The notes under the pieces: generated by a model | Database searches by the model: none | What the model was told of the DNA's origin: nothing | The model's input: only the letters and a program-made list of their open reading frames with translations | From: Escherichia coli | Lineage (GTDB): Bacteria; Pseudomonadota; Gammaproteobacteria; Enterobacterales; Enterobacteriaceae | Assembly: GCF_030013205.1 (NCBI RefSeq) | Contig: NZ_CP122648.1 | Reading direction: 5' to 3' (one strand) | Length of the DNA: 64,000 nucleotides | Program-made: the position numbers and the translations under genes | Shown: piece after piece, positions 1-64,000 of the stretch | Layout: every line of letters begins with the position of its first letter | How positions within the stretch are numbered: position 1 is the first letter of the stretch

Positions 1-664
1 GGATAGCGATTTCCTGACGCTAAAAGGTTTGCTCGCGGAAGGCGTACTGGGTGAAGTTGCTTACTTTGAGTCTCATTTTGACCGCTTCCGTCCGCAGGTG
101 CGCGATCGTTGGCGTGAACAGGGCGGCCCTGGCAGCGGTATCTGGTACGATTTAGCACCGCATCTTCTTGATCAGGCCATTACGCTATTTGGTTTACCGG
201 TTAGCATGACGGTAGATTTGGCACAGTTACGGCCCGGAGCGCAGTCGACTGATTATTTCCACGCCATCTTGTCCTATCCGCAGCGGCGAGTCATTTTACA
301 CGGCACCATGCTGGCAGCCGCTGAGTCAGCACGTTATATCGTGCATGGATCCCGAGGCAGTTATGTGAAATATGGCCTCGATCCACAGGAAGAACGTCTG
401 AAAAATGGCGAGCGTCTGCCGCAGGAAGACTGGGGCTACGATATGCGTGATGGCGTACTTACCCGCGTGGAAGGTGAGGAACGTGTCGAAGAAACGCTGT
501 TGACAGTACCTGGGAATTATCCGGCTTACTATGCGGCTATACGTGATGCGTTAAATGGCGATGGTGAAAATCCGGTTCCGGCAAGCCAGGCAATCCAGGT
601 CATGGAGTTGATTGAGCTGGGCATCGAATCCGCCAAACATCGCGCGACTTTGTGCCTTGCGTGA
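1..664 (+). CDS. ydgJ: Gfo/Idh/MocA-type oxidoreductase YdgJ, C-terminal part (5' end outside window)
   Basis: Reading frame open from window edge (codons from nt 2); translation matches YdgJ C-terminus; lies next to add as in K-12. Confidence 0.85.
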   Translation, partial: DSDFLTLKGLLAEGVLGEVAYFESHFDRFRPQVRDRWREQGGPGSGIWYDLAPHLLDQAITLFGLPVSMTVDLAQLRPGAQSTDYFHAILSYPQRRVILHGTMLAAAESARYIVHGSRGSYVKYGLDPQEERLKNGERLPQEDWGYDMRDGVLTRVEGEERVEETLLTVPGNYPAYYAAIRDALNGDGENPVPASQAIQVMELIELGIESAKHRATLCLA

Positions 665-699
665 AAAGGGGATGGTGCAATTTGCACCATCCATTTTTG

Positions 700-1701
700 T
701 TACTTCGCTGCAACTTTTTCTCGCAGTGCGCGTTTTTCCTCAGCGTTGAGGAAAGCCATTTCCAGACCATTAATCTGTGCCTGGCGGATTTGCTCGCGGG
801 ATAACCCAGCAGCCGGCGCGGCAACGGTATATTCGTGAATGATATCCACTCCCTGTACGCCGGGATCGTCAGTGTTAATGCTGGCACGAATGCCATGCTC
901 AAGGAACGTTTTCAGCGGATGTGCAGCCAGCTCTGCTACGGTGCTGGTCTGAATATTGGAGGTCAGACAGGATTCAATACCAATTTGTTGCTCGGCGAGG
1001 AAATCCATCAGCGCCCGATCTTCAATGGCTTTTACGCCATGTCCAATACGCTCCGCACCCAGTTCACGAATCGCCTGCCAGATGCTTTCCGGCCCGGCAG
1101 CTTCGCCTGCATGGACGGTAATATGCCAGCCCGCATCACGCGCGCGGTTGAAGTGAGAAAGGAACAGACTTCCCGGGAAACCAAGTTCATCACCGGCTAA
1201 ATCAAGTGCGGTAATCTGGTCATGGTGGGCTAAAAAGGCCTCCAGTTCTTGCTGACAGGCGGCTTCGCCGAAGGTCCGGCTCATAATGCCGATAAGCTTC
1301 GCCTGCACACCAAAGGTGCGGCAACCCTCACGTACGCCATCGATCACCGCTTCGACAACACCCGCTACAGGCAGCTGATGTGCCATTGCCATGTAGCCCG
1401 GTGAAAAACGCAGCTCGACATAGTGCAGGTCGTTACGGGCTGCATCTTCAATGTTTTCAAATGCCACGCGGCGACAGGCATCAAGAGAGGCGAGAACTTT
1501 AACGCCCCAGTCAAGTTTGGTCAGAAAGCTCACAAGATCGGGTTCGTTGGCAATGACCTGAACGTGGGGAATAAGTGTTTCCAGGGATTGTGCAGGAAGC
1601 GAGATATTATACTGGCGGCCAAGTTCAAGAATGGTCTGGGGACGAATGTTACCATCAAGGTGGCGATGGATATCAGTTAATGGCAGGGTGGTATCAATCA
1701 T
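700..1701 (-). CDS. add: adenosine deaminase
   Basis: 333-aa ORF; translation recognised as Add; conserved neighbourhood. Confidence 0.95.
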
Positions 1702-1804
1702 GGTCGCACTCTTTTTCTGGATATAAAAGTGCGCACCATTATAAAAACAAAGCAGGGTAAAAATCCACGATTGCGCAACGATTTTTTACGTTGCGCAATT
1801 TGGG

Positions 1805-2977
1805 TTAACGAACAGCGCGGATGGCGTTAATTAATCCAGCCACACCTTTTTCCAGTTTCGAACGCGGGCACCCGGCATTGAGACGAACAAAACCATGACC
1901 TTCTTCACCGTAGGTATACCCCGGCATGATCGCGACCTTCTCTTGCTCGATAAGCACTTTTTGCAACGCGTTGTCGTCAATATTCAACGGACGTAGATCA
2001 ATCCAGGCCAGATAAGTGGATTGCGGGATCTGCCAGTTGAGTTCAGGGAACGCGGCGTTCATTTTATCTGCGATATACGTCAGGTTATCTTTCAGATAGA
2101 CGCGTAAGGCATCCAGCCACGGCGCGCCTTGCTGATAGGCGGCGATATGGGCAGTTAACGCCAGTACCGAAGGGGAAGAAAGGCCATCACGTCCTTTCAG
2201 TGCCGATAAATAGGCATCACGGCTGCTGCTATTTTCTATAATCCCGTAAGCACCGGTCAGGGCGGGAATATTGAAACTTTTCGATCCCGACGTTAGCAAT
2301 GCCCAGTCTCCGCGCGCCACATTACTCCAGGGAATATGCGGCTGCTCGCCCCAAACCATATCCATATGGATTTCATCGGAAATAACCCGCACACCATGAC
2401 GCTCGCACAGGTCAGCCATGATCTCCAGTTCATCGCACGTCCACACTTTCCTGGTAGGATTCTGTGGGCTACACAGGAGCATAATTTTACATTCTGGTTT
2501 CGCCAACACGGCTTCCAGCTTGCCCATATCGCAAAACCAGCCGTCAGCCCGCTTCTCTAAAGCGACGGGCATTACTGTGCGCTGGTTACCTTCAATGGCC
2601 TTGTAAAATGCGTCATAGGCGGGTGTGTGGATCACCACGCCTTCACCTTTTTCAGACCACTGACGAATCAGTTCCGAGACCATGTAGATAACAGAAGGGC
2701 CATACACCACCGACTGCGTATCAATGGCGGTGTAATGCTGGGTGGAAAACCAGTGGGCAATAGCCGCGAGAAACTCATCGTTTTTCCAGCGGCTGTAGCC
2801 AAACACGCCGTGCATCAGGCGCTGATTCAGCGCCTCGATAATGCAGGGGGCAGTGGCAAAATCCATGTCTGAAATCGTGAACGGTAACAGGTCAGCAGTG
2901 CCGAAACGGTCAGCGACATAATCCCACTGCGTACACCATGTGCCATGACGATCCACGACCTTTGAAAAATCGAACAT
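1805..2977 (-). CDS. malY: MalY, PLP-dependent cystathionine beta-lyase / mal regulon modulator
   Basis: 390-aa ORF recognised as MalY; directly downstream of malX. Confidence 0.95.
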   Translation of the reverse strand: MFDFSKVVDRHGTWCTQWDYVADRFGTADLLPFTISDMDFATAPCIIEALNQRLMHGVFGYSRWKNDEFLAAIAHWFSTQHYTAIDTQSVVYGPSVIYMVSELIRQWSEKGEGVVIHTPAYDAFYKAIEGNQRTVMPVALEKRADGWFCDMGKLEAVLAKPECKIMLLCSPQNPTRKVWTCDELEIMADLCERHGVRVISDEIHMDMVWGEQPHIPWSNVARGDWALLTSGSKSFNIPALTGAYGIIENSSSRDAYLSALKGRDGLSSPSVLALTAHIAAYQQGAPWLDALRVYLKDNLTYIADKMNAAFPELNWQIPQSTYLAWIDLRPLNIDDNALQKVLIEQEKVAIMPGYTYGEEGHGFVRLNAGCPRSKLEKGVAGLINAIRAVR

Positions 2978-2986
2978 ATCTTATCC

Positions 2987-5782
<2,796 letters not shown>

Positions 5783-5893
5783 CCCTCTCTTTATCTGCTA
5801 TACCTGGTAGTGTCCTTTCCTCAAGGTTAATGATAAAAAATGTGGCACACAGGCGGTGCCTTTTATTTTTACTGAAGTTCACAGGAGGTTTAT

Positions 5894-6661
5894 GTGTTTA
5901 ATTCTGACAACCTGAGACTCGACGGAAAATGTGCCATCATCACAGGTGCCGGTGCAGGTATTGGTAAAGAAATTGCCATTACATTCGCGACAGCTGGCGC
6001 ATCTGTGGTGGTCAGTGATATTAACGCCGATGCAGCTAATCATGTTGTAGATGAAATTCAACAACTGGGTGGTCAGGCATTTGCCTGGCGCTGCGATATT
6101 ACTTCCGAACAGGAACTCTCTGCACTGGCAGACTTTGCCGTCAGTAAGCTGGGTAAAGTTGATATCCTGGTTAACAACGCCGGTGGCGGTGGGCCTAAAC
6201 CGTTTGATATGCCAATGGCAGATTTTCGCCGCGCTTATGAACTGAATGTATTTTCTTTTTTCCATCTGTCACAACTTGTTGCGCCAGAAATGGAAAAAAA
6301 TGGCGGTGGCGTTATTCTGACCATTACTTCTATGGCGGCAGAAAATAAAAATATAAACATGACCTCCTATGCATCATCTAAAGCTGCGGCCAGTCATCTG
6401 GTCAGAAACATGGCGTTTGACCTGGGTGAAAAAAATATTCGGGTGAATGGCATTGCGCCGGGGGCAATATTAACCGATGCCCTGAAATCCGTTATTACAC
6501 CTGAAATTGAACAAAAAATGTTACAGCACACACCGATTAGACGTCTGGGCCAACCGCAAGATATTGCTAACGCGGCGCTGTTCCTTTGCTCGCCTGCAGC
6601 CAGCTGGGTAAGCGGACAAATTCTCACCGTCTCCGGTGGTGGGGTACAGGAGCTCAATTAA
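5894..6661 (+). CDS. hdhA: 7-alpha-hydroxysteroid dehydrogenase (SDR family)
   Basis: 255-aa ORF with TGAGAGIG Rossmann motif; recognised as HdhA. Confidence 0.95.
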   Translation: MFNSDNLRLDGKCAIITGAGAGIGKEIAITFATAGASVVVSDINADAANHVVDEIQQLGGQAFAWRCDITSEQELSALADFAVSKLGKVDILVNNAGGGGPKPFDMPMADFRRAYELNVFSFFHLSQLVAPEMEKNGGGVILTITSMAAENKNINMTSYASSKAAASHLVRNMAFDLGEKNIRVNGIAPGAILTDALKSVITPEIEQKMLQHTPIRRLGQPQDIANAALFLCSPAASWVSGQILTVSGGGVQELN

Positions 6662-6673
6662 TACACTAACGGA

Positions 6674-6704
6674 CCGGTAAACAACCGTGCGTGTTGTTTA
6701 CCGG
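6674..6704 (+). terminator. 12-bp perfect inverted repeat hairpin downstream of hdhA (no clear U-tract)
   Basis: CCGGTAAACAAC-N7-GTTGTTTACCGG read directly 13 nt after the hdhA stop. Confidence 0.4.
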
Positions 6705-6881
6705 GATAAACTCATCAACGTCTCAGCTAAATAACTGGCAGCCAAATCACGGCTATTGGTTAACCAATTTTCGAGTGAAAAGTATACGAATAGAGTGTGC
6801 CTTCGCACTATTCAACAGCAATGATAGGCGCTCACCTGACAACGCGGTAAACTAGTTATTCACGCTAACTATAATGGTTTA

Positions 6882-7472
6882 ATGATGGATAACATGCAGA
6901 CTGAAGCACAACCGACACGGACCCGGATCCTCAATGCTGCCAGAGAGATTTTTTCAGAAAATGGATTTCACAGTGCCTCGATGAAAGCCATCTGTAAATC
7001 TTGCGCCATTAGTCCCGGGACGCTCTATCACCATTTCATCTCCAAAGAAGCCCTGATTCAGGCGATTATCTTACAGGACCAGGAGAGGGCGCTGGCCCGT
7101 TTCCGGGAACCGATTGAAGGGATTCATTTCGTTGACTATATGGTCAAGTCTATTGTCTCTCTCACCCATGAAGCCTTTGGACAACGGGCGCTGGTGGTCG
7201 AAATTATGGCGGAAGGGATGCGTAACCCACAGGTCGCCGCCATGCTTAAAAATAAGCATATGACGATCACGGAATTTGTTGCCCAGCGGATGCGTGATGC
7301 CCAGCAAAAAGGCGAGATAAGCCCAGACATCAACACGGCAATGACTTCACGTTTACTGCTGGATCTGACCTACGGTGTACTGGCCGATATCGAAGCGGAA
7401 GATCTGGCGCGTGAAGCGTCGTTTGCTCAGGGATTACGCGCGATGATTGGCGGTATCTTAACCGCATCCTGA
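6882..7472 (+). CDS. uidR: TetR-family repressor of the glucuronide operon
   Basis: 196-aa ORF with TetR-type N-terminal HTH; immediately upstream of uidA. Confidence 0.9.
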   Translation: MMDNMQTEAQPTRTRILNAAREIFSENGFHSASMKAICKSCAISPGTLYHHFISKEALIQAIILQDQERALARFREPIEGIHFVDYMVKSIVSLTHEAFGQRALVVEIMAEGMRNPQVAAMLKNKHMTITEFVAQRMRDAQQKGEISPDINTAMTSRLLLDLTYGVLADIEAEDLAREASFAQGLRAMIGGILTAS

Positions 7473-7811
7473 TCCTCTCTCTCTTTCCGCGGGCTGGTGA
7501 CAACTGAGCCCGCGTTTCATATCGTAATTTCTCTGTGCAAAAATTATCCTTCCCGGGTTCGGAGAATTCCCCCCAAAATATTCACTGTAGCCATATGTCA
7601 TGAGAGTTTATCGTTCCCAATATGCTCGAACGAACGTTCGATTGCTTATTTTGTGTCTTATGTCAACGCTGTTTTAAAGATTAATGCGATCTATATCACG
7701 CTGTGGGTATTGCAGTTTTTGGTTTTTTGATCCCGGTGTCAGTTCTTTTTATTTCCATTTCTCTTCCATGGGTTTCTCACAGATAACTGTGTGCAACACA
7801 GAATTGGTTAA

Positions 7812-11044
<3,233 letters not shown>

Positions 11045-11082
11045 TATTCAATAAAAATAATCAGAACATCAAAGGTGCAACT

Positions 11083-12348
11083 ATGAGAAAAATAGTGGCC
11101 ATGGCCGTTATTTGCCTGACGGCTGCCTCTGGCCTTACCTCTGCTTACGCGGCGCAACTGGCTGACGATGAAGCGGGACTACGCATCAGACTGAAAAACG
11201 AATTGCGCAGGGCTGATAAGCCCAGTGCTGGCGCGGGAAGAGATATTTACGCATGGGTACAGGGAGGATTGCTCGATTTCAATAGTGGTTATTATTCCAA
11301 TATTATTGGCGTTGAAGGCGGAGCGTATTATGTTTATAAATTAGGTGCTCGTGCTGATATGAGTACCCGGTGGTATCTTGATGGTGATAAAAGTTTTGGC
11401 TTTGCCCTGGGGGCAGTAAAAATAAAACCCAGTGAAAATAGCCTGCTTAAATTAGGTCGCTTCGGGACGGATTATAGTTATGGTAGCTTACCTTATCGTA
11501 TTCCGTTAATGGCTGGCAGTTCGCAACGTACATTACCGACAGTTTCTGAAGGAGCATTAGGTTACTGGGCTTTAACGCCAAATATTGATCTGTGGGGAAT
11601 GTGGCGTTCACGAGTATTTTTATGGACCGATTCAACAACCGGTATTCGTGATGAAGGGGTTTATAACAGCCAGACGGGAAAATACGATAAACATCGCGCA
11701 CGTTCTTTTTTAGCCGCCAGTTGGCATGATGATACCAGTCGCTATTCTCTGGGAGCATCGGTACAGAAAGATGTTTCCAATCAGATACAAAGTATTCTCG
11801 AGAAAAGCATACCGCTCGACCCGAATTATACGTTGAAAGGGGAGTTGCTCGGCTTTTACGCGCAACTCGAAGGTTTAAGTCGTAATACCAGCCAGCCCAA
11901 TGAAACGGCGTTGGTTAGTGGACAATTGACCTGGAATGCGCCGTGGGGAAGCGTATTTGGCAGTGGTGGTTATTTGCGCCATGCAATGAATGGTGCCGTG
12001 GTGGACACCGACATTGGCTATCCCTTTTCATTAAGTCTTGATCGTAACCGTGAAGGAATGCAGTCCTGGCAATTGGGCGTTAACTATCGTTTAACTCCTC
12101 AATTTACGCTGATATTTGCACCGATTGTGACTCGCGGCTATGAATCCAGTAAACGAGATGTGCGGATTGAAGGCGCGGGTATCTTAGGTGGTATGAACTA
12201 TCGGGTCAGCGAAGGGCCGTTACAAGGGATGAATTTCTTTCTTGCTGCCGATAAAGGGCGGGAAAAGCGCGATGGCAGTACACTGGGCGATCGCCTGAAT
12301 TACTGGGATGTGAAAATGAGTATTCAGTATGACTTTATGCTGAAGTAA
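11083..12348 (+). CDS. uidC: outer-membrane glucuronide porin
   Basis: 421-aa ORF with N-terminal signal peptide and C-terminal aromatic residue; third gene of uid operon. Confidence 0.9.
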   Translation: MRKIVAMAVICLTAASGLTSAYAAQLADDEAGLRIRLKNELRRADKPSAGAGRDIYAWVQGGLLDFNSGYYSNIIGVEGGAYYVYKLGARADMSTRWYLDGDKSFGFALGAVKIKPSENSLLKLGRFGTDYSYGSLPYRIPLMAGSSQRTLPTVSEGALGYWALTPNIDLWGMWRSRVFLWTDSTTGIRDEGVYNSQTGKYDKHRARSFLAASWHDDTSRYSLGASVQKDVSNQIQSILEKSIPLDPNYTLKGELLGFYAQLEGLSRNTSQPNETALVSGQLTWNAPWGSVFGSGGYLRHAMNGAVVDTDIGYPFSLSLDRNREGMQSWQLGVNYRLTPQFTLIFAPIVTRGYESSKRDVRIEGAGILGGMNYRVSEGPLQGMNFFLAADKGREKRDGSTLGDRLNYWDVKMSIQYDFMLK

Positions 12349-12356
12349 GAAAAAAC

Positions 12357-12383
12357 GCCGGAGAGAAAAATCTCCGGCATTTT
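12357..12383. terminator. Rho-independent terminator hairpin between convergent uidC and ydgA
   Basis: GCCGGAGA-loop-TCTCCGGC followed by ATTTT. Confidence 0.6.
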
Positions 12384-12392
12384 GGCTGTGAA

Positions 12393-13901
12393 TTACTGCT
12401 GCGGAATAGCGGGTACAGCCGGAACATTTAATGCCGGCATCGCAAACATCCCAACAAAATCTTCCAGTGGCATTTTCTGCCCGTTTAACGTGATCTGACC
12501 GTTAGCATATTGCAGGCTGGTGGTGATGGTATTGTCCTGCAAGGTGGTCAGACGGAACATCTGCCCCATTGCTGACGCACCTTCAACTTGCTGTTTCGCC
12601 AGTTTTTTCGCTTGATCTTCCTGATAACCTTCCAGCTTCGCTACCTGAGTCATCAACTCAGTTGCCATATCCACCGGAATGGTCAGTTTCGCATCCAGAG
12701 ATTTAACCGAGCGGTCTACTTCCTGCGCCAGCGTTTGCGGCGCTTCTTTAGTCGTTGCCGGATCTTTCAGGAACAGCGACAGATTCAGCGCACTTTCACC
12801 CTGACTGTTCTTCCAGCTTAGTGGCGCGATAGTAATCACCGGATCGCCTTTCAACATCAGTGGCAGGGCGCTAAAGAAGGCTTCCGTCACTTTCTCCTGA
12901 TAGAGTTCGGGATTGTTGGCAATTTCTGGCTGTGCCAGCAGCGCCTGAGTTTGCGCGTTATATTGCTGGCTAAACTGATGCCAGGCTTCACCATCAATCT
13001 GGCCGACTTTTAAAGTCAGCTTGCCGCTGCCCAGATCCTGATTCTGTACCTTCAGGCTGTTTAGCGAGTAATCCAGTTGGCTATTGATCGTTTTACCGTC
13101 ATTGACCAGATCCGATTTACCGCTGATCTCCATGCCTTCCAGCAGTGCCAGTTCTTTGCCTTCCACTGAAATGGTCATTTTTTCCAGTGACAGTTTTTGA
13201 TTTCCTACGCGCTCACCAAAACTTGCCAGCGTGCTGGAACCGTCGGTTTTCAGATTATTAAAGGTCAACTGTACTTTCTGGTTATATTCGTTAACCGCGT
13301 CTATCCGACCACTTTGCGCCTCCCCGGAAAGGGAGATAGCTTTGCCGTCTCTGTCTGCATTTAACTGGAACTCGCCGCCGCTAAAGGCGACTTTTTCATC
13401 CTTTTGCTCGTAATTCAGTGGCTTGAGCGAAATATCGGAACTGGAATCTCCGCTGTAACCAATGCGGGAGTTAATCTCAAAAGGCGTTTCACCTTTTGCC
13501 ATATCAAACAGTGGCTTGCTAACTTCGTTATTAACCAGCGTGGTTTGAATTGATGCCATCGACGGGATCAGGTTCAGTTTTTTTAGCTGGGCAAGGGGGA
13601 AGGGACCATGATCAACCGATTCGTTGAAGATGACGCTCTGACCACTTTTAATCCACGGATTTTCTTTCCCGGCAATGGGTTTCACCAACAGTTGCAGCTG
13701 ACTGCTGAATACGCCGCGATGATAGTTTTGATAACTCACTTCCAGGTTGGATTCAGGAGCGGTCAGTTTGAGTTGCGCGTTCGCCTGCGCGACCATGTCT
13801 TCGAGATGGGTTTCAATCTTCTTGCCTGTATACCATGCGCCGCCTGTCCAGACTACGCCTAGCGCAACAATGACGCCTACCGCTACCAGCGATTTATTCA
13901 T
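12393..13901 (-). CDS. ydgA: DUF945-family periplasmic protein YdgA
   Basis: 502-aa ORF with signal-anchor N-terminus; recognised as YdgA. Confidence 0.9.
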   Translation of the reverse strand: MNKSLVAVGVIVALGVVWTGGAWYTGKKIETHLEDMVAQANAQLKLTAPESNLEVSYQNYHRGVFSSQLQLLVKPIAGKENPWIKSGQSVIFNESVDHGPFPLAQLKKLNLIPSMASIQTTLVNNEVSKPLFDMAKGETPFEINSRIGYSGDSSSDISLKPLNYEQKDEKVAFSGGEFQLNADRDGKAISLSGEAQSGRIDAVNEYNQKVQLTFNNLKTDGSSTLASFGERVGNQKLSLEKMTISVEGKELALLEGMEISGKSDLVNDGKTINSQLDYSLNSLKVQNQDLGSGKLTLKVGQIDGEAWHQFSQQYNAQTQALLAQPEIANNPELYQEKVTEAFFSALPLMLKGDPVITIAPLSWKNSQGESALNLSLFLKDPATTKEAPQTLAQEVDRSVKSLDAKLTIPVDMATELMTQVAKLEGYQEDQAKKLAKQQVEGASAMGQMFRLTTLQDNTITTSLQYANGQITLNGQKMPLEDFVGMFAMPALNVPAVPAIPQQ

Positions 13902-14001
13902 AATGATTATCCATAAAATGAAATCAGGCGGACTGGCCGCCTGAAGGTGTTATAAGCCTTTAATAAGCTTAGCAAGAGATGTTAATTTTTTCAGTAAGCT
14001 C

Positions 14002-15177
14002 TTACAGCTTGTTGTAAACACGCGCTAAACGGCCGTGGCCTTTGACACTCACCGGTGATTCGTTGGCGGCAATAAACGCTGATTCACCCGGTTTAAGCTG
14101 TAACTGCTGAGAACCTTTCCACAGCGTTGCATCGCCTTCGACGCAGAACAAAATGGCGGCACTCTGCTGGCTGATGGTGGTTTCTTTATCACTAAGGTCA
14201 TGCAGCGAGAAGGCAAAATCATCCACAGGAATCGGGAAGTCCAGTTCTGCACCTTGTTTCACCGGCTGGGTCAACAACTGGTTAGCCGGTTTGGCTTCGA
14301 ACTTCACATTGGCAACCAGTTCCGGAATATCAATGTATTTAGGCGTCAGACCCGCACGCAGCACGTTATCGGAGTTCGCCATCACTTCCAGCGCCACGCC
14401 TTGCAGGTAAGCGTGCGGTGTTTCAGCGAACAGGAACATCGCTTCGCCAGGATTCAATTTCACCACATTCAGCAACAGCGGGGAGAACAGACCGCTGTCA
14501 TCCGGGTAAAATTCAGAAATTAAACGAATTGTTTGCCACGGTTCACCCTGCTGGCTGTCAAGGGCCGATTTTAAAATCGCCAGCGCGCGGGATTTTTCTT
14601 CACCCTGCATATTCAACAGGCTGGCGAACAGTTCGCTTAAACGTTCGGCATCAGGCTGTTGTAAAAAGTGAGCAATCGCCGGATGTGCACCTGCGACCGG
14701 CTGGAGCAGGGAGACAATCTCGGAAAACTCACGAAACGCGTTCATCGCAAGGAAAGGCGTCAGCGCAAAAACCAGCTCCGGCTTGTGGTTAGGATCTTTA
14801 TAGTTACGCTCGGCGGCATCCATCGGAATACCTGCGGCATTTTCTTTGGCAAAACCGATTTCAGAATTGCGTTTGTTTGGATGAACCTGAATGGAGAGCG
14901 GCTGTGCTGCGCATAATACTTTGAACAGGAAAGGCAGTTCGCCAAAGCGTTTGGCAACGGCCTCTCCGAGCAGAGTCGATTTATTACTCTCAATCACATC
15001 ACGCAGTGAAACGATATCTCCGGCGGCATTCTGCACCCGTGAACTGCTTCTCGGATGTGCGCCCATCCACAGCTCGGCCATCGGCTGGCTGGACGGATTT
15101 TCCATGCCATAAAGTTCAGTCAACGCCGTTTTGCTGCCCCAGGCATAGTTTTGCACTGAGTTAATGAGTTTTTGCAT
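14002..15177 (-). CDS. manA: mannose-6-phosphate isomerase
   Basis: ORF track gives 417 aa; trimmed to ATG at 15175-15177 (MQKLINSVQNYAWG...) giving 391 aa. Confidence 0.95.
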   Translation of the reverse strand: MQKLINSVQNYAWGSKTALTELYGMENPSSQPMAELWMGAHPRSSSRVQNAAGDIVSLRDVIESNKSTLLGEAVAKRFGELPFLFKVLCAAQPLSIQVHPNKRNSEIGFAKENAAGIPMDAAERNYKDPNHKPELVFALTPFLAMNAFREFSEIVSLLQPVAGAHPAIAHFLQQPDAERLSELFASLLNMQGEEKSRALAILKSALDSQQGEPWQTIRLISEFYPDDSGLFSPLLLNVVKLNPGEAMFLFAETPHAYLQGVALEVMANSDNVLRAGLTPKYIDIPELVANVKFEAKPANQLLTQPVKQGAELDFPIPVDDFAFSLHDLSDKETTISQQSAAILFCVEGDATLWKGSQQLQLKPGESAFIAANESPVSVKGHGRLARVYNKL

Positions 15178-15375
15178 GATCAATCCCTGTTTTAATGTGG
15201 AAATTAATCCCGCTATTAAAGCAAGAATCCTACGGGAAGTAACCTGGAGCCGCAAAAAGTCGTACTAGTCTCAGTTTTTGTTAAAAAAGTGTGTAGGATA
15301 TTGTTACTCGCTTTTAACAGGGCAACGGAACACCCGCCCAGAGCATAACCAAACCAGGCAGTAAGTGAGAGAACA

Positions 15376-17022
15376 ATGTCAAACAAACCCTTTCATTATC
15401 AGGCTCCTTTTCCACTCAAAAAAGATGATACTGAGTATTACCTGCTAACCAGCGAACACGTTAGCGTATCTGAATTTGAAGGGCAGGAGATTTTGAAAGT
15501 CGCACCCGAAGCGTTAACTTTGTTGGCGCGTCAGGCGTTTCATGATGCGTCATTTATGCTGCGTCCGGCTCACCAACAACAGGTGGCCGACATTCTGCGT
15601 GACCCGGAAGCCAGCGAAAATGATAAATATGTGGCGCTGCAATTCCTGCGCAACTCCGACATCGCGGCGAAAGGCGTTCTGCCAACCTGTCAGGATACCG
15701 GCACCGCGATTATTGTTGGCAAAAAAGGGCAGCGTGTATGGACCGGTGGCGGTGATGAAGCGGCGCTGGCACGCGGTGTCTATAACACTTATAGCGAAGA
15801 TAATCTGCGCTACTCGCAAAACGCGCCGCTGGATATGTATAAAGAGGTGAATACCGGTACCAACTTGCCGGCGCAGATCGATCTTTATGCCGTTGATGGC
15901 GACGAGTACAAATTCCTCTGTATCGCCAAAGGTGGCGGTTCGGCAAACAAGACGTATCTGTATCAGGAAACCAAAGCGTTACTGACGCCGGGAAAACTGA
16001 AAAATTACCTGGTTGAGAAAATGCGCACGCTGGGTACGGCAGCCTGTCCTCCCTATCATATTGCATTTGTGATTGGTGGAACTTCTGCGGAAACGAACCT
16101 TAAAACGGTGAAACTGGCTTCCGCTAAATACTATGATGAACTGCCAACGGAAGGGAATGAGCACGGACAGGCGTTCCGCGATGTGGAACTGGAAAAAGAA
16201 TTGCTGATCGAAGCGCAAAATCTTGGTCTGGGTGCGCAGTTTGGTGGTAAATACTTCGCTCACGACATCCGCGTGATTCGCCTGCCACGTCACGGCGCAT
16301 CCTGCCCGGTCGGAATGGGCGTCTCCTGTTCTGCTGACCGTAATATCAAAGCGAAGATCAATCGTCAGGGGATCTGGATCGAAAAACTGGAACATAATCC
16401 AGGCAAATATATTCCGGAAGAGCTGCGCAAAACGGGAGAAGGCGAAGCGGTGCGCGTTGACCTTAACCGTCCGATGAAAGAGATCCTCGCACAGTTGTCG
16501 CAGTACCCCGTTTCTACACGCTTATCGCTTAACGGCACGATTATCGTTGGTCGTGATATTGCTCACGCCAAACTGAAAGAGCGGATGGATAACGGTGAAG
16601 GGCTGCCGCAGTACATTAAAGATCATCCGATTTACTACGCGGGTCCGGCCAAAACGCCGGAAGGTTATGCCTCCGGTTCTCTTGGCCCAACGACCGCCGG
16701 ACGGATGGATTCTTATGTCGATCAACTGCAAGCGCAGGGCGGAAGTATGATCATGCTGGCGAAAGGCAACCGCAGCCAGCAGGTGACGGATGCCTGTAAA
16801 AAACACGGCGGCTTCTACCTTGGCAGTATCGGTGGTCCGGCCGCTGTATTGGCGCAGGGTAGTATTAAGAGCCTGGAATGTGTTGAATATCCGGAACTGG
16901 GAATGGAAGCCATCTGGAAAATTGAAGTGGAAGATTTCCCGGCGTTTATCCTTGTGGATGATAAAGGAAATGACTTCTTCCAGCAGATACAACTCACACA
17001 GTGCACCCGCTGTGTGAAATAA
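15376..17022 (+). CDS. fumA: class I (Fe-S) fumarate hydratase
   Basis: 548-aa ORF recognised as FumA; upstream of fumC. Confidence 0.95.
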
Positions 17023-17027
17023 ACAGA

Positions 17028-17051
17028 GCCGCCCTTCGGGGCGGTTTTTTT
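17028..17051 (+). terminator. Rho-independent terminator after fumA
   Basis: GCCGCCC-TTCG-GGGCGG hairpin followed by TTTTTTT, 6 nt after the fumA stop. Confidence 0.75.
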
Positions 17052-17164
17052 ACATGGCACGAAAGACCAAACATTTGTTATCAAATAGTAAATAATGAGT
17101 GAGCTAAAAGTTGCTTAACGAAAGCAAAACAGAAAGAAAAAATTAATCAGGTGAGGAGCAGGCC

Positions 17165-19527
<2,363 letters not shown>

Positions 19528-19569
19528 TTATAGCACAGTGGTGGTGACTTGACCACCGTGCGCGTAATG

Positions 19570-20871
19570 TCAAACAGAGGTAAATTGCGGGATGTTATGC
19601 CATAACGGCCAGCTAAACAAGAAGCGGGCACCACCCAGTTCGCTGGTGTCACAATTAACCGTACCGCCCATTGCCAGTGCTATAGAGTGGACAATTGCCA
19701 ACCCCAGCCCGCAGCCGCCGGTTGAGCGATCCCGGCTGGGATCGAGTCGAACAAAAGGTTCAAAGATATGTTCGCGGTTTTCAGGGGCAATCCCTGGGCC
19801 ATCATCCTCAACAATTAATGTCGCTCTATTCCCCGACAGTAGCAGGCTGGTTTCAACCGTTGAGTGACAGTAGCGCAGGGCGTTATTGAGCAAATTATCC
19901 AGCACGCGCTCCATTAAGCGCATATCCAACGCCGCATAATGGCCTTGCATGAGCGTTTTTATCCGTACCATTTTATCGGGCGTTACTGCCTGAATATCTG
20001 CCAGATGCGTTGACAGCCATAACGGCAGGTCTGGTTCGCTAAGATGAAGCTCATTTTGTGGGCGATCGAGTCGGGCATAAGTTAGCAACTCTTCAATTAA
20101 AGCTTCAAGTTGACTGATATCACGATTCAATGCCTGGGATTCGGCGGCGCTCAGGTTATCACTCATCTCCTGTCGATAACGCAAGCGCACTAACGGCGTT
20201 CGCAGTTCGTGAGCGATTCCGTCAATAAGCTGTTTTTTGCTGGCTATCAAGGCGTTGATATTGTCCGCCATCTGGTTAAATGCGACGCCAAGGCGTTCAA
20301 AGCTCGAACCCTCATCAAAGTGGATACGTTCATTGAGATGCCCATCGCCAAATCGTTGCGCCGCTGCTTCCAGTTTTAACATATCCTGCCAGTGCGGACG
20401 CATCCAGATAAACACCGGAAAGGCGAGGGAAATGGCAATAAAAGCGATCAGGGCGATATCCAGCAATCGCATCTGATGGAGGTAATAAAGATAAGGAACA
20501 GGACCAACTGCCAGCACGTAGTGGCTGCGCGGGATACGTTGCAAAAACGTGTACTGATCGTCCAGGGCGACAATTTCGCCGCCACGCAGCCGGTGCATGG
20601 AAATATCATCAAGATGGTATTTACTCAGTGGCTCGACTCGCAGATCGAAAGAGAGATTTAAATCCATCTCCTTCAGCGTCTTACCCCAATCGTGTGGGGG
20701 GATCTCACGCAATTCGCTGCGCATCAGATACAGCGAACTGTTCATCAAATCATCCAGCGACTGTTTGCCCGCGCGTTCGGCGGTAAATTTGTACACCAGC
20801 CCAACCAGCAGAGACATCACAAGGAAGCAGACAAACAATAACAGGTAAAACTGGATAAACAGTTTTTTCAT
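19570..20871 (-). CDS. rstB: two-component sensor histidine kinase RstB
   Basis: 433-aa ORF with TM segments and HisKA/HATPase motifs; downstream of rstA. Confidence 0.93.
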   Translation of the reverse strand: MKKLFIQFYLLLFVCFLVMSLLVGLVYKFTAERAGKQSLDDLMNSSLYLMRSELREIPPHDWGKTLKEMDLNLSFDLRVEPLSKYHLDDISMHRLRGGEIVALDDQYTFLQRIPRSHYVLAVGPVPYLYYLHQMRLLDIALIAFIAISLAFPVFIWMRPHWQDMLKLEAAAQRFGDGHLNERIHFDEGSSFERLGVAFNQMADNINALIASKKQLIDGIAHELRTPLVRLRYRQEMSDNLSAAESQALNRDISQLEALIEELLTYARLDRPQNELHLSEPDLPLWLSTHLADIQAVTPDKMVRIKTLMQGHYAALDMRLMERVLDNLLNNALRYCHSTVETSLLLSGNRATLIVEDDGPGIAPENREHIFEPFVRLDPSRDRSTGGCGLGLAIVHSIALAMGGTVNCDTSELGGARFLFSWPLWHNIPQFTSV

Positions 20872-20874
20872 CGC

Positions 20875-21594
20875 TTATTCCCATGCATGAGGCGCAAAAA
20901 GATAGCCTTTGTTACGCACAGTTTTAATGCGATAAGGTTCTGCGGCGTTATCGAGCAGTTTTTTTCTTAACCGCGAAATAGCCACGTCCACGCTACGATC
21001 CAGTCCGTCATAACTGACGCCGCGTAAATTTTTCAGCAATGCATCGCGGTCCATGATTTGCCCGGCATGGGTAGCTAATTCCCACAATAATTCGAAATCA
21101 GCTGTCGAGAGCGAGATTTCAGTGTTAGCCAGGGTGACTACGCGGTTGATAGGATCGATGGTCAACGTGCCGAAATGCAGGGCTTTGTAGGGAGTCAGTG
21201 ACGTTTCCTGAAGACCTTTGGTCAGCGTGGCTTGCTCATTCTGACGCAAATGCAAACGTAAACGCGCTAACAAAACAGCAGGGGGCGTCGTTTTGAGAAT
21301 ATAGTCGCAGGCACCCATTTCCAGTGCCAGGATGTGGTTCATATCGCTATCGAGAGAGGTTAGAAGAACAATCGGTCCGGACCACTTTGCGCGTAAATCA
21401 CGACAAATGGTCATGCCGTCCTTGCCTGGTAGCATGATGTCGAGTAACACCAAATCCGGATTTTCTCGCAGAATAGTTTCTTCGGCCTGGTCGCCGCGCG
21501 GCTCTACGGTAACCTGCATATCATGTTTTGCCAGGTACGCGGCAATCAGTGAACCGACTTCCGCATCATCTTCCACAAATACGATAGTGTTCAT
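20875..21594 (-). CDS. rstA: OmpR-family response regulator RstA
   Basis: ORF trimmed to ATG at 21592-21594 (MNTIVFVEDD...) giving 239 aa. Confidence 0.93.
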   Translation of the reverse strand: MNTIVFVEDDAEVGSLIAAYLAKHDMQVTVEPRGDQAEETILRENPDLVLLDIMLPGKDGMTICRDLRAKWSGPIVLLTSLDSDMNHILALEMGACDYILKTTPPAVLLARLRLHLRQNEQATLTKGLQETSLTPYKALHFGTLTIDPINRVVTLANTEISLSTADFELLWELATHAGQIMDRDALLKNLRGVSYDGLDRSVDVAISRLRKKLLDNAAEPYRIKTVRNKGYLFAPHAWE

Positions 21595-21722
21595 ATTATT
21601 CACGGTAGATATAAAAACGTCACAATACACCGCGCTGTTTTTACTTACTATCAATCGTTTCTAAACAAGTTTTCATCAGGTATTCTACTGATGACTTGTT
21701 ATGGAAGTGTTAAGGTAAAAAG

Positions 21723-22058
21723 ATGGGGCTGGTAATCAAAGCCGCGCTCGGTGCGCTGGTAGTGCTGTTGATTGGTGTTTTAGCAAAAACGAAAAATTAT
21801 TATATCGCCGGGCTGATTCCACTTTTCCCGACCTTTGCGCTCATCGCGCATTATATTGTTGCCAGCGAACGCGGCATTGAAGCCTTACGCGCAACCATCA
21901 TTTTTAGCATGTGGTCAATTATTCCCTATTTTGTTTACCTGGCGTCGCTGTGGTATTTCACCGGAATGATGCGCTTGCCCGCCGCTTTTGTTGGTTCTGT
22001 TGCGTGTTGGGGGATAAGCGCATGGGTGTTGATTATATGCTGGATAAAGCTGCATTAA
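21723..22058 (+). CDS. ydgC: GlpM-family inner-membrane protein YdgC
   Basis: 111-aa hydrophobic ORF recognised as YdgC. Confidence 0.85.
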   Translation: MGLVIKAALGALVVLLIGVLAKTKNYYIAGLIPLFPTFALIAHYIVASERGIEALRATIIFSMWSIIPYFVYLASLWYFTGMMRLPAAFVGSVACWGISAWVLIICWIKLH

Positions 22059-22777
22059 CGCAGATGACGACCGCCATCAAGAGGGAAACTGCGTCCGGTG
22101 ACAAAGCAGCTGGTAAGTAAGTAATCGACCAGGTCGATTACTTCTTTCTCGCCAGGCGCGGTTTTCATCAGTGATTTATTCAGCGCCTGTTGTCGATATT
22201 CGGCATCATCATGTTCATTAAACAGGATCAGCGATGGCGCAATAGAATTCACTTTCACTTCCGGTGCCAGCTTGCGGGCAAACGAGCGAGTCATATTATC
22301 CAGTGCCGCTTTGCTTGCAGCATAGGCAATATGTTTGTCGCTACCGCGCTCCACCACATAATCGGTAAAGTGAATGATATCGCTGGCGGCGTGTCCGTGC
22401 CCACGCAGTAATCTTTCCAGAGCATGGTTGAGCAGATATGGGGTATTAACGTGGATCTGCATCATGCAAGCCAGTACGTCGGTCAGTGGTGTACCTGGTT
22501 TTTCTGCCATCCACGCGCTGGCGTTATGCAAAATAGCACGCAGGCCATGGGTGCTTTTTAGTACTTCATCGGCAAACGCCATCACACCGTCGTTGGTCGA
22601 AAAATCAGCCTGAATACACTGCGCACCTGCCTTAATCAGTCCATCAATGGCTGGATAGTGCGTCCGATAGCTGATAATCACCGGTTGCTTTTGATTAATG
22701 AAATGCCAGGCGAGTGCGAGGCCGATGCGACGACCTCCGCCAGTAATTAATATTGGCAAGGGCTGGGCTTTACCCAT
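22055..22777 (-). CDS. folM: dihydromonapterin/dihydrofolate reductase (SDR)
   Basis: 240-aa ORF with TGGGRRIG motif recognised as FolM. Confidence 0.92.
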   Translation of the reverse strand: MGKAQPLPILITGGGRRIGLALAWHFINQKQPVIISYRTHYPAIDGLIKAGAQCIQADFSTNDGVMAFADEVLKSTHGLRAILHNASAWMAEKPGTPLTDVLACMMQIHVNTPYLLNHALERLLRGHGHAASDIIHFTDYVVERGSDKHIAYAASKAALDNMTRSFARKLAPEVKVNSIAPSLILFNEHDDAEYRQQALNKSLMKTAPGEKEVIDLVDYLLTSCFVTGRSFPLDGGRHLR

Positions 22778-22813
22778 CGTTATCTCCTTTGCTATCCAAC
22801 GATGGGATGAACG

Positions 22814-24196
22814 TTATCCCACCAGCATCCAGGTCGCCGGAACTGAGGCAATTAACAGCATGCCAATTAGCACCATTTCCTGACGGTTCAGTACGTTATC
22901 ATGTGTATGCGTTTTACGCGCATACAGGAAAACCAGCAGCCCCGGCGCATACAGAACAACGGATAACAGCAAGTGCATTGGACCAGAGGCGTACAATAAC
23001 CATAAGCCATAAATGCAGGCACCGACACCTACCGCTTTATGCAGTGGACGGGTTGCGATTTTCAGCAAGAACGCGCCGACCAGGAAATAGGGCACCAGAA
23101 TCATTTCTGAGGCGATGGTCAGCAACGTGTTGTAATCGGAACCGGTCAGCCAGATGAGTACCAGACAAATTTGCACGCAGATGTTGGTCAACCACAGTGA
23201 GGCGGATGGCGCAGCTTGTGCGTTCTGGCGCGCAAAAATGCGCGGGAATGCTTTATGAGTGGCGGCCAGGAACGGAACTTCTGCCGCCATGATGGTCCAG
23301 CTTAAGTACGCGCCGCAAACGGAAACGATCAAACCGGCAGCGATGATGATTTCGCCCCATGGTCCCATCATTTCCACCATCAGACCGGCCATTGACGGGT
23401 TACGAATTTCAGCCAGTTCAGGACGTGCCACCACGCCCAGCGAAAGCAGCGTTACCAGCAAGTAAACGCCCAGAGCGGAGAGAACCGCCAGCAGTGTCGC
23501 TTTGCCAACATCACGTTTATTACGCGCACGCGCAGAAACAACCACGGCACCTTCCACACCAATGAAAACCCACAGGGTGATCAGCATGGTGTTTTTCACC
23601 TGTTCCCAAACGGGTACGCCAAGTGCAAGTCCGGTGAAGTCGAGCTTGAAGGTATCCAGTTTGAACATCATCATCGCCAACACAACAAACAGACCCAGCG
23701 GCAACAGTTTTGCCAGTGTTGCCACCAGGTTAATGCTGGCAGCGGTTTGCACCCCGCGCAGGATCAAAAAGTGAACAATCCACAATAAAGCCGATGCACC
23801 GACGATCGATTGCCAGGTATTACCATCGCCAAACAGGCGCAATTCCGGCGTGTCCGTAAAAAAGCTTAACGCGGAAAAAACGATCACCAGATAGGAGACG
23901 TTGGCGATGACCGCGCACAGCCAGTATCCCCATGCGGAACAAAAGCCGATTAGCTCGCCAAACCCTTCGCGGGCATAGGTAAAGATACCGCCGTCAAGTT
24001 CGGGACGAATGCGCGTGAGGATCAGCATGGCAAAGGCCAGCAATAAAATGCCTGCGCCAGTAATACCCCAGCCGATGAGCAGTGCTGCCGGGCTGGCAAC
24101 TGCCGCCATATTTTGCGGCAGACTGAAAACACCCGCGCCCAGCATTGAGCTTAATACCAGCGCGGTGAGTGCGCTCAGTCCCAGTTTCTTTTCCAT
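22814..24196 (-). CDS. ydgI: APC-family putative arginine:ornithine antiporter YdgI
   Basis: 460-aa polytopic ORF recognised as YdgI/ArcD-like. Confidence 0.9.
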   Translation of the reverse strand: MEKKLGLSALTALVLSSMLGAGVFSLPQNMAAVASPAALLIGWGITGAGILLLAFAMLILTRIRPELDGGIFTYAREGFGELIGFCSAWGYWLCAVIANVSYLVIVFSALSFFTDTPELRLFGDGNTWQSIVGASALLWIVHFLILRGVQTAASINLVATLAKLLPLGLFVVLAMMMFKLDTFKLDFTGLALGVPVWEQVKNTMLITLWVFIGVEGAVVVSARARNKRDVGKATLLAVLSALGVYLLVTLLSLGVVARPELAEIRNPSMAGLMVEMMGPWGEIIIAAGLIVSVCGAYLSWTIMAAEVPFLAATHKAFPRIFARQNAQAAPSASLWLTNICVQICLVLIWLTGSDYNTLLTIASEMILVPYFLVGAFLLKIATRPLHKAVGVGACIYGLWLLYASGPMHLLLSVVLYAPGLLVFLYARKTHTHDNVLNRQEMVLIGMLLIASVPATWMLVG

Positions 24197-24332
24197 CGAT
24201 ATCCAGTGATTAAAACGTGATAAGAAGAATAAATATTAGGGCAAAACGCATAAAAATGGAGTTTGCCACTGAAGCGCGGGATTTTACGAAGAGATGTGTC
24301 TGCATGCAATGGTCGCGGGGAAATTTGTGACT

Positions 24333-24361
24333 AAAAATGCGAAAGGCGGCATCAAGCCGCC
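24333..24361 (-). terminator. Rho-independent terminator after ydgH
   Basis: Minus strand: GGCGGC-TTGAT-GCCGCC followed by TTTCGCATTTTT. Confidence 0.6.
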
Positions 24362-24381
24362 TTATAGGAGTAACTGAATAG

Positions 24382-25326
24382 TTATTTATACAGATCTGCG
24401 CTGACGGTCAGGTTATTACCACGTTCCTGCCACTGGCGGGTGATGTGGTAATACTTAGCACCTTTCTTCGCGGCACGTTTCGCAACCTGATAGGAGACTT
24501 CGGTCATGTTGCCGTAGTTGCCAGAGAATTTGATGCTGTCGAACGGGACCATCATCGCTGCGGTCGCTTTGTTCAGTTCTTCGACTTTAGTGCCATCCGG
24601 GAGCGTGACGGTGTAACGCCCGCCTTTTGATGACTGGGTTTCAAAGAAGCGACCGACTTCAGAACTTGGTGATGCGGTAGTCGCAACACCCGGGATCTCA
24701 ACTTTCTTCGCGGCTTCGCCACCGGCAGCCAGAGCTGCACGTCCTGCTTCGGAATCTGCCGGGATCACATCCGGGCTCTGGACGATACGTTTCTTAGCAT
24801 CTTTTTTATAGATGAATGCAGTAATACGCTGGTTGCCGCCCTGGTTGGCATCGATTTGACGAACGATGTAGAAAGAGTAGGCACCTTTCGCTTTTGCCGC
24901 TTTGGTGATGGCATCATTGACTTCTGGCTGGCTACGATAAAAGCCCTGGACGGTGACCGTGTCAAACGGTTCAATCAGAACGGCCTGATCTTTCGGCAGT
25001 TCGACAACTCCGTTAATTACGCGATTACTTGTTTCTTCTGCTTTTTCAGCATCGGCTTTATAGAGGTCAGCGACCACACGCCAGTTACCGCTGTTACCAA
25101 AATCAGAAGTGTCGACAACATAAAAAGAGGCGGCACCTTCTTTATCTGCGCGACGAGAAACGGCTTTCACCGCTTCGCCAATAGCATTAAAACGACCGGT
25201 AACCACTACACGGTCAAAAGGTTTAACCGCTGCCGCTTGCTCCGGTGTCAGTTCTGTTGCTGCGTTAACGGAGAATGCCGTAGCAGAAAGCAGTGCCGAC
25301 GCCAGGAGGGTGTTCTTAAGCTTCAT
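24382..25326 (-). CDS. ydgH: DUF1471 (YdgH/BhsA/McbA-like) periplasmic protein
   Basis: 314-aa ORF with signal peptide and three internal repeats; recognised as YdgH. Confidence 0.9.
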   Translation of the reverse strand: MKLKNTLLASALLSATAFSVNAATELTPEQAAAVKPFDRVVVTGRFNAIGEAVKAVSRRADKEGAASFYVVDTSDFGNSGNWRVVADLYKADAEKAEETSNRVINGVVELPKDQAVLIEPFDTVTVQGFYRSQPEVNDAITKAAKAKGAYSFYIVRQIDANQGGNQRITAFIYKKDAKKRIVQSPDVIPADSEAGRAALAAGGEAAKKVEIPGVATTASPSSEVGRFFETQSSKGGRYTVTLPDGTKVEELNKATAAMMVPFDSIKFSGNYGNMTEVSYQVAKRAAKKGAKYYHITRQWQERGNNLTVSADLYK

Positions 25327-25786
25327 AAAAATAATCCTTCGCCTTGCGCAAACCAGGTACTGGTATTGTTATTAACGAGAAACGTGGCTGATTATTGCAT
25401 TTAAACGGTGTAACTGTCTGCGTCATTTTTCATATCACATTCCTTAAGCCAATTTTAATCCTGCTCAAATGACCGTCTATGCTTAAAAAACAGCCGTATC
25501 AGCATCAATACTACTGAAGCAACTGAATTGTATAAGTTAATTTAATGTTAAGTAGTGATTCGTGCCGGGGCGATGTCTCGTTTTACCCGACCGTCGAAGA
25601 CAATTATCAGTCTTTATCCAGCGTTCTAAGGTGTTTATCCCACTATCACGGCTGAATCGTTAATATTTTGCGAGTTCACGCCGAAATACTGATTTTTGGC
25701 GCTAGATCACAGGCATAATTTTCAGTACGTTATAGGGCGTTTGTTACTAATTTATTTTAACGGAGTAACATTTAGCTCGTACATGA

Positions 25787-27382
<1,596 letters not shown>

Positions 27383-27389
27383 GGGGTAA

Positions 27390-28781
<1,392 letters not shown>

Positions 28782-28783
28782 AC

Positions 28784-28814
28784 GTGACGGCCTCTGCAGA
28801 GGCCGTCACTCTTT
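28784..28814. terminator. Bidirectional terminator hairpin between convergent pntB and tqsA
   Basis: GTGACGGCCTC-TGCA-GAGGCCGTCAC followed by TCTTT; overlaps the tqsA stop. Confidence 0.65.
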
Positions 28815-29840
28815 ATTGAGATCGCTTAACAGAACGGCGATGCTTTGACCTCCCGCTGTTTGTTCAAGCGCAATTTTGACAATAATTGTCAACGGCACGG
28901 AAAGCAGCATACCCACCGGTCCTAACAACCATCCCCAAAAAATCAACGACAAAAATACCACCAATGTGGAAAGCCCCAGCCCACGCCCCATGATGCGTGG
29001 CTCCAGAATATTGCCGAAGACCAGATTAATCAGCAGATATCCCGCCAGCACCAGCAACGCTTCGTAGAAGCCATTAAACACCAGTACCTGAGCGATAGGG
29101 GGGATTGCCGCGAGAACTGAACCAATATTAGGGATGTAATTAAGCGCAAAGGCCAGCAATCCCCAGACAAAAGCGAAGCGAACATCGAGTGCGGCGAGCA
29201 TCGCCCAGGCGACCAGGCCGGTGATGATGCTGATGGCTGTTTTCAGCACCAGATAATGAGAAACACTGTCAATCGCACGCTGAATCGCCGCCATCCCTTC
29301 AACCGGACGCGCCATCATTTGCTGAAATTTTCCGGGCAATTGTGGCACTTCGAGCAGCATAAACAGCACCGTCAGCAGCAATAAAAATATTGATGACATG
29401 GCATTAGATAACTGCGTCAATAAGTTGGTGAGCAACGTCATCGCCGCGTTCGGATCAATGTAATGCGCCAGTTGGTCAACTGAGACATCAATCCCTACGC
29501 GTTGCAACAACGGTTCAATCGCTTGCAGCGGCGTCATAATAGAGTTGCGATATTGCGGTAACGTCCGCGTCAACTCGTTGAGCGCGGAACCCAGATAAGC
29601 TAACAGCAACACCATCGCCATCACGATGATGGTCATCAAAATCGACACCGCCAGTACACGCGGCACTCGCCAGCGGACCATGTGTTGCACCAGCGGGTTA
29701 AGAATAACAGCAATAAATAATGCGAGAATAAACGGCACGATGATCTCGGCGGCAAAACGGATACCGCAGAGAATAATGACCAGCATTCCCAACATAATGA
29801 CGATTTTTAGGCCATTGAGCGTGATGATCGGCTTTGCCAT
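28806..29840 (-). CDS. tqsA: AI-2 exporter TqsA (YdgG)
   Basis: 344-aa polytopic ORF recognised as TqsA. Confidence 0.92.
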
Positions 29841-30251
29841 GCTTGTCCCCGTTTTTTCTTCCTTTGCTAATAATAATGTCTTTTTCGCTCCGTCATCATA
29901 ACGAAAATCAAACCGCTCAGGTAAAGAAGTGAAAATATTTTGAGTTAATTCTTAAGCTATGATACAAATCAGGCGTGTTCAACTACCGAGGACAATTATC
30001 ATCCGCGATGACGAGAAGCAACACTGCGGATAATTGTAATATTATGGACAATTTGTTCAGGACGTTATTTTCTACATTTACCCATCTTCGTACCTCATCC
30101 ACTATCTTGCTCGTAGGTGAGCAGCACTGGCGCAACGCGCTTTAGTCCTTTCTTCTGCCAAAGCTTGCGCTAAGCGCGGGGCTTGACCACTTTACTTTGG
30201 TTTCGCTGAATTAAGCGAAAATTAAAATAATTCTCTTGCAGGAGAAGGACA

Positions 30252-30617
30252 ATGTATATTTATTGGATTTTATTAGGCCTGGCTATTGCTACAGAAATTA
30301 CCGGTACGCTGTCCATGAAATGGGCGAGCGTCAGTGAGGGAAATGGCGGCTTTATTTTAATGCTGGTGATGATTTCTCTGTCGTATATATTTCTCTCTTT
30401 CGCCGTTAAAAAAATCGCCTTAGGCGTGGCTTATGCGCTGTGGGAAGGTATCGGTATTTTATTTATTACCTTGTTTAGCGTTTTGTTATTCGACGAAAGT
30501 TTATCGCTGATGAAAATTGCCGGGTTAACCACCCTGGTGGCCGGGATTGTATTGATCAAATCAGGTACCCGTAAAGCGCGTAAACCTGAACTGGAGGTGA
30601 ACCATGGCGCAGTTTGA
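30252..30617 (+). CDS. mdtJ: SMR-family spermidine exporter subunit MdtJ
   Basis: 121-aa 4-TM ORF recognised as MdtJ. Confidence 0.92.
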
Positions 30618-30933
30618 ATGGGTTCACGCCGCCTGGCTGGCATTGGCAATCGTGCTGGAAATCGTTGCTAACGTCTTTTTGAAATTTTCTGACGGCTTTC
30701 GTCGCAAAATATTTGGCTTGCTCTCCCTGTCGGCGGTGCTGGCTGCCTTTAGTGCGCTTTCTCAGGCCGTTAAAGGGATCGACTTGTCTGTCGCTTATGC
30801 ATTGTGGGGCGGGTTTGGTATTGCCGCCACGTTAGCCGCAGGTTGGATCTTGTTTGGTCAACGGTTAAATCGTAAAGGCTGGATTGGCCTGGTCTTGCTG
30901 TTGGCTGGAATGATCATGGTGAAACTTGCCTGA
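30604..30933 (+). CDS. mdtI: SMR-family spermidine exporter subunit MdtI
   Basis: 109-aa 4-TM ORF overlapping mdtJ by 14 nt; recognised as MdtI. Confidence 0.92.
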
Positions 30934-30971
30934 TGAACACGCTGCCCGCGCTGTCGGGCAGCGTTTGAACA

Positions 30972-31793
30972 TTATTTTTGCGACAGTTGATCCAGCCTGT
31001 CGCGAAAACCGGTAACAGAAATGGCCCGGTTATCGGCGCGCCAGCGATCTTTCGCGGCAGGAGCCGAACTTTGCACCCCAATTAATTGCCAGCCGTCATC
31101 GGTATGCAACATCAGAGGCGAACCGCTGTCACCCGGCAAGGTATCGCACTGATGCGACATCACCGACGTTTGCGCCCAGCCAGTCACTTCACAGTTTTGA
31201 TGACTGTACAACGTATCGAGATGATCTTCAGGGTATCCCGCCTGAGTCACTTTACGACCTGCCGCTTTTAATGCGGCGGTAAGCGCGGCTTTATCTCCCT
31301 CAAATAACGGCAATGGTGTAATGCCAGAAGGGGGATTACGTAGCACAATCAAACCGAAGTCCCACGGCGCAGCTGCGGGAGGAACAATCCAACCATCCCC
31401 ATCTGCTTTTAACCGCTTTCCCAGTGTCGGGTCAACGCGGCCTTCTATGTCGTGGATCTCATAGCGCCAAAGACCTTTATTTGACACAAAACGCAGCGCC
31501 ACCGCTTTATCGGCTTTACCCTTTGGCGGCGTCAATAAACAGTGTCCTGCCGTTAATGCCAGATTGGGTGCAATCAGCGTCGCTGTACATAAATTGCCGC
31601 TGGCCGTTTCCAGTTGCCCAACCGCATCCCACGGTGATTGGGTCGTGTCATTCACTGGCACACGATCATCATGACCAAAAAACAGGGTGCTGACCTCATC
31701 GTTTGCCGATTTGGCAACGTCTGGTTTATCTGCAAACACAAAAGCAGACGTCAAACTAATTGCACCCAACACTACAGCAATGGTTGTACGCAT
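30972..31793 (-). CDS. ydgD: trypsin-like (S1) serine peptidase YdgD
   Basis: 273-aa ORF with signal peptide and TAGHC / GDSGSP catalytic motifs. Confidence 0.9.
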
Positions 31794-31892
31794 ATCACAC
31801 TCTGGTGGGTAATTATGATTATTAAAAGCAAACCCTCATAAATACTATAGACGGGACGGGATGAAAGTGGGAGTAAAATCAGATAACTACGA

Positions 31893-31976
31893 TCAGGAAA
31901 GATAAAAACGGGCGGCAATCAGTGCGCATAAAATAAGGATGATAAGAATGAACTCAAAGCGATAACGGCCCACCAT
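31893..31976 (-). CDS. ydgU: 27-aa small membrane protein YdgU
   Basis: Hand-translated minus-strand ORF MVGRYRFEFILIILILCALIAARFYLS with GGAGGG 6 nt upstream; below the ORF-track size cutoff. Confidence 0.7.
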   Translation of the reverse strand: MVGRYRFEFILIILILCALIAARFYLS

Positions 31977-32068
31977 ACTACCCTCCGCTAAAGGCGGTGC
32001 TAAACGTTATCCGCTTAGCACCGTAATTTTCAGGCGCGAGGGGGCGCGCCAGCATTACTATTGATAAC

Positions 32069-32377
32069 TTACGCTGCGGGTTGTGCTGCAGGTTTTGCCG
32101 GTTGCTGATGGCTGTGTTTCTTGGCGTGTTTCTTCGCTGCCTGCGCTTTTTGTTCAGGAGCTTTCTGTTCAGCTTTGGCATTTTTATGATGCTTTTTAGC
32201 CGCCTGCGCTTTCTGGGCAGGTGCTGCTTTATGCTGTTTTTTATGATGTGTGGTTTTCGCCGGCGCTGCTTTGGTGGTCGTCGCAGTCGGAGCAGGTGTG
32301 GTCGCAGTCTCTGCAGCAAAGGCAGCAGAAGACAGACCCATAGCAGCGGCAACAACCAGAGCTAATACTTTTTTCAT
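32069..32377 (-). CDS. asr: acid shock protein Asr
   Basis: ORF trimmed to ATG at 32375-32377 (MKKVLALVV...) giving 102 aa; Lys/Ala/His-rich repeats. Confidence 0.92.
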
Positions 32378-32800
32378 TGTCATACCCTCAATTTGTTTTT
32401 TCATTTAACCCCACTGCGGGGCCGTTGAAATAACTATATCCCTGGGAATGGCAGACTTCCGTGAGTGGTTGGTTTCAGCGTGTAACGATATGTACAAACG
32501 CTGAATAAATTACAGCGTTGATAATAACGTATTGTGACTTAAGGGAAATTTAGCTACCAATAATAGTAGTCTTGATCAGGTTAACTATTTTACTACTTAC
32601 AAAGCGGTAGAATAACTGCGCATCAGTAATAAATGACACACAGCAAAATGAATCCGTTTATTTGGGTACTTATAATCCTGATGACGCTAGATGCGCTGCG
32701 GGAATTGGCTGGCGCTTCGTCTATTTTAGGATGGCTATTAACGTTGGTTTGAGCAGGCAATAAGTCCGGATGGGTATTTACCGCAGTCCGGACTTATTTT

Positions 32801-34054
32801 TCAGGCGTGCAGACGACGATGCAAACGCGTCCCGACCAGCAGAGCAATGACCAGCATCAGAGCAATAAATGCGCCGACGCCGTTCCAGCCATAGTTATGC
32901 CAGAAAACACCACCCAGCGTCCCGGCAATACTCGACCCCAGATAGTAACTGAACAGATACAGCGAGGAGGCCTGGCCTTTAGCGCGTTTTGCGCGGGGGC
33001 CGATCCAGCTGCTGGCTACTGAGTGGGCTGCGAAGAATCCGGCTGAGAAGAGTAACATTCCGGCAAAGATCAGCCACAGCGAGCTAAATAAGGTCATCAG
33101 TAAACCAAACAGCATAACCCCCGTCGAAAACAACATCACCGGACCGCGCCCATAGCGGGTGGTCATGGTTCCGGCTTTGGGGGAGCTCCATGTACCGGTC
33201 AAATAGGCCAGCGATAATAAGCCAACCACGGCCTGGCTGACATGCCAGGGAGAGAGCATCAACCGATAGCCGATGTAATTAAACAGCGTGACGAACGACC
33301 CCATCAGCAAAAAGCCTTCTGCGAACAATAACGGTAATCCCCGGTCACGCCAGTGCAGACGAAAGTTGATGAATAACGTCTTAGGGCGCAGTGAAGTCGG
33401 GCGAAAATGGCGTGATTCCGGGAGGATTTTCCAGAACATCAACGCCGAGGCCAGCGCGAAACAACCGATTGCCGCCAAAGCAATTCGCCAGTTGAAAAAG
33501 TCCGTGAAGACACCGCTAATTAAGCGTCCGCTCATACCGCCAATTGAGTTGCCGCTGATATACAACCCCATCGAAAAGGCCACGAAACTGGGGTGGATTT
33601 CCTCGCTAAGATAAGTCATGCCAACAGCTGCCACGCCACTTAACGAAAGCCCAATCAAGGCGCGCATAATCAAAATGCCGTGCCAGCTGGTCATCATTGT
33701 CGAAAGTAACGTACAAATGGAGGCCAACAGTAGCGCCGTGACCATCACTGGTTTGCGACCAATGGCATCGGATAGCGGGCCAGTAAACAGCAAACCGATA
33801 GCCAACATCGCCGTTGAAATGGACAGTGAAATACTACTGTTAGCAGGCGTTAAGCCAAACTCCTGCGAAAGCACCGGAAGGATAGGTTGCACACAATAGA
33901 GAAGTGCGAAGGTTGCCAGTCCGGCAGAGAAAAGCGCCAGGGTGACACGCATAAATTGCGGCGTACCGCGTTTAATAAATTGATTTGGCTGAGAAATGCT
34001 TTGCTTGTCAGTGTCGCTTGCCGGAGCGCCATCAACAGTTGTAGTACGGCTCAC
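32801..34054 (-). CDS. ynfM: MFS transporter YnfM
   Basis: 417-aa 12-TM ORF recognised as YnfM; divergent from ynfL. Confidence 0.9.
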   Translation of the reverse strand: MSRTTTVDGAPASDTDKQSISQPNQFIKRGTPQFMRVTLALFSAGLATFALLYCVQPILPVLSQEFGLTPANSSISLSISTAMLAIGLLFTGPLSDAIGRKPVMVTALLLASICTLLSTMMTSWHGILIMRALIGLSLSGVAAVGMTYLSEEIHPSFVAFSMGLYISGNSIGGMSGRLISGVFTDFFNWRIALAAIGCFALASALMFWKILPESRHFRPTSLRPKTLFINFRLHWRDRGLPLLFAEGFLLMGSFVTLFNYIGYRLMLSPWHVSQAVVGLLSLAYLTGTWSSPKAGTMTTRYGRGPVMLFSTGVMLFGLLMTLFSSLWLIFAGMLLFSAGFFAAHSVASSWIGPRAKRAKGQASSLYLFSYYLGSSIAGTLGGVFWHNYGWNGVGAFIALMLVIALLVGTRLHRRLHA

Positions 34055-34160
34055 TTGAAATCCTTGCTAAATATGCCTGTGGATCAGGCTTATGAATAGA
34101 TTAGGAAAATCGAATTGTTCTGTCTAATATATTAATAATCTCAAATAAGATGTTTTAAAT

Positions 34161-35054
34161 ATGAATATTGAACTTCGTCATCTGCGTTACTTTGTTGCGG
34201 TTGCAGAAGAGCTGCATTTCGGGCGCGCCGCTGCCCGCCTGAATATTTCGCAACCACCGCTAAGTCAACAGATTCAGGCGCTGGAGCAACAAATTGGTGC
34301 CCGACTGCTGGCACGGACCAATCGCAGTGTATTGCTGACGGCAGCAGGAAAACAGTTTCTTGTAGATAGTCGGCAAATCCTGTCTATGGTGGATGATGCT
34401 GCCGCTCGCGCTGAAAGGCTGCATCAGGGCGAAGCGGGGGAGTTGCGCATTGGTTTTACTTCGTCCGCTCCTTTTATTCGGGCAGTGTCCGATACGTTAT
34501 CGCTGTTTCGCCGTGATTATCCCGATGTCCATTTACAAACCCGCGAAATGAACACTCGCGAGCAAATCGCTCCGCTCATTGAAGGAACGCTGGATATGGG
34601 ATTGCTGCGTAACACAGCGTTACCGGAGACGCTTGAACACGCAGTCATCGTCCATGAACCGCTTATGGCGATGATCCCGCACGATCATCCCCTGGCAAAT
34701 AACCCGAGTGTAACGCTGGCTGAACTGGCGAAAGAACCCTTTGTCTTTTTTGATCCGCACGTCGGGACAGGGCTGTATGACGATATTCTCGGGCTGATGA
34801 GACGTTACAATTTGACGCCCGTCATCACTCAGGAGGTGGGTGAGGCAATGACCATCATCGGTCTGGTTTCCGCCGGTCTGGGTGTTTCAATTTTGCCTGC
34901 GTCATTTAAACGTGTTCAGCTCAACGAAATGCGCTGGGTGCCGATTGCTGAAGAGGATGCGGTTTCTGAAATGTGGTTGGTCTGGCCGAAACATCATGAA
35001 CAAAGTCCGGCTGCGCGTAACTTTCGTATTCATCTGCTGAATGCTCTCAGGTGA
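34161..35054 (+). CDS. ynfL: LysR-family transcriptional regulator YnfL
   Basis: 297-aa ORF with LysR-type N-terminal HTH. Confidence 0.9.
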   Translation: MNIELRHLRYFVAVAEELHFGRAAARLNISQPPLSQQIQALEQQIGARLLARTNRSVLLTAAGKQFLVDSRQILSMVDDAAARAERLHQGEAGELRIGFTSSAPFIRAVSDTLSLFRRDYPDVHLQTREMNTREQIAPLIEGTLDMGLLRNTALPETLEHAVIVHEPLMAMIPHDHPLANNPSVTLAELAKEPFVFFDPHVGTGLYDDILGLMRRYNLTPVITQEVGEAMTIIGLVSAGLGVSILPASFKRVQLNEMRWVPIAEEDAVSEMWLVWPKHHEQSPAARNFRIHLLNALR

Positions 35055-35188
35055 GGGAAATTTCAGCGAAAAAGCCCGAAAAATGTGCTGTTAATCACAT
35101 GCCTAAGTAAAAATTTGACGACACGTATTGAAGTGCTTCACCATAGCCTACAGATTATTTCGGAGCGCGAAAATATAGGGAGTATGCG

Positions 35189-36409
35189 GTGGTTGCTGAA
35201 AATCAGCCTGGGCACATTGATCAAATAAAGCAGACCAACGCGGGCGCGGTTTATCGCCTGATTGATCAGCTTGGTCCAGTCTCGCGTATCGATCTTTCCC
35301 GTCTGGCGCAGCTGGCTCCTGCCAGTATCACTAAAATTGTCCGTGAGATGCTCGAAGCACACCTGGTGCAAGAGCTGGAAATCAAAGAAGCGGGGAACCG
35401 TGGCCGTCCGGCAGTGGGGCTGGTGGTTGAAACTGAAGCCTGGCACTATCTTTCTCTGCGCATTAGTCGCGGGGAGATTTTCCTTGCTCTGCGCGATCTG
35501 AGCAGCAAACTGGTGGTGGAGGAGGCGCAGGAACTGGCGTTAAAAGATGACTCACCATTGCTGGATCGTATCATTTCCCATATCGATCAGTTTTTTATCC
35601 GCCACCAGAAAAAACTTGAGCGTCTGACTTCGATTGCCATTACCTTGCCGGGAATTATTGATACGGAAAATGGTATTGTACATCGCATGCCGTTCTACGA
35701 GGATGTAAAAGAGATGCCGCTCGGCGAGGCGCTGGAGCAGCATACCGGCGTACCGGTTTATATTCAGCATGATATCAGCGCATGGACGATGGCTGAGGCC
35801 TTGTTTGGTGCCTCACGCGGGGCGCGCGATGTGATTCAGGTGGTTATCGATCACAACGTGGGGGCGGGCGTCATTACCGATGGTCATCTGCTACACGCAG
35901 GCAGCAGTAGCCTCGTGGAAATAGGTCACACGCAGGTCGACCCGTATGGGAAACGCTGTTATTGCGGGAATCACGGCTGCCTCGAAACCATCGCCAGTGT
36001 GGACAGTATTCTTGAGCTGGCACAGCTGCGTCTCAATCAATCCATGAGCTCGATGTTACATGGACAACCGTTAACCGTGGACTCATTGTGTCAGGCGGCA
36101 TTGCGCGGCGATCTGCTGGCAAAAGACATCATTACCGGGGTGGGCGCGCATGTAGGGCGCATTCTTGCCATCATGGTGAATTTATTTAACCCACAAAAAA
36201 TACTGATTGGCTCACCGTTAAGTAAAGCGGCAGATATCCTCTTCCCGGTCATCTCAGATAGCATCCGTCAGCAGGCCCTTCCTGCGTATAGTCAGCACAT
36301 TAGCGTTGAGAGTACTCAGTTTTCTAACCAGGGCACGATGGCAGGGGCTGCGCTGGTAAAAGACGCGATGTATAACGGTTCTTTGTTGATTCGTCTGTTG
36401 CAGGGTTAA
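35189..36409 (+). CDS. mlc: ROK-family global repressor Mlc (DgsA)
   Basis: 406-aa ORF starting at GTG 35189 (the in-frame ATG at 35184 is a different frame); recognised as Mlc. Confidence 0.93.
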   Translation: MVAENQPGHIDQIKQTNAGAVYRLIDQLGPVSRIDLSRLAQLAPASITKIVREMLEAHLVQELEIKEAGNRGRPAVGLVVETEAWHYLSLRISRGEIFLALRDLSSKLVVEEAQELALKDDSPLLDRIISHIDQFFIRHQKKLERLTSIAITLPGIIDTENGIVHRMPFYEDVKEMPLGEALEQHTGVPVYIQHDISAWTMAEALFGASRGARDVIQVVIDHNVGAGVITDGHLLHAGSSSLVEIGHTQVDPYGKRCYCGNHGCLETIASVDSILELAQLRLNQSMSSMLHGQPLTVDSLCQAALRGDLLAKDIITGVGAHVGRILAIMVNLFNPQKILIGSPLSKAADILFPVISDSIRQQALPAYSQHISVESTQFSNQGTMAGAALVKDAMYNGSLLIRLLQG

Positions 36410-36533
36410 CATTTTTTAACTGTTCTACCAAAATTTGCGCTATCTCAATTTGGGCCAGGAAAGCATAACTTAGACTTTCAAGGTTAATTATTTTCCTGGT
36501 TTATATTTGTGAAGCATAACGGTGGAGTTAGTG

Positions 36534-37229
36534 ATGCTGAAGCGTTTCTTTATTACCGGTACAGACACTTCTGTAGGGAAAACGGTGGTTTCCCGCGCAT
36601 TGCTACAAGCGTTAGCCTCCCAGGGAAAAACGGTTGCGGGATATAAACCCGTAGCGAAGGGGAGCAAAGAGACACCCGAAGGGCTGCGTAATAAAGATGC
36701 CCTGGTGTTGCAGAGTGTTTCAACCATCGAACTGCCTTATGAAGCAGTTAATCCTATCGCGTTAAGCGAAGAAGAAAGTAGCGTGGCGCACAGTTGCCCA
36801 ATCAATTACACCCTCATTTCAAACGGCCTGGCAAACCTGACCGATAAAGTCGATCATGTGGTGGTAGAAGGGACTGGCGGCTGGCGCAGTCTGATGAATG
36901 ATTTGCGTCCGCTCTCTGAATGGGTGGTGCAGGAACAACTGCCGGTGTTGATGGTTGTCGGTATTCAGGAAGGTTGCATTAACCATGCACTGCTAACAGC
37001 TCAGGCGATCGCCAACGACGGGCTACCGCTCATTGGCTGGGTGGCTAACCGAATCAATCCAGGACTGGCGCATTATGCGGAAATCATTGATGTGCTGGGT
37101 AAAAAACTTCCGGCACCGCTCATTGGTGAACTGCCTTATCTGCCGCGCGCCGAACAGCGTGAACTGGGGCAATACATCCGCTTAGCTATGCTGCGCAGTG
37201 TGCTGGCGGTAGATAGAGTCACGGTGTAA
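36534..37229 (+). CDS. bioD2: dethiobiotin synthetase paralog BioD2 (YnfK)
   Basis: ORF trimmed to ATG at 36534 ([17 protein letters not shown]...) giving 231 aa; P-loop motif. Confidence 0.9.
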
Positions 37230-38438
37230 AGTCCGCGAAATTACCGACGCAATTACGCAGGCAATCAATAAACCGGGGAGTAGCTGATACTCCCCGGTCA
37301 TTTCACATATCATCAACGTCGACATAATCGGCGCGTGCGTGGTTGCCGCCAACAGTGTCGCCATCCCGGTCAATCCGAGTAAAAGCGTAATTTCTTCGCC
37401 ATCAGGGAACCATAATCCCAGGCTACGACCATACAACATGCCAATGGCAAGACCGATAAATAGCGTCGGTGTAAAGACACCACCGGGCGCGCCAGAACCA
37501 CTACTCGCCAGCACGGCAAACAGTTTACAGAGGAAGATCCCGGCAATGATCATTAACAGTGGCGGGGCGGTTAAAAAGGATTGTACGGTGCTATAGCCGT
37601 TGCCCCACACTGCAGGTGTGAACAGGGAAAGCAGACCCACGATCAACCCGCCCAGTGCCAGTTGCCAGGGCGGCGCAAGTTTGAGACTTACAAATCCACG
37701 ATGACAGGCGTTCATTAACGTTAACAACAGTGGTCCGCACAGACCTGCCAGCACACCTGTACTGATAATCAGCGCATAGTCACGAGCCTGAACCGTCACT
37801 GAGAGTTGTACGCTGTAGAGTAACGCGTCGCTATGATTAATCAGATTGCTAACCAGCAACGCCACGACGGCGGAAATAATCACCGGGCCGAGAGAGGCCA
37901 ACATCATAGTGCCAAACAGCACTTCGGCTATAAATAAACTGCCAGCAAGCGGGGCGCGATAGGCCGCAGCCATTCCCGCCGCAGCTCCACAGGCGATCCA
38001 TAATTTCCACTCCTGGCGTGGCGTAAAACGTTGGACAAAACAGGAGGCGGCAAGGGCAGCTAAAAGAATCATCGCACCTTCGCGACCAATTGCACTGCCG
38101 CTGGTTACTACCAGCAGAGAGGCAAGCGATTTAACCAGGCTTGCTGCGTAATCAAACTGCCCATCGGTTTGCAACGCTTCCATGTAATCGGTCGGCGCAT
38201 GAGGGCGTTGCTGGGTAAATTTCTGCCAGCCCATCAGCAACAAACCCGCCGCCAGTCCGCCGAGCGCCGGAGTTAGCAGCCGTCGCCACGGGGAAAGATT
38301 TGTCGCTGCATTGACCAGACTGCCCGAGTCATTATTGAGGAACAACCACTCCAGTAGCAGCATTGCATGACGAAACCCGGCAACGGCAAAGGCCGCGAGA
38401 ATACCGACGACTGTTGCGATAAGCAGACGGCGGAACAT
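37182..38438 (-). CDS. clcB: ClC-family voltage-gated chloride channel ClcB
   Basis: ORF trimmed to [12 protein letters not shown]... giving 418 aa; 3' end overlaps bioD2 convergently. Confidence 0.9.
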
Positions 38439-38631
38439 AGTGCGCAGATCCGGATAGATGTGTAGATGATGCATGAGCAGAAATGGGCAATGAAACACGG
38501 GCGACTATTTTGCGGCAAAAGAAGCCAGACGCAAAAGCAGTGCGTGCTTTAAGAGATAAAAAACGTGACACTGTAACGTATTATTGCCGAATTGCGCGTA
38601 ATCGTCACCATCCGGCAATATTACGGTGATC

Positions 38632-39246
38632 CTATCGAAACAGCGATTTAACCGCGACAGGAATTAACAGTTGTGATTGCCATTGCGCCAGCGTTAAGCG
38701 AGCCAGTTCACCCAGTGCACGGTAGAAAGGGTGTTCTGCTTTTTCGATAAAAACGTCAAGAAATCGTGTTGACCACGGAAAAAGGTGCCATGCCAGCAAT
38801 TCTTCGCATTCTGTCTGGCGACCATTCTCCGCCAACCACGCAGCCATCAACAGCAGTGAACCAAAATGATCTTCCGGTTCGTTTTGCTGCATTTCAAACT
38901 GAATGCCTTTCTCGCGCATCCACTGACGAAGTGCCAATGTTGAATCGCCAAACAGCACAGATTCGCGATCCAGCCAGACCGACCCCCACGGCGGTGATGG
39001 CAGAGCCCACGGACCGACAAACAAACGCTGCCAGGCCTGGGCGCGAGTCTCTTCACTCTGTGCCTGAAAAGCCGTCACCAGCGGCGCTAATGACGCTTCT
39101 GGTAGAGGCCACTGAGTTTCCCAGCCGTCACGGGTGAGTACCGCAACCAGAGGTGCGGCTTCCGCACTCTCTGGAGCGTAATAAAACAGCGCGCCCAACA
39201 CGCGCGCCGCGACAGAAAAATTATCTTGCTGTGAAAAATGGGTCAT
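38632..39246 (-). CDS. dmsD: Tat proofreading chaperone DmsD
   Basis: ORF trimmed to MTHFSQQDNF... giving 204 aa; downstream of ynfEFGH. Confidence 0.92.
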   Translation of the reverse strand: MTHFSQQDNFSVAARVLGALFYYAPESAEAAPLVAVLTRDGWETQWPLPEASLAPLVTAFQAQSEETRAQAWQRLFVGPWALPSPPWGSVWLDRESVLFGDSTLALRQWMREKGIQFEMQQNEPEDHFGSLLLMAAWLAENGRQTECEELLAWHLFPWSTRFLDVFIEKAEHPFYRALGELARLTLAQWQSQLLIPVAVKSLFR

Positions 39247-39288
39247 TCCTAACATCCTGAAATGTGCGGGGTGCCCCGCACCAATTTG

Positions 39289-40143
39289 TTAACCTGCAAT
39301 AGCCATTCCTACCGTCATGTGCAGGCCATAAAAGAGCACACGCCCGATCATCTCACCGCCAAGTATGAGGATTAGCCCCAGAATAAGTCCGGCAACGTGA
39401 GGTTCACGGCGACGAATGAGCGGACAAAGCCAGCATCCTAGACCTGTGCATAACAATACCACACGCCAGACCTGTAAGGAGGCGTAATCTGGTACCAGTG
39501 CGCTGGCTTGTTGTACGGATGAGTGAATAGACGCCAGAGACAAACCTTGCAGCACAATCACCCCGGCACAAGCGATCAGCGCCAGAACGCTAATGATGGC
39601 AAATGTTGTGGTATTAAATGTAACGCGGGCTGCCCGCAGAATTGTGGCAGCAAGTATTGGACCGCTCAACAATACTGTCAGGAAGAAAGCCAGCGTAGTG
39701 TAACCGTTATACCAGGTTGGCACTGTGTCGATTTGATACACGCAGGTCATCATCCAGACGAAAATGACGCCGAGCGCCATGCTGACAAGTAACCAGAGTT
39801 TCCCCAACGCTTGCGGCATTTTACCGATGACCGCCACCAGCCACCATAATCCGCCAACGGCAAAAAATATGGAACCGGCAGCAATCTCGTTACTCAGACC
39901 AGAAGCTCCGATTCGATTCAGCGAGTTAAACGCCCGCAGTGGGGATCCCAGGTGCATGACAGAGGCAATAAACCCGATGCCCATCAACAGCCAGAGGAAA
40001 AACATGCCACGAACAATGTGCTGACGGTCTGCGTCATTTTTGGCGGCGAACCAGCCAATTCCGCTAACAATCAGCGCGCCTACTACGCATTGACCCAATA
40101 CGGTAAAGATAACCAGTGGCCATTCATGCCATCCATTTCCCAT
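39289..40143 (-). CDS. ynfH: DmsC-type membrane anchor subunit YnfH
   Basis: ORF track gives 364 aa; trimmed to ATG at 40141-40143 (MGNGWHEWPL...) giving 284 aa. Confidence 0.9.
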   Translation of the reverse strand: MGNGWHEWPLVIFTVLGQCVVGALIVSGIGWFAAKNDADRQHIVRGMFFLWLLMGIGFIASVMHLGSPLRAFNSLNRIGASGLSNEIAAGSIFFAVGGLWWLVAVIGKMPQALGKLWLLVSMALGVIFVWMMTCVYQIDTVPTWYNGYTTLAFFLTVLLSGPILAATILRAARVTFNTTTFAIISVLALIACAGVIVLQGLSLASIHSSVQQASALVPDYASLQVWRVVLLCTGLGCWLCPLIRRREPHVAGLILGLILILGGEMIGRVLFYGLHMTVGMAIAG

Positions 40144-40144
40144 T

Positions 40145-40762
40145 TTACACTTCCTCCGGATTAGCCAGATAACCAGTGGTATCGCCGGTTGGGCGGCTGT
40201 TGGCGTTAGGTTTGATAACGATATTGGGTTTTGTGAAATGCGCGCGCGGCAGTGGCGCGACGGCAGCCAGAGTGCCGTGCTTCTGGCGCAGCTCTTCAAT
40301 TGGACCGAACTCAAGTGCACGCAGCGGGCAGGATTCGACACATATGGGTTGTTTCCCCTCGGCGACGCGCGAATAACAACCATCGCACTTCGTCATGTGC
40401 CCTTTTTCAGCATTGTACTGTGGCGCGCCGTACGGACAAGCCATGTGGCAGTAGCGGCAGCCGATACAAACATCTTCATCAACCACCACAAAGCCATCTT
40501 CACGCTTATGCATTGCGCCGCTGGGGCAGACTTTTGTACATGCGGGGTCATCGCAATGGTTACAGGAGATGGAGAGATAATAAGCGAACACGTTCTGGTG
40601 CCAGACGCCATTATCTTCCTGCCAGTCGCCGCCAGCATATTCATAAATACGGCGGAAACTGACTTCCGGGCCAAGATCTTTAAAATCTTTGCACGCCAGT
40701 TCGCAGGTTTTACAGCCAGTACAGCGGCTGGAATCGATAAAAAATCCATATTGTGTGGTCAT
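40145..40762 (-). CDS. ynfG: DmsB-type 4Fe-4S ferredoxin subunit YnfG
   Basis: 205-aa ORF with four Cys clusters of CxxCxxCxxxCP type. Confidence 0.93.
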   Translation of the reverse strand: MTTQYGFFIDSSRCTGCKTCELACKDFKDLGPEVSFRRIYEYAGGDWQEDNGVWHQNVFAYYLSISCNHCDDPACTKVCPSGAMHKREDGFVVVDEDVCIGCRYCHMACPYGAPQYNAEKGHMTKCDGCYSRVAEGKQPICVESCPLRALEFGPIEELRQKHGTLAAVAPLPRAHFTKPNIVIKPNANSRPTGDTTGYLANPEEV

Positions 40763-40772
40763 GGGCTACTCC

Positions 40773-43199
40773 TTAAACCTTTTCGATCTGGACAAGATTG
40801 CTGTGCGACGGGTTTCCCTTTGCCAGCGGTGAAGGGCGGTGAGAGGTCAGAATATTGATACTGCCGCCGTGATCGACCCGGTCACCAAACATATCCGCTT
40901 TAAGCCACGCACCTTGCCCGATGGCGGTAACGCCAGGCAGAATACGCGGAGTCACTTTTGCGGCAATCAGCATTTCTCCATTATTGTTAAATACCCGCAC
41001 GGTATCGCCATGACGGATACCGCGTGCCTGAGCATCAATAGGGTTGATCCACACCTCTTGTGGGCAGGCCTGCTGTAACACATCAATATTGCCGTAGCTG
41101 GAGTGGGTACGCGCTTTGTAGTGGAAGCCCGTTAGCTGCAGTGGATAGGTTTTCCGCAGGGGATCGTCCCAGCCATCAAAACCTGGGGTATACGCAGGAA
41201 GGGGATGAATAATTTCATCTTTTTTCAATTCCCAGGTATCCGCAATCGTCGCCAGTCGTTCAGAATAAATTTCGATTTTCCCCGAAGGTGTTTTCAACGG
41301 GTTTGCCTGTGGATCTTCACGGAATGCGCGGAAAGCGACGTAGTGTTCTTCCGGGCATTTTTTCTTAAAGATCCCGGTCGTTTTCATCTCCTCGTAGTCG
41401 GGCATCTCAGGGTTACGTTCCTTCGTTTTCGCATGGAGATATTTGATCCATTCGTGCTGACTGCGGCCTTCAGTAAAGGTTTGATAAACGTCTGGTCCTA
41501 AGCGTTTGGCGACTTCGCTCAGCATCCAGTAGATGGGTTTGCGTTCAAATTTTGCTGAGGTTGCGGGTTGGGCGAGGATCACATAGCCCATATTCCCGGC
41601 AGATTCATGAGAGATAAGGTCTTCTTGCTCTGTTGGCATCAGGTCGGGCAACAGGATATCGCAATACTTAGCCGAGGCAGTCATGAAGTGGTCAATGCCA
41701 ACAATCATCTCGCACTTGCTGTCATCCTGAAGCACCTCATGGGTGTGATTGATGTCGCCATGTTGATTGATCAATGTGTTACTGGCGTAGCACCATAAAA
41801 ACTTGATGGGGACATCCAGTTTTTCTTTTCCACGAACACCATCACGGGTCGCGGTCATTTCCGTACCGTGGTCGATGGCATCTGTCCATGTAAAGACGGA
41901 AATCTGCGTTTTAACAGGATTCTCGAGCATCGGGAACCATTCTACCCCCAGATCCCAGCTACCTTCGCGTACACCTGAGTTGCCGCCGTTTATGCCGACG
42001 TTACCGGTGAGAACGGAAAGCATGGCAATAGCGCGGGACGTTTGTTCGCCGTTGGAGTGTCGTTGTGGCCCCCAACCCTGACAAATATAAGCAGGTTTTG
42101 CTGAACCGATCTCTCGTGCCAACTGGATAATTTTTTCTGCCGGGATGCTGGTGATTTTTGCTGCCCATTCCGGCGTTTTAGCTATGCCGTCAGGCCCTTC
42201 GCCCAGAATATAGGCTTTATAATGCGCGTTACGTGGTGCGTTGGCGGGCAGCGTTTTTTCATCGTAACCAACACAATATTTGTCGAGAAATGGCTGATCG
42301 ACCATGTTTTCAGTAATCAGTACCCAGGCAATCGCACAGGCCAGTGCGCCATCGGTGCCTGGGCGAATTGGCAGCCATTCATCTTCACGCCCGGCAGCAG
42401 TGTCGTTATAACGTGGATCGATGACGATCATGCGTGCGTTTGAACGTTCTCGGGCTTGCTCGACGTAGTAAGTGACACCACCGCCGCTCATCCGGGTTTC
42501 TGCCGGGTTATTTCCGAACATAACGACCAGTTTCGTATTGGCTATATCATCCGGGCTGTTGCCATCATTGGCACCGAACATATAACTCATTGCGGCACTG
42601 ATTTGAGCGGTACTGTAGCTGCCATAGCGACTGAGAAAACCACCGCAAGAGTTCATCAGACGGTACGGGACGTTCGAGTTGGTGATGTTTCCGCCATCTA
42701 CGCCTGTTCCGTACAGGACATGTACAGCCTCATTGCCGTATTCTTTCAGGATCCGCCGAAGATTATCACTGATGGTATCCAGGGCTTCATCCCAACTTAT
42801 CCGTTCAAATTTACCTTCACCGCGCTTGCCGACGCGCTTCATGGGATATTTCAACCTATCAGGATGATTCATCCGTCGGCGGATAGAGCGCCCGCGTAAA
42901 CACGCTCGAACCTGATGATTACCGTAGACGTCGTCACCTGTCGTATCAGACTCCACCCAGTACACGGTGTCATCTTTCACATGCAAACGTAACAGACAGC
43001 GGCTCCCGCAGTTAACGGTGCAGGAACTCCAGACCGCTTTCTCTTCTACCGGTGCCTCTGCCGCTCGGACCATTTGGGAAAATGGCAGAGTGAAAGCACT
43101 GCTTGCCAGCGCGAGACTGCCAAGTGCGGAGGTTTTCATCAGACTTCTACGGCTGATTTCAGCCTTCATGAGCGCCTCTGTGGTATGGATTTTCATCAT
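40773..43199 (-). CDS. ynfF: DmsA-paralog molybdopterin oxidoreductase catalytic subunit YnfF
   Basis: 808-codon ORF with twin-arginine (SRRSLMK) Tat signal; true start may be the second Met (43196). Confidence 0.93.
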   Translation of the reverse strand: MMKIHTTEALMKAEISRRSLMKTSALGSLALASSAFTLPFSQMVRAAEAPVEEKAVWSSCTVNCGSRCLLRLHVKDDTVYWVESDTTGDDVYGNHQVRACLRGRSIRRRMNHPDRLKYPMKRVGKRGEGKFERISWDEALDTISDNLRRILKEYGNEAVHVLYGTGVDGGNITNSNVPYRLMNSCGGFLSRYGSYSTAQISAAMSYMFGANDGNSPDDIANTKLVVMFGNNPAETRMSGGGVTYYVEQARERSNARMIVIDPRYNDTAAGREDEWLPIRPGTDGALACAIAWVLITENMVDQPFLDKYCVGYDEKTLPANAPRNAHYKAYILGEGPDGIAKTPEWAAKITSIPAEKIIQLAREIGSAKPAYICQGWGPQRHSNGEQTSRAIAMLSVLTGNVGINGGNSGVREGSWDLGVEWFPMLENPVKTQISVFTWTDAIDHGTEMTATRDGVRGKEKLDVPIKFLWCYASNTLINQHGDINHTHEVLQDDSKCEMIVGIDHFMTASAKYCDILLPDLMPTEQEDLISHESAGNMGYVILAQPATSAKFERKPIYWMLSEVAKRLGPDVYQTFTEGRSQHEWIKYLHAKTKERNPEMPDYEEMKTTGIFKKKCPEEHYVAFRAFREDPQANPLKTPSGKIEIYSERLATIADTWELKKDEIIHPLPAYTPGFDGWDDPLRKTYPLQLTGFHYKARTHSSYGNIDVLQQACPQEVWINPIDAQARGIRHGDTVRVFNNNGEMLIAAKVTPRILPGVTAIGQGAWLKADMFGDRVDHGGSINILTSHRPSPLAKGNPSHSNLVQIEKV

Positions 43200-43256
43200 T
43201 ACTCACTTATTGCTTTTCAAACAAAATGTCATGCCAGAATTTATGGTTGTAGAGGG

Positions 43257-45683
43257 TTATATTTTTTCGATCTCGACCAGATTAGTGTGCTGCGGGTTTC
43301 CCTTCGCCAGTGGTGAAGGGCGCAGAGTGGTTAGCGTATTCACACAGCCGCCGTGGTCGATTTTATCGCCAGACATATTGGCCTCGTGCCAGGCTCCCTG
43401 GCCCATAGCGCTAACCCCAGGGAGAATGCGTGGTGTTACTTTGGCTGGTAGCCGAACTTCGCCACGATGGTTAAACACCCGCACCATATCGCCGTTGGCA
43501 ATCCCACGTTTCTGTGCGTCTATAGGGTTGATCCACACCTCCTGACGGCAGGCAGCCTTCAGGACATCAATGTTGCCGTAGGTCGAGTGAGTACGGGATT
43601 TGTAATGGAAACCAAACAGTTGCAGTGGAAAGGTACTACGTTCAGGGGAGTCCCAGCCTTCAAAGGTTGAGGCATAAACCGGCAGTGGGCTTATCACTTC
43701 ATCTTTTTCCAGTTCCCAGGTACGGGCAATTTCCGCCAGCTTGCTGGAATAAATTTCAATCTTACCGGAAGGCGTTTTAAGTGGATTTGCCTCGGGGTCG
43801 TCACGAAATGCTTTGTAGGCGACAAAATGACCATTAGGATCTTTACGCTTATAGATACCCATTTTTTTCAGTTCGTCGTAAGACGGTAACGCCGGATCTT
43901 TGGCAAGCATTTTGGCGTACAGATGTTGTAACCATTGTTCCTGCGTGCGACCTTCTGTGAACTTTTGATAGACGTCAGGTCCAAGACGTTTCGCGACCTC
44001 ACTCAGGATCCAGTAAATCGGTTTGCGTTCGAATTTTTCGCTGGTGACTGGCTGAAGGAAAATGAGATATCCCATGTTACCGGCGTAGTCGTTAGGAATA
44101 ATATCTTCCTGCTCAACGGTCATCAGGTCTGGCAGCAGAATGTCGGCATATTTTGCCGATGAGGTCATAAAGTTTTCGATGACCACAATCATTTCGCATT
44201 TCGATTCGTCCTGCAGAATTTCATGCGTTTTGTTGATGTCAGAATGCTGATTAACGAGGGTATTTCCCGCGTAGTTCCAGATGAACTTAATGGGCACATC
44301 CAGTTTATCTTTGCCGCGGACGCCGTCGCGGATTGCCGTCATTTGCGGGCCATGATCGATAGCATCTGTCCAGCTGAAGCAGGAGATTGACGTTTTGACC
44401 GGATTATCAAGCACCGGCAGGCGTTCTATGGTAATGGTATAGGTCGATTCACGCGCGCCACTATTTCCGCCGCTGATGCCGACATTGCCCGTCAGAATAG
44501 GCAACATCGCAATAGCGCGTGCAGTCAGCTCGCCGTTTGCCTGGCGTTGCGGTCCCCAGCCCTGACAGATATAAGCGGGTTTTGCTGTGCCAATTTCACG
44601 CGCCAGTTTGATGATACGGTCCACCGGGATACCGGTAATTTGCGAAGCCCACTGCGGCGTTTTCGCTGTTTTGTCGTCTCCTTCACCAAGAATATAGGCT
44701 TTATAGTGACCATTTTTTGGTGCATCTGCGGGTAAGGTTTTTTCGTCATAGCCGACGCAGTATTTATCGAGAAAAGGTTGATCAACGAGATTTTCGTTAA
44801 TCAATACCCAGGCAATACCCGCAACCAGCGCGGCATCGGTGCCCGGGCGAATAGGTAGCCATTCGTCTTCACGACCAGCAGCCGTATCGGTATATCGCGG
44901 ATCGATAACAATCATTTTTGCGTTCGATTTCTCTCGCGCTTTTTCAAGAAGATAAGTGATGCCACCGCCGCTCATGCGGGTTTCTGCCGGGTTGTTACCA
45001 AACATCACGACCAGCTTGCTGTTTTCAATATCCGTGGTGCTGTTGCCATCATTACTGCCGTAGGTGTAGGGCATGGCACAGGAAATTTGCGCGGTGCTGT
45101 AGGAGCCATACTGGTTGAGTGAACCGCCGTAGCAGTTCATCAGGCGTTTGACCGCCGAGGCTGATGGTGAAGAGCGGGTCATATTGCCGCCAACAATCCC
45201 CGAAGAGTACTGAATATATACAGCCTCATTGCCATATTGTTCGACGGTTTTTTTCAGGCTACTGGCGATAGTATCCAGGGCTTCATCCCAGCTAATCCGT
45301 TCGAATTTGCCTTCGCCGCGTTTGCCCACGCGTTTCATTGGGTAATTCAAGCGATCGGGATGATTAATACGCCGACGGATGGAGCGACCGCGCAAACAGG
45401 CACGTACTTGATGATTGCCATACTCGTCGTTGCCGGTGTTGTCAGTTTCCACCCAGGTCACTTCATTATCTTTAACATGCAGACGAAGTGCACAGCGGCT
45501 ACCACAGTTGACGGAACAGGCACCCCAGACCACTTTCTCGCTGGCCTGTTGTACCGCTGCCGCTGCACTGCGCAGGGTGAACGGTAAAGAAAAACCGCCT
45601 GCAGCCAGCGCCAGAGAACCTATCGCGGTAGATTTAACGAGTGTTCTGCGGCTGATGCCCACCATTTGTTCATTTTTGGACAT
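43257..45683 (-). CDS. ynfE: DmsA-paralog molybdopterin oxidoreductase catalytic subunit YnfE
   Basis: 808-aa ORF with twin-arginine (SRRTLVK) Tat signal; about 70 percent identical to YnfF by eye. Confidence 0.93.
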   Translation of the reverse strand: MSKNEQMVGISRRTLVKSTAIGSLALAAGGFSLPFTLRSAAAAVQQASEKVVWGACSVNCGSRCALRLHVKDNEVTWVETDNTGNDEYGNHQVRACLRGRSIRRRINHPDRLNYPMKRVGKRGEGKFERISWDEALDTIASSLKKTVEQYGNEAVYIQYSSGIVGGNMTRSSPSASAVKRLMNCYGGSLNQYGSYSTAQISCAMPYTYGSNDGNSTTDIENSKLVVMFGNNPAETRMSGGGITYLLEKAREKSNAKMIVIDPRYTDTAAGREDEWLPIRPGTDAALVAGIAWVLINENLVDQPFLDKYCVGYDEKTLPADAPKNGHYKAYILGEGDDKTAKTPQWASQITGIPVDRIIKLAREIGTAKPAYICQGWGPQRQANGELTARAIAMLPILTGNVGISGGNSGARESTYTITIERLPVLDNPVKTSISCFSWTDAIDHGPQMTAIRDGVRGKDKLDVPIKFIWNYAGNTLVNQHSDINKTHEILQDESKCEMIVVIENFMTSSAKYADILLPDLMTVEQEDIIPNDYAGNMGYLIFLQPVTSEKFERKPIYWILSEVAKRLGPDVYQKFTEGRTQEQWLQHLYAKMLAKDPALPSYDELKKMGIYKRKDPNGHFVAYKAFRDDPEANPLKTPSGKIEIYSSKLAEIARTWELEKDEVISPLPVYASTFEGWDSPERSTFPLQLFGFHYKSRTHSTYGNIDVLKAACRQEVWINPIDAQKRGIANGDMVRVFNHRGEVRLPAKVTPRILPGVSAMGQGAWHEANMSGDKIDHGGCVNTLTTLRPSPLAKGNPQHTNLVEIEKI

Positions 45684-45881
45684 AACTCACTCCCTGTTCT
45701 TTATCGTTATATAAAAGTTTATATATTGAATATTTAGCGCGCTAACAATAGAGGGGGTCTACCTATTTTGGGTTAAGAATTATTAATCCATATCAATAGA
45801 AGGGTATGAGTAATAAGGTGGGATTATGTTGTATGTTCAAATCGCCGGATGTGTCGTATCCGGCGTGCAGTCGATAATGTA

Positions 45882-46187
45882 TTACTGCGGTTCGGCAGGC
45901 GCGCCATCCTGGGTAGACTGCGCGGGAGCAGAGACGTTACCGCTGGTGGTGCGGGTGTAGAGAATTTTATGCGTATCATTAGCGCAATGCCCGACGACCT
46001 GGGAATCAGGCTGATCAACCTGGTCATTGGGTACAATACTTAACGTGAAGCTGCTTTCGGGAACGCCATTATTGATAATGCGCTGTGATATATCGCTCTG
46101 TATGCGCTCACAGGATCCCGGCGCGGCGAGTACCGCGGGTGAGGCGAGGGCGAGCAGAAGCGCGGCACAGCAGGTTGAGAGTTTCAT
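45882..46187 (-). CDS. ynfD: DUF1161 periplasmic protein YnfD
   Basis: ORF trimmed to MKLSTCCAALLLALASPAVLA... (signal peptide), about 101 aa; start may be 3 nt upstream. Confidence 0.85.
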   Translation of the reverse strand: MKLSTCCAALLLALASPAVLAAPGSCERIQSDISQRIINNGVPESSFTLSIVPNDQVDQPDSQVVGHCANDTHKILYTRTTSGNVSAPAQSTQDGAPAEPQ

Positions 46188-46294
46188 CATAAGCTCCTTA
46201 CGCGAAGATAACTTCTTTAAGCATAGCATTTAACGTGTAAAGTACTGTATTTGCTACTATGATTGAGAATCATCTCTACTCTCTGGTGACTGTT

Positions 46295-47005
46295 GTGAAA
46301 TACAAATTACTGCCATGCTTACTCGCGATATTCCTCACAGGATGTGACCGCACAGAGGTAACACTTTCATTTACCCCTGAGATGGCCAGTTTCTCTAATG
46401 AATTCGATTTTGATCCGCTGCGTGGTCCGGTAAAAGATTTCACTCAGACATTAATGGATGAGCAAGGTGAAGTGACGAAACGTGTTTCGGGGACTTTGTC
46501 GGAAGAAGGCTGTTTTGATTCACTCGAATTACTGGATCTGGAAAATAATACCGTGGTTGCCCTGGTACTGGACGCCAATTATTACCGTGATGCCCAGACA
46601 CTGGAGAAAAGAGTTCGTTTGCAGGGAAAATGCCAGCTAGCAGAATTACCTTCTGCAGGGGTGAGTTGGGAAACCGATGATAATGGCTTTGTGATTAAAG
46701 CCAGCAGCAAACAGATGCAGATGGAATATCGCTATGATGATCAGGGTTATCCGCTGGGTAAAACCACGAAAAGTAACGACAAAACATTATCTGTCAGCGC
46801 TACGCCATCAACGGATCCGATCAAAAAATTAGATTACACAGCGGTTACTTTACTGAATAATCAACGAGTTGGTAATGTAAAACAGAGCTGTGAATATGAC
46901 AGTCACGCCAATCCGGTGGACTGTCAGCTAATCATTGTTGATGAAGGAGTAAAACCCGCCGTCGAACGGGTTTACACCATCAAAAATACTATCGATTATT
47001 ATTAA
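46295..47005 (+). CDS. ynfC: UPF0257 lipoprotein YnfC
   Basis: ORF trimmed to GTG at 46295 (MKYKLLPCLLAIFLTGC, lipobox) giving 236 aa. Confidence 0.85.
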   Translation: MKYKLLPCLLAIFLTGCDRTEVTLSFTPEMASFSNEFDFDPLRGPVKDFTQTLMDEQGEVTKRVSGTLSEEGCFDSLELLDLENNTVVALVLDANYYRDAQTLEKRVRLQGKCQLAELPSAGVSWETDDNGFVIKASSKQMQMEYRYDDQGYPLGKTTKSNDKTLSVSATPSTDPIKKLDYTAVTLLNNQRVGNVKQSCEYDSHANPVDCQLIIVDEGVKPAVERVYTIKNTIDYY

Positions 47006-47007
47006 TG

Positions 47008-47568
47008 CTATTGTGCGGTCGGCTTCAGGAGAGTCTGACCCGGTGTTTTGTGCTCTGCCAGATACTGATGCTGGAATATGCACATGCGAATGGCATTCCG
47101 ATATTGACCATTAATAAAGAACTCATGCATCAATTCACCTTCAACCGTAAAGCCAAGCTTGCGGTAAATGTGAATCGCTTTTTCATTCTCTTTATCGACG
47201 ATCAGATACAGCTTATAGAGATTGAGAACGGTGAAGCCATAGTCCATTGCTAATTTTGCAGCACGGGTTGCCAGACCTTTCCCCTGATATTCCGGGGAGA
47301 TAATTATCTGAAATTCTGCGCGGCGATGAACATGGTTAATTTCCACCAGCTCCACCAGACCGGCTTTTTCGCCGTCACATTCCACCACAAAGCGCCGTTC
47401 GCTCTGATCGTGAATATGCTTATCGTACAGATCAGAGAGTTCAACAAAGGCTTCGTAGGGTTCCTCAAACCAGTAACGCATCACACTGGCGTTATTGTCG
47501 AGTTGATGTACATAGCGTAAATCTTCACGCTCCAGCGGGCGTAGCTTAACACTGTGGGCGCTTGGCAT
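47008..47568 (-). CDS. speG: spermidine N1-acetyltransferase
   Basis: 186-aa GNAT ORF recognised as SpeG. Confidence 0.95.
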
Positions 47569-47602
47569 AACGTGTCCTTACATTCCTTAAATCAATAACA
47601 GG

Positions 47603-47944
47603 TTAGGGGGTAATAACGCGGCCAGTTCGACGGTCCAGGCAGCGCAAAGTATTTGGCTCCCAGTAGGCATTGATGTTGGCGCTTTGCTCACATTTATCGC
47701 GGTTATCAAAAGCGGCGTCGGCTTTATCCCACTCTTTTTCAGTGCGTTTATTCACTTTCTGACGCAGATTGCGCGTGTCATTCCATTGCTCTTTTTCCAT
47801 AGCGGCGTGCTGGCGGCTTTGTGCACTGTCGCCAGACTCAATCACCAGTTTGTTAGTTTCGGCATGAACAGTTGTGCTCAATGCCATTGCGCAAGGCAGC
47901 AGAAAAGCGAGCAGGCCAATTCGTTTGCTGAGAGTAATTTTCAT
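47603..47944 (-). CDS. ynfB: UPF0482 secreted protein YnfB
   Basis: 113-aa ORF with signal peptide; recognised as YnfB. Confidence 0.88.
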
Positions 47945-48078
47945 AATTCATTCCCTGTATGAATGATTAAAGGTGATTCTACACCATCCACTGCGAACGC
48001 AAAACGTACCAGGAGGATGTTTATATTGATGATATTATGTCGTCCTATAACTATACATGATGTCAATAAGTGACAAAG

Positions 48079-48405
48079 ATGATTAAAACAACGTTACTAT
48101 TTTTTGCTACTGCGCTGTGTGAAATTATTGGATGCTTTCTGCCCTGGTTGTGGTTAAAACGAAACGCCAGTATCTGGCTGTTGCTTCCGGCGGGGATTTC
48201 TCTGGCACTGTTTGTCTGGTTGTTAACGTTGCATCCTGCGGCGAGTGGGCGTGTTTACGCGGCTTATGGTGGCGTTTATGTCTGCACGGCGTTGATTTGG
48301 CTGCGTGTTGTGGATGGCGTGAAACTGAGTCTTTATGACTGGACGGGGGCGTTGATTGCGCTTTGCGGCATGTTGATCATTGTTGCGGGCTGGGGGCGCG
48401 CGTAA
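48079..48405 (+). CDS. ynfA: UPF0060 membrane protein YnfA
   Basis: ORF trimmed to [19 protein letters not shown]... giving 108 aa. Confidence 0.88.
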
Positions 48406-48449
48406 GGACATAAATCCATTTTATCAATAAGATACAAGGAAGTGTCAGC

Positions 48450-48481
48450 TGACAAAAGATATTCTATTTCATCTTTTGTCA
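48450..48481. promoter_or_regulatory. 11-bp perfect inverted repeat upstream of rspA, candidate operator
   Basis: TGACAAAAGAT-N10-ATCTTTTGTCA read directly, about 130 bp upstream of the rspA start. Confidence 0.45.
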
Positions 48482-48610
48482 ACCATTCACGGCGCAAATA
48501 TACGCCTTTTTTTGTGATCACTCCGGCTTTTTTTGATCTTTATGCTTGTATGGTAGTAGCTCAGTTGCGTAGATTTCATGCATCACGACAAGCGATGCAA
48601 GGAATCGAAC

Positions 48611-49825
48611 ATGAAGATCGTAAAGGCTGAAGTTTTTGTTACCTGTCCGGGGCGTAATTTCGTCACATTAAAAATCACCACTGAGGACGGTATTACGGGC
48701 CTTGGGGATGCCACCCTCAATGGACGTGAGCTTTCCGTGGCCTCTTATTTGCAGGATCACCTTTGTCCGCAGCTTATTGGTCGCGATGCGCACCGTATCG
48801 AAGATATCTGGCAGTTTTTCTATAAAGGTGCTTACTGGCGTCGCGGTCCGGTTACGATGTCGGCCATTTCAGCGGTTGATATGGCGCTGTGGGATATTAA
48901 AGCCAAAGCTGCCAACATGCCGCTTTACCAGTTACTCGGCGGCGCGTCTCGTGAAGGGGTGATGGTTTATTGCCATACCACCGGTCACAGTATTGATGAA
49001 GCTCTGGATGATTATGCTCGTCATCAGGAGCTGGGATTCAAAGCCATCCGCGTGCAGTGCGGAATCCCTGGTATGAAAACCACCTACGGCATGTCGAAAG
49101 GTAAAGGTCTGGCTTATGAACCCGCAACCAAAGGACAGTGGCCGGAAGAGCAGCTGTGGTCGACGGAGAAATACCTCGATTTCATGCCGAAATTGTTTGA
49201 CGCGGTACGTAACAAGTTTGGTTTTAATGAACATTTGCTGCATGACATGCACCATCGCTTAACGCCTATTGAAGCGGCGCGCTTTGGTAAAAGCATTGAA
49301 GATTATCGCATGTTCTGGATGGAAGACCCGACGCCTGCGGAAAACCAGGAATGCTTCCGTCTCATTCGCCAACATACCGTCACACCCATCGCGGTGGGTG
49401 AAGTCTTCAACAGCATCTGGGACTGCAAGCAACTGATTGAAGAGCAACTTATCGATTATATCCGCACCACGCTGACCCATGCAGGCGGAATTACCGGTAT
49501 GCGCCGGATTGCCGATTTTGCTTCGTTGTATCAGGTACGTACTGGCTCACACGGTCCTTCCGATTTGTCACCAGTCTGCATGGCTGCGGCGCTGCACTTT
49601 GATCTGTGGGTCCCCAATTTCGGTGTCCAGGAGTACATGGGTTATTCCGAACAAATGCTTGAAGTCTTCCCGCACAACTGGACTTTCGATAACGGCTATA
49701 TGCATCCGGGAGACAAACCGGGTCTTGGCATCGAATTCGATGAAAAGCTGGCGGCGAAATATCCCTATGAACCTGCTTATCTGCCAGTCGCACGTCTGGA
49801 AGATGGCACGCTGTGGAACTGGTAA
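48611..49825 (+). CDS. rspA: starvation-sensing protein RspA (enolase superfamily, mannonate dehydratase-like)
   Basis: ORF trimmed to ATG at 48611 ([17 protein letters not shown]...) giving 404 aa. Confidence 0.93.
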
Positions 49826-49836
49826 GGAGTAAGATA

Positions 49837-50856
49837 ATGAAAAGCATTTTAATTGAAAAACCGAATCAACTGGCAATTATCGAACGCGAAATACCCACCC
49901 CGTCAGCGGGTGAAGTACGAGTAAAAGTGAAACTTGCCGGAATTTGTGGTTCAGATAGCCATATTTATCGTGGGCATAATCCTTTTGCGAAATATCCGCG
50001 CGTCATTGGTCATGAATTCTTTGGCGTCATTGATGCAGTGGGTGAAGGCGTGGAAAGCGCCAGAGTCGGTGAACGCGTTGCTGTCGATCCGGTGGTCAGC
50101 TGTGGGCATTGCTATCCGTGCTCTATAGGTAAGCCGAACGTTTGTACGACACTGGCTGTATTAGGTGTGCACGCTGACGGTGGTTTCAGTGAATATGCCG
50201 TGGTGCCGGCAAAAAATGCGTGGAAAATTCCTGAAGCAGTGGCCGATCAATATGCGGTGATGATCGAACCTTTTACCATTGCGGCTAACGTAACCGGACA
50301 TGGTCAACCGACTGAAAATGATACCGTTCTGGTTTACGGTGCCGGTCCAATCGGCCTGACGATCGTTCAGGTATTAAAAGGCGTCTATAACGTTAAAAAT
50401 GTGATTGTTGCCGATCGCATTGATGAACGACTGGAAAAAGCGAAAGAGAGCGGGGCAGACTGGGCGATTAATAACAGCCAGACACCGCTTGGCGAGATTT
50501 TCGCTGAAAAAGGCATCAAGCCGACATTAATTATCGATGCGGCTTGTCATCCTTCTATCCTGAAAGAGGCTGTAACGCTGGCTTCTCCGGCGGCACGTAT
50601 TGTATTGATGGGGTTCTCCAGTGAACCGTCTGAAGTGATTCAGCAAGGAATTACCGGAAAAGAACTCTCTATTTTTTCTTCACGCTTAAATGCAAATAAA
50701 TTCCCGGTCGTTATCGACTGGTTAAGTAAAGGGTTAATTAAACCAGAAAAATTAATTACCCATATGTTTGATTTCCAGCATGTTGCTGATGCCATTAGTT
50801 TATTTGAACAGGATCAAAAACATTGCTGCAAAGTCTTACTCACTTTTTCTGAATAA
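49837..50856 (+). CDS. rspB: zinc-dependent alcohol dehydrogenase-family protein RspB
   Basis: ORF trimmed to ATG at 49837 with GGAG upstream, giving 339 aa; GHEFFG / GxGxxG motifs. Confidence 0.93.
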   Translation: MKSILIEKPNQLAIIEREIPTPSAGEVRVKVKLAGICGSDSHIYRGHNPFAKYPRVIGHEFFGVIDAVGEGVESARVGERVAVDPVVSCGHCYPCSIGKPNVCTTLAVLGVHADGGFSEYAVVPAKNAWKIPEAVADQYAVMIEPFTIAANVTGHGQPTENDTVLVYGAGPIGLTIVQVLKGVYNVKNVIVADRIDERLEKAKESGADWAINNSQTPLGEIFAEKGIKPTLIIDAACHPSILKEAVTLASPAARIVLMGFSSEPSEVIQQGITGKELSIFSSRLNANKFPVVIDWLSKGLIKPEKLITHMFDFQHVADAISLFEQDQKHCCKVLLTFSE

Positions 50857-50913
50857 TACCAATAACGGCGAGTAAGTAGTACGCATCTTACCTCTTTTTT
50901 AGAGATAACCATT

Positions 50914-51024
50914 ATGACAATAGAAAAACACGAAAGAAGCACTAAGGATTTGGTGAAAGCAGCAGTATCGGGATGGCTGGGCACTGCGCTTGAATTTATG
51001 GATTTCAAGAGTCATGCGTGTTAA
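50914..51024 (+). pseudogene. ydfJ: 36-codon 5' remnant of an MFS transporter gene (ydfJ-like) cut off at the prophage junction
   Basis: Hand translation MTIEKHERSTKDLVKAAVSGWLGTALEFMDFKSHAC*; resembles an MFS N-terminus and stops just before the integrase gene. Confidence 0.5.
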
Positions 51025-51043
51025 CTATTTGATAAATATTAAA

Positions 51044-52339
51044 TTAATTTTTCATTGCTTCGTTATGGGGCATGGTTGGGGCAAACTCGCTTAACTGTGT
51101 ATTTAACAAAGCTACCTGTGCATTATTGTTTTCAGACATCCATTTTCCGTATACCTGAAATACCATTTGCGCATCTGCATGGCCCATCTGGTTTGCTATA
51201 AATGCCGGGTTAGCACCAGCTGTCAGCGACCAGCAGGCATAAGTATGTCTCGACTGATATGATTTTCGATGGCGGAGTCCGGCACGTTTTATCGCTGCGT
51301 CCCACATCTGCCTTATTGAGTCAACGGTAAAATGGTCACCATAATTTTTTACTCTCGCTGACACTTCAGGTTGAAAAACAAAGGTGCATTTTTGTTTTTC
51401 TGTTCTGCCATACTCTCTGAGGTGAACATCAATGATATGCTCTTTGCTCAGTCTCGTTAATGTCATCTGACTCCGGAGAGCGTCGATTGCTGGCTTAATA
51501 AGATGAATGACCCGATTGGTTCCCGCCTGTGTTTTTGGTACCGTGAAACGGTCTTTTGCTAAATTTCTCCTGATCATCATTGTTCCATTTTTCAGATCTA
51601 TGTCCTCCCATCCAAGTGCACACAGCTCACCAGGGCGAACTCCAGTATAAACAGAAACACACCATAAATTTTTTGCTTGCTGATTTCTGCACGCATCGAT
51701 AAGACGGATAAATTCTTCCCGCGAAAGAGGATCCGGAATGGTTCTTGATTCCTTTAATGGCGAGATCCCCTTAAACGGATTATCTGCCAGGTAACCGTTA
51801 TCAACACCAAACTGGAACACGGCGTTAAGATTTGTCATGTAATTATTTACAGTTACAGCCGATCTCCCTGGTTGTGTAACAATATAGTTACTTTTGGGGA
51901 TCTGGTATCCAGTCAGTAACTCTTTACGAACCTCCAGTAATTTTTCTTTATTAATCGATGAGGCAAGATTTTTTTCACCGATTATGCTCAGGATATTTTT
52001 GATGACGGCACGGTATGTGTTGAGTGATGTTTTGGCGACTTCAGTTTCTTTCAGTGCCAGAAATTTTTCAGCCAGTTCTTTTATGGTTAAATCTTGTCGG
52101 GCCTCACCAAATTTTTCCAGATTGCGTGAGGAGGGAAACTGTTTTGCATAGTCGAAAACACCAGTTTTTATTGCGTAACAAACAGAGGAGCGTAGTTCAC
52201 CTGCAACGCGCCTGTTTTTTGCTGTGTCAGGAACCCCCAGATTTTCCCTGACTCTTACGTCTTTATAAACAAACCAGATACGTAATTTCCCTCCATGGTT
52301 TTCCACGCCTGTCGGATATTTCATTTCAACTTCTCTCAT
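51044..52339 (-). CDS. phage tyrosine integrase
   Basis: 431-aa ORF with C-terminal R..H..R..Y catalytic-type residues (HTYACW...ANQMGHADAQMVFQVYGKW); start could be the Met 5 codons in (52324). Confidence 0.85.
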   Translation of the reverse strand: MREVEMKYPTGVENHGGKLRIWFVYKDVRVRENLGVPDTAKNRRVAGELRSSVCYAIKTGVFDYAKQFPSSRNLEKFGEARQDLTIKELAEKFLALKETEVAKTSLNTYRAVIKNILSIIGEKNLASSINKEKLLEVRKELLTGYQIPKSNYIVTQPGRSAVTVNNYMTNLNAVFQFGVDNGYLADNPFKGISPLKESRTIPDPLSREEFIRLIDACRNQQAKNLWCVSVYTGVRPGELCALGWEDIDLKNGTMMIRRNLAKDRFTVPKTQAGTNRVIHLIKPAIDALRSQMTLTRLSKEHIIDVHLREYGRTEKQKCTFVFQPEVSARVKNYGDHFTVDSIRQMWDAAIKRAGLRHRKSYQSRHTYACWSLTAGANPAFIANQMGHADAQMVFQVYGKWMSENNNAQVALLNTQLSEFAPTMPHNEAMKN

Positions 52340-52358
52340 TAGTTAGTGTGGCTTTTAG

Positions 52359-52610
52359 TCAAGTAAGATGACGTCTTGGTCTCGCTGATGCCTGGCGCTC
52401 AATCCAGCGATCAATTTCTTCCAGGTTGTAAAAGCATGGACTGTTATCCCATGGCATACCGTCATGAGCGACATGCTTATATTCCCTTCCTTCCATAAAC
52501 GATTTTTCCCGGGCCTTTTTTAACGTACCTTTTTTTATTCCTTTCAGCGCAATTAACTGCTCTTCGGATACCCATTTGCCGGGAGAGACAATCATGATTA
52601 CTTCGCTCAT
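52359..52610 (-). CDS. putative excisionase (Xis)
   Basis: 83-aa basic ORF immediately upstream of int in the same orientation; typical xis position. Confidence 0.6.
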   Translation of the reverse strand: MSEVIMIVSPGKWVSEEQLIALKGIKKGTLKKAREKSFMEGREYKHVAHDGMPWDNSPCFYNLEEIDRWIERQASARPRRHLT

Positions 52611-52682
52611 CGATTTCTTTATCTCTTACATCAGACGAGCGCCGGTTGCAGAATACCAGTCACAACCGGCGACAGTTGAACA

Positions 52683-55154
52683 TTAAGAATCAGCCTGACT
52701 CGGGATCAGTTTTTGCCAGATAACTGAAACGTATTTTGCCTGGTAACGGGCGTCATCAAGTGCATTATGGCGCTCACCTTCGAATGGAATAGCCGTTCTG
52801 GCATCGAAGTCTATGGCTTTCCCCAGCTCAACGATTGTGCGTACATCGCGATCGTTGTAGTAACGCCACGGGCAGGGGATCCCCTGCCGTTCGTATGAAC
52901 GGCGCAAAATCGTGTTGTCGAAGTTGGCTCCATTTCCCCAAACCTGAACAAAAAATTCACCGGAGTTTTCGTCGATAAATTCTCGCAATTGTAACAGTGC
53001 ATCATCTAACGGGATTTCATCGGTCATAATGGCAGATTGCGCTTCGCGTGATTGCTTAAGCCACCATTTAATGGTGTCCCGATCAATGACTCCGCCAGCA
53101 GTTTCCAGATCGATAGTCTTACTAAATTCCGGTCCCATATCTCCGGTTTGCGGATCGAAAAATATTGCACCTATTGAGATGATCGGGGCATCAGGATTTT
53201 TTCCCATGGTTTCAAGGTCGATCATTAGATGGTCACACGTCCTGCTGGTGGATGTGATTTCGTGATGACCGTTCACCTTAATTGGGTGATCTGCCGTCTC
53301 GCCAGTTTCATTATCGCTATTGTGATGCTGATTGCCGCCAGTGTTCTCCTTGTGTGGATGTTCAGCGCCTTCCATTTCCTCCGGATCATCTTCCTGAACT
53401 TCAACCTGATACTCTTCATCGAATGTTTCTTGGTATGTTGCGTCGCCCATCACCGCGCCACAATCAGGGCAGTTGCCGCCGCCGGTCTGACCGCAGGCGG
53501 TGCAGACTTTTTCCACTTCCTGTTGCGCTACTGGTTCAGGCTGTTTCGTTTCTGGCTCGTTTTGTAACGCATTTGGACTGTTTTGTTCCGCTTTTTGGTA
53601 GTTCCGTTCCGATTCATGCTGGTTCTGGTTCACAGAATCGCGGGTCTGGAGCCCCTTAACCCATTTCGGATCATTCGGGTCACTAATCCCTTCAACAAAT
53701 TCACCACGTGATGCAGCAAGCAACTTATCGGCGTCAGGCTGGCTGATATTGGCTGCCTGCATAATTTTGTTTACTTCGTCAGCGGTAACTTTTATCGGCT
53801 CTGGTTGTTCTGAATCTTCAGCGGTATCTACATTTTGCGGTAAGCCCGTGTATGTGCCATTTTTTCGGGCAAAATATTCTTCTTTTGTGATTTCAGTGGC
53901 GCCAGCAGCCAGTGCCTTATCCAGACCAGAGAGTTTGTTTGCGCGACCGTATTTTTCTCCGTCCTTATCTGCGAAGAGGAAATAGAACGGCCCCTCACGC
54001 TCTACAGATGGTTCAGCTTCCGGCGCGGTTTCATTTTTTGGGATATCAGATACCTCAGTTTCCACTGCATCAGTTTGTGTTTCTGATGACTGGAGAACAT
54101 CAACAGTGCCCAGGTCTGTTTCTTCATTCTCAAACACGCCCTTTGTCGTCAGGTATTCGCAGATATATTTGTTCAGTGCTACGGGATCTTTGTGAATGTC
54201 GATCGGACGCTCACGGACAAGGCCAAAAATAGTTTGGCGGTCGTAGCGAAGGGCATCAGGCTGTTTGCGCATTGATGCCGAGATACGCTTCCAGTCTTCG
54301 CGGTCGTTGTCGATAACTTCTTTTTTTGCCCAGCGATGGATGCTGCCGTCAATGTTTCCGGCATCCACATCACTAGGCCAGAGAGCGTAGGCCAGTTCGT
54401 CATCCAGTGTTTTCCATGTCTGCTTGTATTCGCGATGAATGGCAGCAATGACCGGGCTGATTTTTCCTGTTGAATTTTCAGTGTACTGTTGATTGGCTCT
54501 GGCGCGGGCGAGATCAACAACAGACGTGTATTTTCCGGTTTCCTTGCGTTCACCTTCGCGACGTTTTTTCCAGATGCGCATCTCTGCCTGAATTTCGGGC
54601 CATTTAGCACCAGGAATACATTTATGCTTAACCCACCCAATGGCGTGCAACTTAAGCTCCGGATACATGGCGTTAACTTCTGGCATTTTCATCAACGCTT
54701 CAACGATATGTCCGTCGAATGTTGCCATGTCTTCCTGCAACAATTCCTGTGCGCTAATAACCATATCAACGGTGATGTTTTCACATGTGTCGAACTTAAC
54801 CATGACAGCGTTCTGTACTTCAGGGGCCAGCTTGTCAAAAGTGACGTTCATCGGATCGGATTCAGTCTCAACCGGGACAAAAGAAGCAGACTCCTCATCC
54901 CAGCGGTTTTCCTGCATATATTCAGCATCCCATGAATCGAGGGCAGGGCGGGGTATGCCAGGTTTATCCTCGCAGACAATAAATTTATAAGCGCAGTCCT
55001 GAGCAGCCGGATAATGTTCCAGGAATTGCCAGTGAAATTTTGCTCGAGCACGGCGTTCGTCGCCAGCTTCAATGGCTGTGGCTACAGCCACAGCGCCTTC
55101 TTCCCTTGTTGCCAGTTCGTCAGGAATAGCGGCGCAAATAAAGACTTTACTCAT
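52683..55154 (-). CDS. prophage exonuclease, C-terminal DEDDh (DnaQ-like) 3'-5' exonuclease domain
   Basis: ORF track start at 55190 is TTG; ATG at 55152-55154 has GAGG upstream and gives about 823 aa; motifs IDLETMG, WGNGANFD, HNALDDARYQAKY; central CTACGQTGGGNCPDCG. Confidence 0.75.
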   Translation of the reverse strand: MSKVFICAAIPDELATREEGAVAVATAIEAGDERRARAKFHWQFLEHYPAAQDCAYKFIVCEDKPGIPRPALDSWDAEYMQENRWDEESASFVPVETESDPMNVTFDKLAPEVQNAVMVKFDTCENITVDMVISAQELLQEDMATFDGHIVEALMKMPEVNAMYPELKLHAIGWVKHKCIPGAKWPEIQAEMRIWKKRREGERKETGKYTSVVDLARARANQQYTENSTGKISPVIAAIHREYKQTWKTLDDELAYALWPSDVDAGNIDGSIHRWAKKEVIDNDREDWKRISASMRKQPDALRYDRQTIFGLVRERPIDIHKDPVALNKYICEYLTTKGVFENEETDLGTVDVLQSSETQTDAVETEVSDIPKNETAPEAEPSVEREGPFYFLFADKDGEKYGRANKLSGLDKALAAGATEITKEEYFARKNGTYTGLPQNVDTAEDSEQPEPIKVTADEVNKIMQAANISQPDADKLLAASRGEFVEGISDPNDPKWVKGLQTRDSVNQNQHESERNYQKAEQNSPNALQNEPETKQPEPVAQQEVEKVCTACGQTGGGNCPDCGAVMGDATYQETFDEEYQVEVQEDDPEEMEGAEHPHKENTGGNQHHNSDNETGETADHPIKVNGHHEITSTSRTCDHLMIDLETMGKNPDAPIISIGAIFFDPQTGDMGPEFSKTIDLETAGGVIDRDTIKWWLKQSREAQSAIMTDEIPLDDALLQLREFIDENSGEFFVQVWGNGANFDNTILRRSYERQGIPCPWRYYNDRDVRTIVELGKAIDFDARTAIPFEGERHNALDDARYQAKYVSVIWQKLIPSQADS

Positions 55155-55246
55155 TTGTTTTAACCTCATGACAGATTTAAGGATGAACAAATCCCTGCCA
55201 TTGCTGGCATATAAGAATGAAACCGGATATTTATTACGGAACTGTT

Positions 55247-55438
55247 TTAAAGACCTGCCGGGATTTCGATATTATCCTGGTGAATAACTTTATCGACCGG
55301 GTAACAGTTACCGGGAATTTTCTGTTCGGTTGCTGCAGTCATACACTCCTGCATTGTCCAGTGAACACTGACTGCAATATCAACTGGCTCTCCGGAAACA
55401 AGAAAAACTGTCAGAACAAGCACAAATGCTGAATTCAT
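55247..55438 (-). CDS. ydfD: Qin prophage small protein YdfD
   Basis: ORF trimmed to MNSAFVLVLTVFLVSG... (63 aa); ATG overlaps the dicB stop (ATGA). Confidence 0.8.
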   Translation of the reverse strand: MNSAFVLVLTVFLVSGEPVDIAVSVHWTMQECMTAATEQKIPGNCYPVDKVIHQDNIEIPAGL

Positions 55439-55623
55439 TGTGCACATCCTTTTGGCATCAGACGTAAACGAGCCAGCATTGAAACAATGCATATTTTATT
55501 TAATAGCTCCCGTTCTTGTTTTCTCTTGTTAATGGCATCTTCAGTAAATACTGGGTTACTGATAGTGACACCAATTTCAAAACAACCTTCAGACGTATTA
55601 ACGTTTGGTAATAACGTTTTCAT
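55435..55623 (-). CDS. dicB: cell division inhibitor DicB
   Basis: ORF trimmed to 62 aa MKTLLPNVNTSEGCFEIGVTISNPVF...; recognised as DicB. Confidence 0.9.
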   Translation of the reverse strand: MKTLLPNVNTSEGCFEIGVTISNPVFTEDAINKRKQERELLNKICIVSMLARLRLMPKGCAQ

Positions 55624-55797
55624 TATCGCGTCCTCAACAATGAATTTTGTGATGCAGTGCCTGGTGCCTCCAGGTGACGTTAACCAGTTAACAATTAACG
55701 CCGGATACAGAGAATCCACCCATAACACTGTTTTTGGTTTTAACTGTTCCGCGTGCGCTCAGCCGCATTCACCACATCACAAAATTCACTTTAAAAA

Positions 55798-55850
55798 GGG
55801 CAGCAGAGCAGTCACGGAGTAAAACTGATACCGCCAAACGTCACCAGAAA
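55798..55850 (-). ncRNA. dicF: DicF small regulatory RNA
   Basis: Minus strand reads UUUCUGGUGACGUUUGGCGGUAUCAGUUUUACUCCGUGACUGCUCUGCUGCCC followed by UUUUU; matches remembered DicF; sits between ydfC and dicB. Confidence 0.85.
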
Positions 55851-56190
55851 ATTGATAACAGAGGGCGTTGCAGCGGGGTTGTCACTTAAGCGTATGGTCA
55901 ACCTGACAACCCGGTGTCCTCAACGGGGAAGGAATAACCCCGCCATACTTACCGCCGCGCCATTTCGCGGGTTGCCACAACCGGAAGCGCACGGTCGACG
56001 AAAATTTAACGACAGGCTATCTATGAACCAGCTACCTCGCCGTGCGCTTTCGCGTTATGGTCTGACTTTTCAGGGAAATATCCTTTCAGTAAACTGTCAG
56101 TTCCGGATGCGCACCCGTGTCCGGCGCACGCACTCCACCTCACCCGTGGAGAACTCCTTAATTACTAACCTTAGCTTTGTTGATTAGCTA

Positions 56191-56409
56191 CTAACGCGGG
56201 TATGTAATCATTCTGGCAATGCTTAATGCCGCTGCTTTTTCCAGATTGGTGATATCCTGCTCCAGAGCGGACAGATTTTCAGCCTGCTTAGCCCTGGCTT
56301 CATTAGCCCATTTCAGATCCTGCGCTGCATTAATTTTCTGGCGCATCCACTCATAAAGTTCATCATCGGTATAGTCTGGCGCGATGATGACGGGTTCTCG
56401 TTTCTGCAT
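56191..56409 (-). CDS. ydfC: Qin prophage protein YdfC
   Basis: 72-aa ORF in the dicB operon upstream of dicF. Confidence 0.8.
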   Translation of the reverse strand: MQKREPVIIAPDYTDDELYEWMRQKINAAQDLKWANEARAKQAENLSALEQDITNLEKAAALSIARMITYPR

Positions 56410-56438
56410 ACTGATTCCTCGCGGTGCTGTTTCGCTTA

Positions 56439-56567
56439 TCAGCCGTTAGATTTTGCCGAACTGGAAAGCGCCTGTTTAAACTCACTGAAGCTGAGAGCTT
56501 CTTCGCCTTCGGCAAGGCCTTCGAAGTATTCTTCGTAAGCCTTTTCCATGATTGTGTCGAAATCCAT
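56439..56567 (-). CDS. ydfB: Qin prophage small protein YdfB (42 aa)
   Basis: Hand-translated MDFDTIMEKAYEEYFEGLAEGEEALSFSEFKQALSSSAKSNG*; below the ORF-track cutoff. Confidence 0.75.
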   Translation of the reverse strand: MDFDTIMEKAYEEYFEGLAEGEEALSFSEFKQALSSSAKSNG

Positions 56568-56568
56568 A

Positions 56569-56724
56569 TCACTCACCTGAGTTTCTTTCCAGCCAGCGAC
56601 GGGCACCATTTTCGGTTTTAAACGTTTTGCTTTTGGTATACGTCATTGCGGTGAACGTGCCGTCCTGGTTTGGAAACACGCCGTACACCAGAGATTCGTT
56701 GTTGCCAAGATCGATAGTATCCAT
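56569..56724 (-). CDS. ydfA: Qin prophage small protein YdfA (51 aa)
   Basis: ORF trimmed to MDTIDLGNNESLVYGVFPNQDGTF...; first gene after dicA. Confidence 0.75.
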   Translation of the reverse strand: MDTIDLGNNESLVYGVFPNQDGTFTAMTYTKSKTFKTENGARRWLERNSGE

Positions 56725-56890
56725 GCTGACCTCATTTCCCCTTAACGCTGGGGTAGCGGAACTGTTTGCTGAGAACACCGTGCGGTGTGTTGATGCAAAC
56801 AAGATTAGCCATGACTAACATATCGGTCAAGTGATTTTGTATGCTATAGCTAACATAATTGATGTGGTAAAAGATAACTCATTGATGATG

Positions 56891-57298
56891 TTATCTTTTA
56901 TTTGTCCGCTGACGGGCTTTTAGTAATTCTTCAAAGAGTTTATTGAAGTTTTTTACTCGAGCTCGCATTTCGGCGAGCTGGGTATCCTGTTCTGATTCTG
57001 GCAGTGCATTAAACAGCTCAAGGAGCTCTAGTTCTTTGGGGGATAAGGCAACTGGCTTCTCAACAGGTGGTGTTGGTTGCTTGTCTTCATCGCCAAATAG
57101 AATCCATGTTGGTGAGCATTGCAATACTTTGCTGAGGGCAAAAAGGTTCTTCCCTGTAGGTTCACTATCACCCCGTTCCCATTGTGATACAGACACATGG
57201 GAGATTTTCAGGGCTTTAGCAAGAGAGCTTTGGGTGTGTTTGAGGTTTTTCCGACGATACCTGATGCGTTCGCCGATAGTTAAATTTTTTGTTTCCAT
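56891..57298 (-). CDS. dicA: XRE-family HTH repressor DicA (cI-like)
   Basis: 135-aa ORF with N-terminal HTH; divergent from dicC. Confidence 0.92.
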   Translation of the reverse strand: METKNLTIGERIRYRRKNLKHTQSSLAKALKISHVSVSQWERGDSEPTGKNLFALSKVLQCSPTWILFGDEDKQPTPPVEKPVALSPKELELLELFNALPESEQDTQLAEMRARVKNFNKLFEELLKARQRTNKR

Positions 57299-57381
57299 AG
57301 TTAGCTAATGCTAAATCGTATTGACTATGTTTTTGTTAACATCTATCTTGTTAGTTATGACTAACAATAAAGGTGTTTTAA
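57299..57381. promoter_or_regulatory. dicA-dicC divergent promoter/operator region
   Basis: 83-bp AT-rich spacer containing dyads TTAGCTAA and TTAGT-TATG-ACTAA between divergent repressor genes. Confidence 0.55.
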
Positions 57382-57612
57382 ATGCTTAAAACTGACGCTC
57401 TTTTGTATTTCGGTTCAAAAACAAAACTTGCACAAGCAGCAGGTATTCGTTTGGCTTCGCTTTATAGCTGGAAAGGGGATTTAGTTCCCGAAGGTCGCGC
57501 GATGCGTCTACAGGAGGCATCTGGCGGGGAGCTTCAGTATGATCCCAAAGTTTATGATGAATATCGTAAGACGAAGCGGGCGGGGCGGTTGAACAATGAA
57601 AATCACTCCTGA
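57382..57612 (+). CDS. dicC: Cro-like regulator DicC
   Basis: 76-aa ORF divergent from dicA; recognised as DicC. Confidence 0.9.
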   Translation: MLKTDALLYFGSKTKLAQAAGIRLASLYSWKGDLVPEGRAMRLQEASGGELQYDPKVYDEYRKTKRAGRLNNENHS

Positions 57613-57919
57613 ACAGGCTCGTGAGGCTCTGGATGCCTGGATATGTCGACCAGGAATGACACAGGAGCAGGCGACGATATTAATCACTGAAGCATTCTGG
57701 GCTTTGAAAGAGCGCCCGAACATCGATGTTCAGCGTGTCACATATGAAGGTGGCGCGATTGATCAGCGAGCGCTTGGCGTTATCTGGTCATCACCTGACG
57801 GAGAAATACGTCGCTACGACAGTCGCCTAAACATAATCTGTCGCGAGTGCCGGAAGAGCGAAGTTATGCAGCGCATACTGGCTTTCTATCAGGGTAATTT
57901 TCAGGACGTGGCGCAGTGA
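57596..57919 (+). CDS. hypothetical prophage protein (YdfX-like position), Cys-containing
   Basis: 107-aa ORF overlapping the dicC 3' end by 17 nt; CxxC at CRECRK; family not assigned. Confidence 0.5.
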   Translation: MKITPEQAREALDAWICRPGMTQEQATILITEAFWALKERPNIDVQRVTYEGGAIDQRALGVIWSSPDGEIRRYDSRLNIICRECRKSEVMQRILAFYQGNFQDVAQ

Positions 57920-58272
57920 GTGCACCGGCAACCATTCTTGATATGTGCTGTGGCAGCCGCATGTTCTGGTTCGATAAGTCTGACGAACGGGCGATATTCA
58001 GCGATATCAGAAAAGAAGGATACACATTACGCAATGGGAGACGCTTGATTATCAGCCCTGACATTATCGCAGATTTTCGTGCATTATCATTTGCAGACGC
58101 ATCTTTTTCGATGGTTGTATTAGACCCTCCGCATCTTGAGAGTGTTGGTGATAACGCCTGGATGGGAAAGAAATATGGACGGCTGAATAAAGATGCCTGG
58201 CGTGATGATTCGCGACAGAGATTTAAAGAAGCCTTTCGGGGGTTGAGGCCGCACGGCGTTCTGATTTTTTAA
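57916..58272 (+). pseudogene. short SAM-methyltransferase-like ORF, probably truncated
   Basis: 118-codon ORF starting at GTG overlapping the upstream stop; motif-I-like ILDMCCGS and DPPH (DPPY-like); ends at a T6 run. Confidence 0.4.
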
Positions 58273-58631
58273 TGGAATGAAACGCAAATACCGGTAAGCC
58301 AGATTCTGGCACTGACAGACAGAAAACCTGTTATCTGTCAACGAACAGGGAAAAAACGATAAAACCCACTGGATTATTTTTATGAAAGAGGCATCCAGTG
58401 AGTAGATTCGTAAGGCTACAGATACGTATATCTGAATAATTAAATTCAGTTCTGTAAATAAAATTTAATCCTTAACCGGATGGATTTCTGCACCCTCAGA
58501 ACATCAGGAGGCCGCCCGAAAGGGCGGTAGTGAAATGCGAATGTTCAAAATTATTATTGAAACGGGAATAGCTGGTGGAGATTTTGAGGATGTATTCGAA
58601 GTGGACGATGACGCAACACCTGAGGAAATTC

Positions 58632-58886
58632 ATGACGGAGCATAAGAAATTTTCTTTAACTACTGCAATTACTCATACCACGAAATAAAAGACGATGAGG
58701 AAGAACAAAGTGGCTGATTTTTGTTCAGCTAAATATAACATCAGTTTTGAAGAGCGGGATGAACTATTAATGGACTATGGTGAGTTACGCGGTGGAAGTG
58801 CTGCTGATGTCGAATCCTAGCGTGATGACTATGAAGCGGGAAAAACTCCGGTCGAAGCATATTGTGATGAGTGGGGCGATGAATGA
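58632..58886 (+). pseudogene. reading frame interrupted by in-frame TAA and TAG, otherwise open
   Basis: Hand translation MTEHKKFSLTTAITHTTK*KTMRKNKVADFCSAKYNISFEERDELLMDYGELRGGSAADVES*RDDYEAGKTPVEAYCDEWGDE*. Confidence 0.3.
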
Positions 58887-59170
58887 GCGAGATTAATTAT
58901 CAGGAAGGGCATGAAACGGCGGGGCAAGCAAAACCAGTGGCATGGCGATATCGCTACGTGAAAAAAGGCGTTACGGACTTTCAGGGGAAGTAGTGGTCTG
59001 GTGACTGGAAATATGTACCGAAAAAAGAGGATTGTAACGACAGGCCGAACTATCAAATTCAGGCCTTATTCACTGCCTCACCAGTCCCAGTTACATCAGA
59101 AGAACTGGTTAAAGCTGTGCACTTTTATGAACAACTAAAACGCGAAAATCCACCAACATCCGGCAACTAG
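58883..59170 (+). pseudogene. reading frame interrupted by one in-frame TAG, start overlaps previous stop (ATGA)
   Basis: Hand translation MSEINYQEGHETAGQAKPVAWRYRYVKKGVTDFQGK*WSGDWKYVPKKEDCNDRPNYQIQALFTASPVPVTSEELVKAVHFYEQLKRENPPTSGN*. Confidence 0.3.
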
Positions 59171-59424
59171 ATTAATGGATTAACTATGTCGGTTAAACGA
59201 CCAGCCAACTGAAAAAGCGGAAACCTGATTACAGGTTGCCAGATAAGGCAATGAGCTACCTGGCGCGGAACGGACTGATAAGTATGGGGAATGTTTTACG
59301 ATGAACCTTTAGACTAAAGAGTTTGTAACGCTATGTAAGTGATTTTTTCTGGTTTAGATATTTATATGTCCGGCCAAATTGAGGTGTGTTTAAATGTAAT
59401 TGCACATTGATTGTAGGAGGAATA

Positions 59425-59604
59425 ATGAAAAACGCATTGCAGTTTTTGTTTGTTGCGTTCTGGTTGTTCGCATCATGTATGCCCATCATCTTCACAGCAA
59501 GGTATATGGAAAAAGTTGATGTTTTGATATTAATATTTGGATATATAAATGCCCTTTTTTTAGGGGTGTTCATGGCGGTCATGTGCATTGAATACTGGCG
59601 GTAA
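59425..59604 (+). CDS. 59-aa hydrophobic (two predicted TM) small protein
   Basis: MKNALQFLFVAFWLFASCMPIIFTARYMEKVDVLILIFGYINALFLGVFMAVMCIEYWR; GGAGG about 6 nt upstream of the ATG. Confidence 0.45.
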   Translation: MKNALQFLFVAFWLFASCMPIIFTARYMEKVDVLILIFGYINALFLGVFMAVMCIEYWR

Positions 59605-59938
59605 ATACAGCGAACTCCATTGGTTTAGTTGGATATTTACTGTGCTGGACAAAAACGGTTTGCGGGGAAATCTTAGTTAAGTAGAATGACTGCGGGTGCT
59701 TGAGGCTATCTGCCTCGGGCATGGACACCAACGGCAGATAGAGAAAAGCCCCAGTTAACATTACGCGTCCTGCAAGACGCTTAACATTAATCTGAGGCCA
59801 ATTTCATGCTAGACACATGTAGGTTAGCCTCTTACGTGCCGAAAGGCACGGAGAAGCAGGCTATTGTTAACACCAAGTTGTAATGTCCCCTTTGAACCAT
59901 TCTAAAATGTCCCCAGACAATTCTCTGGGGGATTTTTC

Positions 59939-61252
59939 ATGATCAAAGAGACTGTTACGATGAGTCATAAGGAACTCCACCGACTTCAGATTATTCAGGA
60001 ACAAGCTGCGGCACGCATTGGCATTTCTATTCGGCAGGTTAAACGTCTGGTGCAACGGTATAGAAATGAAGGGCCTTCTGGTCTGGTTTCCCACCGACGT
60101 GGAAAGCGTCCTAATAATTCCTTTTCTACTGAATTCAGAGCAACAGTAATTTCACTCCTCAAAGGCCGTTACGCTGATTTTGGACCTACGTTTGCGTGCG
60201 AAAAATTGCGCGAGATACACGGTTTATCTTTATCCGTTGAAACTCTCAGAAAGTGGATGATAGAAGAGGGGTTATGGCGTGAACGCCGTCGTAAAATTGC
60301 CCGTATATATCAACGCCGCATGCGACGACCATCTTACGGTGAACTGATCCAGATTGATGGCTCACCTCATGACTGGTTTGAAAATCGAGGCCCCAGATGT
60401 ACACTGATCGTTTTCATTGATGATGCCACCAGTGCGTTGATGGCGTTGCGTTTTGTGCCTGCTGAAACAACCCGGGCTTACATGGAAACCCTCCGGGGTT
60501 ACCTTAATGATCATGGCGTACCGCTCGCTCTCTACTCTGATAGACACAGTATATTCAGGGTAAATAACCCAGAGCGGGAAGGTGAGCTGACCCAGTTCAC
60601 TCGTGCGATAAAGACACTGGGCATCGAGCCAATCCATGCCAACAGCCCGCAGGCAAAAGGGCGGGTAGAGCGCGCCAATCAGACACTACAGGACAGGCTG
60701 GTCAAAGAAATGCGGCTTCAGAATATCAGTGATATTGAAACAGCAAATGCATGGTTGCCGACCTTTATTGAAGCCTATAACAACCGGTTCGCTACGTCGC
60801 CTCGTACTACTGATAATGCTCATCTTGATGTGCACCATTCTGAAGAGGAACTGGGTTATATCTTCAGCCTACAGGCGAAGCGCGTTCTGTCTAAAAATCT
60901 CACTTTCCAGTACAAAAGCAGTGCGTTTCAGGTACGCAGTGAGGGCCGGGGATATCGACTTAGGCATTCGGTTGTTACTGTATGCGAGAACTTTGACGGT
61001 GAAATTAACGTTCTGTATGACGGGAAAGCGCTGGGCTGGGAAAAGTATGTTGATGGCCCGGAGCCTATACCACTGGATGATGAAAAGAGTGTCCATGAAC
61101 GAGTGGATAATGCCCGTATTGATTTACGCTCAAAATACTATGTTAAACCTAAAGCTGACCATCCCTGGCTTACGCGCCGAACGCAAAGTCATCAGCAAGT
61201 TAAGCCCCCGAAGTTACCTAAAAAGAAGCCTGATCCCGATAAAAAAGATTGA
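59939..61252 (+). CDS. DDE transposase with N-terminal HTH and rve-type integrase core (IS481/ISNCY-like), Lys-rich tail
   Basis: 437-aa ORF; HTH at IGISIRQVKRLVQRY; acidic residues in DGSPHDW / FIDDATS / RVERANQ context; family assigned from memory only. Confidence 0.65.
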   Translation: MIKETVTMSHKELHRLQIIQEQAAARIGISIRQVKRLVQRYRNEGPSGLVSHRRGKRPNNSFSTEFRATVISLLKGRYADFGPTFACEKLREIHGLSLSVETLRKWMIEEGLWRERRRKIARIYQRRMRRPSYGELIQIDGSPHDWFENRGPRCTLIVFIDDATSALMALRFVPAETTRAYMETLRGYLNDHGVPLALYSDRHSIFRVNNPEREGELTQFTRAIKTLGIEPIHANSPQAKGRVERANQTLQDRLVKEMRLQNISDIETANAWLPTFIEAYNNRFATSPRTTDNAHLDVHHSEEELGYIFSLQAKRVLSKNLTFQYKSSAFQVRSEGRGYRLRHSVVTVCENFDGEINVLYDGKALGWEKYVDGPEPIPLDDEKSVHERVDNARIDLRSKYYVKPKADHPWLTRRTQSHQQVKPPKLPKKKPDPDKKD

Positions 61253-61586
61253 AACCAAGATCGATTCGGTTGAGTGCATATCCATTCATAGGGTAGATTC
61301 TTAAGTCGCGTTTCTGGTGTTCATTTTCGGGTGGTTTGTTACTTGTTTTACCGGGGATATGCCAGAAACGCGCTGAGTCAGTCTGGGCGGTGCGCGTAAT
61401 GAGGCGTTATGGTAAATAGCCTATGCTAATGTCCGCTAAGAGCAAGAAGCGGAAGTTGGCAGTTTTGTGGACTGTCCCCACAAAAGTGACTACAGAAATA
61501 GTTGCAATTCATAATTGATCATGGGTTGTCAGTTAAACTCGTGGCGATTTAAATAGACTAATTGGGAGTGCGTCCATTACTTATAT

Positions 61587-61635
61587 CTTGTAATGTTAAC
61601 TATCAGAAATTCTTGTAATGTTAACTATCAGAAAT
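61587..61635. repeat. Two tandem copies of a 24-bp unit CTTGTAATGTTAACTATCAGAAAT separated by 1 nt
   Basis: Read directly: 61587-61610 and 61612-61635 are identical; located 3' of flxA. Confidence 0.9.
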
Positions 61636-61713
61636 GATACAAAGATAATATGTCTTTAAAGAAAAGGCTGATGGCGAAAAGTGGCCCGATGAGGGCCACA
61701 ATACGGCTGTCAC

Positions 61714-62046
61714 TTAGACGTAAATATCAATGGTGCCAGCGGTATTTGTATCGTCTTTTTTCTCTTCTTTTTTATCAGGCTGAACTGTCGCGTCTTCATT
61801 CTTTTTCTCTGCCTGCTGCCTTAACAACTGCTCCAGTTGAGCCCAGAGGCTTTCAATTTGCTTCTGTACCAATGCAGCCATTTCTTTTTTCTGCTGTGTC
61901 GTCATCCCCTCTTCCGATGAGATTTTCCCAAGCTTTTCAGTCAGCACCTGAATTTGTCTTGTGATTTTGGCTATTTCTGATGTTCCTTCCGGGGCGGAGT
62001 TGTTTGAAATAACGGTTGAGGTATTTCCCTGAATTGTGACAGACAT
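61714..62046 (-). CDS. flxA: FlxA (FliA-regulated Qin prophage protein)
   Basis: 110-aa ORF MSVTIQGNTSTVISNN... recognised as FlxA; AGGAG upstream. Confidence 0.88.
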   Translation of the reverse strand: MSVTIQGNTSTVISNNSAPEGTSEIAKITRQIQVLTEKLGKISSEEGMTTQQKKEMAALVQKQIESLWAQLEQLLRQQAEKKNEDATVQPDKKEEKKDDTNTAGTIDIYV

Positions 62047-62069
62047 AGATTTCTCCTTTTAAAAAAGCA

Positions 62070-62096
62070 CTATCGGCATGCACAAAAAAATCTTTA
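62070..62096 (-). promoter_or_regulatory. sigma-28 (FliA) type promoter for flxA
   Basis: Minus strand TAAAGATT-N11-GCCGATAG versus consensus TAAAGTTT-N11-GCCGATAA, about 25-50 nt upstream of the flxA ATG. Confidence 0.75.
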
Positions 62097-62248
62097 ATCG
62101 TATTTCTTGTGTCATTAATTGTTTGATGTTCAGATTGTTTTCCTCGCGGGCTGGCGCGCCTCAGAAAGTAAAGCTTGTTGACAGGGGTAAACGTTCGGCA
62201 ATAATTTTCTGCCGCATGCGGGTGTTGCATAAAACGTGTTACGTTCCT

Positions 62249-62554
62249 TTATCGACAGGTCAGGTCACCGCTCACCCGCCGACGAGAAAGCAACACTGAC
62301 ATGCTAAAGCAAAAAATAGATGAATAAGTTGAGTTGTGCATATGTAGCCTGACCGTCACAAAGTATATGGTGTCTGTACCAGTAAGATGATGGCCGGACT
62401 CTTTAAAAACGAGCTGACCTGCACAATACAGGATGGACTTAGCAATGGCTGCTCCTGGCACAAAGCGGACAGTGATCACCGTTCTTACGACTACTTTCTG
62501 ACTTCCTTCGTGACTTGCCCTAAGCATGTTGTAGTGCGATACTTGTAATGACAT
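62249..62554 (-). CDS. ydfV: Qin prophage protein YdfV
   Basis: 101-aa ORF between flxA and relB; identity by position and length, low compositional confidence. Confidence 0.5.
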   Translation of the reverse strand: MSLQVSHYNMLRASHEGSQKVVVRTVITVRFVPGAAIAKSILYCAGQLVFKESGHHLTGTDTIYFVTVRLHMHNSTYSSIFCFSMSVLLSRRRVSGDLTCR

Positions 62555-62566
62555 TTGTAATTACAA
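62543..62566. promoter_or_regulatory. relBE operator (relO) dyad
   Basis: TTGTAATGACATTTGTAATTACAA, containing the 12-bp palindrome TTGTAATTACAA, 13 nt upstream of the relB ATG. Confidence 0.7.
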
Positions 62567-62578
62567 GAGGTGTAAGAC

Positions 62579-62818
62579 ATGGGTAGCATTAACCTGCGTA
62601 TTGACGATGAACTTAAAGCGCGTTCTTACGCCGCGCTTGAAAAAATGGGTGTAACTCCTTCTGAAGCGCTTCGTCTCATGCTCGAGTATATCGCTGACAA
62701 TGAACGCTTGCCGTTCAAACAGACACTCCTGAGTGATGAAGATGCTGAACTTGTGGAGATAGTGAAAGAACGGCTTCGTAATCCTAAGCCAGTACGTGTG
62801 ACGCTGGATGAACTCTGA
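62579..62818 (+). CDS. relB: antitoxin RelB
   Basis: 79-aa ORF recognised as RelB. Confidence 0.95.
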   Translation: MGSINLRIDDELKARSYAALEKMGVTPSEALRLMLEYIADNERLPFKQTLLSDEDAELVEIVKERLRNPKPVRVTLDEL

Positions 62819-63105
62819 TGGCGTATTTTCTGGATTTTGACGAGCGGGCACTAAAGGAATGGCGAAAGCTGGGCTCGACGGTACGTGAACAGTTGAAAAA
62901 GAAGCTGGTTGAAGTACTTGAGTCACCCCGGATTGAAGCAAACAAGCTCCGTGGTATGCCTGATTGTTACAAGATTAAGCTCCGGTCTTCAGGCTATCGC
63001 CTTGTATACCAGGTTATAGACGAGAAAGTTGTCGTTTTCGTGATTTCTGTTGGGAAAAGAGAACGCTCGGAAGTATATAGCGAGGCGGTCAAACGCATTC
63101 TCTGA
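62818..63105 (+). CDS. relE: mRNA interferase toxin RelE
   Basis: 95-aa ORF overlapping the relB stop by 1 nt (TGATG); recognised as RelE. Confidence 0.95.
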   Translation: MAYFLDFDERALKEWRKLGSTVREQLKKKLVEVLESPRIEANKLRGMPDCYKIKLRSSGYRLVYQVIDEKVVVFVISVGKRERSEVYSEAVKRIL

Positions 63106-63176
63106 ACCAAAGCATGACATCTCTGTTTCGCACCGAAGGTGACACTTCTGCTTTGCGTTGACAGGAGAAGCAGGCT

Positions 63177-63332
63177 ATGAAGCAGCAAAAGGCGATGTTA
63201 ATCGCCCTGATCGTCATCTGTTTAACCGTCATAGTGACGGCACTGGTAACGAGGAAAGACCTCTGCGAGGTACGAATCCGAACCGGCCAGACGGAGGTCG
63301 CTGTCTTCACAGCTTACGAACCTGAGGAGTAA
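63177..63332 (+). CDS. hokD: Hok-family membrane toxin HokD (RelF)
   Basis: Hand-translated 51-aa ORF MKQQKAMLIALIVICLTVIVTALVTRKDLCEVRIRTGQTEVAVFTAYEPEE with AGGAG upstream; below ORF-track cutoff. Confidence 0.85.
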   Translation: MKQQKAMLIALIVICLTVIVTALVTRKDLCEVRIRTGQTEVAVFTAYEPEE

Positions 63333-63401
63333 GAGACCCGGCGGGGGAGAAATCCCTCGCCACCTCTGATGTGGCAGGCATCCTCAACGCACCCGCACTT
63401 A

Positions 63402-63430
63402 ACCCGCTTCGGCGGGTTTTTGTTTTTATT
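63402..63430 (+). terminator. Rho-independent terminator after hokD
   Basis: ACCCGC-TTCG-GCGGGT followed by TTTTTGTTTTTATTTT. Confidence 0.7.
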
Positions 63431-63548
63431 TTCAACGCGTTTGAAGTTCTGGACGGTGCCGGAATAGAATCAAAAATACTTAAGTAGCGCGCAGGGATAA
63501 GAGGGATGGTCCCTTAAAGGGGAGAGCTAATTATCCGGAAGGATTCTG

Positions 63549-63800
63549 ATGATGAACATCGAAGAACTGCGTAAAATTTTTTGTGAAGATGGCCTCTATG
63601 CTGTGTGCGTTGAAAATGGAAATCTTGTTAGTCATTACCGCATTATGTGTTTGCGAAAGAATGGGGCTGCGTTAATTAATTTTGTGGATGCTCGGGTCAC
63701 GGACGGATTTATCTTGCGCGAAGGTGAGTTTGTCACTTCATTACAGGCATTGAAAGAGATCGGAATAAAAGCTGGCTTTTCTGCTTTTTCAGGAGAATAA
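63549..63800 (+). CDS. rem: Qin prophage protein Rem
   Basis: 83-aa ORF MMNIEELRKIFCEDGLYAVC... at the position of rem after hokD. Confidence 0.7.
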   Translation: MMNIEELRKIFCEDGLYAVCVENGNLVSHYRIMCLRKNGAALINFVDARVTDGFILREGEFVTSLQALKEIGIKAGFSAFSGE

Positions 63801-63866
63801 ACTCATCTACAATCTTGCGCGGGGCTGAACTCCCGCTGAGTAACACCGTGCCACCGGAGAAAACCG

Positions 63867-64000
63867 ATGGCACGCAACGCAAAATATTACAATTCTGATA
63901 ATTCGCCCGTTCTTGCCTGCACGCACGGGCGGTATTCTCACGCATTCAAGTCTGAATGGTTCCAGCACCCTCCATGCACTGCAGAACAGGCCGAATGGCT
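63867..64000 (+). CDS. ydfU: 5' part of YdfU-like prophage protein (continues beyond window)
   Basis: ATG at 63867 opens frame MARNAKYYNSDNSPVLACTHGRYSHAFKSEWFQHPPCTAEQAEW... running to the window edge; call by position only. Confidence 0.4.
   Translation, partial: MARNAKYYNSDNSPVLACTHGRYSHAFKSEWFQHPPCTAEQAEW

What the first reader, a model, noticed from the sequence alone, without database searches (positions are those of the whole stretch)
50857..51043. Prophage junction lies inside a truncated MFS-transporter gene
Between the rspB stop and the integrase gene there is a 36-codon ORF (MTIEKHERSTKDLVKAAVSGWLGTALEFMDFKSHAC*) that looks like the N-terminus of a sugar/shikimate-type MFS transporter and then stops. 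This fits integration of the prophage into ydfJ, with attL somewhere near 51.00-51.04 kb.
Basis: inference. Interest (0 to 1): 0.35.

Follow-up and report, generated by a model that had tools for sequence, protein, structure and literature searches.

The report
Qin-type prophage junction inside ydfJ
The 36-codon ORF is the first 31 codons of the E. coli transporter gene ydfJ joined to five phage codons, made when a Qin/mEp460-type lambdoid prophage integrated into ydfJ; this junction is well documented and is present in about half of complete E. coli genomes.

Summary

- **The ORF.** It lies at 50914-51024 (+), between the rspB stop (50856) and the integrase stop (51044). Bases 1-93 (31 codons) are identical to intact ydfJ, a 455-aa MHS-family MFS transporter, in strains without the prophage. 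The last five codons and the stop are phage DNA.
- **The att sites.** attL in the window equals attB-left plus attP-right. attR, in the 99.986%-identical genome K_EC180 and in K-12, equals attP-left plus attB-right. The inferred attP is contiguous in four free phage genomes (PhiR42_1, mEp460_ev081, HannyBb, Tritos).
- **The crossover.** It lies within the 11-nt exact identity TTATGGATTTC (50996-51006). The imperfect 19-nt att spans 50991-51009.
- **The other end.** attR and the 3' part of ydfJ lie about 27.5 kb away, outside the window.
- **A twist.** The ORF is exactly K-12 YnfP (b4534), a small protein detected by epitope tagging. YnfP is this integration-made fragment, so the match does not refute the reading. 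Its tail changes with the phage variant.
- **Difference from K-12.** Int and Xis are intact here and 100% identical to those of phage PhiR42_1.
- **Frequency.** This attL occurs in 2722 of 5426 complete genomes, and intact attB in 2013.

The parts
49837..50856 (+). rspB (Zn-dependent oxidoreductase), the host gene upstream of the junction
   Evidence: ORF. Annotated as rspB in K_EC180, K-12 and HS30-1 at the homologous position.
50857..50913 (+). native rspB-ydfJ intergenic spacer (57 nt), host DNA
   Evidence: Identical layout in HS30-1, which has intact ydfJ. The simple scan finds no promoter-like or terminator-like site. Co-transcription with rspAB is therefore plausible, but this is inference.
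50914..51006 (+). 5' remnant of ydfJ: codons 1-31, 100% identical to intact ydfJ
   Evidence: Alignment to HS30-1 ydfJ. The TIGR00883 match to intact YdfJ starts at residue 23, so the cut falls near the start of the conserved transporter core.
50914..51024 (+). chimeric ORF identical to K-12 ynfP (b4534): 31 ydfJ codons plus 5 phage codons (KSHAC) plus stop
   Evidence: [quoted passage not shown] The tail varies with the phage arm variant.
50991..51009 (.). attL common sequence, 19 nt, imperfect: TGAATTTATGGATTTCAAG
   Evidence: Four-way comparison of attB, attP, attL and attR. Consistent with the '18- or 19-bp att sequence' reported for ydfJ prophages in PMC8112680. The 14-nt pattern TTATGGATTTCMAG, searched with one mismatch allowed, matches only once in the window.
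50996..51006 (.). 11-nt exact attB/attP identity, TTATGGATTTC, within which strand exchange must have occurred
   Evidence: attL keeps the bacterial TTT run on the left and the phage A (51007) on the right. attR keeps the phage TT run and the bacterial C. The K-12 annotation puts the Qin boundary at the position equivalent to 51007.
51010..51250 (.). phage-derived arm of attL (P'-arm equivalent), overlapping the 3' end of int
   Evidence: 98.4-100% identical to the attP region of four free phage genomes.
51066..51083 (+). two candidate arm-type Int-binding sites (TGGGGCA at 51066-51072 and 51077-51083, 11 nt apart); inference only
   Evidence: TGGGRCA occurs four times in the 4.3-kb PhiR42_1 locus. 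All four are on one strand, in two pairs 11 nt apart, on either side of the core. Three of 200 shuffles reach four or more matches. No binding was tested.
51044..52339 (-). integrase (431 aa from the first ATG; annotated as 426 aa in K_EC180), intact
   Evidence: Pfam Arm-DNA-bind_2 (3.8e-22) and Phage_integrase (4e-18). 100% identical to Int of phage PhiR42_1 and 423/427 to mEp460_ev081. The K-12 homologue intQ is a pseudogene with IS2E annotated across its 5' end.
52359..52610 (-). excisionase (83 aa)
   Evidence: Pfam DUF1233, putative excisionase, 1.6e-31. 100% identical to Xis of PhiR42_1 and mEp460_ev081.
52683..55190 (-). prophage exonuclease (835-aa ORF from the first TTG; annotated start is shorter)
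   Evidence: Pfam Rv2179c-like 3'-5' exonuclease domain, 2.5e-67. Annotated as exonuclease in K_EC180.

Best explanation
This is the left junction (attL) of a Qin/mEp460-type lambdoid prophage that integrated by Int-mediated site-specific recombination into codons 28-31 of the host gene ydfJ, an MHS-family MFS transporter. The phage attP (…CTGTGAATT ATGGATTTC AAGAGTCATGC…) recombined with attB in ydfJ (…CTTGAATTT ATGGATTTC CAGTTATATTC…) within the 11-nt identity TTATGGATTTC. The left product keeps the native rspB-ydfJ spacer, the ydfJ start codon and 31 codons. It then reads into the phage arm for five codons (KSHAC) and stops. That gives the 36-codon ORF, which K-12 annotation calls ynfP. The right product lies about 27.5 kb away and outside the window. 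It is a 427-codon ydfJ remnant that starts at Met29, whose ATG lies inside the core, and has lost its promoter-side context and its first 28 residues. The four-way att relationship, the contiguous attP in free phages, and the identity of the window's Int and Xis to those of a phage genome are shown by the data. That Int performed the reaction, that the overlap region lies inside the 11 nt, that TGGGRCA repeats are arm sites, and that the ORF is transcribed with rspAB are inferences.
For: - **Coordinates.** The ORF and gene coordinates are as described.
- **Source genome.** Window 49402-64000 is 99.986% identical to K_EC180. There the prophage runs from the attL core to the attR core, L004 1597 to 29102, which is 27.5 kb. 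It is followed by 'ydfJ, missing N-terminus' and then ydfI.
- **Intact locus.** HS30-1 has rspA-rspB-ydfJ-ydfI with no insertion.
- **Point of divergence.** The window is identical to ydfJ over nt 1-93 and then diverges. attR is reciprocal.
- **Four-way att alignment.** attL and attR are exact reciprocal hybrids of attB and of the attP found in phage genomes.
- **Contiguous attP.** The 501-nt composite attP is found whole, at 98.4-100% identity, in PhiR42_1, mEp460_ev081, HannyBb and Tritos, next to int-xis-exo. mEp460_ev081 is described as a functional temperate phage.
- **Integrase and excisionase.** Int has Arm-DNA-bind_2 and Phage_integrase domains, and Xis matches DUF1233. Both are 100% identical to those of PhiR42_1.
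- **K-12 annotation.** The Qin boundary corresponds to window 51007, and ynfP lies at the same place.
- **Literature.** Qin integrates at the 5' end of ydfJ with loss of the promoter and 28 codons (PMC6379469). [quoted passage not shown]
- **Population.** An attL-spanning 80-mer is present in 2722 of 5426 genomes. An attB-spanning 80-mer is present in 2013 of 5426.
Against: The reciprocal junction (attR) and the 3' part of ydfJ are not in the window. They were checked only in a genome that differs from the window by about 2 bases in 14.6 kb, and in K-12. The 36-aa peptide alone matches no Pfam or NCBIfam model, so its assignment rests on exact nucleotide identity to ydfJ rather than on a profile match. 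That the ORF is an annotated and detected small protein (YnfP) could be read as a separate gene, but the variable tail argues otherwise.
Confidence: 0.97

Rival explanations
1. The 36-codon ORF is an independent, bona fide small-protein gene (YnfP), and its resemblance to a transporter N-terminus is incidental or reflects ancient duplication.
For: The ORF is annotated as 'protein YnfP' (b4534) in MG1655. It was detected by chromosomal SPA tagging (PMC6001520 Table 1). A delta-ynfP strain showed a longer lag after long nitrogen starvation (bioRxiv 10.1101/2020.03.30.016519).
Against: The first 31 codons and the 57-nt upstream spacer are base-for-base those of full-length ydfJ in the 2013 genomes with an intact attB. 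The remaining codons are phage attP-arm DNA. The tail differs with the phage variant: KSHAC*, KSHSI* or KSHTCQLFDKY*. No family model exists for it. The nitrogen-starvation paper itself calls it 'possibly fragmented'.
Confidence: 0.02
2. ydfJ was truncated by some other rearrangement (a deletion, an IS-mediated event or illegitimate recombination), and the prophage merely lies next to the breakpoint.
For: The prophage is degraded and carries IS-related genes further in (ISNCY-family ORF). K-12 Qin has IS2E annotated across the 5' end of intQ.
Against: attL and attR are exact reciprocal hybrids of attB and attP, with no loss or gain of bases. The attP is contiguous in four phage genomes directly downstream of int. 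The same junction is present in 2722 genomes. No IS end lies at the junction.
Confidence: 0.01
3. The reading is the same as the best explanation, with one addition. Because int, xis and both att arms are intact in this strain, the defective prophage may still excise precisely and restore ydfJ, acting as a reversible on/off interruption of the rspAB-ydfJ-ydfI cluster.
For: Int and Xis are 100% identical to those of phage PhiR42_1. The attL arm in the window and the attR arm in K_EC180 together reproduce the PhiR42_1 attP at 100% over 501 nt. Conservative recombination would regenerate the attB sequence.
Against: There is no evidence of excision or of its regulation. The prophage in the near-identical genome is otherwise decayed, with a truncated terminase and several pseudogenes. 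Int expression is unknown.
Confidence: 0.15

Closest known systems
Cryptic prophage Qin of E. coli K-12 MG1655 (1632277..1652745), its attL next to rspB, and ynfP (b4534)
   Same: The 187-nt interval is 100% identical to MG1655. The att core, the chimeric 36-aa ORF, the integrase 3' end, and the host flanks (rspA-rspB on one side, ydfJ'-ydfI on the other) are all the same.
   Different: In K-12, intQ is a pseudogene with IS2E annotated across its 5' end, and ydfE is a pseudogene. Here int (431 aa), xis and the 835-aa exonuclease ORF are intact. The element in the near-identical genome is about 27.5 kb, against 20.5 kb in K-12.
Temperate lambdoid phages mEp460_ev081, PhiR42_1, HannyBb and Tritos (attP-int-xis module)
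   Same: All four carry the contiguous attP at 98.4-100% identity over 501 nt. Int is 99-100% identical and Xis 100% identical in the two phages compared, PhiR42_1 and mEp460_ev081.
   Different: Those are complete 45-49 kb phage genomes. The window holds an integrated copy which, judging from K_EC180, is degraded.
PPydfJ prophages of STEC/EPEC (Nakamura et al. 2021, PMC8112680)
   Same: The integration locus is the same (ydfJ), and the reported att of 18 or 19 bp fits TGAATT(T)ATGGATTTCMAG.
   Different: Those prophages often carry T3SS effector loci and form tandem clusters. None of that is seen in the 13 kb of prophage in the window. I could not read their S7 figure to compare base by base.
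Lambda Int/attP paradigm (heterobivalent tyrosine integrase with arm-type and core-type sites)
   Same: There is an N-terminal arm-binding domain plus a tyrosine-recombinase catalytic domain, int lies directly next to attP with xis upstream, and a short core identity is shared with attB.
   Different: The arm-binding domain belongs to the Arm-DNA-bind_2 family (PF12167). The target lies inside a coding sequence rather than in an intergenic site like lambda's (own knowledge). The arm sites here are only candidates.

Membership tests
attL of a site-specifically integrated Qin/mEp460-type prophage at ydfJ | The left junction equals attB-left plus the common core plus attP-right, with no bases lost or gained | tested here: met
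   the window is identical to HS30-1 attB up to the core and identical to PhiR42_1 attP from the core onward.
attL of a site-specifically integrated Qin/mEp460-type prophage at ydfJ | A reciprocal attR (attP-left plus core plus attB-right) lies at the other prophage end | tested here: met
   Met in K_EC180 (99.986% identical to the window over 14.6 kb) and in K-12. It is not in the window itself.
attL of a site-specifically integrated Qin/mEp460-type prophage at ydfJ | attP exists as one contiguous sequence in free phage genomes, next to int | tested here: met
   four phage records cover 100% of the query at 98.4-100% identity.
attL of a site-specifically integrated Qin/mEp460-type prophage at ydfJ | Int catalyses attP x attB recombination at this core | not testable with these tools
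   This needs an integration or excision assay. PMC8112680 reports sequencing a PCR amplicon of the attP-flanking region from a ydfJ prophage of O26:H11 strain 11368.
MHS (metabolite:H+ symporter) family MFS transporter YdfJ | The full-length protein scores above the curated cut-off of TIGR00883 | tested here: met
   Intact HS30-1 YdfJ scores 462.9 bits against a cut-off of 443.45. Pfam MFS_1 matches at 2.7e-37.
MHS (metabolite:H+ symporter) family MFS transporter YdfJ | The window ORF itself encodes a transporter domain | tested here: not met
   The 36-aa product matches no Pfam or NCBIfam model. It holds only residues 1-31 of 455, so it is a fragment and not a family member in the functional sense.
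MHS (metabolite:H+ symporter) family MFS transporter YdfJ | The window ORF is colinear with and identical to the ydfJ 5' end, including the upstream spacer | tested here: met
   93 of 93 nt and 31 of 31 aa are identical, and the 57-nt spacer after rspB is the same.
Free-standing small protein gene (YnfP) | Same sequence as the annotated and detected K-12 YnfP | tested here: met
   (PMC6001520 Table 1).
Free-standing small protein gene (YnfP) | It exists and is conserved independently of the prophage junction | tested here: not met
   The ORF end is phage DNA. The tail and length change with the phage arm variant, giving 36, 36 and 42 aa. Genomes without the prophage have full-length ydfJ at this place.
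Heterobivalent (lambda-type) tyrosine integrase | An arm-binding N-terminal domain plus a tyrosine-recombinase catalytic domain | tested here: met
   PF12167 at 78.5 bits (cut-off 22) and PF00589 at 66.2 bits (cut-off 27.1). There are distant matches to solved tyrosine recombinases.
Heterobivalent (lambda-type) tyrosine integrase | Repeated arm-type sites on both attP arms | tested here: inconclusive
   TGGGRCA occurs four times in two 11-nt-spaced pairs flanking the core, and 3 of 200 shuffles reach four matches. The motif was chosen after seeing the data, and there are no binding data.

The most novel reading that the evidence does not exclude
The integration-made chimeric peptide YnfP (half of the first transmembrane helix of YdfJ plus a phage-encoded tail) is not merely tolerated debris. 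It may have a physiological role, as hinted by its detectable synthesis and by the longer lag of a delta-ynfP strain after prolonged nitrogen starvation. In addition, in strains like this one with intact int/xis and att arms, the element may still excise and switch ydfJ back on.
Probability: 0.08. Interest if true: 0.4.

Novelty: already known. Interest (0 to 1): 0.08.

Why it matters
The practical value is mainly for annotation.

- The 36-codon ORF should be read as a prophage-generated ydfJ fragment, identical to YnfP, and not as a new gene.
- The prophage boundary can be placed to within 11 bases (50996-51006).
- The insertion splits what looks like a four-gene cluster, rspA-rspB-ydfJ-ydfI, in about half of E. 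coli genomes. This matters for anyone studying those genes in K-12.
- It shows how integration into a coding sequence can create an expressed small 'protein' that annotation then propagates.
- None of this is new. Qin integration into ydfJ and the att sequence are published.

Tried and rejected
- **Profile searches of the 36-aa peptide** (Pfam, NCBIfam) found no family. The peptide is too short, so the assignment rests on exact DNA identity instead.
- **Looking for the far junction in the window.** ydfJ k-mers beyond nt 93 are absent. The core pattern, searched with one mismatch allowed, occurs only once. attR therefore had to be read in K_EC180 and K-12.
- **Promoter and terminator consensus scan of 50700-51200** found nothing. 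This gives no direct support for a private ydfJ/ynfP promoter or for a terminator after rspB. Co-transcription with rspAB is only inferred.
- **Sequence search of Int against solved structures** gave only distant tyrosine recombinases (the best hit is named only 'Int protein'; also XerA), with E-values around 1e-9. This was uninformative beyond confirming the superfamily.
- **Repeat search for arm sites** gave several weak two-copy families. Only the TGGGRCA pairs looked organised, and they remain a conjecture.
- **YnfP as an independent gene, and a non-Int rearrangement,** were both considered and rejected for the reasons given under the rival explanations.
- **Expensive searches not run.** I did not run the large protein-database or metagenome searches, because the E. 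coli genome and phage collections answered the question.

Full report
**1. What is in the sequence**

The interval 50857-51043 is the gap between two genes. On the left is the stop codon of rspB; the ORF listed from an upstream GTG is 49813-50856 (+), and rspB as annotated is 49837-50856. On the right is the stop codon of a 431-aa ORF on the minus strand, 51044-52339. Inside the gap is the ORF 50914-51024 (+).

The minus-strand ORF is a tyrosine integrase with Pfam Arm-DNA-bind_2 (3.8e-22) and Phage_integrase (4e-18). Behind it lie an 83-aa excisionase (DUF1233, 1.6e-31) and an 835-aa ORF with an Rv2179c-like exonuclease domain.

**2. Where the window comes from**

The window is E. coli. Window 49402-64000 aligns end to end with strain K_EC180 (NZ_CP062203.1) at 99.986% identity. 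The 187-nt interval itself is 100% identical to K-12 MG1655. There it overlaps 'ynfP: protein YnfP' and the end of 'cryptic prophage Qin'.

**3. Is the ORF a piece of a transporter gene?**

Yes. In strain HS30-1 the same rspA-rspB genes are followed, after the same 57-nt spacer, by a full-length ydfJ of 1368 nt (455 aa), and then by ydfI. The window is identical to that gene for nt 1-93 (31 codons) and unrelated afterwards.

Intact YdfJ passes the curated cut-off of TIGR00883, metabolite/H+ symporter (462.9 against 443.45 bits). Its next-best model is the shikimate transporter, and it matches Pfam MFS_1 and Sugar_tr. The TIGR00883 match starts at residue 23, so the break after codon 31 lies near the start of the conserved core.

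The sequence around the break, GTALEFMDFQLY, resembles the G-x-x-x-E-(W/F)-x-D-F motif that I recall from the first transmembrane helix of ProP, ShiA and KgtP. That point rests on my own knowledge and was not tested here. The 36-aa peptite alone matches no profile.

**4. Is it a prophage junction?**

A four-way comparison settles this.

| Site | Source | Sequence |
|---|---|---|
| attB | HS30-1 | …GCGCTTGAATTT ATGGATTTC CAGTTATATTC… |
| attP | free phages PhiR42_1 and mEp460_ev081 | …CACCTGTGAATT ATGGATTTC AAGAGTCATGC… |
| attL | window and K-12 | attB-left + attP-right |
| attR | K_EC180 and K-12 | attP-left + attB-right |

No base is lost or gained in either hybrid.

I built the attP by joining 250 nt left of the attR core in K_EC180 to 251 nt from the attL core rightward in the window. 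That 501-nt composite is found as one uninterrupted stretch in four phage genomes:

- PhiR42_1, 100% identity
- mEp460_ev081, 99.4%
- HannyBb, 99.0%
- Tritos, 98.4%

In the two records I opened, PhiR42_1 and mEp460_ev081, it lies directly downstream of int-xis-exo. mEp460_ev081 is described in the literature as a functional temperate phage isolated from infant faeces.

**5. Position of the crossover**

attB and attP share TTATGGATTTC exactly (window 50996-51006). On the left, attB has a run of three T where attP has two. On the right, attB has C where attP has A (window 51007), followed by a shared AG.

attL carries the bacterial TTT and the phage A. attR carries the phage TT and the bacterial C. 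Both strand exchanges therefore fell inside the 11-nt identity.

Counted with the indel and the mismatch, the common sequence is TGAATT(T)ATGGATTTC(C/A)AG. That is 19 nt in attB and attL (window 50991-51009) and 18 nt in attP and attR. This fits the '18- or 19-bp att sequence' that Nakamura et al. defined for prophages at ydfJ (PMC8112680); I could not see their figure. The K-12 annotation of the Qin boundary, 1652745, maps to window 51007.

**6. The other half of the gene**

It is not in the window. ydfJ k-mers beyond nt 93 are absent. The 14-nt core pattern, searched with one mismatch allowed, matches only once.

In K_EC180 the attR core lies 27,505 bp from the attL core. It is followed by 'ydfJ, incomplete, missing N-terminus' (1284 nt) and then ydfI. 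In K-12 the same 427-codon remnant is annotated as starting at an ATG that overlaps the prophage end by 9 nt. That ATG is Met29 of the intact protein and lies inside the core.

**7. The YnfP twist**

The ORF is exactly b4534/YnfP of MG1655. VanOrsdel et al. list this sequence among the 'SPs detected in this study' by chromosomal SPA tagging (PMC6001520, Table 1). [quoted passage not shown] It reports ynfP among the upregulated genes and reports a longer lag for delta-ynfP.

Its tail is phage attP-arm DNA and changes with the phage variant:

- KSHAC* in the window, K-12 and K_EC180
- KSHSI* in O45:H2 strain FWSEC0003
- KSHTCQLFDKY* (42 aa in all) in strain WG5 and in a hypothetical mEp460 lysogen

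That the fragment is translated is expected, because it keeps the native ydfJ start region. The simple scan finds no promoter-like or terminator-like site between rspB and the ORF. Transcription from the rspAB promoter is therefore plausible, but it is only inferred.

**8. How common is it?**

| 80-mer query | Genomes with a match covering at least 80% | Share of 5426 |
|---|---|---|
| Spanning this attL | 2722 | 50% |
| Spanning intact attB | 2013 | 37% |

This agrees with the 48% prevalence of Qin reported for 638 strains (PMC6379469). [quoted passage not shown]

**9. What differs from K-12**

In MG1655, intQ is a pseudogene with IS2E annotated across its 5' end. Here Int and Xis are full length and 100% identical to those of phage PhiR42_1. 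Int matches mEp460_ev081 at 423 of 427 residues. The two att arms together reproduce the PhiR42_1 attP at 100%.

The recombination module therefore looks functional, and precise excision restoring ydfJ is conceivable. The rest of the element in K_EC180 is decayed, with a truncated terminase and several pseudogenes.

Two pairs of TGGGRCA, each pair 11 nt apart, flank the core about 130 nt to the left and about 70 nt to the right. The right-hand pair is in the window at 51066-51072 and 51077-51083, inside the 3' end of int. These are candidate arm-type sites for the Arm-DNA-bind_2 domain. The motif was picked after seeing the data, so this is only a conjecture.

**10. Verdict**

The boundary is now placed at 50996-51006. 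The feature is the well-known Qin/PPydfJ attL and is already described in the literature, so interest is low. The one useful caveat for annotators is that 'YnfP' is an integration artefact that happens to be expressed.

Noticed in passing
window 51044-55190 (-): Int (431 aa), Xis (83 aa) and the 835-aa exonuclease ORF are all intact, and Int and Xis are 100% identical to those of phage PhiR42_1. In K-12 Qin the homologous intQ and ydfE are annotated as pseudogenes and IS2E overlaps both. The otherwise degraded prophage may still be able to excise.
   Followed up: partly
window 55798-55849 (-): DicF antisense sRNA (Rfam RF00039, 71.1 bits, full-length match) lies in the dicB-ydfD region of the prophage, as in K-12 Qin.
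   Followed up: no
window 59694-59865 (+), with the ORF at 59939-61252 (+): There is a full-length match to the Rfam sok antitoxin/hok-mRNA leader model (RF01794, 104 bits), but the ORF list shows no recognisable intact hok ORF. It is followed about 70 nt later by a 437-aa ORF that K_EC180 annotates as a partial ISNCY-family transposase. This may be a hok/sok locus cut by an IS insertion.
   Followed up: partly
window 48578-50856 (+) together with loci L002 and L004: rspA-rspB-ydfJ-ydfI lie head to tail with short spacers in strains without the prophage (dehydratase-family enzyme, Zn-dependent oxidoreductase, MHS transporter, mannitol-dehydrogenase-family enzyme). rspR, annotated as a repressor, lies nearby. 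The prophage therefore splits what looks like one catabolic cluster and leaves ydfJ'-ydfI without the upstream promoter context.
   Followed up: no
L006 880-897 and 1087-1104 (window 51066-51083 for the second pair): Four same-strand copies of TGGGRCA, in two pairs with 11-nt spacing, flank the attP core. They are candidate arm-type Int-binding sites, and the right-hand pair lies within the last codons of int.
   Followed up: partly
L008 (strain WG5) 1-1359: In strain WG5 rspA is annotated as missing its N-terminus and directly abuts a truncated DMSO/selenate-family reductase A-subunit gene. This suggests a deletion on the host side of the same locus.
   Followed up: no

What the first reader, a model, noticed from the sequence alone, without database searches (positions are those of the whole stretch)
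51025..57612. Prophage early-left arm reads as intact: dicA-controlled operon running ydfA-ydfB-ydfC-dicF-dicB-ydfD-exonuclease-xis-int
Every gene from dicA through int is an uninterrupted ORF on one strand with tight or overlapping junctions (ATGA at dicB/ydfD; 19 nt between xis and int). From memory, the K-12 copy of this prophage has a disrupted integrase and a fragmentary exonuclease, so this copy may still excise or at least express a full division-inhibitor, lysis and recombination module. I cannot confirm the K-12 comparison here.
Basis: partly seen in the sequence, partly recalled or inferred. Interest (0 to 1): 0.5.

Follow-up and report, generated by a model that had tools for sequence, protein, structure and literature searches.

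The report
Undamaged left arm of Qin prophage
This is the ordinary, undamaged form of the left arm of the E. coli Qin prophage (repressor, cell-division inhibitors, lysis protein, exonuclease, excisionase, integrase); the K-12 copy is a derived, IS2-damaged minority version, so the finding is correct but already known.

Summary
On the minus strand of window 51044-57298 lie uninterrupted int, xis, an 823-aa exonuclease, ydfD, dicB, DicF RNA, ydfC, ydfB, ydfA and dicA, with dicC divergent. MG1655 replaces window 52204-54387 (the first ~40 int codons, all of xis, exonuclease residues 256-823) with a 706-bp IS2 remnant.

The intact form is common, annotated and present in sequenced phages:
- At least 80% of int-xis-exo occurs in 2284 of 5426 complete E. 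coli genomes; the K-12 junction occurs in 352.
- The arm is 99.9% identical to phage PhiR42_1 and about 99% to Tritos and HannyBb.
- Xis is identical in all four phages compared, and Int is 99-100% identical.

Excision looks possible. The 11-bp att core TTATGGATTTC flanks the prophage in a near-identical genome, the rejoined ends match phage attP at 99%, and the rejoined host site exists uninterrupted in 2010 genomes.

The element is still defective: deletions removed the replication initiator and about 20 kb of head and tail genes.

The 'recombination module' is only a DnaQ-like 3'-5' exonuclease with no annealing protein. Transcription reading through from dicBp to int is inferred, not shown.

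Verdict: real, ordinary, low interest.

The parts
50996..51006 (.). att core TTATGGATTTC at the int-proximal prophage junction, inside the 5' end of host gene ydfJ (the ynfP remnant ORF 50914-51024)
   Evidence: The same 11-mer lies at the far junction in the near-identical genome (L004 27760-27770). The rejoined host site is uninterrupted in 2010/5426 genomes. The rejoined phage ends match attP of four phages at 99%. The position agrees with the GenBank Qin boundary in MG1655.
51044..52324 (-). int: tyrosine integrase, 426 aa, full length
   Evidence: Pfam Arm-DNA-bind_2 (aa 4-67) and Phage_integrase (aa 201-392). phrog_1 integrase, E = 3.5e-75. 100% identical to PhiR42_1 Int and 99% to Tritos, HannyBb and mEp460_ev081. 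R230, K264, R359, H382 and Y392 are in place by alignment to Tn1549 Int. The exact sequence is seen on at least 1000 contigs.
52359..52610 (-). xis: excisionase, 83 aa; absent from K-12
   Evidence: phrog_539 excisionase, E = 1.4e-35. 100% identical in four phages. It lies inside the K-12 deletion.
52683..55154 (-). Exonuclease, 823 aa. N-terminal part (aa 1-257) of unknown function, middle part similar to the non-catalytic middle of RecE, C-terminal DnaQ/Rv2179c-like 3'-5' exonuclease domain. K-12 ydfE is its first 255 codons.
   Evidence: Pfam PF16473 at aa 642-813, E = 5e-67. NCBIfam RecE model matched only at profile positions 271-600, 281 bits against a cutoff of 1269. phrog_2082 matched over the full length. 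99-100% identical to three phages.
55247..55438 (-). ydfD: lysis protein, 63 aa, carrying the lineage-specific R27W change
   Evidence: RefSeq annotation, phrog_1092, alignment. Function from PMC8835842.
55435..55623 (-). dicB: cell-division inhibitor, 62 aa; overlaps ydfD by ATGA
   Evidence: NCBIfam NF049927, 132.8 bits against a cutoff of 100. No difference from K-12.
55798..55849 (-). DicF small RNA with its terminator hairpin; a C-to-U change in the 3' stem (window 55802) turns a G-C pair into G-U
   Evidence: Rfam RF00039, 71.1 bits. Alignment to K-12 and three phages. Hairpin energy -13.7 against -15.9 kcal/mol.
56191..56724 (-). ydfC (56191-56409), ydfB (56439-56567) and ydfA (56569-56724): the first genes of the dicBF operon, function unknown
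   Evidence: RefSeq annotation, PHROG matches, identical to K-12.
56725..56890 (-). dicBp promoter region with two operator-like sites related to TGTTAG-N6-CTAACA (56805-56820 and 56843-56857)
   Evidence: Repeat search. Sequence identical to K-12, where DicA represses dicBp 22-fold (bioRxiv 10.1101/2023.04.14.536235).
56891..57298 (-). dicA: immunity repressor, 135 aa, carrying the lineage-specific R24S change in the helix-turn-helix region
   Evidence: NCBIfam NF007257, 233 bits against a cutoff of 101. Alignment. The S24 allele is on 106 contigs, the R24 allele on at least 1000.
57299..57381 (.). dicA-dicC divergent control region with the palindromic operator TGTTAGTTATGACTAACA (57349-57366)
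   Evidence: identical to K-12.
57382..57612 (+). dicC: Cro-like regulator, 76 aa
   Evidence: NCBIfam NF007282, 159.5 bits against a cutoff of 130.
57596..57922 (+). Scar of the 1.6-kb replication-module deletion: a truncated ydaT/cII-like gene fused to a truncated DUF977 (lygF-like) gene
   Evidence: RefSeq pseudogene flags. PhiR42_1 positions 7804-9407 (cII', O, lygF') are missing here.
63549..63800 (+). rem: antirepressor of DicA, 83 aa
   Evidence: 100% identical to K-12 Rem. Function from bioRxiv 10.1101/2023.04.14.536235.

Best explanation
The region is the early-left (lambda pL-like) arm of a Qin-type lambdoid prophage integrated in the 5' end of ydfJ, in its ancestral, undamaged form. 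The K-12 copy is a derived version in which an IS2-associated deletion removed the 5' end of int, all of xis and the 3' two-thirds of the exonuclease gene.

Proposed mechanism:
1. DicA binds TGTTAG-N6-CTAACA-type operators upstream of ydfA and in the dicA-dicC spacer. This keeps dicBp and dicC off. This step was shown in K-12, and the control DNA here is identical.
2. Repression is lifted by the Rem antirepressor, by stress or by stochastic switching. [quoted passage not shown] This was also shown in K-12.
3. In this copy transcription would continue into the exonuclease gene, xis and int. This step is inferred.
4. Xis and Int would recombine the two 11-bp cores (TTATGGATTTC). That would excise a ~27.5-kb circle and restore an intact ydfJ. 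This step is inferred from identity to live phages and from the intact att arms.
5. The excised DNA could neither replicate nor be packaged by its own genes, because the O-like initiator and ~20 kb of head and tail genes are deleted. Excision would therefore amount to curing.
For: - Identity and ORF integrity.
- K-12 lesion mapped exactly.
- The intact form is the common one. At least 80% of int-xis-exo is present in 2284/5426 genomes, against 352 with the K-12 exo::IS2 junction.
- Sequenced phages carry the same arm. PhiR42_1 covers 100% at 99.9% identity; Tritos, HannyBb and mEp460_ev081 cover 82-86% at 95-99%. Int is 99-100% identical, Xis 100% and Exo 89-100%.
- The PhiR42_1 record contains a contiguous attP and overlapping ends, so it was assembled from excised or packaged DNA while encoding this exact Int.
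- att core and arms. The empty site is uninterrupted in 2010 genomes, and the rejoined ydfJ reads through without a stop.
- The control region is identical to K-12, operator-like palindromes are present and Rem is 100% identical.
- Regulation in K-12: bioRxiv 10.1101/2023.04.14.536235. K-12 Qin does not excise because intQ is inactive: PMC3105296.
- Defectiveness of the rest of the prophage.
Against: - No experiment or read-level evidence of excision in this strain.
- attR and the late region lie outside the window. They were read from NZ_CP122719.1, which differs from the window at 1 base in the 13.3-kb overlap.
- The DicF intrinsic terminator sits between dicBp and the downstream genes. No N-like antiterminator is known for this phage type. 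K-12 northern blots detected nothing longer than ydfABC-dicF (bioRxiv 10.1101/2023.04.14.536235).
- The consensus scan found no convincing minus-strand promoter ahead of exo, xis or int, so how xis and int are expressed is unknown.
- The lineage carries DicA R24S, YdfD R27W and a weakened DicF hairpin, all of unknown effect.
- Int has Tyr rather than His at the first conserved histidine position (Y356). This is invariant in the phage copies.
Confidence: 0.85

Rival explanations
1. The arm is intact in sequence but inert. xis and int are never expressed from the prophage state in this defective element, and the ORFs are unbroken only because the prophage is too young to have decayed.
For: - The prophage arm differs from K-12 at only 0.13% of sites, against 1.2% for the host flanks, so it is evolutionarily young.
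- The DicF terminator lies upstream, and K-12 northern blots show no long transcript (bioRxiv 10.1101/2023.04.14.536235).
- No minus-strand promoter was found near xis or int.
- The cII-like activator that drives int transcription in lambda-type phages is truncated here.
Against: - The same arm, with the same DicF terminator, sits in phages sequenced as free or excised genomes. The architecture therefore permits xis and int expression.
- dicB, which lies downstream of the terminator, is expressed from dicBp when Rem is produced in K-12 (same preprint).
Confidence: 0.2
2. The whole prophage is functional and inducible, and can produce phage particles.
For: Int, Xis, both att sites, the immunity region, the Q antiterminator, the lysis cassette and nohA are present.
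Against: - Compared with PhiR42_1, 1.6 kb carrying the O-like replication initiator is missing.
- About 20 kb from the large terminase subunit to the side tail fibre is also missing. RefSeq marks a truncated terminase abutting a truncated tail-fibre gene.
Confidence: 0.02
3. The element persists as a helper-dependent mobile element. It excises on its own but relies on a co-resident lambdoid phage for replication and packaging.
For: - The excision machinery, both att sites and the nohA/cos-proximal region are retained.
- These strains carry several related prophages, with 4-7 matching places per genome.
Against: - No satellite-type functions (helper interference, capsid redirection) were identified.
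- At 27.5 kb the element is well below the usual lambda packaging range (general knowledge).
- Nothing in the data shows transfer.
Confidence: 0.05

Closest known systems
Cryptic prophage Qin (Kim) of E. coli K-12 MG1655: dicA/dicC, the dicBF operon, ydfE', IS2E, intQ'
   Same: - Same integration site in ydfJ and the same 11-bp core.
- Same gene order.
- 99.85% identity over dicC to ydfE' and 99.9% over the retained part of int.
- Control DNA and Rem are identical.
   Different: - K-12 lacks window 52204-54387 (the first ~40 int codons, xis, Exo residues 256-823) and carries a 706-bp IS2 remnant instead.
- The K-12 deletions of the replication and morphogenesis regions have different endpoints (PhiR42_1 positions 7897-12695 and 24217-45352, against 7804-9407 and ~25692-45600 here). 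The two copies therefore decayed independently.
Escherichia phages PhiR42_1 (PV340562), Tritos (OV696610), HannyBb (PP925841) and mEp460_ev081 (LR597641)
   Same: - Same int-xis-exo-ydfD-dicB-DicF arrangement.
- Int is 99-100% identical and Xis 100%.
- attP is 99% identical to the rejoined prophage ends.
- PhiR42_1 also shares the DicA/DicC immunity region.
   Different: - The phages keep the O-like replication gene and a full lambda-like head and tail gene set.
- Tritos, HannyBb and mEp460_ev081 have other repressors.
- None of the phages carries DicA S24, YdfD W27 or the DicF C-to-U change.
Lambda pL operon (N ... exo-bet-gam ... xis-int)
   Same: A repressor-controlled leftward early operon that ends in xis and int next to attP. 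A host-toxic division inhibitor lies in the same arm, as kil does in lambda. The dicBp/pL analogy is drawn in bioRxiv 10.1101/2023.04.14.536235.
   Different: - No N antiterminator is known.
- No Bet/RecT annealing protein and no Gam.
- The nuclease is a DnaQ-like 3'-5' enzyme, not lambda Exo. This is the nuclease-only 'Tritos' class of Rec module in PMC12315714.
- An sRNA (DicF) with its own terminator is embedded in the operon.
Rac prophage of K-12 (a defective but excision-proficient lambdoid prophage)
   Same: A defective lambdoid prophage that keeps a working int/xis pair and both att sites, and carries a division inhibitor (kilR) in the early-left arm (PMC4632033, PMC3105296).
   Different: - Rac integrates in ttcA.
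- Rac encodes RecE/RecT. Only the non-catalytic middle of RecE resembles the protein here.
- Excision of Rac is demonstrated; excision of this Qin copy is not.

Membership tests
Qin-type lambdoid prophage at ydfJ | Integrated in the 5' end of ydfJ next to rspB, flanked by a short direct repeat | tested here: met
   The 11-bp TTATGGATTTC lies at window 50996-51006 and at L004 27760-27770. The rejoined site equals an intact rspB-ydfJ in 2010 genomes.
Qin-type lambdoid prophage at ydfJ | DicA/DicC immunity region followed by ydfABC-dicF-dicB-ydfD | tested here: met
   NCBIfam DicA, DicC and DicB above their cutoffs. Rfam DicF. 99.85% identity to K-12.
Tyrosine recombinase / lambda-Int-type phage integrase | N-terminal arm-binding domain plus C-terminal catalytic domain | tested here: met
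   Pfam PF12167 (aa 4-67) and PF00589 (aa 201-392).
Tyrosine recombinase / lambda-Int-type phage integrase | Catalytic residues R, K, H, R, H and the tyrosine nucleophile | tested here: inconclusive
   R230, K264, R359, H382 and Y392 align with the Tn1549 Int active site. The first histidine position is Tyr (Y356). It is invariant in four phage copies, so it is probably the normal state of this clade. Activity was not measured.
Phage excisionase | Small DNA-binding protein encoded directly upstream of int, matching an excisionase profile | tested here: met
   phrog_539, E = 1.4e-35, full length. 100% identical in four phages. No NCBIfam hit.
RecE / exonuclease VIII | C-terminal 5'-3' nuclease domain; full-length match to the RecE equivalog model | tested here: not met
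   NF007259 is matched only at profile positions 271-600 of 877, at 281.6 bits against a cutoff of 1269. The C-terminus is instead PF16473, Rv2179c-like 3'-5' exonuclease.
DnaQ/DEDD-type 3'-5' exonuclease (Rv2179c-like) | PF16473 domain with the acidic motifs and the histidine | tested here: met
   PF16473, E = 5e-67, at aa 642-813. D646 and E648 (IDLE), D746 (NFD), H796 and D801 (HNALDD) are invariant across the phage copies. Weak match to PDB 8KEL exodeoxyribonuclease.
Lambda Red / RecET-type recombination module | A single-strand annealing protein (Bet/RecT/Erf) encoded beside the nuclease | tested here: not met
   The exonuclease ORF fills the whole interval between ydfD and xis. None of the arm's proteins matches an annealing-protein family. 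PMC12315714 lists the Tritos class as nuclease-only.
Intact (inducible, particle-forming) prophage | Replication initiator plus a complete head, tail and terminase gene set | tested here: not met
   PhiR42_1 positions 7804-9407 and ~25692-45600 are absent. RefSeq flags the ydaT, DUF977, large terminase and tail-fibre genes as truncated. This was read in the near-identical genome for the part beyond window position 64000.
DicF RNA (Rfam RF00039) | Score above the gathering threshold over the full model | tested here: met
   71.1 bits against 48, model positions 1-52 of 52.

The most novel reading that the evidence does not exclude
The only three substitutions private to this pig-ETEC lineage in the whole 6.6-kb arm fall in the repressor's helix-turn-helix region (DicA R24S), the lysis protein (YdfD R27W) and the DicF terminator stem (C-to-U, 2.2 kcal/mol weaker). 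None falls in the 4.1 kb of int-xis-exo and none is synonymous.

This could reflect selection that re-tunes or attenuates the toxic dicBF module, or that increases read-through towards xis and int, in a lineage whose Qin copy can still excise. It would be a small-scale example of host domestication acting on regulation rather than by gene loss.
Probability: 0.12. Interest if true: 0.35.

Novelty: already known. Interest (0 to 1): 0.1.

Why it matters
It matters little beyond bookkeeping.

K-12 is not representative of Qin. Most natural copies keep int, xis and the full exonuclease. Conclusions drawn from K-12, such as 'Qin cannot excise' or 'ydfE is a 306-codon gene', should not be transferred to wild strains.

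In strains like this one, derepressing dicBp could both intoxicate the cell through DicB, DicF and YdfD and cure the prophage, restoring the ydfJ transporter gene. This is easily testable. It fits the established picture of partly decayed, excision-proficient lambdoid prophages such as Rac.

Tried and rejected
- **Linear decay series.** I considered whether this copy is an intermediate on the path to the K-12 form. Rejected: K-12 retains PhiR42_1 positions 7804-7896, which this copy lacks, and the morphogenesis deletions have different endpoints. The two copies decayed independently.
- **RecE-type recombination exonuclease.** Rejected on the NCBIfam and Pfam results.
- **Whole prophage intact.** Rejected.
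- **Promoter and terminator scan**. It gave fewer promoter-like sites than the shuffles and no credible minus-strand signal near exo, xis or int. It also missed the known DicF terminator, so it is uninformative here.
- **PDB sequence search for Int.** It found only distant recombinases (Tn1549 Int, XerA), which was enough to place the catalytic residues but nothing more.
- **Literature search for PhiR42_1**. No paper describing it was found. How that genome was obtained is therefore inferred from the record's structure (contiguous attP, overlapping ends) and is not documented.
- **Data handling.** Loci fetched in parallel (L002, L006-L008) were not copied to the scripting machine. Comparisons with them were made with the alignment tools instead.
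- **Not used.** Structure prediction and the large protein or metagenome searches, because the identifications were already unambiguous.
Full report
**1. The observation**

On the minus strand, all uninterrupted:
- int 51044-52324 (426 aa; 431 aa from the ATG at 52339)
- xis 52359-52610 (83 aa)
- a large exonuclease gene 52683-55154 (823 aa)
- ydfD 55247-55438
- dicB 55435-55623
- ydfC 56191-56409
- ydfB 56439-56567
- ydfA 56569-56724
- dicA 56891-57298

dicC (57382-57612) is divergent on the plus strand. DicF RNA is at 55798-55849 on the minus strand (Rfam RF00039, 71.1 bits against a gathering score of 48).

NCBIfam places DicA, DicB and DicC above their curated cutoffs. PHROGs gives integrase, excisionase and exonuclease.

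The ATGA overlap of dicB and ydfD is real. The '19 nt' between xis and int depends on the upstream ATG. The downstream ATG has the better ribosome-binding context (GAGAAG), is the one RefSeq uses, and gives 34 nt. Several junctions are not tight: 174 nt from dicB to DicF, 341 nt from DicF to ydfC, and 166 nt from ydfA to dicA, which holds the dicBp promoter.

**2. The K-12 comparison**

The window is E. coli. The 8-kb stretch around the finding is 100% identical to a set of pig ETEC / O139:H1 chromosomes such as NZ_CP122719.1.

Aligned to MG1655:
- Window 48552-52203 matches rspA, rspB, ynfP and intQ' at 99.2% identity, without gaps.
- Window 54388-57782 matches ydfE' through dicC and ydfX at 99.85%, without gaps.
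- The 2184 bp between them (52204-54387) is replaced in K-12 by the 706-bp IS2E remnant.

K-12 therefore lacks three things. It has lost the first ~40 codons of int, which is most of the arm-binding domain (Pfam aa 4-67). It has lost all of xis. It has lost exonuclease residues 256-823, which include the whole nuclease domain (Pfam aa 642-813).

**3. How common the intact form is**

- At least 80% of int-xis-exo is present in one place in 2284 of 5426 complete E. coli genomes.
- The K-12-type exo::IS2 junction is present in 352, largely K-12 derivatives.
- An empty, uninterrupted rspB-ydfJ site is present in 2010.

The exact Int sequence of the window is on at least 1000 contigs in the protein collection. 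RefSeq already annotates these genes as site-specific integrase, excisionase family protein and exonuclease. The intact arm is the ordinary state, and K-12 is the derived minority.

**4. Relation to sequenced phages**

- Phage PhiR42_1 (host ECOR13) covers the whole arm at 99.9% identity.
- Tritos, HannyBb and mEp460_ev081 cover 82-86% at 95-99%.
- Int is 100% identical to PhiR42_1 and 99% to the other three.
- Xis is 100% identical in all four.
- The exonuclease is 99-100% identical to three of them and 89% to mEp460_ev081.

The PhiR42_1 record holds a contiguous attP and has overlapping ends. It was therefore assembled from excised or packaged DNA while encoding this exact Int. No paper describing PhiR42_1 was found, so this point is an inference from the record.

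**5. Attachment sites**

The far end of the prophage lies beyond window position 64000. I read it from NZ_CP122719.1, which differs from the window at one base in the 13.3-kb overlap.

- An 11-bp direct repeat, TTATGGATTTC, lies at window 50996-51006 and at the far junction, at the start of the truncated ydfJ.
- Joining the host sides gives an open ydfJ reading frame. That sequence is found uninterrupted, at 99.5% identity, in 2010 genomes annotated with an intact ydfJ.
- Joining the phage sides gives an 805-bp sequence. It is colinear with, and 99% identical to, the attP regions of Tritos, HannyBb and mEp460_ev081 and of PhiR42_1.
- The core position agrees with the GenBank Qin boundaries in MG1655. 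It also agrees with the 20,458-bp single-att deletion made by Wang et al. (PMC3105296).

Integration of Qin in the 5' end of ydfJ is described in PMC6379469. ydfJ is listed as a prophage integration site in STEC in PMC8767318.

**6. The rest of the prophage is defective**

Measured against PhiR42_1 (~47.9 kb of unique sequence), the ~27.5-kb prophage of the near-identical genome lacks two blocks:
- 1.6 kb (PhiR42_1 7804-9407), comprising the end of the cII/YdaT-like gene, the O-like replication initiator and the start of lygF/DUF977.
- About 20 kb, from inside the large terminase gene to the side tail fibre.

K-12's deletions have different endpoints (7897-12695 and 24217-45352). K-12 also keeps 93 bp that this copy lacks. 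The two copies are therefore independent decay products of the same phage type, not stages of one series.

**7. How it most likely works**

Shown in K-12, with the control DNA here identical:
- DicA represses dicBp.
- The transcript starts upstream of ydfA.
- The prophage-encoded antirepressor Rem lifts repression and causes DicB- and DicF-dependent filamentation.
- dicBp also switches on spontaneously in a subpopulation.

All of this is from bioRxiv 10.1101/2023.04.14.536235 (also PMC10448788). Rem here is 100% identical to K-12 Rem.

Operator-like palindromes of the form TGTTAG-N6-CTAACA sit at 57349-57366, 56805-56820 and 56843-57857-region site 56843-56857.

YdfD is a lysis protein that inhibits IspG (PMC8835842).

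Inferred: in this copy transcription continues into exo, xis and int, as in the lambda pL operon. Xis and Int then recombine the two att sites, and the excised circle is lost because it can neither replicate nor be packaged.

Against the single-operon reading:
- The DicF terminator lies in the path.
- No N-like antiterminator is known for this phage type.
- K-12 northern blots saw nothing longer than ydfABC-dicF.
- The consensus scan found no promoter near xis or int.

In its favour:
- dicB, which lies downstream of the terminator, is expressed on derepression.
- Phages sequenced as free or excised genomes have the same layout, including the terminator.

**8. The 'recombination module'**

The 823-aa protein is not RecE. 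The RecE equivalog model is matched only in its non-catalytic middle (profile positions 271-600, 281.6 bits against a cutoff of 1269).

The C-terminus is an Rv2179c/DnaQ-like 3'-5' exonuclease domain (PF16473, E = 5e-67). Its acidic and histidine motifs are invariant across the phage copies.

No annealing protein is encoded in the arm. This is the nuclease-only 'Tritos' class of lambdoid Rec module described in PMC12315714. That paper also notes that DnaQ-like nucleases usually inhibit rather than promote homologous recombination.

**9. Lineage-specific changes**

Across the 6.6-kb arm, only three substitutions are private to this lineage relative to K-12 and PhiR42_1:
- DicA R24S (window 57227)
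- YdfD R27W (55360)
- a C-to-U change in the 3' stem of the DicF terminator (55802)

Tritos and HannyBb also carry the ancestral states of YdfD and DicF. The hairpin keeps its shape but is 2.2 kcal/mol weaker.

The variant alleles are minor: 106 contigs for DicA S24 and 168 for YdfD W27, against at least 1000 each for the K-12 alleles.

All three landing in dicA, ydfD and dicF (653 of 6606 bp) has a nominal chance of about 1e-3. The gene set was chosen after seeing the data. A fairer target set gives about 0.014. I record this as unexplained, not as a finding.

**10. Verdict**

The feature is the already-annotated, common, ancestral form of a well-studied prophage arm, so it is already known and of low interest.

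The one useful message is that K-12 Qin is atypical. Copies like this one are probably still able to excise, which is cheap to test.

Noticed in passing
window 59939-61252 (+): This is one uninterrupted 437-aa ISNCY-family transposase ORF. RefSeq splits it into a 'partial transposase' (59960-60982) plus ydfW (61103-61252). K-12 homology resumes at 61068, so the K-12 gene ydfW (b1567, 49 aa) is just the last 49 codons of this transposase ORF.
   Followed up: partly
window 59694-59865 (+): Strong Rfam match to sok/hok regulatory RNA (RF01794, 104 bits) directly upstream of the ISNCY transposase ORF. No hok-like ORF follows it. It is probably a hok/sok locus cut by the insertion sequence. The whole 57783-61067 segment is absent from K-12.
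   Followed up: no
window 55360, 55802, 57227: The three substitutions private to this lineage in the arm hit YdfD (R27W), the DicF terminator stem (C-to-U, -13.7 against -15.9 kcal/mol) and the helix-turn-helix region of DicA (R24S). None is synonymous and none lies in int-xis-exo.
   Followed up: partly
window 48552-52203 compared with 54388-57782: The host genes rspA and rspB differ from K-12 at 27 sites in ~2.3 kb (1.2%). The adjoining prophage DNA differs at 6 sites in ~4.6 kb (0.13%). The prophage is therefore much more recently shared than the chromosomal backbone.
   Followed up: no
window 57596-57922 (+); PhiR42_1 (L005) 7804-9407: A 1.6-kb deletion fuses a truncated ydaT/cII-like gene to a truncated DUF977/lygF-like gene and removes the O-like replication initiator. 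In the listed hits it appears confined to the pig ETEC / O139 group. The other 99.9%-identical genomes carry the extra ~1606 bp.
   Followed up: partly
window 51421 (int codon 302): The K-12 intQ remnant has F302 where this copy and all four phages have L. The K-12 pseudogene has therefore also picked up at least one amino-acid change in addition to its truncation.
   Followed up: no
L005 (PhiR42_1) 6878 and 6887, equivalent to window 56857 and 56866: PhiR42_1 differs from both this window and K-12 at two bases in or next to the dicBp operator-like site 56843-56857.
   Followed up: no

What the first reader, a model, noticed from the sequence alone, without database searches (positions are those of the whole stretch)
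55851..56190. GC-rich structured 340-nt spacer between ydfC and dicF
This untranslated stretch on the operon strand is noticeably more GC-rich than the flanking phage genes and has several local dyads (for example CCGCGCCATTTCGCGGG). DicF is known to be processed out of a longer transcript; this leader may hold the processing structures or something additional. The 111-codon plus-strand ORF here is antisense to the operon and has no ribosome-binding site.
Basis: partly seen in the sequence, partly recalled or inferred. Interest (0 to 1): 0.3.

Follow-up and report, generated by a model that had tools for sequence, protein, structure and literature searches.

The report
Unannotated conserved phage RNA upstream of DicF
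The stretch between ydfC and the small RNA DicF contains a 124-base folded RNA module with a pseudoknot that no database annotates, yet it occurs in about four of five complete E. coli genomes, in phages P1 and P7 and in many lambda-like phages, where it always lies just before a transcription stop signal.

Summary
The signal is concentrated in 55859-55982 ("module C"). It is a four-way junction closed by a terminal stem, with three hairpins and a pseudoknot.

Evidence for module C:
- Across 79 distinct copies, 95.6% of pair cells are paired, against 34-55% in slid controls.
- 15 pairs show compensatory changes, and the G-U pairs fix the strand.
- It has no Rfam match and is not coding.
- It is an island of homology across 116 contexts: lambdoid early-left leaders, the P1/P7 ban-operon leader, and 4308 of 5426 E. 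coli genomes.
- An intrinsic terminator follows 12-57 nt later in 80 of 85 contexts. In Qin that terminator is DicF.

At least two other core types share the same terminal stem. Some copies abut tRNA genes in phages D6 and LASTA.

My best reading (0.4) is an autonomous RNA with tRNA-like framing, excised from the early transcript, so that DicF is its 3' trailer. The main rival (0.3) is a cis-acting antiterminator like HK022 put, serving phages that lack N. The function has not been tested.

The parts
56191..56409 (-). ydfC coding sequence; its stop codon marks the start of the spacer
   Evidence: ORF. Annotated as ydfC in MG1655p and other genomes.
55983..56190 (-). Upstream part of the spacer: mosaic, weakly structured, with local hairpins only
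   Evidence: Only 14-60% of 116 contexts share this part. Fold z = -1.9. Recombination breakpoints lie at about 56170, 56148, 56130, 56070 and 55981.
55859..55982 (-). Module C (type 1): the conserved structured RNA with a pseudoknot
   Evidence: Covariance model R1 scores it 146 bits. Across 79 distinct copies, 95.6% of pair cells are paired and 15 pairs show compensatory changes. Homology depth is 1.00 inside the module and 0.60 just outside. No Rfam match.
55974..55981 (-). P0 5' strand (GUUGUGGC); pairs with 55867-55874 (GCUGCAAC) to close the junction
   Evidence: 8 pairs, 4 with compensatory changes, 94% paired. Types 2 and 3 share the same stem sequence.
55955..55970 (-).
   Evidence: 5 pairs, 98% paired.
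55943..55954 (-). Invariant junction CGGUAAGUAUGG. GGU (55951-55953) pairs with ACC (55913-55915) to form P2a. GUAUGG (55943-55948) forms the pseudoknot with CCAUAC (55892-55897).
   Evidence: The pseudoknot is 100% paired. Its one variable pair shows U-A, C-G or U-G but never C-A. An A-to-G variant keeps a G-U pair. In P2a, U-A becomes C-G in P7-type copies, at a column the search pattern did not constrain.
55924..55942 (-). P2 hairpin, variable in length and sequence
   Evidence: 3 of 5 pairs show compensatory changes. Core lengths range from 68 to 74 nt.
55876..55912 (-). P3: a 9-bp stem GGGUUGUCA/UGACAACCC around the invariant loop GGUUGACCAUACGCYURAG
   Evidence: 6 of 9 pairs show compensatory changes; for example, Izhakiella has GGGUAACCA/UGGUUACCC.
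55850..55866 (-). AU-rich linker between the module and DicF; the site of DicF 5'-end formation
   Evidence: Sequence. RNase E dependence comes from the literature (PMC5069750, PMC9438474).
55798..55849 (-). DicF sRNA, including the terminator stem 55798-55835; the U-run is at 55793-55797
   Evidence: Rfam RF00039, 71 bits. Terminator detected.
55639..55790 (-). Long-range 21-bp stem (55770-55790 with 55639-55659) just before the dicB ribosome-binding site; probable RNase III substrate
   Evidence: Fold z = -4.2. Sub-threshold Rfam STnc100 match, 34 bits.
55852..56187 (+). Antisense 111-codon ORF; spurious
   Evidence: No family match. It spans P2, where copies differ by indels that are not multiples of three.

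Best explanation
What is shown: window 55859-55982 (minus strand) encodes a conserved RNA domain, 'module C'. It is a four-way junction closed by an 8-bp terminal stem (P0), with short junction linkers, three hairpins and a 6-bp pseudoknot. It is one core type of a wider set of phage RNAs that share the same terminal stem, GUUGUGG...CCACAAC.

What is inferred: the module is an autonomous RNA unit that is cut out of the early polycistronic transcript much as a tRNA is. That would mean an endonucleolytic cut at or before the 5' side of P0 (RNase P is the candidate) and an RNase E cut in the AU-rich trailer. The stable product of about 115-125 nt would use its invariant junction and loop nucleotides to bind a host factor. 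On this reading the linker and terminator that follow are the unit's 3' external spacer. In Qin-type prophages that spacer has become the Hfq-dependent sRNA DicF, and the RNase E cut known to make DicF's 5' end is the trailer cut of module C. This parallels the E. coli 3'ETS-leuZ sRNA, which is cut from the trailer of a tRNA. The trans target is unknown.
For: Structure:
- 95.6% of pair cells are paired, against 34-55% in slid controls.
- 15 of 38 pairs show compensatory changes, and 0 of 500 shuffles reach the observed values.
- G-U pairs fix the strand.
- The minimum-free-energy fold of the module alone reproduces P0, P1, P2a, P2 and P3.

Autonomy:
- Homology across 116 contexts drops from 1.00 to 0.60 exactly at the P0 edges.
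- The core can be swapped. Phage LLS keeps the P0 arms and the downstream leader but has a different core, type 2.

tRNA-like framing and neighbours:
- The type 2 consensus has an 8-bp P0. A 5-bp hairpin abuts the P0 3' strand with no intervening nucleotide, and there are three further arms.
- Type 2 ends 3 nt before tRNA-Arg in phage LASTA.
- Type 3 ends 4 nt before tRNA-Ser in the P1-like phage D6.
- Types 3 and 2 lie in tandem in SopranoGao.
- In P1-type contigs, module C heads an operon that carries tRNA-Asn, tRNA-Thr and tRNA-Ile/Met.

Trailer:
- DicF begins 17 nt after P0 in an AU-rich stretch. That end is RNase E-dependent (PMC5069750, PMC9438474).
- The module is always on the transcribed strand. 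In 72 of 74 contexts most ORF sequence in the 3 kb downstream lies on the module's strand.
Against: - No RNA species with ends at P0 has been reported, and none could be looked for here.
- tRNA detectors and the Rfam tRNA model do not recognise the module.
- P1/P7, L038, L015 and L082 copies lack a recognisable P0.
- The near-universal terminator 12-57 nt downstream is kept even though the terminator sequence itself turns over (80 of 85 contexts, at least 6 sequence types). The position in leaders of phages without N also suggests the module acts on transcription rather than being a free-standing RNA gene.
- The tRNA-adjacent copies are types 2 and 3, not type 1.
Confidence: 0.4

Rival explanations
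1. Cis-acting processive antiterminator, working like HK022 put or Bacillus EAR but not homologous to either. As it emerges, the folded module binds the transcribing RNA polymerase, possibly with Nus factors. The polymerase then reads through the terminator immediately downstream (DicF's in Qin) and later terminators. This sets the ratio of short terminated RNA to full early-left transcript (dicB, recE, xis, int).
For: - Types 1 and 2 sit in the early-left leader after the repressor gene in well over 100 lambdoid contexts each, and a terminator follows.
- In cdtI the PL-like promoter is about 280 nt upstream.
- In P1 and P7 the module starts about 35 nt after the P1ban start site and precedes a terminator 2.6 kb before ban.
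- No N-like protein is found among the first early-left genes. LLS is reported to lack N, and its authors speculated about a put-like RNA (PMC12315714).
- Ayreon's operon has a further annotated terminator.
- The 3 kb downstream is mostly same-strand ORFs in 72 of 74 contexts.
- Module-to-terminator spacing varies from 12 to 57 nt with unrelated linkers. That fits a polymerase-bound RNA better than a structural switch.
Against: - Model R1 finds nothing in the HK022 early region.
- Local similarity to putL and putR is matched by 12-25% of shuffles.
- The architecture differs: a four-way junction with a pseudoknot versus two stems.
- There is no second copy downstream of the rightward promoter.
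- There is no canonical boxA.
- Related types occur in tandem and 3-4 nt from tRNA genes with no terminator after them.
Confidence: 0.3
2. Processing or stability determinant for the downstream sRNA only. The folded module merely positions RNase E or protects the precursor, and has no role of its own.
For: - DicF's 5' end forms 17 nt after the module (PMC5069750).
- A terminator hairpin that could be an sRNA body follows in 80 of 85 contexts.
Against: - About 40 invariant unpaired positions and a pseudoknot are far more than a structural barrier needs.
- The module is conserved where no DicF exists and where the linker is only 12 nt.
- The RNase III duplex lies downstream, not in the spacer.
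Confidence: 0.1
3. Riboswitch-like attenuator. The junction and pseudoknot bind a metabolite or protein, and binding decides whether the downstream terminator forms.
For: - The size, the junction-plus-pseudoknot architecture and the invariant unpaired nucleotides resemble aptamers.
- A terminator follows.
Against: - There is no conserved terminator/antiterminator overlap. The only candidate pairing (CCGCCA with UGGCGG) is broken in cdtI-type copies, and that position covaries with P0 instead.
- Spacing and linker sequence are variable.
- P0 is dispensable in P1-type copies.
- In Qin the module is intercistronic, about 0.9 kb from the promoter.
Confidence: 0.07
4. A DNA-level element: a small mobile cassette with 7-8-bp terminal inverted repeats (GTTGTGG/CCACAAC) that folds as single-stranded DNA.
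For: - Homology edges fall sharply at the inverted repeats.
- Cores are interchangeable.
- Some copies lie next to tRNA genes.
Against: - The orientation is always that of the surrounding transcription unit.
- The invariant loops and the pseudoknot are typical of RNA.
- No transposase or target duplication was seen.
Confidence: 0.05
5. A small protein gene or neutral sequence.
For: PHROG 8854 matches the 36-codon sense ORF 55882-55992.
Against: - That ORF is frameshifted, truncated to 6 codons, or lacks a start codon in most copies.
- The antisense 111-codon ORF has no family match.
- P2 indels of 1, 2, 4 and 5 nt occur.
- Substitutions follow base pairs.
Confidence: 0.02

Closest known systems
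HK022 putL/putR antiterminator RNAs
   Same: - Non-coding RNA in the early leader of a lambdoid phage without N.
- Acts, or would act, without a phage protein.
- Size is of the same order (about 74 nt versus 124 nt).
   Different: - No detectable homology.
- put is two stems with no closing helix or pseudoknot.
- put occurs on both early operons; module C occurs on one.
E. coli tRNA transcripts with a functional 3' trailer (3'ETS-leuZ sRNA), and tRNA-like RNAs generally
   Same: - A terminal 7-8-bp stem closes a four-way junction with short linkers.
- An RNase E cut in the trailer releases a terminator-bearing, Hfq-dependent sRNA (DicF).
- Sister types abut real tRNA genes.
   Different: - Not recognised by ARAGORN or the Rfam tRNA model.
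- No anticodon or T-loop signatures and no CCA.
- The arms are much larger, and a pseudoknot replaces the D-loop/T-loop contact.
- The 3'ETS comparison rests on my own knowledge of the literature.
Stable RNAs of unknown function in phage tRNA clusters (T4 species 1 and 2 RNAs, rnaC/rnaD)
   Same: - Phage-encoded structured RNAs of about 120-140 nt.
- Co-transcribed with tRNAs.
- Function unknown.
   Different: No sequence comparison was made here. The resemblance rests on my own knowledge, and T4 is virulent and unrelated.
Lambda nutL (boxA/boxB) with N
   Same: The same position in the early-left leader, upstream of the first terminator.
   Different: - No canonical boxA.
- No boxB-like small hairpin.
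- No N-like protein.
Short terminated leader transcripts that double as sRNAs (lambda 6S RNA, StxS; PMC7547250)
   Same: A terminator immediately after a phage promoter-proximal RNA yields a short RNA with regulatory activity (DicF here).
   Different: Those RNAs are by-products of Q/qut antitermination at the late promoter and carry no large conserved fold.
Transcriptional riboswitches and Bacillus EAR
   Same: A complex conserved fold with a pseudoknot, inside or ahead of an operon and before a terminator.
   Different: - No Rfam match.
- No overlapping expression platform.
- EAR is restricted to Bacillales.

Membership tests
HK022 put RNA | Sequence and structure homology to putL/putR | tested here: not met
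   Model R1 gives no hit in HK022 24000-34000. The best local alignments to putL and putR are matched by 12-25% of dinucleotide shuffles.
HK022 put RNA | Two adjacent stem-loops, with no closing helix or pseudoknot | tested here: not met
   Module C is a four-way junction closed by P0, with a pseudoknot. The putL numbering was checked against PMC9378689.
HK022 put RNA | Copies downstream of both early promoters | tested here: not met
   There is one copy per locus. None lies on the cro side in the window, cdtI, 2H10 or F1055.
HK022 put RNA | Confers terminator read-through that depends on the RNA polymerase beta-prime zinc-binding domain | not testable with these tools
   Needs transcription assays.
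Lambda-type nut site | boxA (GCUCUUUA-like) plus a boxB hairpin and a cognate N protein | tested here: not met
   52 of 73 contexts have no boxA consensus within 400 nt, and no boxA lies at a fixed position. The first early-left proteins are DUF2303, YfbR-like, DUF551, RdgC, DUF1391 and DicB.
Any Rfam 15 family | Score at or near the family threshold | tested here: not met
   Only DicF, and a sub-threshold STnc100 hit downstream, match in 55400-56500 at E up to 10. No family matches types 2 or 3.
DicF (RF00039) | Match to the DicF model | tested here: not met
   DicF covers 55798-55849 only. The spacer and module lie outside it. P1's annotated 'dicF-like region' overlaps the module, but Rfam finds no DicF there.
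Transcriptional riboswitch | Conserved aptamer-like fold with invariant unpaired positions | tested here: met
   40 invariant columns, a junction and a pseudoknot.
Transcriptional riboswitch | Terminator that overlaps the aptamer in mutually exclusive pairings | tested here: not met
   Spacing is variable (12-57 nt) and linkers are unrelated. The candidate pairing is broken in cdtI-type copies.
Transcriptional riboswitch | Specific ligand | not testable with these tools
   Needs binding assays.
tRNA or tRNA-like RNA | Recognised by tRNA detectors | tested here: not met
   ARAGORN finds nothing at the module or at types 2 and 3. There is no Rfam tRNA hit.
tRNA or tRNA-like RNA | Terminal 7-8-bp stem closing a four-way junction with short linkers, and a last arm that stacks on the terminal stem | tested here: met
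   Type 1 has linkers of 3, 1, 0 and 1 nt. In type 2 a 5-bp hairpin abuts the P0 3' strand with no intervening nucleotide.
tRNA or tRNA-like RNA | Processing by RNase P at the 5' end and by RNase E or exonucleases at the 3' end | not testable with these tools
   Only the RNase E-dependent cut that makes DicF's 5' end is documented (PMC5069750).
Protein-coding gene | An ORF kept intact across homologues | tested here: not met
   The sense ORF varies from 2 to 68 codons, with three different C-termini. The antisense ORF has no family match.

The most novel reading that the evidence does not exclude
Module C and its sister types (which share the terminal stem GUUGUGG...CCACAAC) are a new class of RNA that acts directly on the host transcription machinery. 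This would be the missing early antitermination device of lambdoid phages without N (Qin/DicA-type, cdtI, Ayreon, Stx2c phages, LLS) and of the P1/P7 ban operon. It would be mechanistically analogous to HK022 put but structurally unrelated. DicF would then be the short terminated by-product of this control point.
Probability: 0.3. Interest if true: 0.85.

Novelty: new variant of a known kind. Interest (0 to 1): 0.7.

Why it matters
The dicBF operon of E. coli K-12 has been studied since the 1980s. Its "long untranslated region" has been treated as a passive precursor of DicF (PMC5069750, PMC9438474). This work shows it contains a strongly constrained RNA with a pseudoknot. That RNA is present in about 79% of complete E. 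coli genomes, at up to 8 copies per genome, and is never annotated.

Three consequences follow:
1. It links Qin, many lambdoid phages including Stx2c and cdt converters, and P1/P7 through a shared RNA module.
2. It reframes DicF as the lineage-specific trailer or terminator of an older unit.
3. It offers a concrete candidate for an open question raised in print (PMC12315714): how lambdoid phages without N read through their early terminators.

It also points to a wider, undescribed set of phage RNAs that share a terminal stem and sit beside tRNA genes. Either leading reading is directly testable in K-12 with standard genetics.

Tried and rejected
- **Rfam.** Searched at gathering threshold and at E up to 10. 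Nothing matched the spacer or types 2 and 3.
- **put homology.** The covariance-model search of HK022 was negative. Shared motifs (GCGCGGCGG, ACCAUGCG, CGGGUU..CAGGNUGA) looked suggestive, but they occur in permuted order and are not significant against shuffles.
- **boxA.** No canonical site was found. Only a loose RGUGYKCUY motif lies about 13 nt before P0.
- **tRNA or tmRNA.** ARAGORN was negative.
- **Second copy near the rightward promoter, or elsewhere in the window.** There is only a 15-bit hit at 39622-39704, which lacks P3 entirely and is chance.
- **Riboswitch platform.** The CCGCCA/UGGCGG and GGCGGUA/UACCGCC complementarities are not conserved across terminator types.
- **Long-range helix bracketing module plus DicF** (CGUGCGC with GCGCACG downstream). 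This is possible in Qin, but the same 5' motif also pairs upstream. In cdtI the 3' partner lies inside a local long hairpin. I left this unresolved.
- **Targeted search for pseudoknot variants.** Two true variants were found, A-to-G (keeps a G-U pair) and A-to-C (breaks the pair). The other eight hits were unrelated sequence. This is weak support only.
- **Coding potential.** Rejected on both strands.
- **Nucleotide-diversity comparison across 17 collinear copies.** Confounded by mosaicism.
- **Literature.** No held paper prints the core sequence. Faubladier & Bouché 1994 and the P1 genome paper are not held. One paper search was wasted on an ambiguous term.

Full report
**Setting.** The finding lies in a Qin-like prophage on the minus strand. 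The gene order is dicA (56891-57298), ydfA/ydfB, ydfC (56191-56409), a spacer, DicF (55798-55849; Rfam RF00039, 71 bits), dicB (55435-55623), ydfD, an 835-aa exonuclease, and then xis and int. The spacer plus DicF is 99.5% identical to MG1655 and 99.8% identical to the inducible phage PhiR42_1.

**Observation check.**
- The spacer 55850-56190 has no conserved ORF.
- Its GC content is 0.529, against 0.42-0.48 in the flanks. The excess sits in 55859-55982 (0.597).
- The plus-strand 111-codon ORF exists but matches no family.
- Folding energy is only modestly better than shuffles: z = -2.55 for spacer plus DicF, -1.9 for the upstream 213 nt, and -1.0 for the core alone. Thermodynamics alone would not have carried the finding.

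**The spacer is mosaic; one part is a conserved island.**
- BLAST against phages showed that only the roughly 120 nt immediately upstream of DicF recur on their own. They appear in phage cdtI and Stx2c-converting phages (89% identity), Salmonella phage F1055 (82%), a phage deposited as an Actinobacillus phage (86%), P7 (82%) and P1 (78%).
- A pattern built from two invariant blocks recovered at least 120 IMG/VR contigs.
- The same approach found copies in Escherichia albertii, Citrobacter, Trabulsiella, Serratia symbiotica and Izhakiella genomes.
- In complete E. coli genomes the module is found in 4308 of 5426, at up to 8 copies per genome. No feature is ever annotated over it.
- Across 116 distinct flanking contexts, homology to the window is 1.00 inside 55883-55962. 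It falls to about 0.60 just beyond 55982 and 55863, which are the module edges.

**Structure.** I aligned 29 representatives (A2) and then 79 distinct copies with a covariance model (A3). The supported elements are:
- **P0:** GUUGUGGC (55974-55981) pairs with GCUGCAAC (55867-55874) and closes a four-way junction.
- **P1:** hairpin at 55955-55970.
- **Invariant junction:** CGGUAAGUAUGG. Its GGU pairs with ACC (P2a). Its GUAUGG pairs with CCAUAC in the P3 loop to form the pseudoknot (55943-55948 with 55892-55897).
- **P2:** hairpin at 55924-55942, variable in length and sequence.
- **P3:** 55876-55912, a 9-bp stem around an invariant 19-nt loop.

The supporting counts are these:
- On A3, 95.6% of pair cells are standard pairs, against 34-55% when partners are slid by 1-3 columns.
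- 15 of 38 pairs show changes on both sides, and none of 500 shuffles reaches any observed measure (the earlier one search agrees).
- Examples are GGGUUGUCA/UGACAACCC changing to GGGUAACCA/UGGUUACCC in Izhakiella and to GAGUUGCCA/UGGCAAC in P1.
- Frequent G-U pairs in P0 and P3 would be A-C on the other strand, so the structure belongs to the transcribed strand.
- The pseudoknot rests on perfect 6-bp complementarity and near-invariance. Its one variable pair is U-A, C-G or U-G but never C-A. A rare A-to-G variant keeps a G-U pair. Part of that pairing was imposed by my search pattern, so I treat it as likely rather than proven.
- The P2a covariation (U-A to C-G in P7-type copies) involves a column the pattern did not constrain, but it is a single evolutionary event.
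- The minimum-free-energy fold of the 124 nt alone reproduces all the nested helices.

**Not coding.**
- Core lengths of 68-74 nt differ by 1, 2, 4 and 5 nt within P2.
- The 36-codon sense ORF (55882-55992) matches PHROG 8854. Across copies, however, it ends in three different frames, stops after 6 codons in cdtI-type copies, and has no start codon in P1-type copies. That PHROG is probably built on spurious ORF calls.

**Context of module C.**
- In lambdoid phages the module lies after the repressor gene on the early-left transcript.
- In cdtI a near-consensus promoter (TTGACA-16-CATAAT) directly follows the cI terminator, about 280 nt upstream of the module.
- In P1 and P7 the module begins about 35 nt after the C1-controlled P1ban promoter, ahead of tRNA-Asn, tRNA-Thr, tciABC, tRNA-Ile and ban. 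P1's annotated "dicF-like region" overlaps the module's 3' half and the leader terminator. Rfam's DicF model does not match P1, P7, cdtI, F1055 or the E. albertii copies. The module is therefore much more widespread than DicF.
- In 80 of 85 distinct downstream flanks an intrinsic terminator starts 12-57 nt after P0, and the terminators fall into at least six different sequence types. In Qin that terminator hairpin, together with the 15-nt seed before it, is DicF.
- In 72 of 74 contexts most ORF sequence in the 3 kb downstream lies on the module's strand, 90% of it overall. The terminator is therefore internal to an operon.
- No N-like protein is found among the first early-left genes.

**A wider set with the same terminal stem.** Phage LLS is reported to lack N, and its authors speculated about a put-like RNA (PMC12315714).
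- LLS has no module C. Its leader keeps the P0 arms, the upstream GUGCGCU motif and the downstream linker and terminator, but with a different 120-nt core.
- This "type 2" core is itself conserved in at least 120 IMG/VR contigs, mostly in the same lambdoid leader layout.
- Type 2 also occurs in the P1-like phage D6 and in Klebsiella Lastavirus phages.
- In LASTA, type 2 ends 3 nt before tRNA-Arg.
- In D6, a third core type with the same P0 ends 4 nt before tRNA-Ser.
- In SopranoGao, types 3 and 2 lie 138 nt apart.
- The type 2 consensus fold has an 8-bp P0, a small GC-rich hairpin, a helix enclosing a variable insert, and a covarying hairpin (G-C to A-U five times). A 5-bp hairpin abuts the P0 3' strand with no intervening nucleotide. 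This is the connectivity of a long-variable-arm tRNA.
- None of these types is in Rfam, and tRNA detectors ignore them.

**What it most likely does.** Two readings fit most of the facts.
- **Excised RNA (confidence 0.4).** I favour this slightly. The module is an autonomous RNA with tRNA-like framing, excised from the early transcript. The linker and terminator are its 3' trailer, and the documented RNase E cut that makes DicF's 5' end (PMC5069750, PMC9438474) is the trailer cut. From my own knowledge, this mirrors the E. coli 3'ETS-leuZ sRNA. This reading explains the sharp edges at P0, the swappable cores, the tandem arrays, the abutting tRNAs and the biogenesis of DicF. It does not explain how the downstream genes get past the terminator. 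No such RNA species has been reported.
- **Cis-acting antiterminator (confidence 0.3).** This reading explains the invariable placement before a terminator in leaders of phages that lack N, and in the P1 ban leader. It is weakened by the lack of any homology to put, by the absence of a copy on the rightward operon, and by the tRNA-adjacent and tandem copies.
- **Less likely alternatives.** A riboswitch is disfavoured because no conserved terminator/antiterminator overlap exists. A pure processing role needs far less conservation than is seen. A DNA-level mobile cassette is disfavoured by the strict co-orientation with transcription.

The RNase III-type structure is downstream of DicF, not in the spacer. 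It is a 21-bp stem, 55770-55790 with 55639-55659, with z = -4.2. It coincides with a sub-threshold STnc100 match.

**Limits.**
- All functional statements are inferences from sequence, structure and context.
- The alignments were seeded with exact patterns, which inflates the apparent invariance of the two anchor blocks.
- Many copies are closely related, so the shuffle statistics are not probabilities.
- The key older papers (Faubladier & Bouché 1994; the P1 genome paper) could not be read. I cannot exclude that the similarity upstream of dicF was noted there. No held paper prints the core sequence.

Noticed in passing
L157 5948-6082 (-); L158 2501-2615; L161 2402-2523; L159 2501-2629: A second core type ('type 2') has the same terminal stem, GUUGUGG...CCACAAC. 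It replaces module C in the phage LLS early-left leader and occurs in at least 120 IMG/VR contigs. It also lies 225 nt after tRNA-Met in phage D6 and 3 nt before tRNA-Arg in Klebsiella phage LASTA. Its consensus fold has tRNA-like connectivity.
   Followed up: partly
L158 977-1122; L159 2269-2362: A third core type has the same terminal stem. In D6 it ends 4 nt before tRNA-Ser. In SopranoGao it lies 138 nt upstream of the type 2 copy.
   Followed up: partly
window 55639-55790 (-): The DicF-dicB spacer forms a 21-bp long-range stem (z = -4.2) that ends 16 nt before the dicB start codon. It is the probable RNase III site for the 72-nt DicF. The region matches Rfam STnc100 at 34 bits, below the 47-bit cut-off. 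A similar STnc100-like match lies upstream of tciA in D6 (L158 1323-1443).
   Followed up: partly
window 55882-55992 (-): PHROG 8854 (unknown function) matches a 36-codon ORF that lies over the RNA module. The ORF is not conserved across copies, so the PHROG is probably built on spurious gene calls.
   Followed up: yes
L001 2553-2654 (P1 record 68791-68892): P1's annotated 'dicF-like region' corresponds to the 3' half of module C plus the leader terminator. Rfam's DicF model does not match P1 or P7.
   Followed up: yes
window about 55990-55998 (-), and the equivalent position in other loci: A loose motif, RGUGYKCUY, lies about 13 nt upstream of P0 in types 1, 2 and 3 (GUGCGCU, GUGCUCU, GUGUUCU). 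It resembles boxA only weakly. In Qin the same bases can pair either with GCGCACGG about 40 nt upstream or with GAGCGCACG downstream of DicF.
   Followed up: partly
L004 2670-2770; L156 equivalent: In cdtI- and Ayreon-type leaders the terminator is followed by a near-perfect hairpin of about 100 nt, just before the first gene. This recalls the RNase III hairpin of the lambda N leader. Its symmetry mimics a conserved small ORF.
   Followed up: no
L005, L133, L135, L138 (downstream of the module): In Salmonella F1055, Trabulsiella, Serratia symbiotica and Izhakiella copies, the long leader terminator hairpin encloses a Shine-Dalgarno-like AGGAGG and a start codon.
   Followed up: no
L002 2600-2720: In the phage deposited as Actinobacillus phage vB_Apl-pPE4, the module's 3' end plus linker is duplicated after the terminator. 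Its early region is E. coli Rac/Qin-like (DicA, YdaT, Kil, exonuclease VIII), so the host assignment deserves checking.
   Followed up: no
window 59694-59865 (+): A sok antitoxin RNA (Rfam RF01794, 104 bits) lies in the same prophage.
   Followed up: no
window 55798-55812 (-): The window's DicF terminator 3' strand reads CUGCUGCCC where K-12 has CUGCCGCCC, which turns one G-C pair into G-U.
   Followed up: no

What the first reader, a model, noticed from the sequence alone, without database searches (positions are those of the whole stretch)
57596..61650. About 4 kb of mixed content between dicC and flxA
From memory, K-12 has only about 1 kb (ydfX, ydfW/intK) between dicC and flxA. Here the interval holds a 107-codon ORF coupled to dicC, a 118-codon methyltransferase-like ORF, two stop-interrupted frames, a 59-codon membrane ORF, a hairpin-rich segment and a 437-codon transposase. 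It sits where lambdoid phages normally carry replication genes, so it looks like a replaced or decayed module plus an IS. The size comparison with K-12 is unverified.
Basis: partly seen in the sequence, partly recalled or inferred. Interest (0 to 1): 0.5.

Follow-up and report, generated by a model that had tools for sequence, protein, structure and literature searches.

The report
Transposon carrying relBE splits hokD
The extra 4 kb is part decayed prophage replication genes and part the left half of a 3.3-kb transposon that inserted exactly at the start of the hokD toxin gene, bringing in flxA and the textbook relBE toxin-antitoxin pair, and relatives of it carry metal-resistance genes on many plasmids.

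Summary
The dicC–flxA gap is about 4.1 kb here and 883 bp in K-12.

The interval has two unrelated parts:
- **57596–59864, decaying Qin early-right region.** It holds an in-frame YdaT'::'DUF977 chimera left by a 1.6-kb deletion that removed the O-like replication gene.
- **From 59865, the left arm of a 3,299-bp transposon (59865–63163).** It has TGT…ACA inverted ends and a perfect 15-bp target duplication. It contains an ISEsa1-type transposase, a cer/dif-like Xer site, flxA, ydfV and relBE.

An uninterrupted hok leader–hokD site exists in another strain. Elements with the same arms but different cargo (nickel/chromate resistance, cation transporter and others) sit at the same position of at least eight different hok loci. 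They always have the same orientation and matching 15–16-bp duplications.

K-12 is an independent 4.8-kb deletion derivative. In K-12, ydfX is a YdaT fragment, ydfW is the transposase tail, and the sok leader is lost.

I found no published description of this transposon. ISEsa1 is catalogued as a 1.6-kb IS with no target duplication.

The parts
57382..57612 (+). dicC (cro-like), left anchor of the interval
   Evidence: NCBIfam PRK09744 DicC, 159.5 bits. PGAP annotates dicC in a 100%-identical genome.
57596..57919 (+). 107-codon chimeric ORF. The first 62 codons come from the YdaT/cII-like gene and are fused in frame to the last 45 codons of the DUF977 ('Ren-like') gene. The deletion junction is at 57780-57782 (3-bp microhomology).
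   Evidence: blastn against ATCC 8739: window 56001-57782 = L002 1502-3283 and window 57780-63500 = L002 4888-10608. PHROG 163 matches residues 1-49 and PHROG 142 matches residues 48-106. PGAP calls two partial pseudogenes here.
57916..58272 (+). Nonsense-truncated phage DNA methyltransferase (118 codons)
   Evidence: PHROG 954 gives 2e-56 over profile positions 52-165 of 229. Reading through the stop extends the match to position 194 and raises the score from 191.8 to 241.3 bits. Pfam is only marginal.
58535..58717 (+). DUF7167 pseudogene (internal stop)
   Evidence: PGAP annotation of the identical genome. An intact 45-aa copy exists in L009.
58883..59304 (+). Hypothetical-protein pseudogene (frameshift plus stop)
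   Evidence: PGAP annotation. Three-frame translation shows the interruptions.
59425..59604 (+). 59-codon hydrophobic ORF with an AGGAGG Shine-Dalgarno sequence. Its coding status is unresolved.
   Evidence: ORF list and sequence. No PHROG or NCBIfam family matches. tblastn against phages finds only copies at least 98% identical. PGAP does not annotate it.
59694..59864 (+). Complete hokD leader (hok promoter-proximal mRNA folds, mok start, sok antisense gene).
   Evidence: Rfam RF01794 'sok': 104.1 bits (gathering score 59), model positions 1-157 of 157, E 1.5e-23, at 59694-59865. It is 86-89% identical to the region just upstream of hok on plasmids.
59850..59864 (.). Left copy of the 15-bp target-site duplication, GGAGAAGCAGGCTAT (hok Shine-Dalgarno sequence plus 'AT' of the ATG)
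   Evidence: It occurs once in the uninterrupted site L009.
59865..63163 (+). 3,299-bp ISEsa1-type (IS1202-family) transposon: left arm, cargo, right arm
   Evidence: The empty site L009 lacks exactly this segment. The ends are TGT...ACA and the flanks are identical 15-bp repeats. The same architecture occurs in L010, L011, L053, L068 and L073.
59865..59894 (+). IRL, TGTTAACACCAAGTTGTAATGTCCCCTTTG. The motif AATGTCCCC occurs in two copies, with ATGTCC starting at 59883 and 59907.
   Evidence: Matches the reverse complement of the right end at 21 of 30 positions (15 of the first 22), read.
59939..61252 (+). Transposase, 437 aa. It is identical to the 446-aa plasmid ISEsa1 transposase except for a 9-aa (27-bp) in-frame deletion in the first HTH. 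Its last 49 codons (61103-61252) are K-12 'ydfW'.
   Evidence: NCBIfam NF033594 ISNCY_2, 456 bits (cut-off 250). Pfam finds HTH domains at 20-107 and an rve core at 135-282. BLASTP gives 437/446 identities with one 9-aa gap. The 27-bp gap lies between imperfect repeats at 59987-60000. ydfW coordinates come.
61389..61417 (+). cer/dif-like XerC/XerD site, GGTGCGCGTAA-TGAGGCG-TTATGGTAAAT
   Evidence: It is the only match in the 64-kb window, with 0 matches in 100 shuffles. It is conserved in all six elements compared and in K-12. Its identity as a Xer site rests on the known dif and cer sequences from my own knowledge.
61428..61457 (+). Palindrome AATGTCCGCT-N10-AGCGGAAGTT, marking the end of the conserved left arm and the start of the cargo
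   Evidence: Boundary alignment of six elements. It folds at -8.8 kcal/mol, z -4.3.
61458..62450 (.). Cargo segment of the Qin copy: flxA (61714-62046, -) and most of the ydfV ORF. It includes a 25-bp tandem duplication at 61590-61639.
   Evidence: The arms are conserved and the middle is not. Other elements carry different cargo between the same boundaries.
62451..63163 (+). Conserved right arm: relB promoter region, relB (62579-62818), relE (62818-63105) and IRR (63134-63163, ...GGTGACACTTCTGCTTTGCGTTGACA)
   Evidence: About 98.4-99.9% identical in L010, L011, L053, L068 and L073. Found in 784 plasmid records, 703 of them at 99% identity or more. Identical to K-12 relBE.
63164..63178 (.). 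Right copy of the 15-bp target-site duplication. It restores the hokD Shine-Dalgarno sequence and start.
63177..63332 (+). hokD, intact at 51 aa, now directly downstream of relE instead of its own leader
   Evidence: ORF list, PGAP annotation, alignment to L009 hokD.

Best explanation
The interval joins two unrelated things.

(1) 57596-59864 is the decaying early-right region of a Qin-type lambdoid prophage.
- A 1.6-kb deletion removed the O-like replication initiator and fused the YdaT/cII-like gene to the DUF977 gene.
- The methyltransferase and two small genes are pseudogenes.
- The region ends with the intact 5' half of the hokD/sok type I toxin-antitoxin locus.

(2) At 59865 a 3,299-bp transposon begins, running to 63163.
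- It belongs to the IS1202/ISNCY family (ISEsa1 type) and has a single HTH-DDE transposase.
- Its imperfect inverted ends are 5'-TGT...ACA-3'.
- It has a conserved left arm (tnp, a Xer-like site, a palindrome), a replaceable cargo (here flxA), and a conserved right arm (relBE plus IRR).
- It inserted in the translation-initiation region of hokD and duplicated 15 bp (GGAGAAGCAGGCTAT).

Shown by the sequences:
- The insertion separates the hok promoter, mok start and sok gene from the hokD coding sequence.
- The duplication rebuilds the hokD ribosome-binding site and ATG right behind relE.

Established knowledge plus inference: the insertion produced the relB-relE-hokD ('relBEF') operon described in K-12, and hokD is no longer under Sok control.

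Shown by survey: relatives insert at the same position and in the same orientation in many different hok loci of plasmids and prophages.

Inferred: the transposase, by an unknown recognition step, targets the conserved hok start region. This steers the element into mobile DNA, and relBE then acts as its own retention module.

K-12 descends from a full-length form like ATCC 8739 through an independent 4.8-kb deletion running from inside the YdaT-like gene to inside tnp. That deletion left ydfX, ydfW, the Xer site, flxA, relBE, IRR and hokD, and removed the IRL and the sok leader.
For: Identity and size comparison:
- The window is 100% identical to pig ETEC chromosomes. 460 genomes cover at least 80% of 56500-63000.
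- The K-12 gap is 883 bp.

Deletions:
- Breakpoints for the window and for K-12 come from blastn against ATCC 8739.
- K-12 keeps 93 bp more of the YdaT-like gene than the window does, so the two deletions are independent.
- Gene identities: PHROG 163, 391 and 142 and PGAP annotation.

hok leader:
- Rfam sok model, full length, 104 bits, ending exactly at the insertion point.

Empty site:
- In NZ_CP145662 the same leader runs straight into hokD.
- L009 4419-5064 = window 59218-59864, and L009 5049-5884 = window 63163-63998.

Ends and duplication:
-.

Independent insertions with both ends and matching duplications:
- L011: 6,093 bp, GGAGAAGAAGGCCAT.
- L010: 12,843 bp, GGAGAAGAAGGCCTG.
- L068: 4,237 bp, 16-bp duplication.
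- L073: 4,600 bp, 16-bp duplication.
- The duplicated sequence changes with the target, so it is target DNA and not an element-borne core.

Target specificity:
- There are 33 distinct 60-nt left flanks, and by my reading about 24-26 of them are hok-leader 3' ends.
- Full-length sok-model hits abut the IRL in eight different leaders: the window, L011, L015, L049, L064, L068, L073 and L081.
- Hok-family coding sequences (HokD, R1-Hok-like, PndA-like and another type) follow the IRR.

Arms and cargo:
-.

Transposase family:
-.

Spread:
- The left junction is in 690, and the right junction in 1,163, of 5,426 complete E. coli genomes.
- The right arm is in 784 plasmid records from Klebsiella, Enterobacter, Escherichia, Citrobacter, Salmonella and others.

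Published context:
- ISEsa1 is listed as 1,609 bp with no detectable target duplication, and IS1202-family ends are TGT/ACA (PMC10132070).
- That relBE 'integrated' into hokD was noted earlier, without a vehicle being named (PMC6379469).
Against: - No transposition has been observed. Mobility is inferred from duplications and from independent contexts.
- Every Qin copy seen where the transposase gene was examined carries the 9-aa deletion in the transposase HTH, so this copy may be inactive.
- Some copies have non-hok left flanks (L013, L025, L085, L099, L101, L091/L104). One of these shows only a 6-bp repeat, so the specificity is not absolute, or those copies are rearranged.
- Several pairs have mismatched flanks (L049, L077), which shows that recombination between copies also moves arms around.
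- The ISfinder entry itself could not be consulted. Its reported 15/22 inverted repeat at 1,609 bp could not be reproduced.
- A plasmid cargo starts with a weak IRR-like motif (TTTGGTTGACG), so a 1.6-kb IS may also be able to move on its own.
Confidence: 0.85

Rival explanations
1. The region is a replaced or decayed replication module plus an ordinary self-contained 1.6-kb insertion sequence (ISEsa1). On this view flxA, ydfV and relBE are resident Qin genes.
For: - The left part really is a decayed replication region.
- ISfinder lists ISEsa1 as a 1,609-bp IS (PMC10132070).
- The conserved left arm ends at 61447-61457.
- One cargo type begins with a weak IRR-like sequence.
Against: - No target duplication flanks the 1.6-kb unit, either here or in the published survey.
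- The uninterrupted site lacks the whole 3.3 kb, not just 1.6 kb.
- A good inverted repeat and perfect 15-bp repeats bracket 59865-63163.
- relBE plus IRR travels with the same tnp on unrelated plasmids, again next to hok.
Confidence: 0.07
2. This is an ISEcp1-style transposition unit rather than a defined transposon. ISEsa1 occasionally skips its own weak right end and uses a surrogate end farther downstream, which once mobilised an adjacent plasmid stability region (Xer site, relBE).
For: - A degenerate IRR-like motif sits right after the left arm in the ncr-cargo element.
- Palindromes with transposase-site-like stems sit at the cargo borders.
- The Xer site plus relBE looks like a plasmid stability region.
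Against: - The distal right arm is nearly identical (about 98.4-99.9%) in all six cargo types, and every complete element uses it.
- The distal IRR matches the IRL at 21 of 30 positions and has a repeated subterminal motif. That is more than expected of a surrogate end.
- This rival addresses the origin of the element, not what it is now.
Confidence: 0.06
3. The flxA-relBE block entered by site-specific or homologous recombination (for example XerCD at the cer-like site, or exchange between hok loci). On this view the direct repeats are shared homology, not a transposase-made duplication.
For: - A conserved Xer-like site lies inside the element.
- Mismatched flank pairs (L049, L077) and a cargo swap within the same Qin insertion (L053) show that recombination is active among copies.
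Against: - The repeats lie at the outer TGT/ACA ends, not at the Xer site.
- They differ between insertions and always equal the local target sequence.
- The uninterrupted site has a single copy.
Confidence: 0.02

Closest known systems
IS1202 family (formerly the IS1202 group of ISNCY), including ISEsa1 and the dif/pdif-targeting ISAjo2 group (Harmer & Hall 2023, PMC10132070)
   Same: - A single large HTH-DDE transposase: NF033594 at 456 bits, identical to the plasmid ISEsa1 transposase apart from a 9-aa (27-bp) deletion.
- TGT...ACA ends with imperfect terminal repeats and an inner repeat near each end.
- Orientation-specific, site-specific insertion.
- A 15-16-bp duplication, close to the family's 16-17-bp class.
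   Different: - ISEsa1 is catalogued as 1,609 bp with no target duplication. Here the mobile unit is 3.3-12.8 kb and its right end lies beyond relBE.
- The target is the hok start region, not dif.
- It carries a Xer-like site internally, a toxin-antitoxin pair and exchangeable cargo.
Tn7 and Tn7-like transposons
   Same: - A TnsB-like DDE transposase lineage (as modelled in PMC10132070).
- TGT/ACA ends with several transposase sites.
- One fixed orientation at a specific attachment site.
- Variable cargo between conserved arms.
   Different: - No TnsA, TnsC, TnsD or TniQ genes are present.
- The duplication is 15-16 bp rather than 5 bp.
- The target lies inside a toxin locus rather than downstream of a housekeeping gene.
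Tn3-family transposons with built-in type II toxin-antitoxin pairs (Lima-Mendez et al. 2020, PMC7157771)
   Same: A type II toxin-antitoxin pair is a fixed part of the conserved transposon backbone, next to a recombination site, while the cargo varies.
   Different: - The transposase family is different.
- No resolvase is present.
- The toxin-antitoxin pair sits at the extreme right end and reads out into the target gene (hok).
Chromosomal hok loci of E. coli K-12 disrupted by insertion sequences, and the 'truncated' hokD/relF locus (Pedersen & Gerdes 1999; Gotfredsen & Gerdes 1998; from my own knowledge)
   Same: - A hok locus inactivated or rewired by a mobile element.
- hokD lacks sok and mok in K-12 and is co-transcribed with relBE.
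   Different: - Those reports, as I recall them, did not identify a transposon or a target duplication.
- Here the missing leader is found 3.3 kb upstream, and its loss in K-12 is traced to a later deletion.
Acinetobacter dif modules (gene modules bounded by pdif XerC/D sites)
   Same: - A conserved Xer-type site sits next to a segment whose gene content changes between otherwise identical backbones.
- In L068 a 1.2-kb module lies between two Xer-like sites.
   Different: - There is only one clear Xer site per element.
- The cargo borders are a different palindrome (GTCCGCT-N10-AGCGGAC).
- No evidence of Xer activity was obtained.

Membership tests
IS1202 family transposable element | Single large transposase (394-507 aa) with N-terminal HTH domains and a DDE/RNase H core | tested here: met
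   The ORF is 437 aa. NF033594 scores 456 bits against a cut-off of 250. Pfam finds HTH_32/29/28/23 at 20-107 and rve/rve_3 at 135-282. It is identical to the plasmid ISEsa1 transposase except for a 9-aa gap.
IS1202 family transposable element | Outer ends 5'-TGT ... ACA-3' with imperfect terminal inverted repeats of about 24-26 bp and an extra inner repeat near each end | tested here: met
   IRL is TGTTAACACC... and the right end is ...GCGTTGACA. They match at 21 of 30 positions. AATGTCCCC occurs twice at the left end, and GTGTCA/ATGTCA occur at the right end.
IS1202 family transposable element | Target-site duplication of a class-typical length (3-5, 16-17 or 27-28 bp) | tested here: met
   Perfect 15-bp duplications in Qin, L010 and L011, and 16-bp duplications in L067, L068 and L073. 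An adjacent A is ambiguous and would make them 16-17 bp. One non-hok copy shows only a 6-bp repeat (L025).
ISEsa1 as catalogued (1,609-bp IS) | Mobile unit of about 1.6 kb bounded by its own inverted repeats | tested here: not met
   No inverted repeat or duplication is found at the end of the 1.6-kb arm. The uninterrupted site lacks 3.3 kb. The published survey also found no duplication.
[quoted passage not shown] | hok mRNA leader with sok antisense region, immediately followed by a roughly 50-aa Hok toxin ORF | tested here: met
   The leader matches Rfam RF01794 at full length, 59694-59865. hokD (51 aa) is at 63177-63332. The two are contiguous in L009 and are separated here by the transposon.
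relBE type II toxin-antitoxin system | Adjacent relB antitoxin and relE toxin genes, identical to the characterised K-12 pair | tested here: met
   Window 61068-63500 differs from K-12 only by one 25-bp gap outside relBE. PGAP assigns WP_000534858.1 and WP_000323025.1, and the same accessions appear on the Salmonella plasmid.
XerC/XerD recombination site (dif/cer type) | 11-bp XerC arm, 6-8-bp spacer, 11-bp XerD arm matching the consensus | tested here: met
   GGTGCGCGTAA-TGAGGCG-TTATGGTAAAT at 61389-61417. It is unique in the window, with 0 of 100 shuffles matching, and it is conserved across elements. The consensus comes from my own knowledge.
XerC/XerD recombination site (dif/cer type) | Recombination by XerCD in vivo | not testable with these tools
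   This needs a plasmid resolution or deletion assay.
Lambdoid replication module (O/P-type) | Presence of a replication initiator gene downstream of cro/cII | tested here: not met
   The O-like gene (PHROG 391, 1e-91) is present in ATCC 8739, PhiR42_1 and L009 but is deleted from the window.

The most novel reading that the evidence does not exclude
ISEsa1-type elements are a previously unrecognised class of site-specific transposons. They home to the translation start of hok toxin genes on plasmids and prophages. On this reading they:
- replace Sok control of hok with relBE control;
- use a built-in Xer site and border palindromes to swap cargo such as metal-resistance operons;
- may place their own transposase under the captured hok/mok leader. 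The truncated mok frame stops at a TAA that overlaps the ATG of a 19-codon upstream ORF, and that ORF's stop overlaps the tnp ATG.

On this reading the K-12 relBE system, flxA, ydfV, ydfW and the 'truncated' hokD are all parts or scars of one such transposon.
Probability: 0.4. Interest if true: 0.8.

Novelty: new variant of a known kind. Interest (0 to 1): 0.66.

Why it matters
- It gives a concrete origin for a much-studied locus. The relBE-hokD operon of E. coli K-12 is the right arm of a transposon that landed on the hokD start codon. ydfW is a transposase fragment, ydfX is a YdaT fragment, and ydfV straddles an arm/cargo border, so it is probably not a gene.
- It would correct the definition of ISEsa1 and explain why no target duplication was found for it.
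- It identifies a transposon backbone, present in roughly 700-800 sequenced Enterobacterales plasmids, that carries nickel, chromate and cation-efflux cargo together with its own addiction module.
- It points to a new targeting principle, homing to a toxin-antitoxin locus that marks mobile DNA. This can be tested directly.

Tried and rejected
- **hok-like leader as part of the IS.** Rejected. The leaders differ strongly between copies while the IS is 99.7% identical, and an uninterrupted leader-hokD site exists.
- **A decayed hok coding sequence in the 205 bp after tnp.** I translated all frames by eye and saw only faint, unconvincing resemblance. The real hokD lies after the IRR.
- **An IS right end near 61446-61457.** I looked for an inverted repeat matching ISfinder's 1,609 bp and 15/22 repeat and found none.
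- **Inverted repeats I7/I8 (AGTTAACATTAC) as IS ends.** Rejected. They are a hok-leader motif and a 25-bp tandem repeat near flxA.
- **Literature.** Ten searches found no paper describing the transposon or hok targeting. The key 2016 FEMS paper is not held. A search for the XerD arm as a text string was uninformative.
- **Confirming the K-12 dif sequence from the genome record.** This failed because I fetched the wrong coordinates, so the dif and cer consensus rests on my own knowledge.
- **Homologues of the 59-codon ORF.** None were found beyond near-identical copies.
- **Empty site for the non-hok copy L025.** Only an 83%-identical uninterrupted relative was found, which is not decisive.
- **Right cargo-border palindrome.** It does not fold in the window copy (z 0.52), because its left arm is degenerate here.

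Full report
**Observation**

The window is a Qin-type prophage. Positions 56500-63000 are 100% identical to several pig ETEC chromosomes, and 460 complete E. coli genomes cover at least 80% of that stretch. dicC lies at 57382-57612 and flxA at 61714-62046, so the gap is about 4.1 kb. In K-12 MG1655 the same gap is 883 bp and holds only ydfX and ydfW. The size comparison made from memory is correct.

**Left part, 57596-59864: a decaying early-right region**

E. coli ATCC 8739 and the 48.7-kb phage record PhiR42_1 carry a longer version of this region. Their gene order is:
- dicC;
- a 173-aa YdaT/cII-like gene;
- a 321-aa O-like replication initiator (PHROG 391, 1e-91);
- a 140-aa DUF977 'Ren-like' gene;
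- a methyltransferase;
- small genes.

blastn shows that the window lacks ATCC 8739 positions 3284-4887 of locus L002, with 3 bp of microhomology at the junction. The 107-codon ORF is therefore an in-frame chimera of 62 YdaT codons and 45 DUF977 codons. PHROG 163 matches residues 1-49 and PHROG 142 matches residues 48-106. PGAP calls two partial pseudogenes here.

The other features of this part are as follows:
- **118-codon methyltransferase.** It matches PHROG 954 only over profile positions 52-165 of 229. Reading through its stop extends the match to position 194 and raises the score from 191.8 to 241.3 bits. It is a nonsense-truncated gene, and the same truncated form is present in ATCC 8739 and PhiR42_1.
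- **The two interrupted frames.** These are a DUF7167 pseudogene and a frameshifted hypothetical gene.
- **The 59-codon hydrophobic ORF.** It has a strong Shine-Dalgarno sequence but no family match, and its only relatives are near-identical copies. Its status stays open.

**The 'hairpin-rich segment' is the hokD leader**

Positions 59694-59865 match the Rfam sok model (RF01794) over its full length at 104 bits, E 1.5e-23. The segment is 86-89% identical to the region just upstream of hok on plasmids. The model ends at the hok AUG. Here the last base is replaced by the first base of the transposase-bearing element.

**The 'IS' is the left arm of a 3.3-kb transposon**

The transposase is an ISEsa1-type IS1202-family protein. 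NF033594 scores 456 bits, and Pfam finds HTH domains plus an rve core. It is identical to the 446-aa plasmid protein except for a 9-aa in-frame deletion, 27 bp between imperfect repeats. I found no inverted repeat or duplication at the end of the 1.6-kb conserved stretch.

A search with the two flanks joined found a Qin-like prophage (NZ_CP145662, locus L009) in which the same leader runs straight into hokD. Aligning it to the window gives two matches:
- L009 4419-5064 = window 59218-59864;
- L009 5049-5884 = window 63163-63998.

So 59865-63163 (3,299 bp) is an insertion. It starts TGTTAACACC... and ends ...GCGTTGACA. The two ends match at 21 of 30 positions and each carries an inner repeat. 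The insertion is flanked by a perfect 15-bp direct repeat, GGAGAAGCAGGCTAT, that occurs once in the uninterrupted site. The repeat is the hok Shine-Dalgarno sequence plus 'AT' of the start codon. The right copy therefore rebuilds the hokD translation start immediately after relE.

**The same element elsewhere**

Elements with both ends and matching flanking duplications:

| Locus | Source | Size | Duplication | Cargo and context |
|---|---|---|---|---|
| L011 | Salmonella IncHI2 plasmid | 6,093 bp | GGAGAAGAAGGCCAT | ISEsa2, cytochrome b and a cation-diffusion transporter, then relBE; a Hok gene follows the IRR |
| L010 | Enterobacter plasmid | 12,843 bp | GGAGAAGAAGGCCTG | ncrABCY and chrA, then relBE; a second IRL sits in tandem in the regenerated target |
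| L068 | metagenome contig | 4,237 bp | 16 bp | three small ORFs |
| L073 | metagenome contig | 4,600 bp | 16 bp | cytochrome b and a cation-diffusion transporter |

L053 sits in the same Qin hokD insertion and has the same 437-aa transposase, but it carries a hydrolase and a LysR regulator instead of flxA.

The structure of the elements is consistent:
- **Left arm:** 59865 to about 61450.
- **Right arm:** 62451-63163. It is about 98.4-99.9% identical in all the elements compared.
- **Cargo:** the middle differs between elements and is bounded by the same two palindromes in every case.

**Target specificity**

Exact-pattern scans for the IRL or the IRR returned 4, 46 and 45 loci.
- There are 33 distinct 60-nt left flanks, and by my reading about 24-26 of them are 3' ends of hok leaders.
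- Full-length sok-model hits abut the IRL in eight different leaders: the window, L011, L015, L049, L064, L068, L073 and L081.
- The IRL always faces the leader and the IRR always faces the hok coding sequence.
- The hok genes following the IRR are HokD, R1-Hok-like, PndA-like and another type.
- The duplicated sequence changes with the target, so it is target DNA and not an element-borne core.

There are exceptions. Six flank types are not hok-like. One Qin-type element lies outside hok with only a 6-bp repeat (L025), and an uninterrupted relative of that site is only 83% identical. Mismatched flank pairs (L049, L077) show that recombination between copies also occurs.

**K-12**

K-12 matches ATCC 8739 through position 3376 of locus L002 and again from 8176. 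This is a 4.8-kb deletion. It is independent of the window's deletion, because K-12 keeps 93 bp more of the YdaT-like gene.

| Lost in K-12 | Kept in K-12 |
|---|---|
| the O-like gene | the transposase tail (ydfW is the last 49 codons, in frame) |
| the methyltransferase | the Xer-like site at 1647009-1647037 |
| the sok leader | flxA and relBE |
| the IRL | the IRR, ending at 1645288 |
| most of tnp | the duplication copy and hokD |

So hokD lost its sok and mok region in two steps. The transposon first separated them, and the deletion then removed the leader.

Among 5,426 complete genomes, the right junction is in 1,163 and the left junction is in 690. The right arm occurs in 784 plasmid records, mostly conjugative plasmids of Klebsiella, Enterobacter, Escherichia, Citrobacter and Salmonella, and 703 of them are at least 99% identical.

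**How it probably works**

Shown by the sequences:
- the structure of the element, its duplications, its orientation and its repeated use of the hok start region;
- the physical separation of the hok promoter, mok start and sok gene from hokD;
- the placement of hokD behind relE.

Established knowledge: relB, relE and hokD (relF) are co-transcribed in K-12 (Gotfredsen & Gerdes 1998, as cited).

Inferred:
- The single transposase recognises the conserved hok start region. No accessory targeting gene is visible.
- This choice steers the element into plasmids and prophages.
- relBE acts as the element's own retention module.
- The cargo is exchanged between the conserved arms.

**Comparison with what is known**

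The element meets the sequence-level criteria of the IS1202 family: transposase type, TGT/ACA ends, and a duplication length close to the 16-17-bp class. It does not fit the catalogued 1,609-bp ISEsa1, for which no duplication could be found (PMC10132070).

That catalogued length equals the distance from the IRL to the point where ISEsa2 is inserted in L011, once the 27-bp deletion is allowed for. This may explain how the entry was delimited. That is my inference, and I could not check ISfinder.

Earlier work noted that relBE 'integrated' into hokD and came from plasmids (PMC6379469) but, as far as I could read, named no vehicle. None of the searches run for prior descriptions found the transposon or the hok targeting described. 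The library lacks most subscription papers, ISfinder and TnCentral, so prior description cannot be excluded.

**Verdict**

The finding as written (mixed content, larger than in K-12, a decayed module) is confirmed and is ordinary in itself. Its right half belongs to a larger, apparently undescribed, site-specific transposon. That transposon explains several K-12 gene oddities and links the model relBE system to a widespread plasmid element. I rate it a new variant of a known kind, with moderate to high interest.

Noticed in passing
window 61389-61417: A cer/dif-like XerC/XerD site, GGTGCGCGTAA-TGAGGCG-TTATGGTAAAT, lies inside the transposon left arm. It is unique in the window and has 0 matches in 100 shuffles. 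It is conserved in all six elements compared, and it is present in K-12 at 1647009-1647037, about 57 kb from the chromosomal dif region.
   Followed up: partly
window 61428-61457 and 62425-62455; L010, L011, L053, L068, L073: Every cargo type is bounded by two similar palindromes, GTCCGCT-N10-AGCGGAC. Their stems resemble the subterminal AATGTCCCC repeats of the IRL. The left one folds well (z -4.3). The right one is degenerate in the window. Their function is unknown; they may be transposase sites, terminators or cargo-exchange sites.
   Followed up: partly
window 59806-59942: There is a chain of overlapping reading frames. The mok-like frame of the hok leader (ATG at 59806) stops at a TAA at 59881-59883 inside the IRL. 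That TAA overlaps the ATG of a 19-codon upstream ORF (59883-59942). The upstream ORF's TGA in turn overlaps the tnp ATG at 59939. An 8-bp GC-rich hairpin plus T-run (59910-59931) covers the tnp Shine-Dalgarno sequence. This may couple or insulate transposase expression.
   Followed up: no
window 61590-61639: A 25-bp tandem duplication (GTAATGTTAACTATCAGAAAT...) lies next to flxA, in the stretch between the transposase gene and flxA. K-12 and PhiR42_1 have one copy, which explains the 3,274-bp versus 3,299-bp element variants.
   Followed up: partly
window 62249-62554 (ydfV): The ydfV ORF straddles the border between the right arm and the cargo. Its first 33 codons are conserved in all elements, and the rest differs with each cargo (64-101 codons). 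This argues against ydfV being a conserved protein-coding gene.
   Followed up: partly
L010 (CP056442) reverse strand 15280-15296; L090 11714-11730: There are tandem insertions. A second IRL sits exactly 15 bp after the IRR of a first element, in the target copy that the first insertion regenerated.
   Followed up: partly
L082 5507-6780; also L065, L074, L077, L100: A different IS (rve-type transposase on the opposite strand, ends CACAKATATTGCAAT) also sits right at a hok start (GGAGWTGTATG|GGTCC...). The ISEsa1-type element then inserted beside it.
   Followed up: no
L025 1345-4645: A Qin-type 3,301-bp element (flxA cargo) lies at a non-hok site and is flanked by a 6-bp repeat, CGCCTT. The closest uninterrupted sequence in E. 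coli is only 83% identical.
   Followed up: partly
L068 element positions 1552-2822: A 1.2-kb module with two small ORFs lies between the conserved Xer site and a second Xer-like site (TGGTACATGTA-GTGAGGCG-TTATGGTAAAT). This resembles a dif module.
   Followed up: no
window 59960-60982 (PGAP feature in NZ_CP122719): RefSeq annotates the transposase as 'incomplete, missing C-terminus', yet the ORF is uninterrupted for 437 codons and lacks only 9 internal residues. ydfW is annotated separately inside the same frame.
   Followed up: yes
window 63341-63422: There is a weak Rfam isrK-like match (25 bits, below the gathering score of 50) just after hokD. It is probably the hokD 3' stem-loop or terminator rather than isrK.
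   Followed up: no
L022, L071, L092 left flanks: This is another Qin deletion variant. The DUF977 3' end (…RLNIICRECRK) is fused directly to the hok leader hairpin (GTGCCGGAAGGCAAGGAG), just upstream of the IRL.
   Followed up: no

What the first reader, a model, noticed from the sequence alone, without database searches (positions are those of the whole stretch)
57916..58272. Methyltransferase-like ORF translationally coupled to the ydfX-like gene, ending at a T6 homopolymer
The ORF starts at a GTG overlapping the upstream stop (GTGA) and has a SAM-binding-like ILDMCCGS followed about 70 residues later by DPPH, resembling the DPPY motif of N6-adenine/N4-cytosine methyltransferases. At 118 codons it is too short for a complete enzyme. 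It ends right after TTTTTT, but a +1 or -1 shift there reaches another stop within 3-12 codons, so the truncation is probably a larger deletion.
Basis: partly seen in the sequence, partly recalled or inferred. Interest (0 to 1): 0.4.

Follow-up and report, generated by a model that had tools for sequence, protein, structure and literature searches.

The report
Dead prophage methyltransferase gene remnant
This is an inactivated copy of a small phage methyltransferase gene in a decaying Qin-like prophage of E. coli, cut short by a single-base change that made a stop codon rather than by a deletion; it is an ordinary pseudogene.

Summary
The ORF at 57916..58272 is real and as described: GTG start in a GTGA overlap with the upstream stop, ILDMCCGS (residues 7-14), DPPH (70-73), and a stop at the end of a T6 run. 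It is the 5' three-quarters of a small phage class I SAM-dependent methyltransferase gene (phrog_954, E=2e-56). Intact homologues are only 157-162 aa and sit in the same position after a DUF977 gene.

The truncation is not a deletion. Aligned with intact E. coli copies, the window has a single A->T change (AAA Lys119 -> TAA at 58270-58272), which also turns a T5 run into T6. The remaining 43 codons are still present in the same frame (58273..58405), broken again by a 1-bp G insertion (GG->GGG, 58348-58350).

An AlphaFold model of an intact homologue (pLDDT 95) shows the stop removes the end of strand b5 and all of b6 and b7. The window allele also has replacements at family-conserved sites (P58S, F69L, G102R, V109G, G141C). 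No intact copy of this allele was found in 5,426 complete E. coli genomes. Neighbouring genes are also broken.

Verdict: an ordinary pseudogene, already annotated in RefSeq. The substrate of the intact family (DNA by annotation) is untested.

The parts
57916..58272 (+). 118-codon ORF: the 5' three-quarters of a small phage class I SAM-dependent methyltransferase gene, ending at a premature TAA
   Evidence: phrog_954 E=2e-56; RefSeq WP_126750418.1 at the 100%-identical locus in ETEC1748
57916..57919 (+). GTGA start/stop overlap with the upstream ORF (putative translational coupling)
   Evidence: the same AGTGA is present in all six aligned loci, including intact copies behind a different upstream gene
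57934..57957 (+). Motif I, ILDMCCGS (SAM-binding loop after strand b1)
   Evidence: L8, D9, C12, G13 at least 90% conserved; b1 = residues 7-9
58123..58134 (+). Motif IV, DPPH, invariant in 84 diverse homologues, directly after strand b4
58265..58270 (+). T6 run; it is T5 in intact copies, and the sixth T is the substituted base
   Evidence: (alignment columns 366-371)
58270..58272 (+). Premature stop TAA, derived from AAA (Lys119, 99% conserved in the family) by an A->T transversion
58273..58405 (+). Retained 3' remnant of the gene (codons 120-162 of the ancestral 162-aa form). It is in the original frame up to the G insertion and one base out of frame from there to the ancestral TAG at 58403-58405
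   Evidence: the 162-aa intact relatives P0001 and P0002 end ...KEATSE/KEATSG
58348..58350 (+). GGG where intact copies have GG: a 1-bp insertion and second inactivating lesion (the frame then stops at TAA 58360-58362)
57596..57919 (+). Upstream 'ydfX-like' ORF: an in-frame fusion of the YdaT N-terminus and the DUF977 C-terminus, made by a 1,604-bp deletion (junction 57780-57782)

Best explanation
The ORF is the remnant of a small (157-162 aa) phage-borne class I SAM-dependent methyltransferase gene. It sits in the early-right operon of a Qin-like cryptic prophage of E. coli, in the order dicC(cro-like) - ydaT - O-like - DUF977 - MTase.

In intact prophages the gene starts at a GTG that overlaps the stop of the preceding gene. 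It is therefore probably translated by coupling, and it probably methylates an exocyclic amino group, using SAM and the invariant DPPH loop. By annotation the target is phage DNA during replication; that substrate is inferred, not shown.

In the window the gene is dead.
- An A->T transversion changed Lys119 (AAA) to TAA and incidentally lengthened a T5 run to T6.
- A 1-bp G insertion 78 nt downstream breaks the retained 3' part.
- Several family-conserved residues have been replaced.

The predicted 118-aa product lacks the end of strand b5 and all of b6 and b7 of the seven-stranded Rossmann-like sheet, so it should not fold or be active. This fits the state of the prophage segment around it: an upstream 1.6-kb deletion, downstream pseudogenes and an IS element.
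For: Shown:
- Intact copies of 474 nt / 157 aa occupy the same position after DUF977 in strains 2014C-3599 and CAU16175, and sit behind a different gene in O157:H7.
- The DNA alignment has no length difference at the T run, only T for A. It has one extra G at ACA-GGA. Homology continues to the ancestral stop.
- The family has 6,621 homologues, mostly 156-170 aa. The conserved core spans residues ~5-158.
- K119 and W120 are 99% conserved. P138, F155 and K157 are at least 90% conserved and lie beyond the stop.
- The AlphaFold2 model of the intact homologue P0001 has pLDDT 95.3, with b5 at 110-121, b6 at 138-144 and b7 at 150-156.
- The window allele has P58S, G102R, V109G and G141C, seen in 0 of 84 homologues, and F69L, seen in 2 of 84.
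- A query with both lesions repaired found nothing above 99.6% identity in 5,426 complete E. coli genomes, so no intact copy of this allele is there.
- The same TAA is present in every Qin-type copy examined: strains 6409, C11 and VE-V11-M, and phage PhiR42_1. It is therefore not a sequencing error.
- RefSeq flags the gene as 'frameshifted; internal stop' in strain C11.
- Flanking genes are also pseudogenes.

Inferred: translational coupling, the amino-group target, and loss of folding.
Against: - PGAP annotates the 118-aa ORF as an ordinary CDS in most genomes.
- The 118-codon frame is kept nearly unchanged in several hundred genomes (P0113 cluster of 385 members). This could equally reflect recent common descent.
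- Pairwise dN/dS of the repaired allele against intact copies is 0.16-0.22, no higher than among intact copies. Relaxed selection is therefore not visible in that measure.
- After the stop arose only 3 nonsynonymous and 4 synonymous changes are seen, too few to test.
- Expression and activity were not measured.
Confidence: 0.93

Rival explanations
1. The 118-aa product is a functional shortened protein, for example a SAM-binding or regulatory fragment, kept by selection.
For: The ORF is intact and near-identical in ~480 complete genomes and is annotated as a normal CDS. It retains motif I, D30 and DPPH.
Against: - It lacks three strands' worth of the core sheet and five highly conserved residues.
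- It carries replacements at conserved sites, including V109G unique to this clone.
- No independent family of ~118-aa homologues exists; the short hits are this allele or fragments.
- The surrounding genes are decayed.
Confidence: 0.04
2. The gene was truncated by a larger deletion that removed its 3' part.
For: Frameshifts of +1 or -1 at the T6 run hit stops within 3-11 codons. Large deletions did occur nearby, such as the 1,604-bp one upstream.
Against: The window aligns base for base with intact genes through and beyond the stop, up to the ancestral stop codon. The only length difference is one extra G.
Confidence: 0.01
3. The stop is bypassed by programmed recoding (slippage on the T-run, or TAA readthrough) to give a full-length enzyme.
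For: The stop lies at the end of a T6 run of the kind that can be slippery.
Against: - Both shifted frames terminate within 3-11 codons and carry no homology.
- The homologous continuation is in the zero frame, so only readthrough would help. It would then meet the +1 G frameshift 78 nt later.
- Intact relatives have T5+AAA with no recoding signal.
Confidence: 0.01
4. The stop codon is a sequencing or assembly error in a homopolymer.
For: It lies in a homopolymer run. One assembly (VE-V11-M) differs in the length of the nearby G run.
Against: The change is a substitution, not a length change. It recurs in every independent Qin-type copy examined, from assemblies of different origins.
Confidence: 0.005

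Closest known systems
Intact 157-162-aa prophage 'class I SAM-dependent methyltransferase' of E. coli and other enterobacteria (e.g. WP_001275735.1, WP_000145671.1, WP_000004203.1; phrog_954; PADLOC MTase_II PDLC03288 and oMTase PDLC03730)
   Same: Same gene family, same position after DUF977, and same GTGA-overlapping start. Amino-acid identity is 85-87% over the reconstructed 157-162 residues.
   Different: The window copy has a premature TAA at codon 119, a 1-bp insertion near codon 145, and replacements at conserved sites.
Gamma-class exocyclic-amino DNA methyltransferases (e.g. M.TaqI, N6-adenine)
   Same: Class I fold. Motif I comes before motif IV, and a (D/N)PP(Y/F/H)-type loop follows b4. 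M.TaqI appears among the Foldseek hits at E~1.5e-4.
   Different: - There is no target-recognition domain; the whole protein is just the 157-aa core.
- No Pfam DNA-MTase family reaches threshold. The best is N6_N4_Mtase at 18 bits against a cut-off of 26.7, in one homologue.
- TM-scores are only 0.47-0.51.
RNA m2G methyltransferases with a DPPY/DPPF motif (archaeal Trm11; RsmD-like HI0767)
   Different: No THUMP or other RNA-binding domain. The matches are no better than those to methyltransferases of unrelated substrates (PH0226, Bud23, lipid N-MTase).
Non-specific adenine DNA methyltransferases of phages (Hia5/Hin1523, PhiOS31_p25/ARM81ld_p56; M.EcoGI/M.EcoGII)
   Same: Phage- or prophage-borne orphan enzymes. 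They were considered because a protein with no recognition domain might lack sequence specificity (PMC3299994, PMC7556043, PMC5778455).
   Different: - These are different families and architectures: alpha- or beta-class with a TRD, and M.EcoGII is 349 aa.
- The Morganella phage protein cited as an OS31_p25 homologue (ARM67989.1) is not the one homologous to this ORF (ARM68010.1).
E. coli K-12 Qin prophage dicC-ydfX-ydfW segment
   Same: Same prophage backbone (dicB, ydfABC, dicA, dicC; 99.8% identity up to window 57782).
   Different: K-12 has an independent, larger deletion, from within ydaT to window ~61068. It removed the methyltransferase remnant altogether. K-12 YdfX shares only its first 62 residues with the window's upstream ORF.

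Membership tests
Small phage class I SAM-dependent methyltransferase family (phrog_954 / PADLOC PDLC03288) | Significant full-length profile match | tested here: met
   The window ORF matches phrog_954 at E=2e-56, but only to profile positions 52-165 of 229. The intact homologue matches at E=3.8e-85 to positions 52-201. P0001 matches PADLOC MTase_II at 2.4e-71.
Small phage class I SAM-dependent methyltransferase family (phrog_954 / PADLOC PDLC03288) | Complete conserved core (~residues 5-158, seven-stranded sheet) | tested here: not met
   The stop at codon 119 and the frameshift near codon 145 remove the end of b5 and all of b6 and b7. The locus is a pseudogene member, not a functional one.
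Class I (Rossmann-like) SAM-dependent methyltransferases | Seven-stranded b-sheet fold with a glycine-rich motif I after b1 and an acidic residue at the end of b2 | tested here: met
N6-adenine / N4-cytosine DNA methyltransferases (exocyclic amino MTases) | Motif IV (D/N/S)PP(Y/F/W/H) after strand b4 | tested here: met
   DPPH is invariant in 84 homologues and lies at residues 70-73, directly after b4 (residues 64-69).
N6-adenine / N4-cytosine DNA methyltransferases (exocyclic amino MTases) | Target-recognition domain | tested here: not met
   The whole intact protein is the 157-aa catalytic core. There is no additional domain in the model or in Pfam.
N6-adenine / N4-cytosine DNA methyltransferases (exocyclic amino MTases) | Match to a curated DNA-MTase family (Pfam N6_N4_Mtase, N6_Mtase, MethyltransfD12, Dam, MT-A70) | tested here: not met
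   Only generic Methyltransf_11/25 match. There are sub-threshold N6_N4_Mtase (18 bits) and NCBIfam PRK13699 (E=0.13) hits around motif IV. The profile search of PDB sequences found no DNA MTase.
N6-adenine / N4-cytosine DNA methyltransferases (exocyclic amino MTases) | Demonstrated methylation of DNA | not testable with these tools
   No experimental report on this family was found in seven literature searches. The 'DNA methyltransferase' labels in PHROGs, PADLOC and phage records are annotations.

The most novel reading that the evidence does not exclude
The locus itself is dead. The most novel reading left open concerns the intact family it derives from. That family is a 157-aa methyltransferase with no recognition domain and an invariant DPPH. 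It is 46-64% identical across temperate phages of Proteobacteria, Firmicutes, Actinobacteria and Bacteroidota. It may not be a sequence-specific DNA methyltransferase at all. It could be a non-specific DNA enzyme, or one that acts on RNA or protein, with a conserved role in phage early functions.
Probability: 0.2. Interest if true: 0.45.

Novelty: already known. Interest (0 to 1): 0.08.

Why it matters
It matters little for biology. It is one more decayed gene in a cryptic prophage, and the exact sequence is already in RefSeq, in one strain already flagged as a pseudogene.

There are two practical points.
1. The 118-aa ORF is annotated as an ordinary 'class I SAM-dependent methyltransferase' in hundreds of E. 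coli genomes. It should not be counted as an active methyltransferase when predicting methylomes or restriction-modification content.
2. The case shows that a stop next to a homopolymer need not come from slippage. Here a substitution created both the stop and the longer run.

The intact family is widespread and lacks an experimentally defined substrate, which may deserve a test of its own.

Tried and rejected
- **Non-specific m6A family.** I followed a lead that this is the phage non-specific m6A methyltransferase family (PhiOS31_p25 / ARM81ld_p56, PMC7556043), because Morganella phage IME1369_02 appears in both lists. Rejected: the homologue of this ORF is ARM68010.1, whereas the paper's homologue is ARM67989.1.
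- **M.EcoGI, M.EcoGII, M.EcoGIX.** Rejected. The first two are 349-aa beta-class enzymes, and M.EcoGIX is plasmid-borne.
- **PDB sequence searches.** Neither the single protein nor the family profile gave a specific relative.
- **Domain fusions.** Pfam on the longer homologues (250-320 aa) found no informative fused domains.
- **Relaxed selection.** dN/dS was uninformative: 0.16-0.22, similar to intact-versus-intact comparisons. There are too few changes after the stop arose to test.
- **Order of the lesions.** I first inferred from strain VE-V11-M (TAA but no extra G) that the nonsense mutation came first, then withdrew this. That allele is nested within the derived S76/S99 haplotype, while the more ancestral-looking C11 allele has the insertion. 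The GG state is therefore more likely a back-slip or an assembly error.
- **Literature.** Searches by accession number and by 'DPPH motif' found nothing.
- **Promoters and terminators.** The scan around the ORF was not above the shuffled expectation in any useful way.

Full report
**1. The observation**

- An ORF runs from GTG at 57916 to TAA at 58270-58272, 118 codons.
- Its GTG overlaps the TGA of the upstream ORF (57596..57919) as GTGA.
- ILDMCCGS is residues 7-14 and DPPH is residues 70-73.
- The stop follows a T-run (T6, 58265-58270), and the last T of the run is the first base of the stop codon.
- Shifting by -1 or +1 at the run gives stops after 3 and 11 codons.

It goes on to encode WNETQIPVSQILALTDRKPVICQRTG. 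After an A-rich stretch, the next frame encodes GKNDKTHWIIFMKEASSE*.

**2. Where it sits**

The window is a Qin-like cryptic prophage of E. coli.
- The 505 bases around the ORF are 100% identical to strain ETEC1748 and at least 99% identical in 381 records of complete genomes.
- RefSeq annotation of that locus gives dicB, ydfC, ydfB, ydfA and dicA on one strand. On the other strand it gives dicC, a YdaT fragment, a DUF977 fragment, this ORF ('class I SAM-dependent methyltransferase', WP_126750418.1), a DUF7167 pseudogene, another pseudogene, an IS transposase fragment and ydfW.
- Less decayed relatives (strains 6409 and C11, phage PhiR42_1) have the full early-right operon: dicC - ydaT - O-like gene - DUF977 - this ORF.

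**3. What the truncation is**

Intact homologues in E. coli 2014C-3599, CAU16175 and O157:H7 NE1092-2 are 474 nt, or 157 aa. Aligned with them, the window shows no deletion.
- Intact copies read TTTTT AAA TGG where the window reads TTTTT TAA TGG. A single A->T transversion turned Lys119 into a stop and made the T5 run a T6 run.
- Homology then continues base for base.
- At 58348-58350 the window has GGG where intact copies have GG. This 1-bp insertion shifts the frame.
- The TAG that ends the 157-aa forms is GAG in the window (58388-58390). This is a natural variant, not a lesion: the closest intact proteins, P0001 and P0002, are 162 aa and end KEATSE/KEATSG. The ancestral gene here was therefore 162 codons, 57916..58405.

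The gene carries a nonsense substitution plus a frameshift.

**4. How widespread the lesions are, and their order**

- All Qin-type copies examined carry the TAA: 6409, C11, VE-V11-M and PhiR42_1.
- A query with both lesions repaired found nothing above 99.6% identity among 5,426 complete E. coli genomes. No intact copy of this allele is present there.
- The closest intact protein in a 5.8-billion-protein collection is 87% identical.
- One assembly (VE-V11-M) lacks the extra G. It is nested in the derived S76/S99 haplotype, while the more ancestral-looking C11 allele has the insertion. I read this as a back-slip or an assembly error.
- A rare variant (P0005) has GAA at codon 119 but keeps the frameshift.
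- The order of the two lesions is unresolved.

**5. The family**

- The ORF matches phrog_954 'DNA methyltransferase' at E=2e-56, and an intact copy matches at 3.8e-85.
- An intact copy also matches PADLOC's 'Type II MTase' and 'orphan MTase' profiles.
- Pfam gives only weak generic Methyltransf_11/25 hits.
- There are 6,621 homologues, mostly 156-170 aa, with a subclass of ~248 aa that carries a C-terminal extension.
- In the 50%-identity representative library, the conserved core spans residues ~5-158 in nearly all full-length members.
- The family occurs in temperate phages of many phyla (Listeria A118, Lactobacillus A2, and Enterococcus, Streptococcus, Gordonia, Corynebacterium, Vibrio, Acinetobacter and Porphyromonas phages) at 46-64% identity. 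A haloarchaeal virus has a copy at 34%.
- In an alignment of 84 diverse members, D30, P48, D70-P71-P72-H73 and R108 are invariant. K119 and W120 are 99% conserved.

**6. Structure and consequence of the stop**

An AlphaFold2 model of P0001 built from that alignment is confident: pLDDT 95.3, pTM 0.89.
- It is a minimal class I methyltransferase core.
- b1 (residues 7-9) precedes motif I, b2 ends at D30, and b4 (64-69) leads into DPPH.
- b5 is 110-121, b6 is 138-144 and b7 is 150-156.
- The stop at 119 therefore removes the end of b5 and all of b6 and b7.

The window allele also has residues found in none of the 84 homologues at conserved positions (P58S, G102R, V109G, G141C), and F69L, found in 2 of 84. 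V109G is specific to this clone. I infer that the 118-aa product cannot fold into an active enzyme. This is inference, not measurement.

**7. What the intact enzyme does**

- A profile search of PDB sequences finds PH0226 and, weakly, Trm11 and the RsmD-like HI0767.
- The invariant DPPH after b4 is the signature of enzymes that methylate exocyclic amino groups (established knowledge of motif IV). An N-methylation of a nucleobase is therefore the most likely chemistry.
- There is no target-recognition domain, no curated DNA-MTase family reaches threshold, and I found no experimental report.
- The 'DNA' in the annotations is thus unverified.
- Two known families of non-specific adenine methyltransferases were considered and excluded.

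**8. Translational coupling**

The GTGA overlap is present in all six aligned loci. This includes O157:H7, where the upstream gene is a different one. A 4-nt overlap is also seen in Morganella phage IME1369_02. Coupling is a reasonable inference for the intact gene but was not tested. In Qin-type copies the GGAGG upstream of the start reads GGACG.

**9. Rivals**

- A functional 118-aa fragment is not excluded, but it is unlikely given the missing core strands and the decayed neighbourhood.
- Recoding is excluded in practice. Both shifted frames stop at once, and readthrough would meet the second lesion.
- A sequencing error is excluded, because the change is a substitution that recurs in every independent Qin-type copy examined.

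**10. Verdict**

The feature is an ordinary pseudogene in a cryptic prophage and is already present in RefSeq annotation. In strain C11 it is already flagged 'frameshifted; internal stop'. Interest is low. The only open question of any breadth is the untested substrate of the intact, very widespread 157-aa family.

Noticed in passing
window 57596-57919 (junction 57780-57782): The 'ydfX-like' ORF is an in-frame fusion of the first 62 residues of YdaT with the last ~45 residues of a DUF977 protein. A 1,604-bp deletion with 3-bp microhomology made it, removing the rest of ydaT, the O-like gene and most of DUF977. K-12 YdfX shares only the first 62 residues and arose from a different, larger deletion.
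   Followed up: yes
window 59939-61252 (ydfW equivalent at 61103-61252): A 437-codon transposase-like ORF (annotated as an ISNCY / IS1202-like fragment in related genomes) ends at the same stop as K-12 'ydfW'. K-12 ydfW therefore looks like the last 49 codons of this ORF. The right end of the K-12 deletion (window ~61068) lies inside it.
   Followed up: partly
window 59694-59865 (+): Strong Rfam match to the sok antitoxin RNA (RF01794, 104 bits against a gathering score of 59). This indicates a hok/sok-type locus between the methyltransferase remnant and the IS element.
   Followed up: no
window 55798-55849 (-): DicF small RNA (RF00039, 71 bits), as expected for a Qin-type prophage.
   Followed up: no
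window 58535-58717, and ~58510-58528: A DUF7167 pseudogene with an internal stop lies downstream. Just upstream of its start there is a G+C-rich hairpin (GGCCGCCCGAAAGGGCGG) next to an AGGAGG, without a T-tail.
   Followed up: no
L001, L002, L012 versus L003 (RefSeq annotation of the same gene): PGAP annotates the lesion-bearing gene as an ordinary 118-aa CDS in most genomes, but as a pseudogene ('frameshifted; internal stop') in strain C11. Methyltransferase counts drawn from annotation will be inconsistent.
   Followed up: yes
Homologues P0001-P0268; phage loci L007, L010: The intact 157-162-aa family is unusually well conserved (46-64% identity) across temperate phages of at least four bacterial phyla. 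It has no recognition domain and has an invariant DPPH. A ~248-aa subclass carries a conserved ~90-residue C-terminal extension of unknown function. No experimental substrate was found.
   Followed up: partly
window 57903-57908 versus L005, L006, L008: The Shine-Dalgarno-like GGAGG upstream of the GTG in intact copies reads GGACG in all Qin-type copies. The change is also a Glu->Asp change in the overlapping DUF977 reading frame.
   Followed up: no
L012 (strain VE-V11-M) 1825-1994; protein P0005: Variant states of the two lesions exist: TAA without the extra G (VE-V11-M), and GAA at codon 119 with the extra G (P0005, from ENA metagenome data). Both appear to be derived within the pseudogene lineage.
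   Followed up: partly
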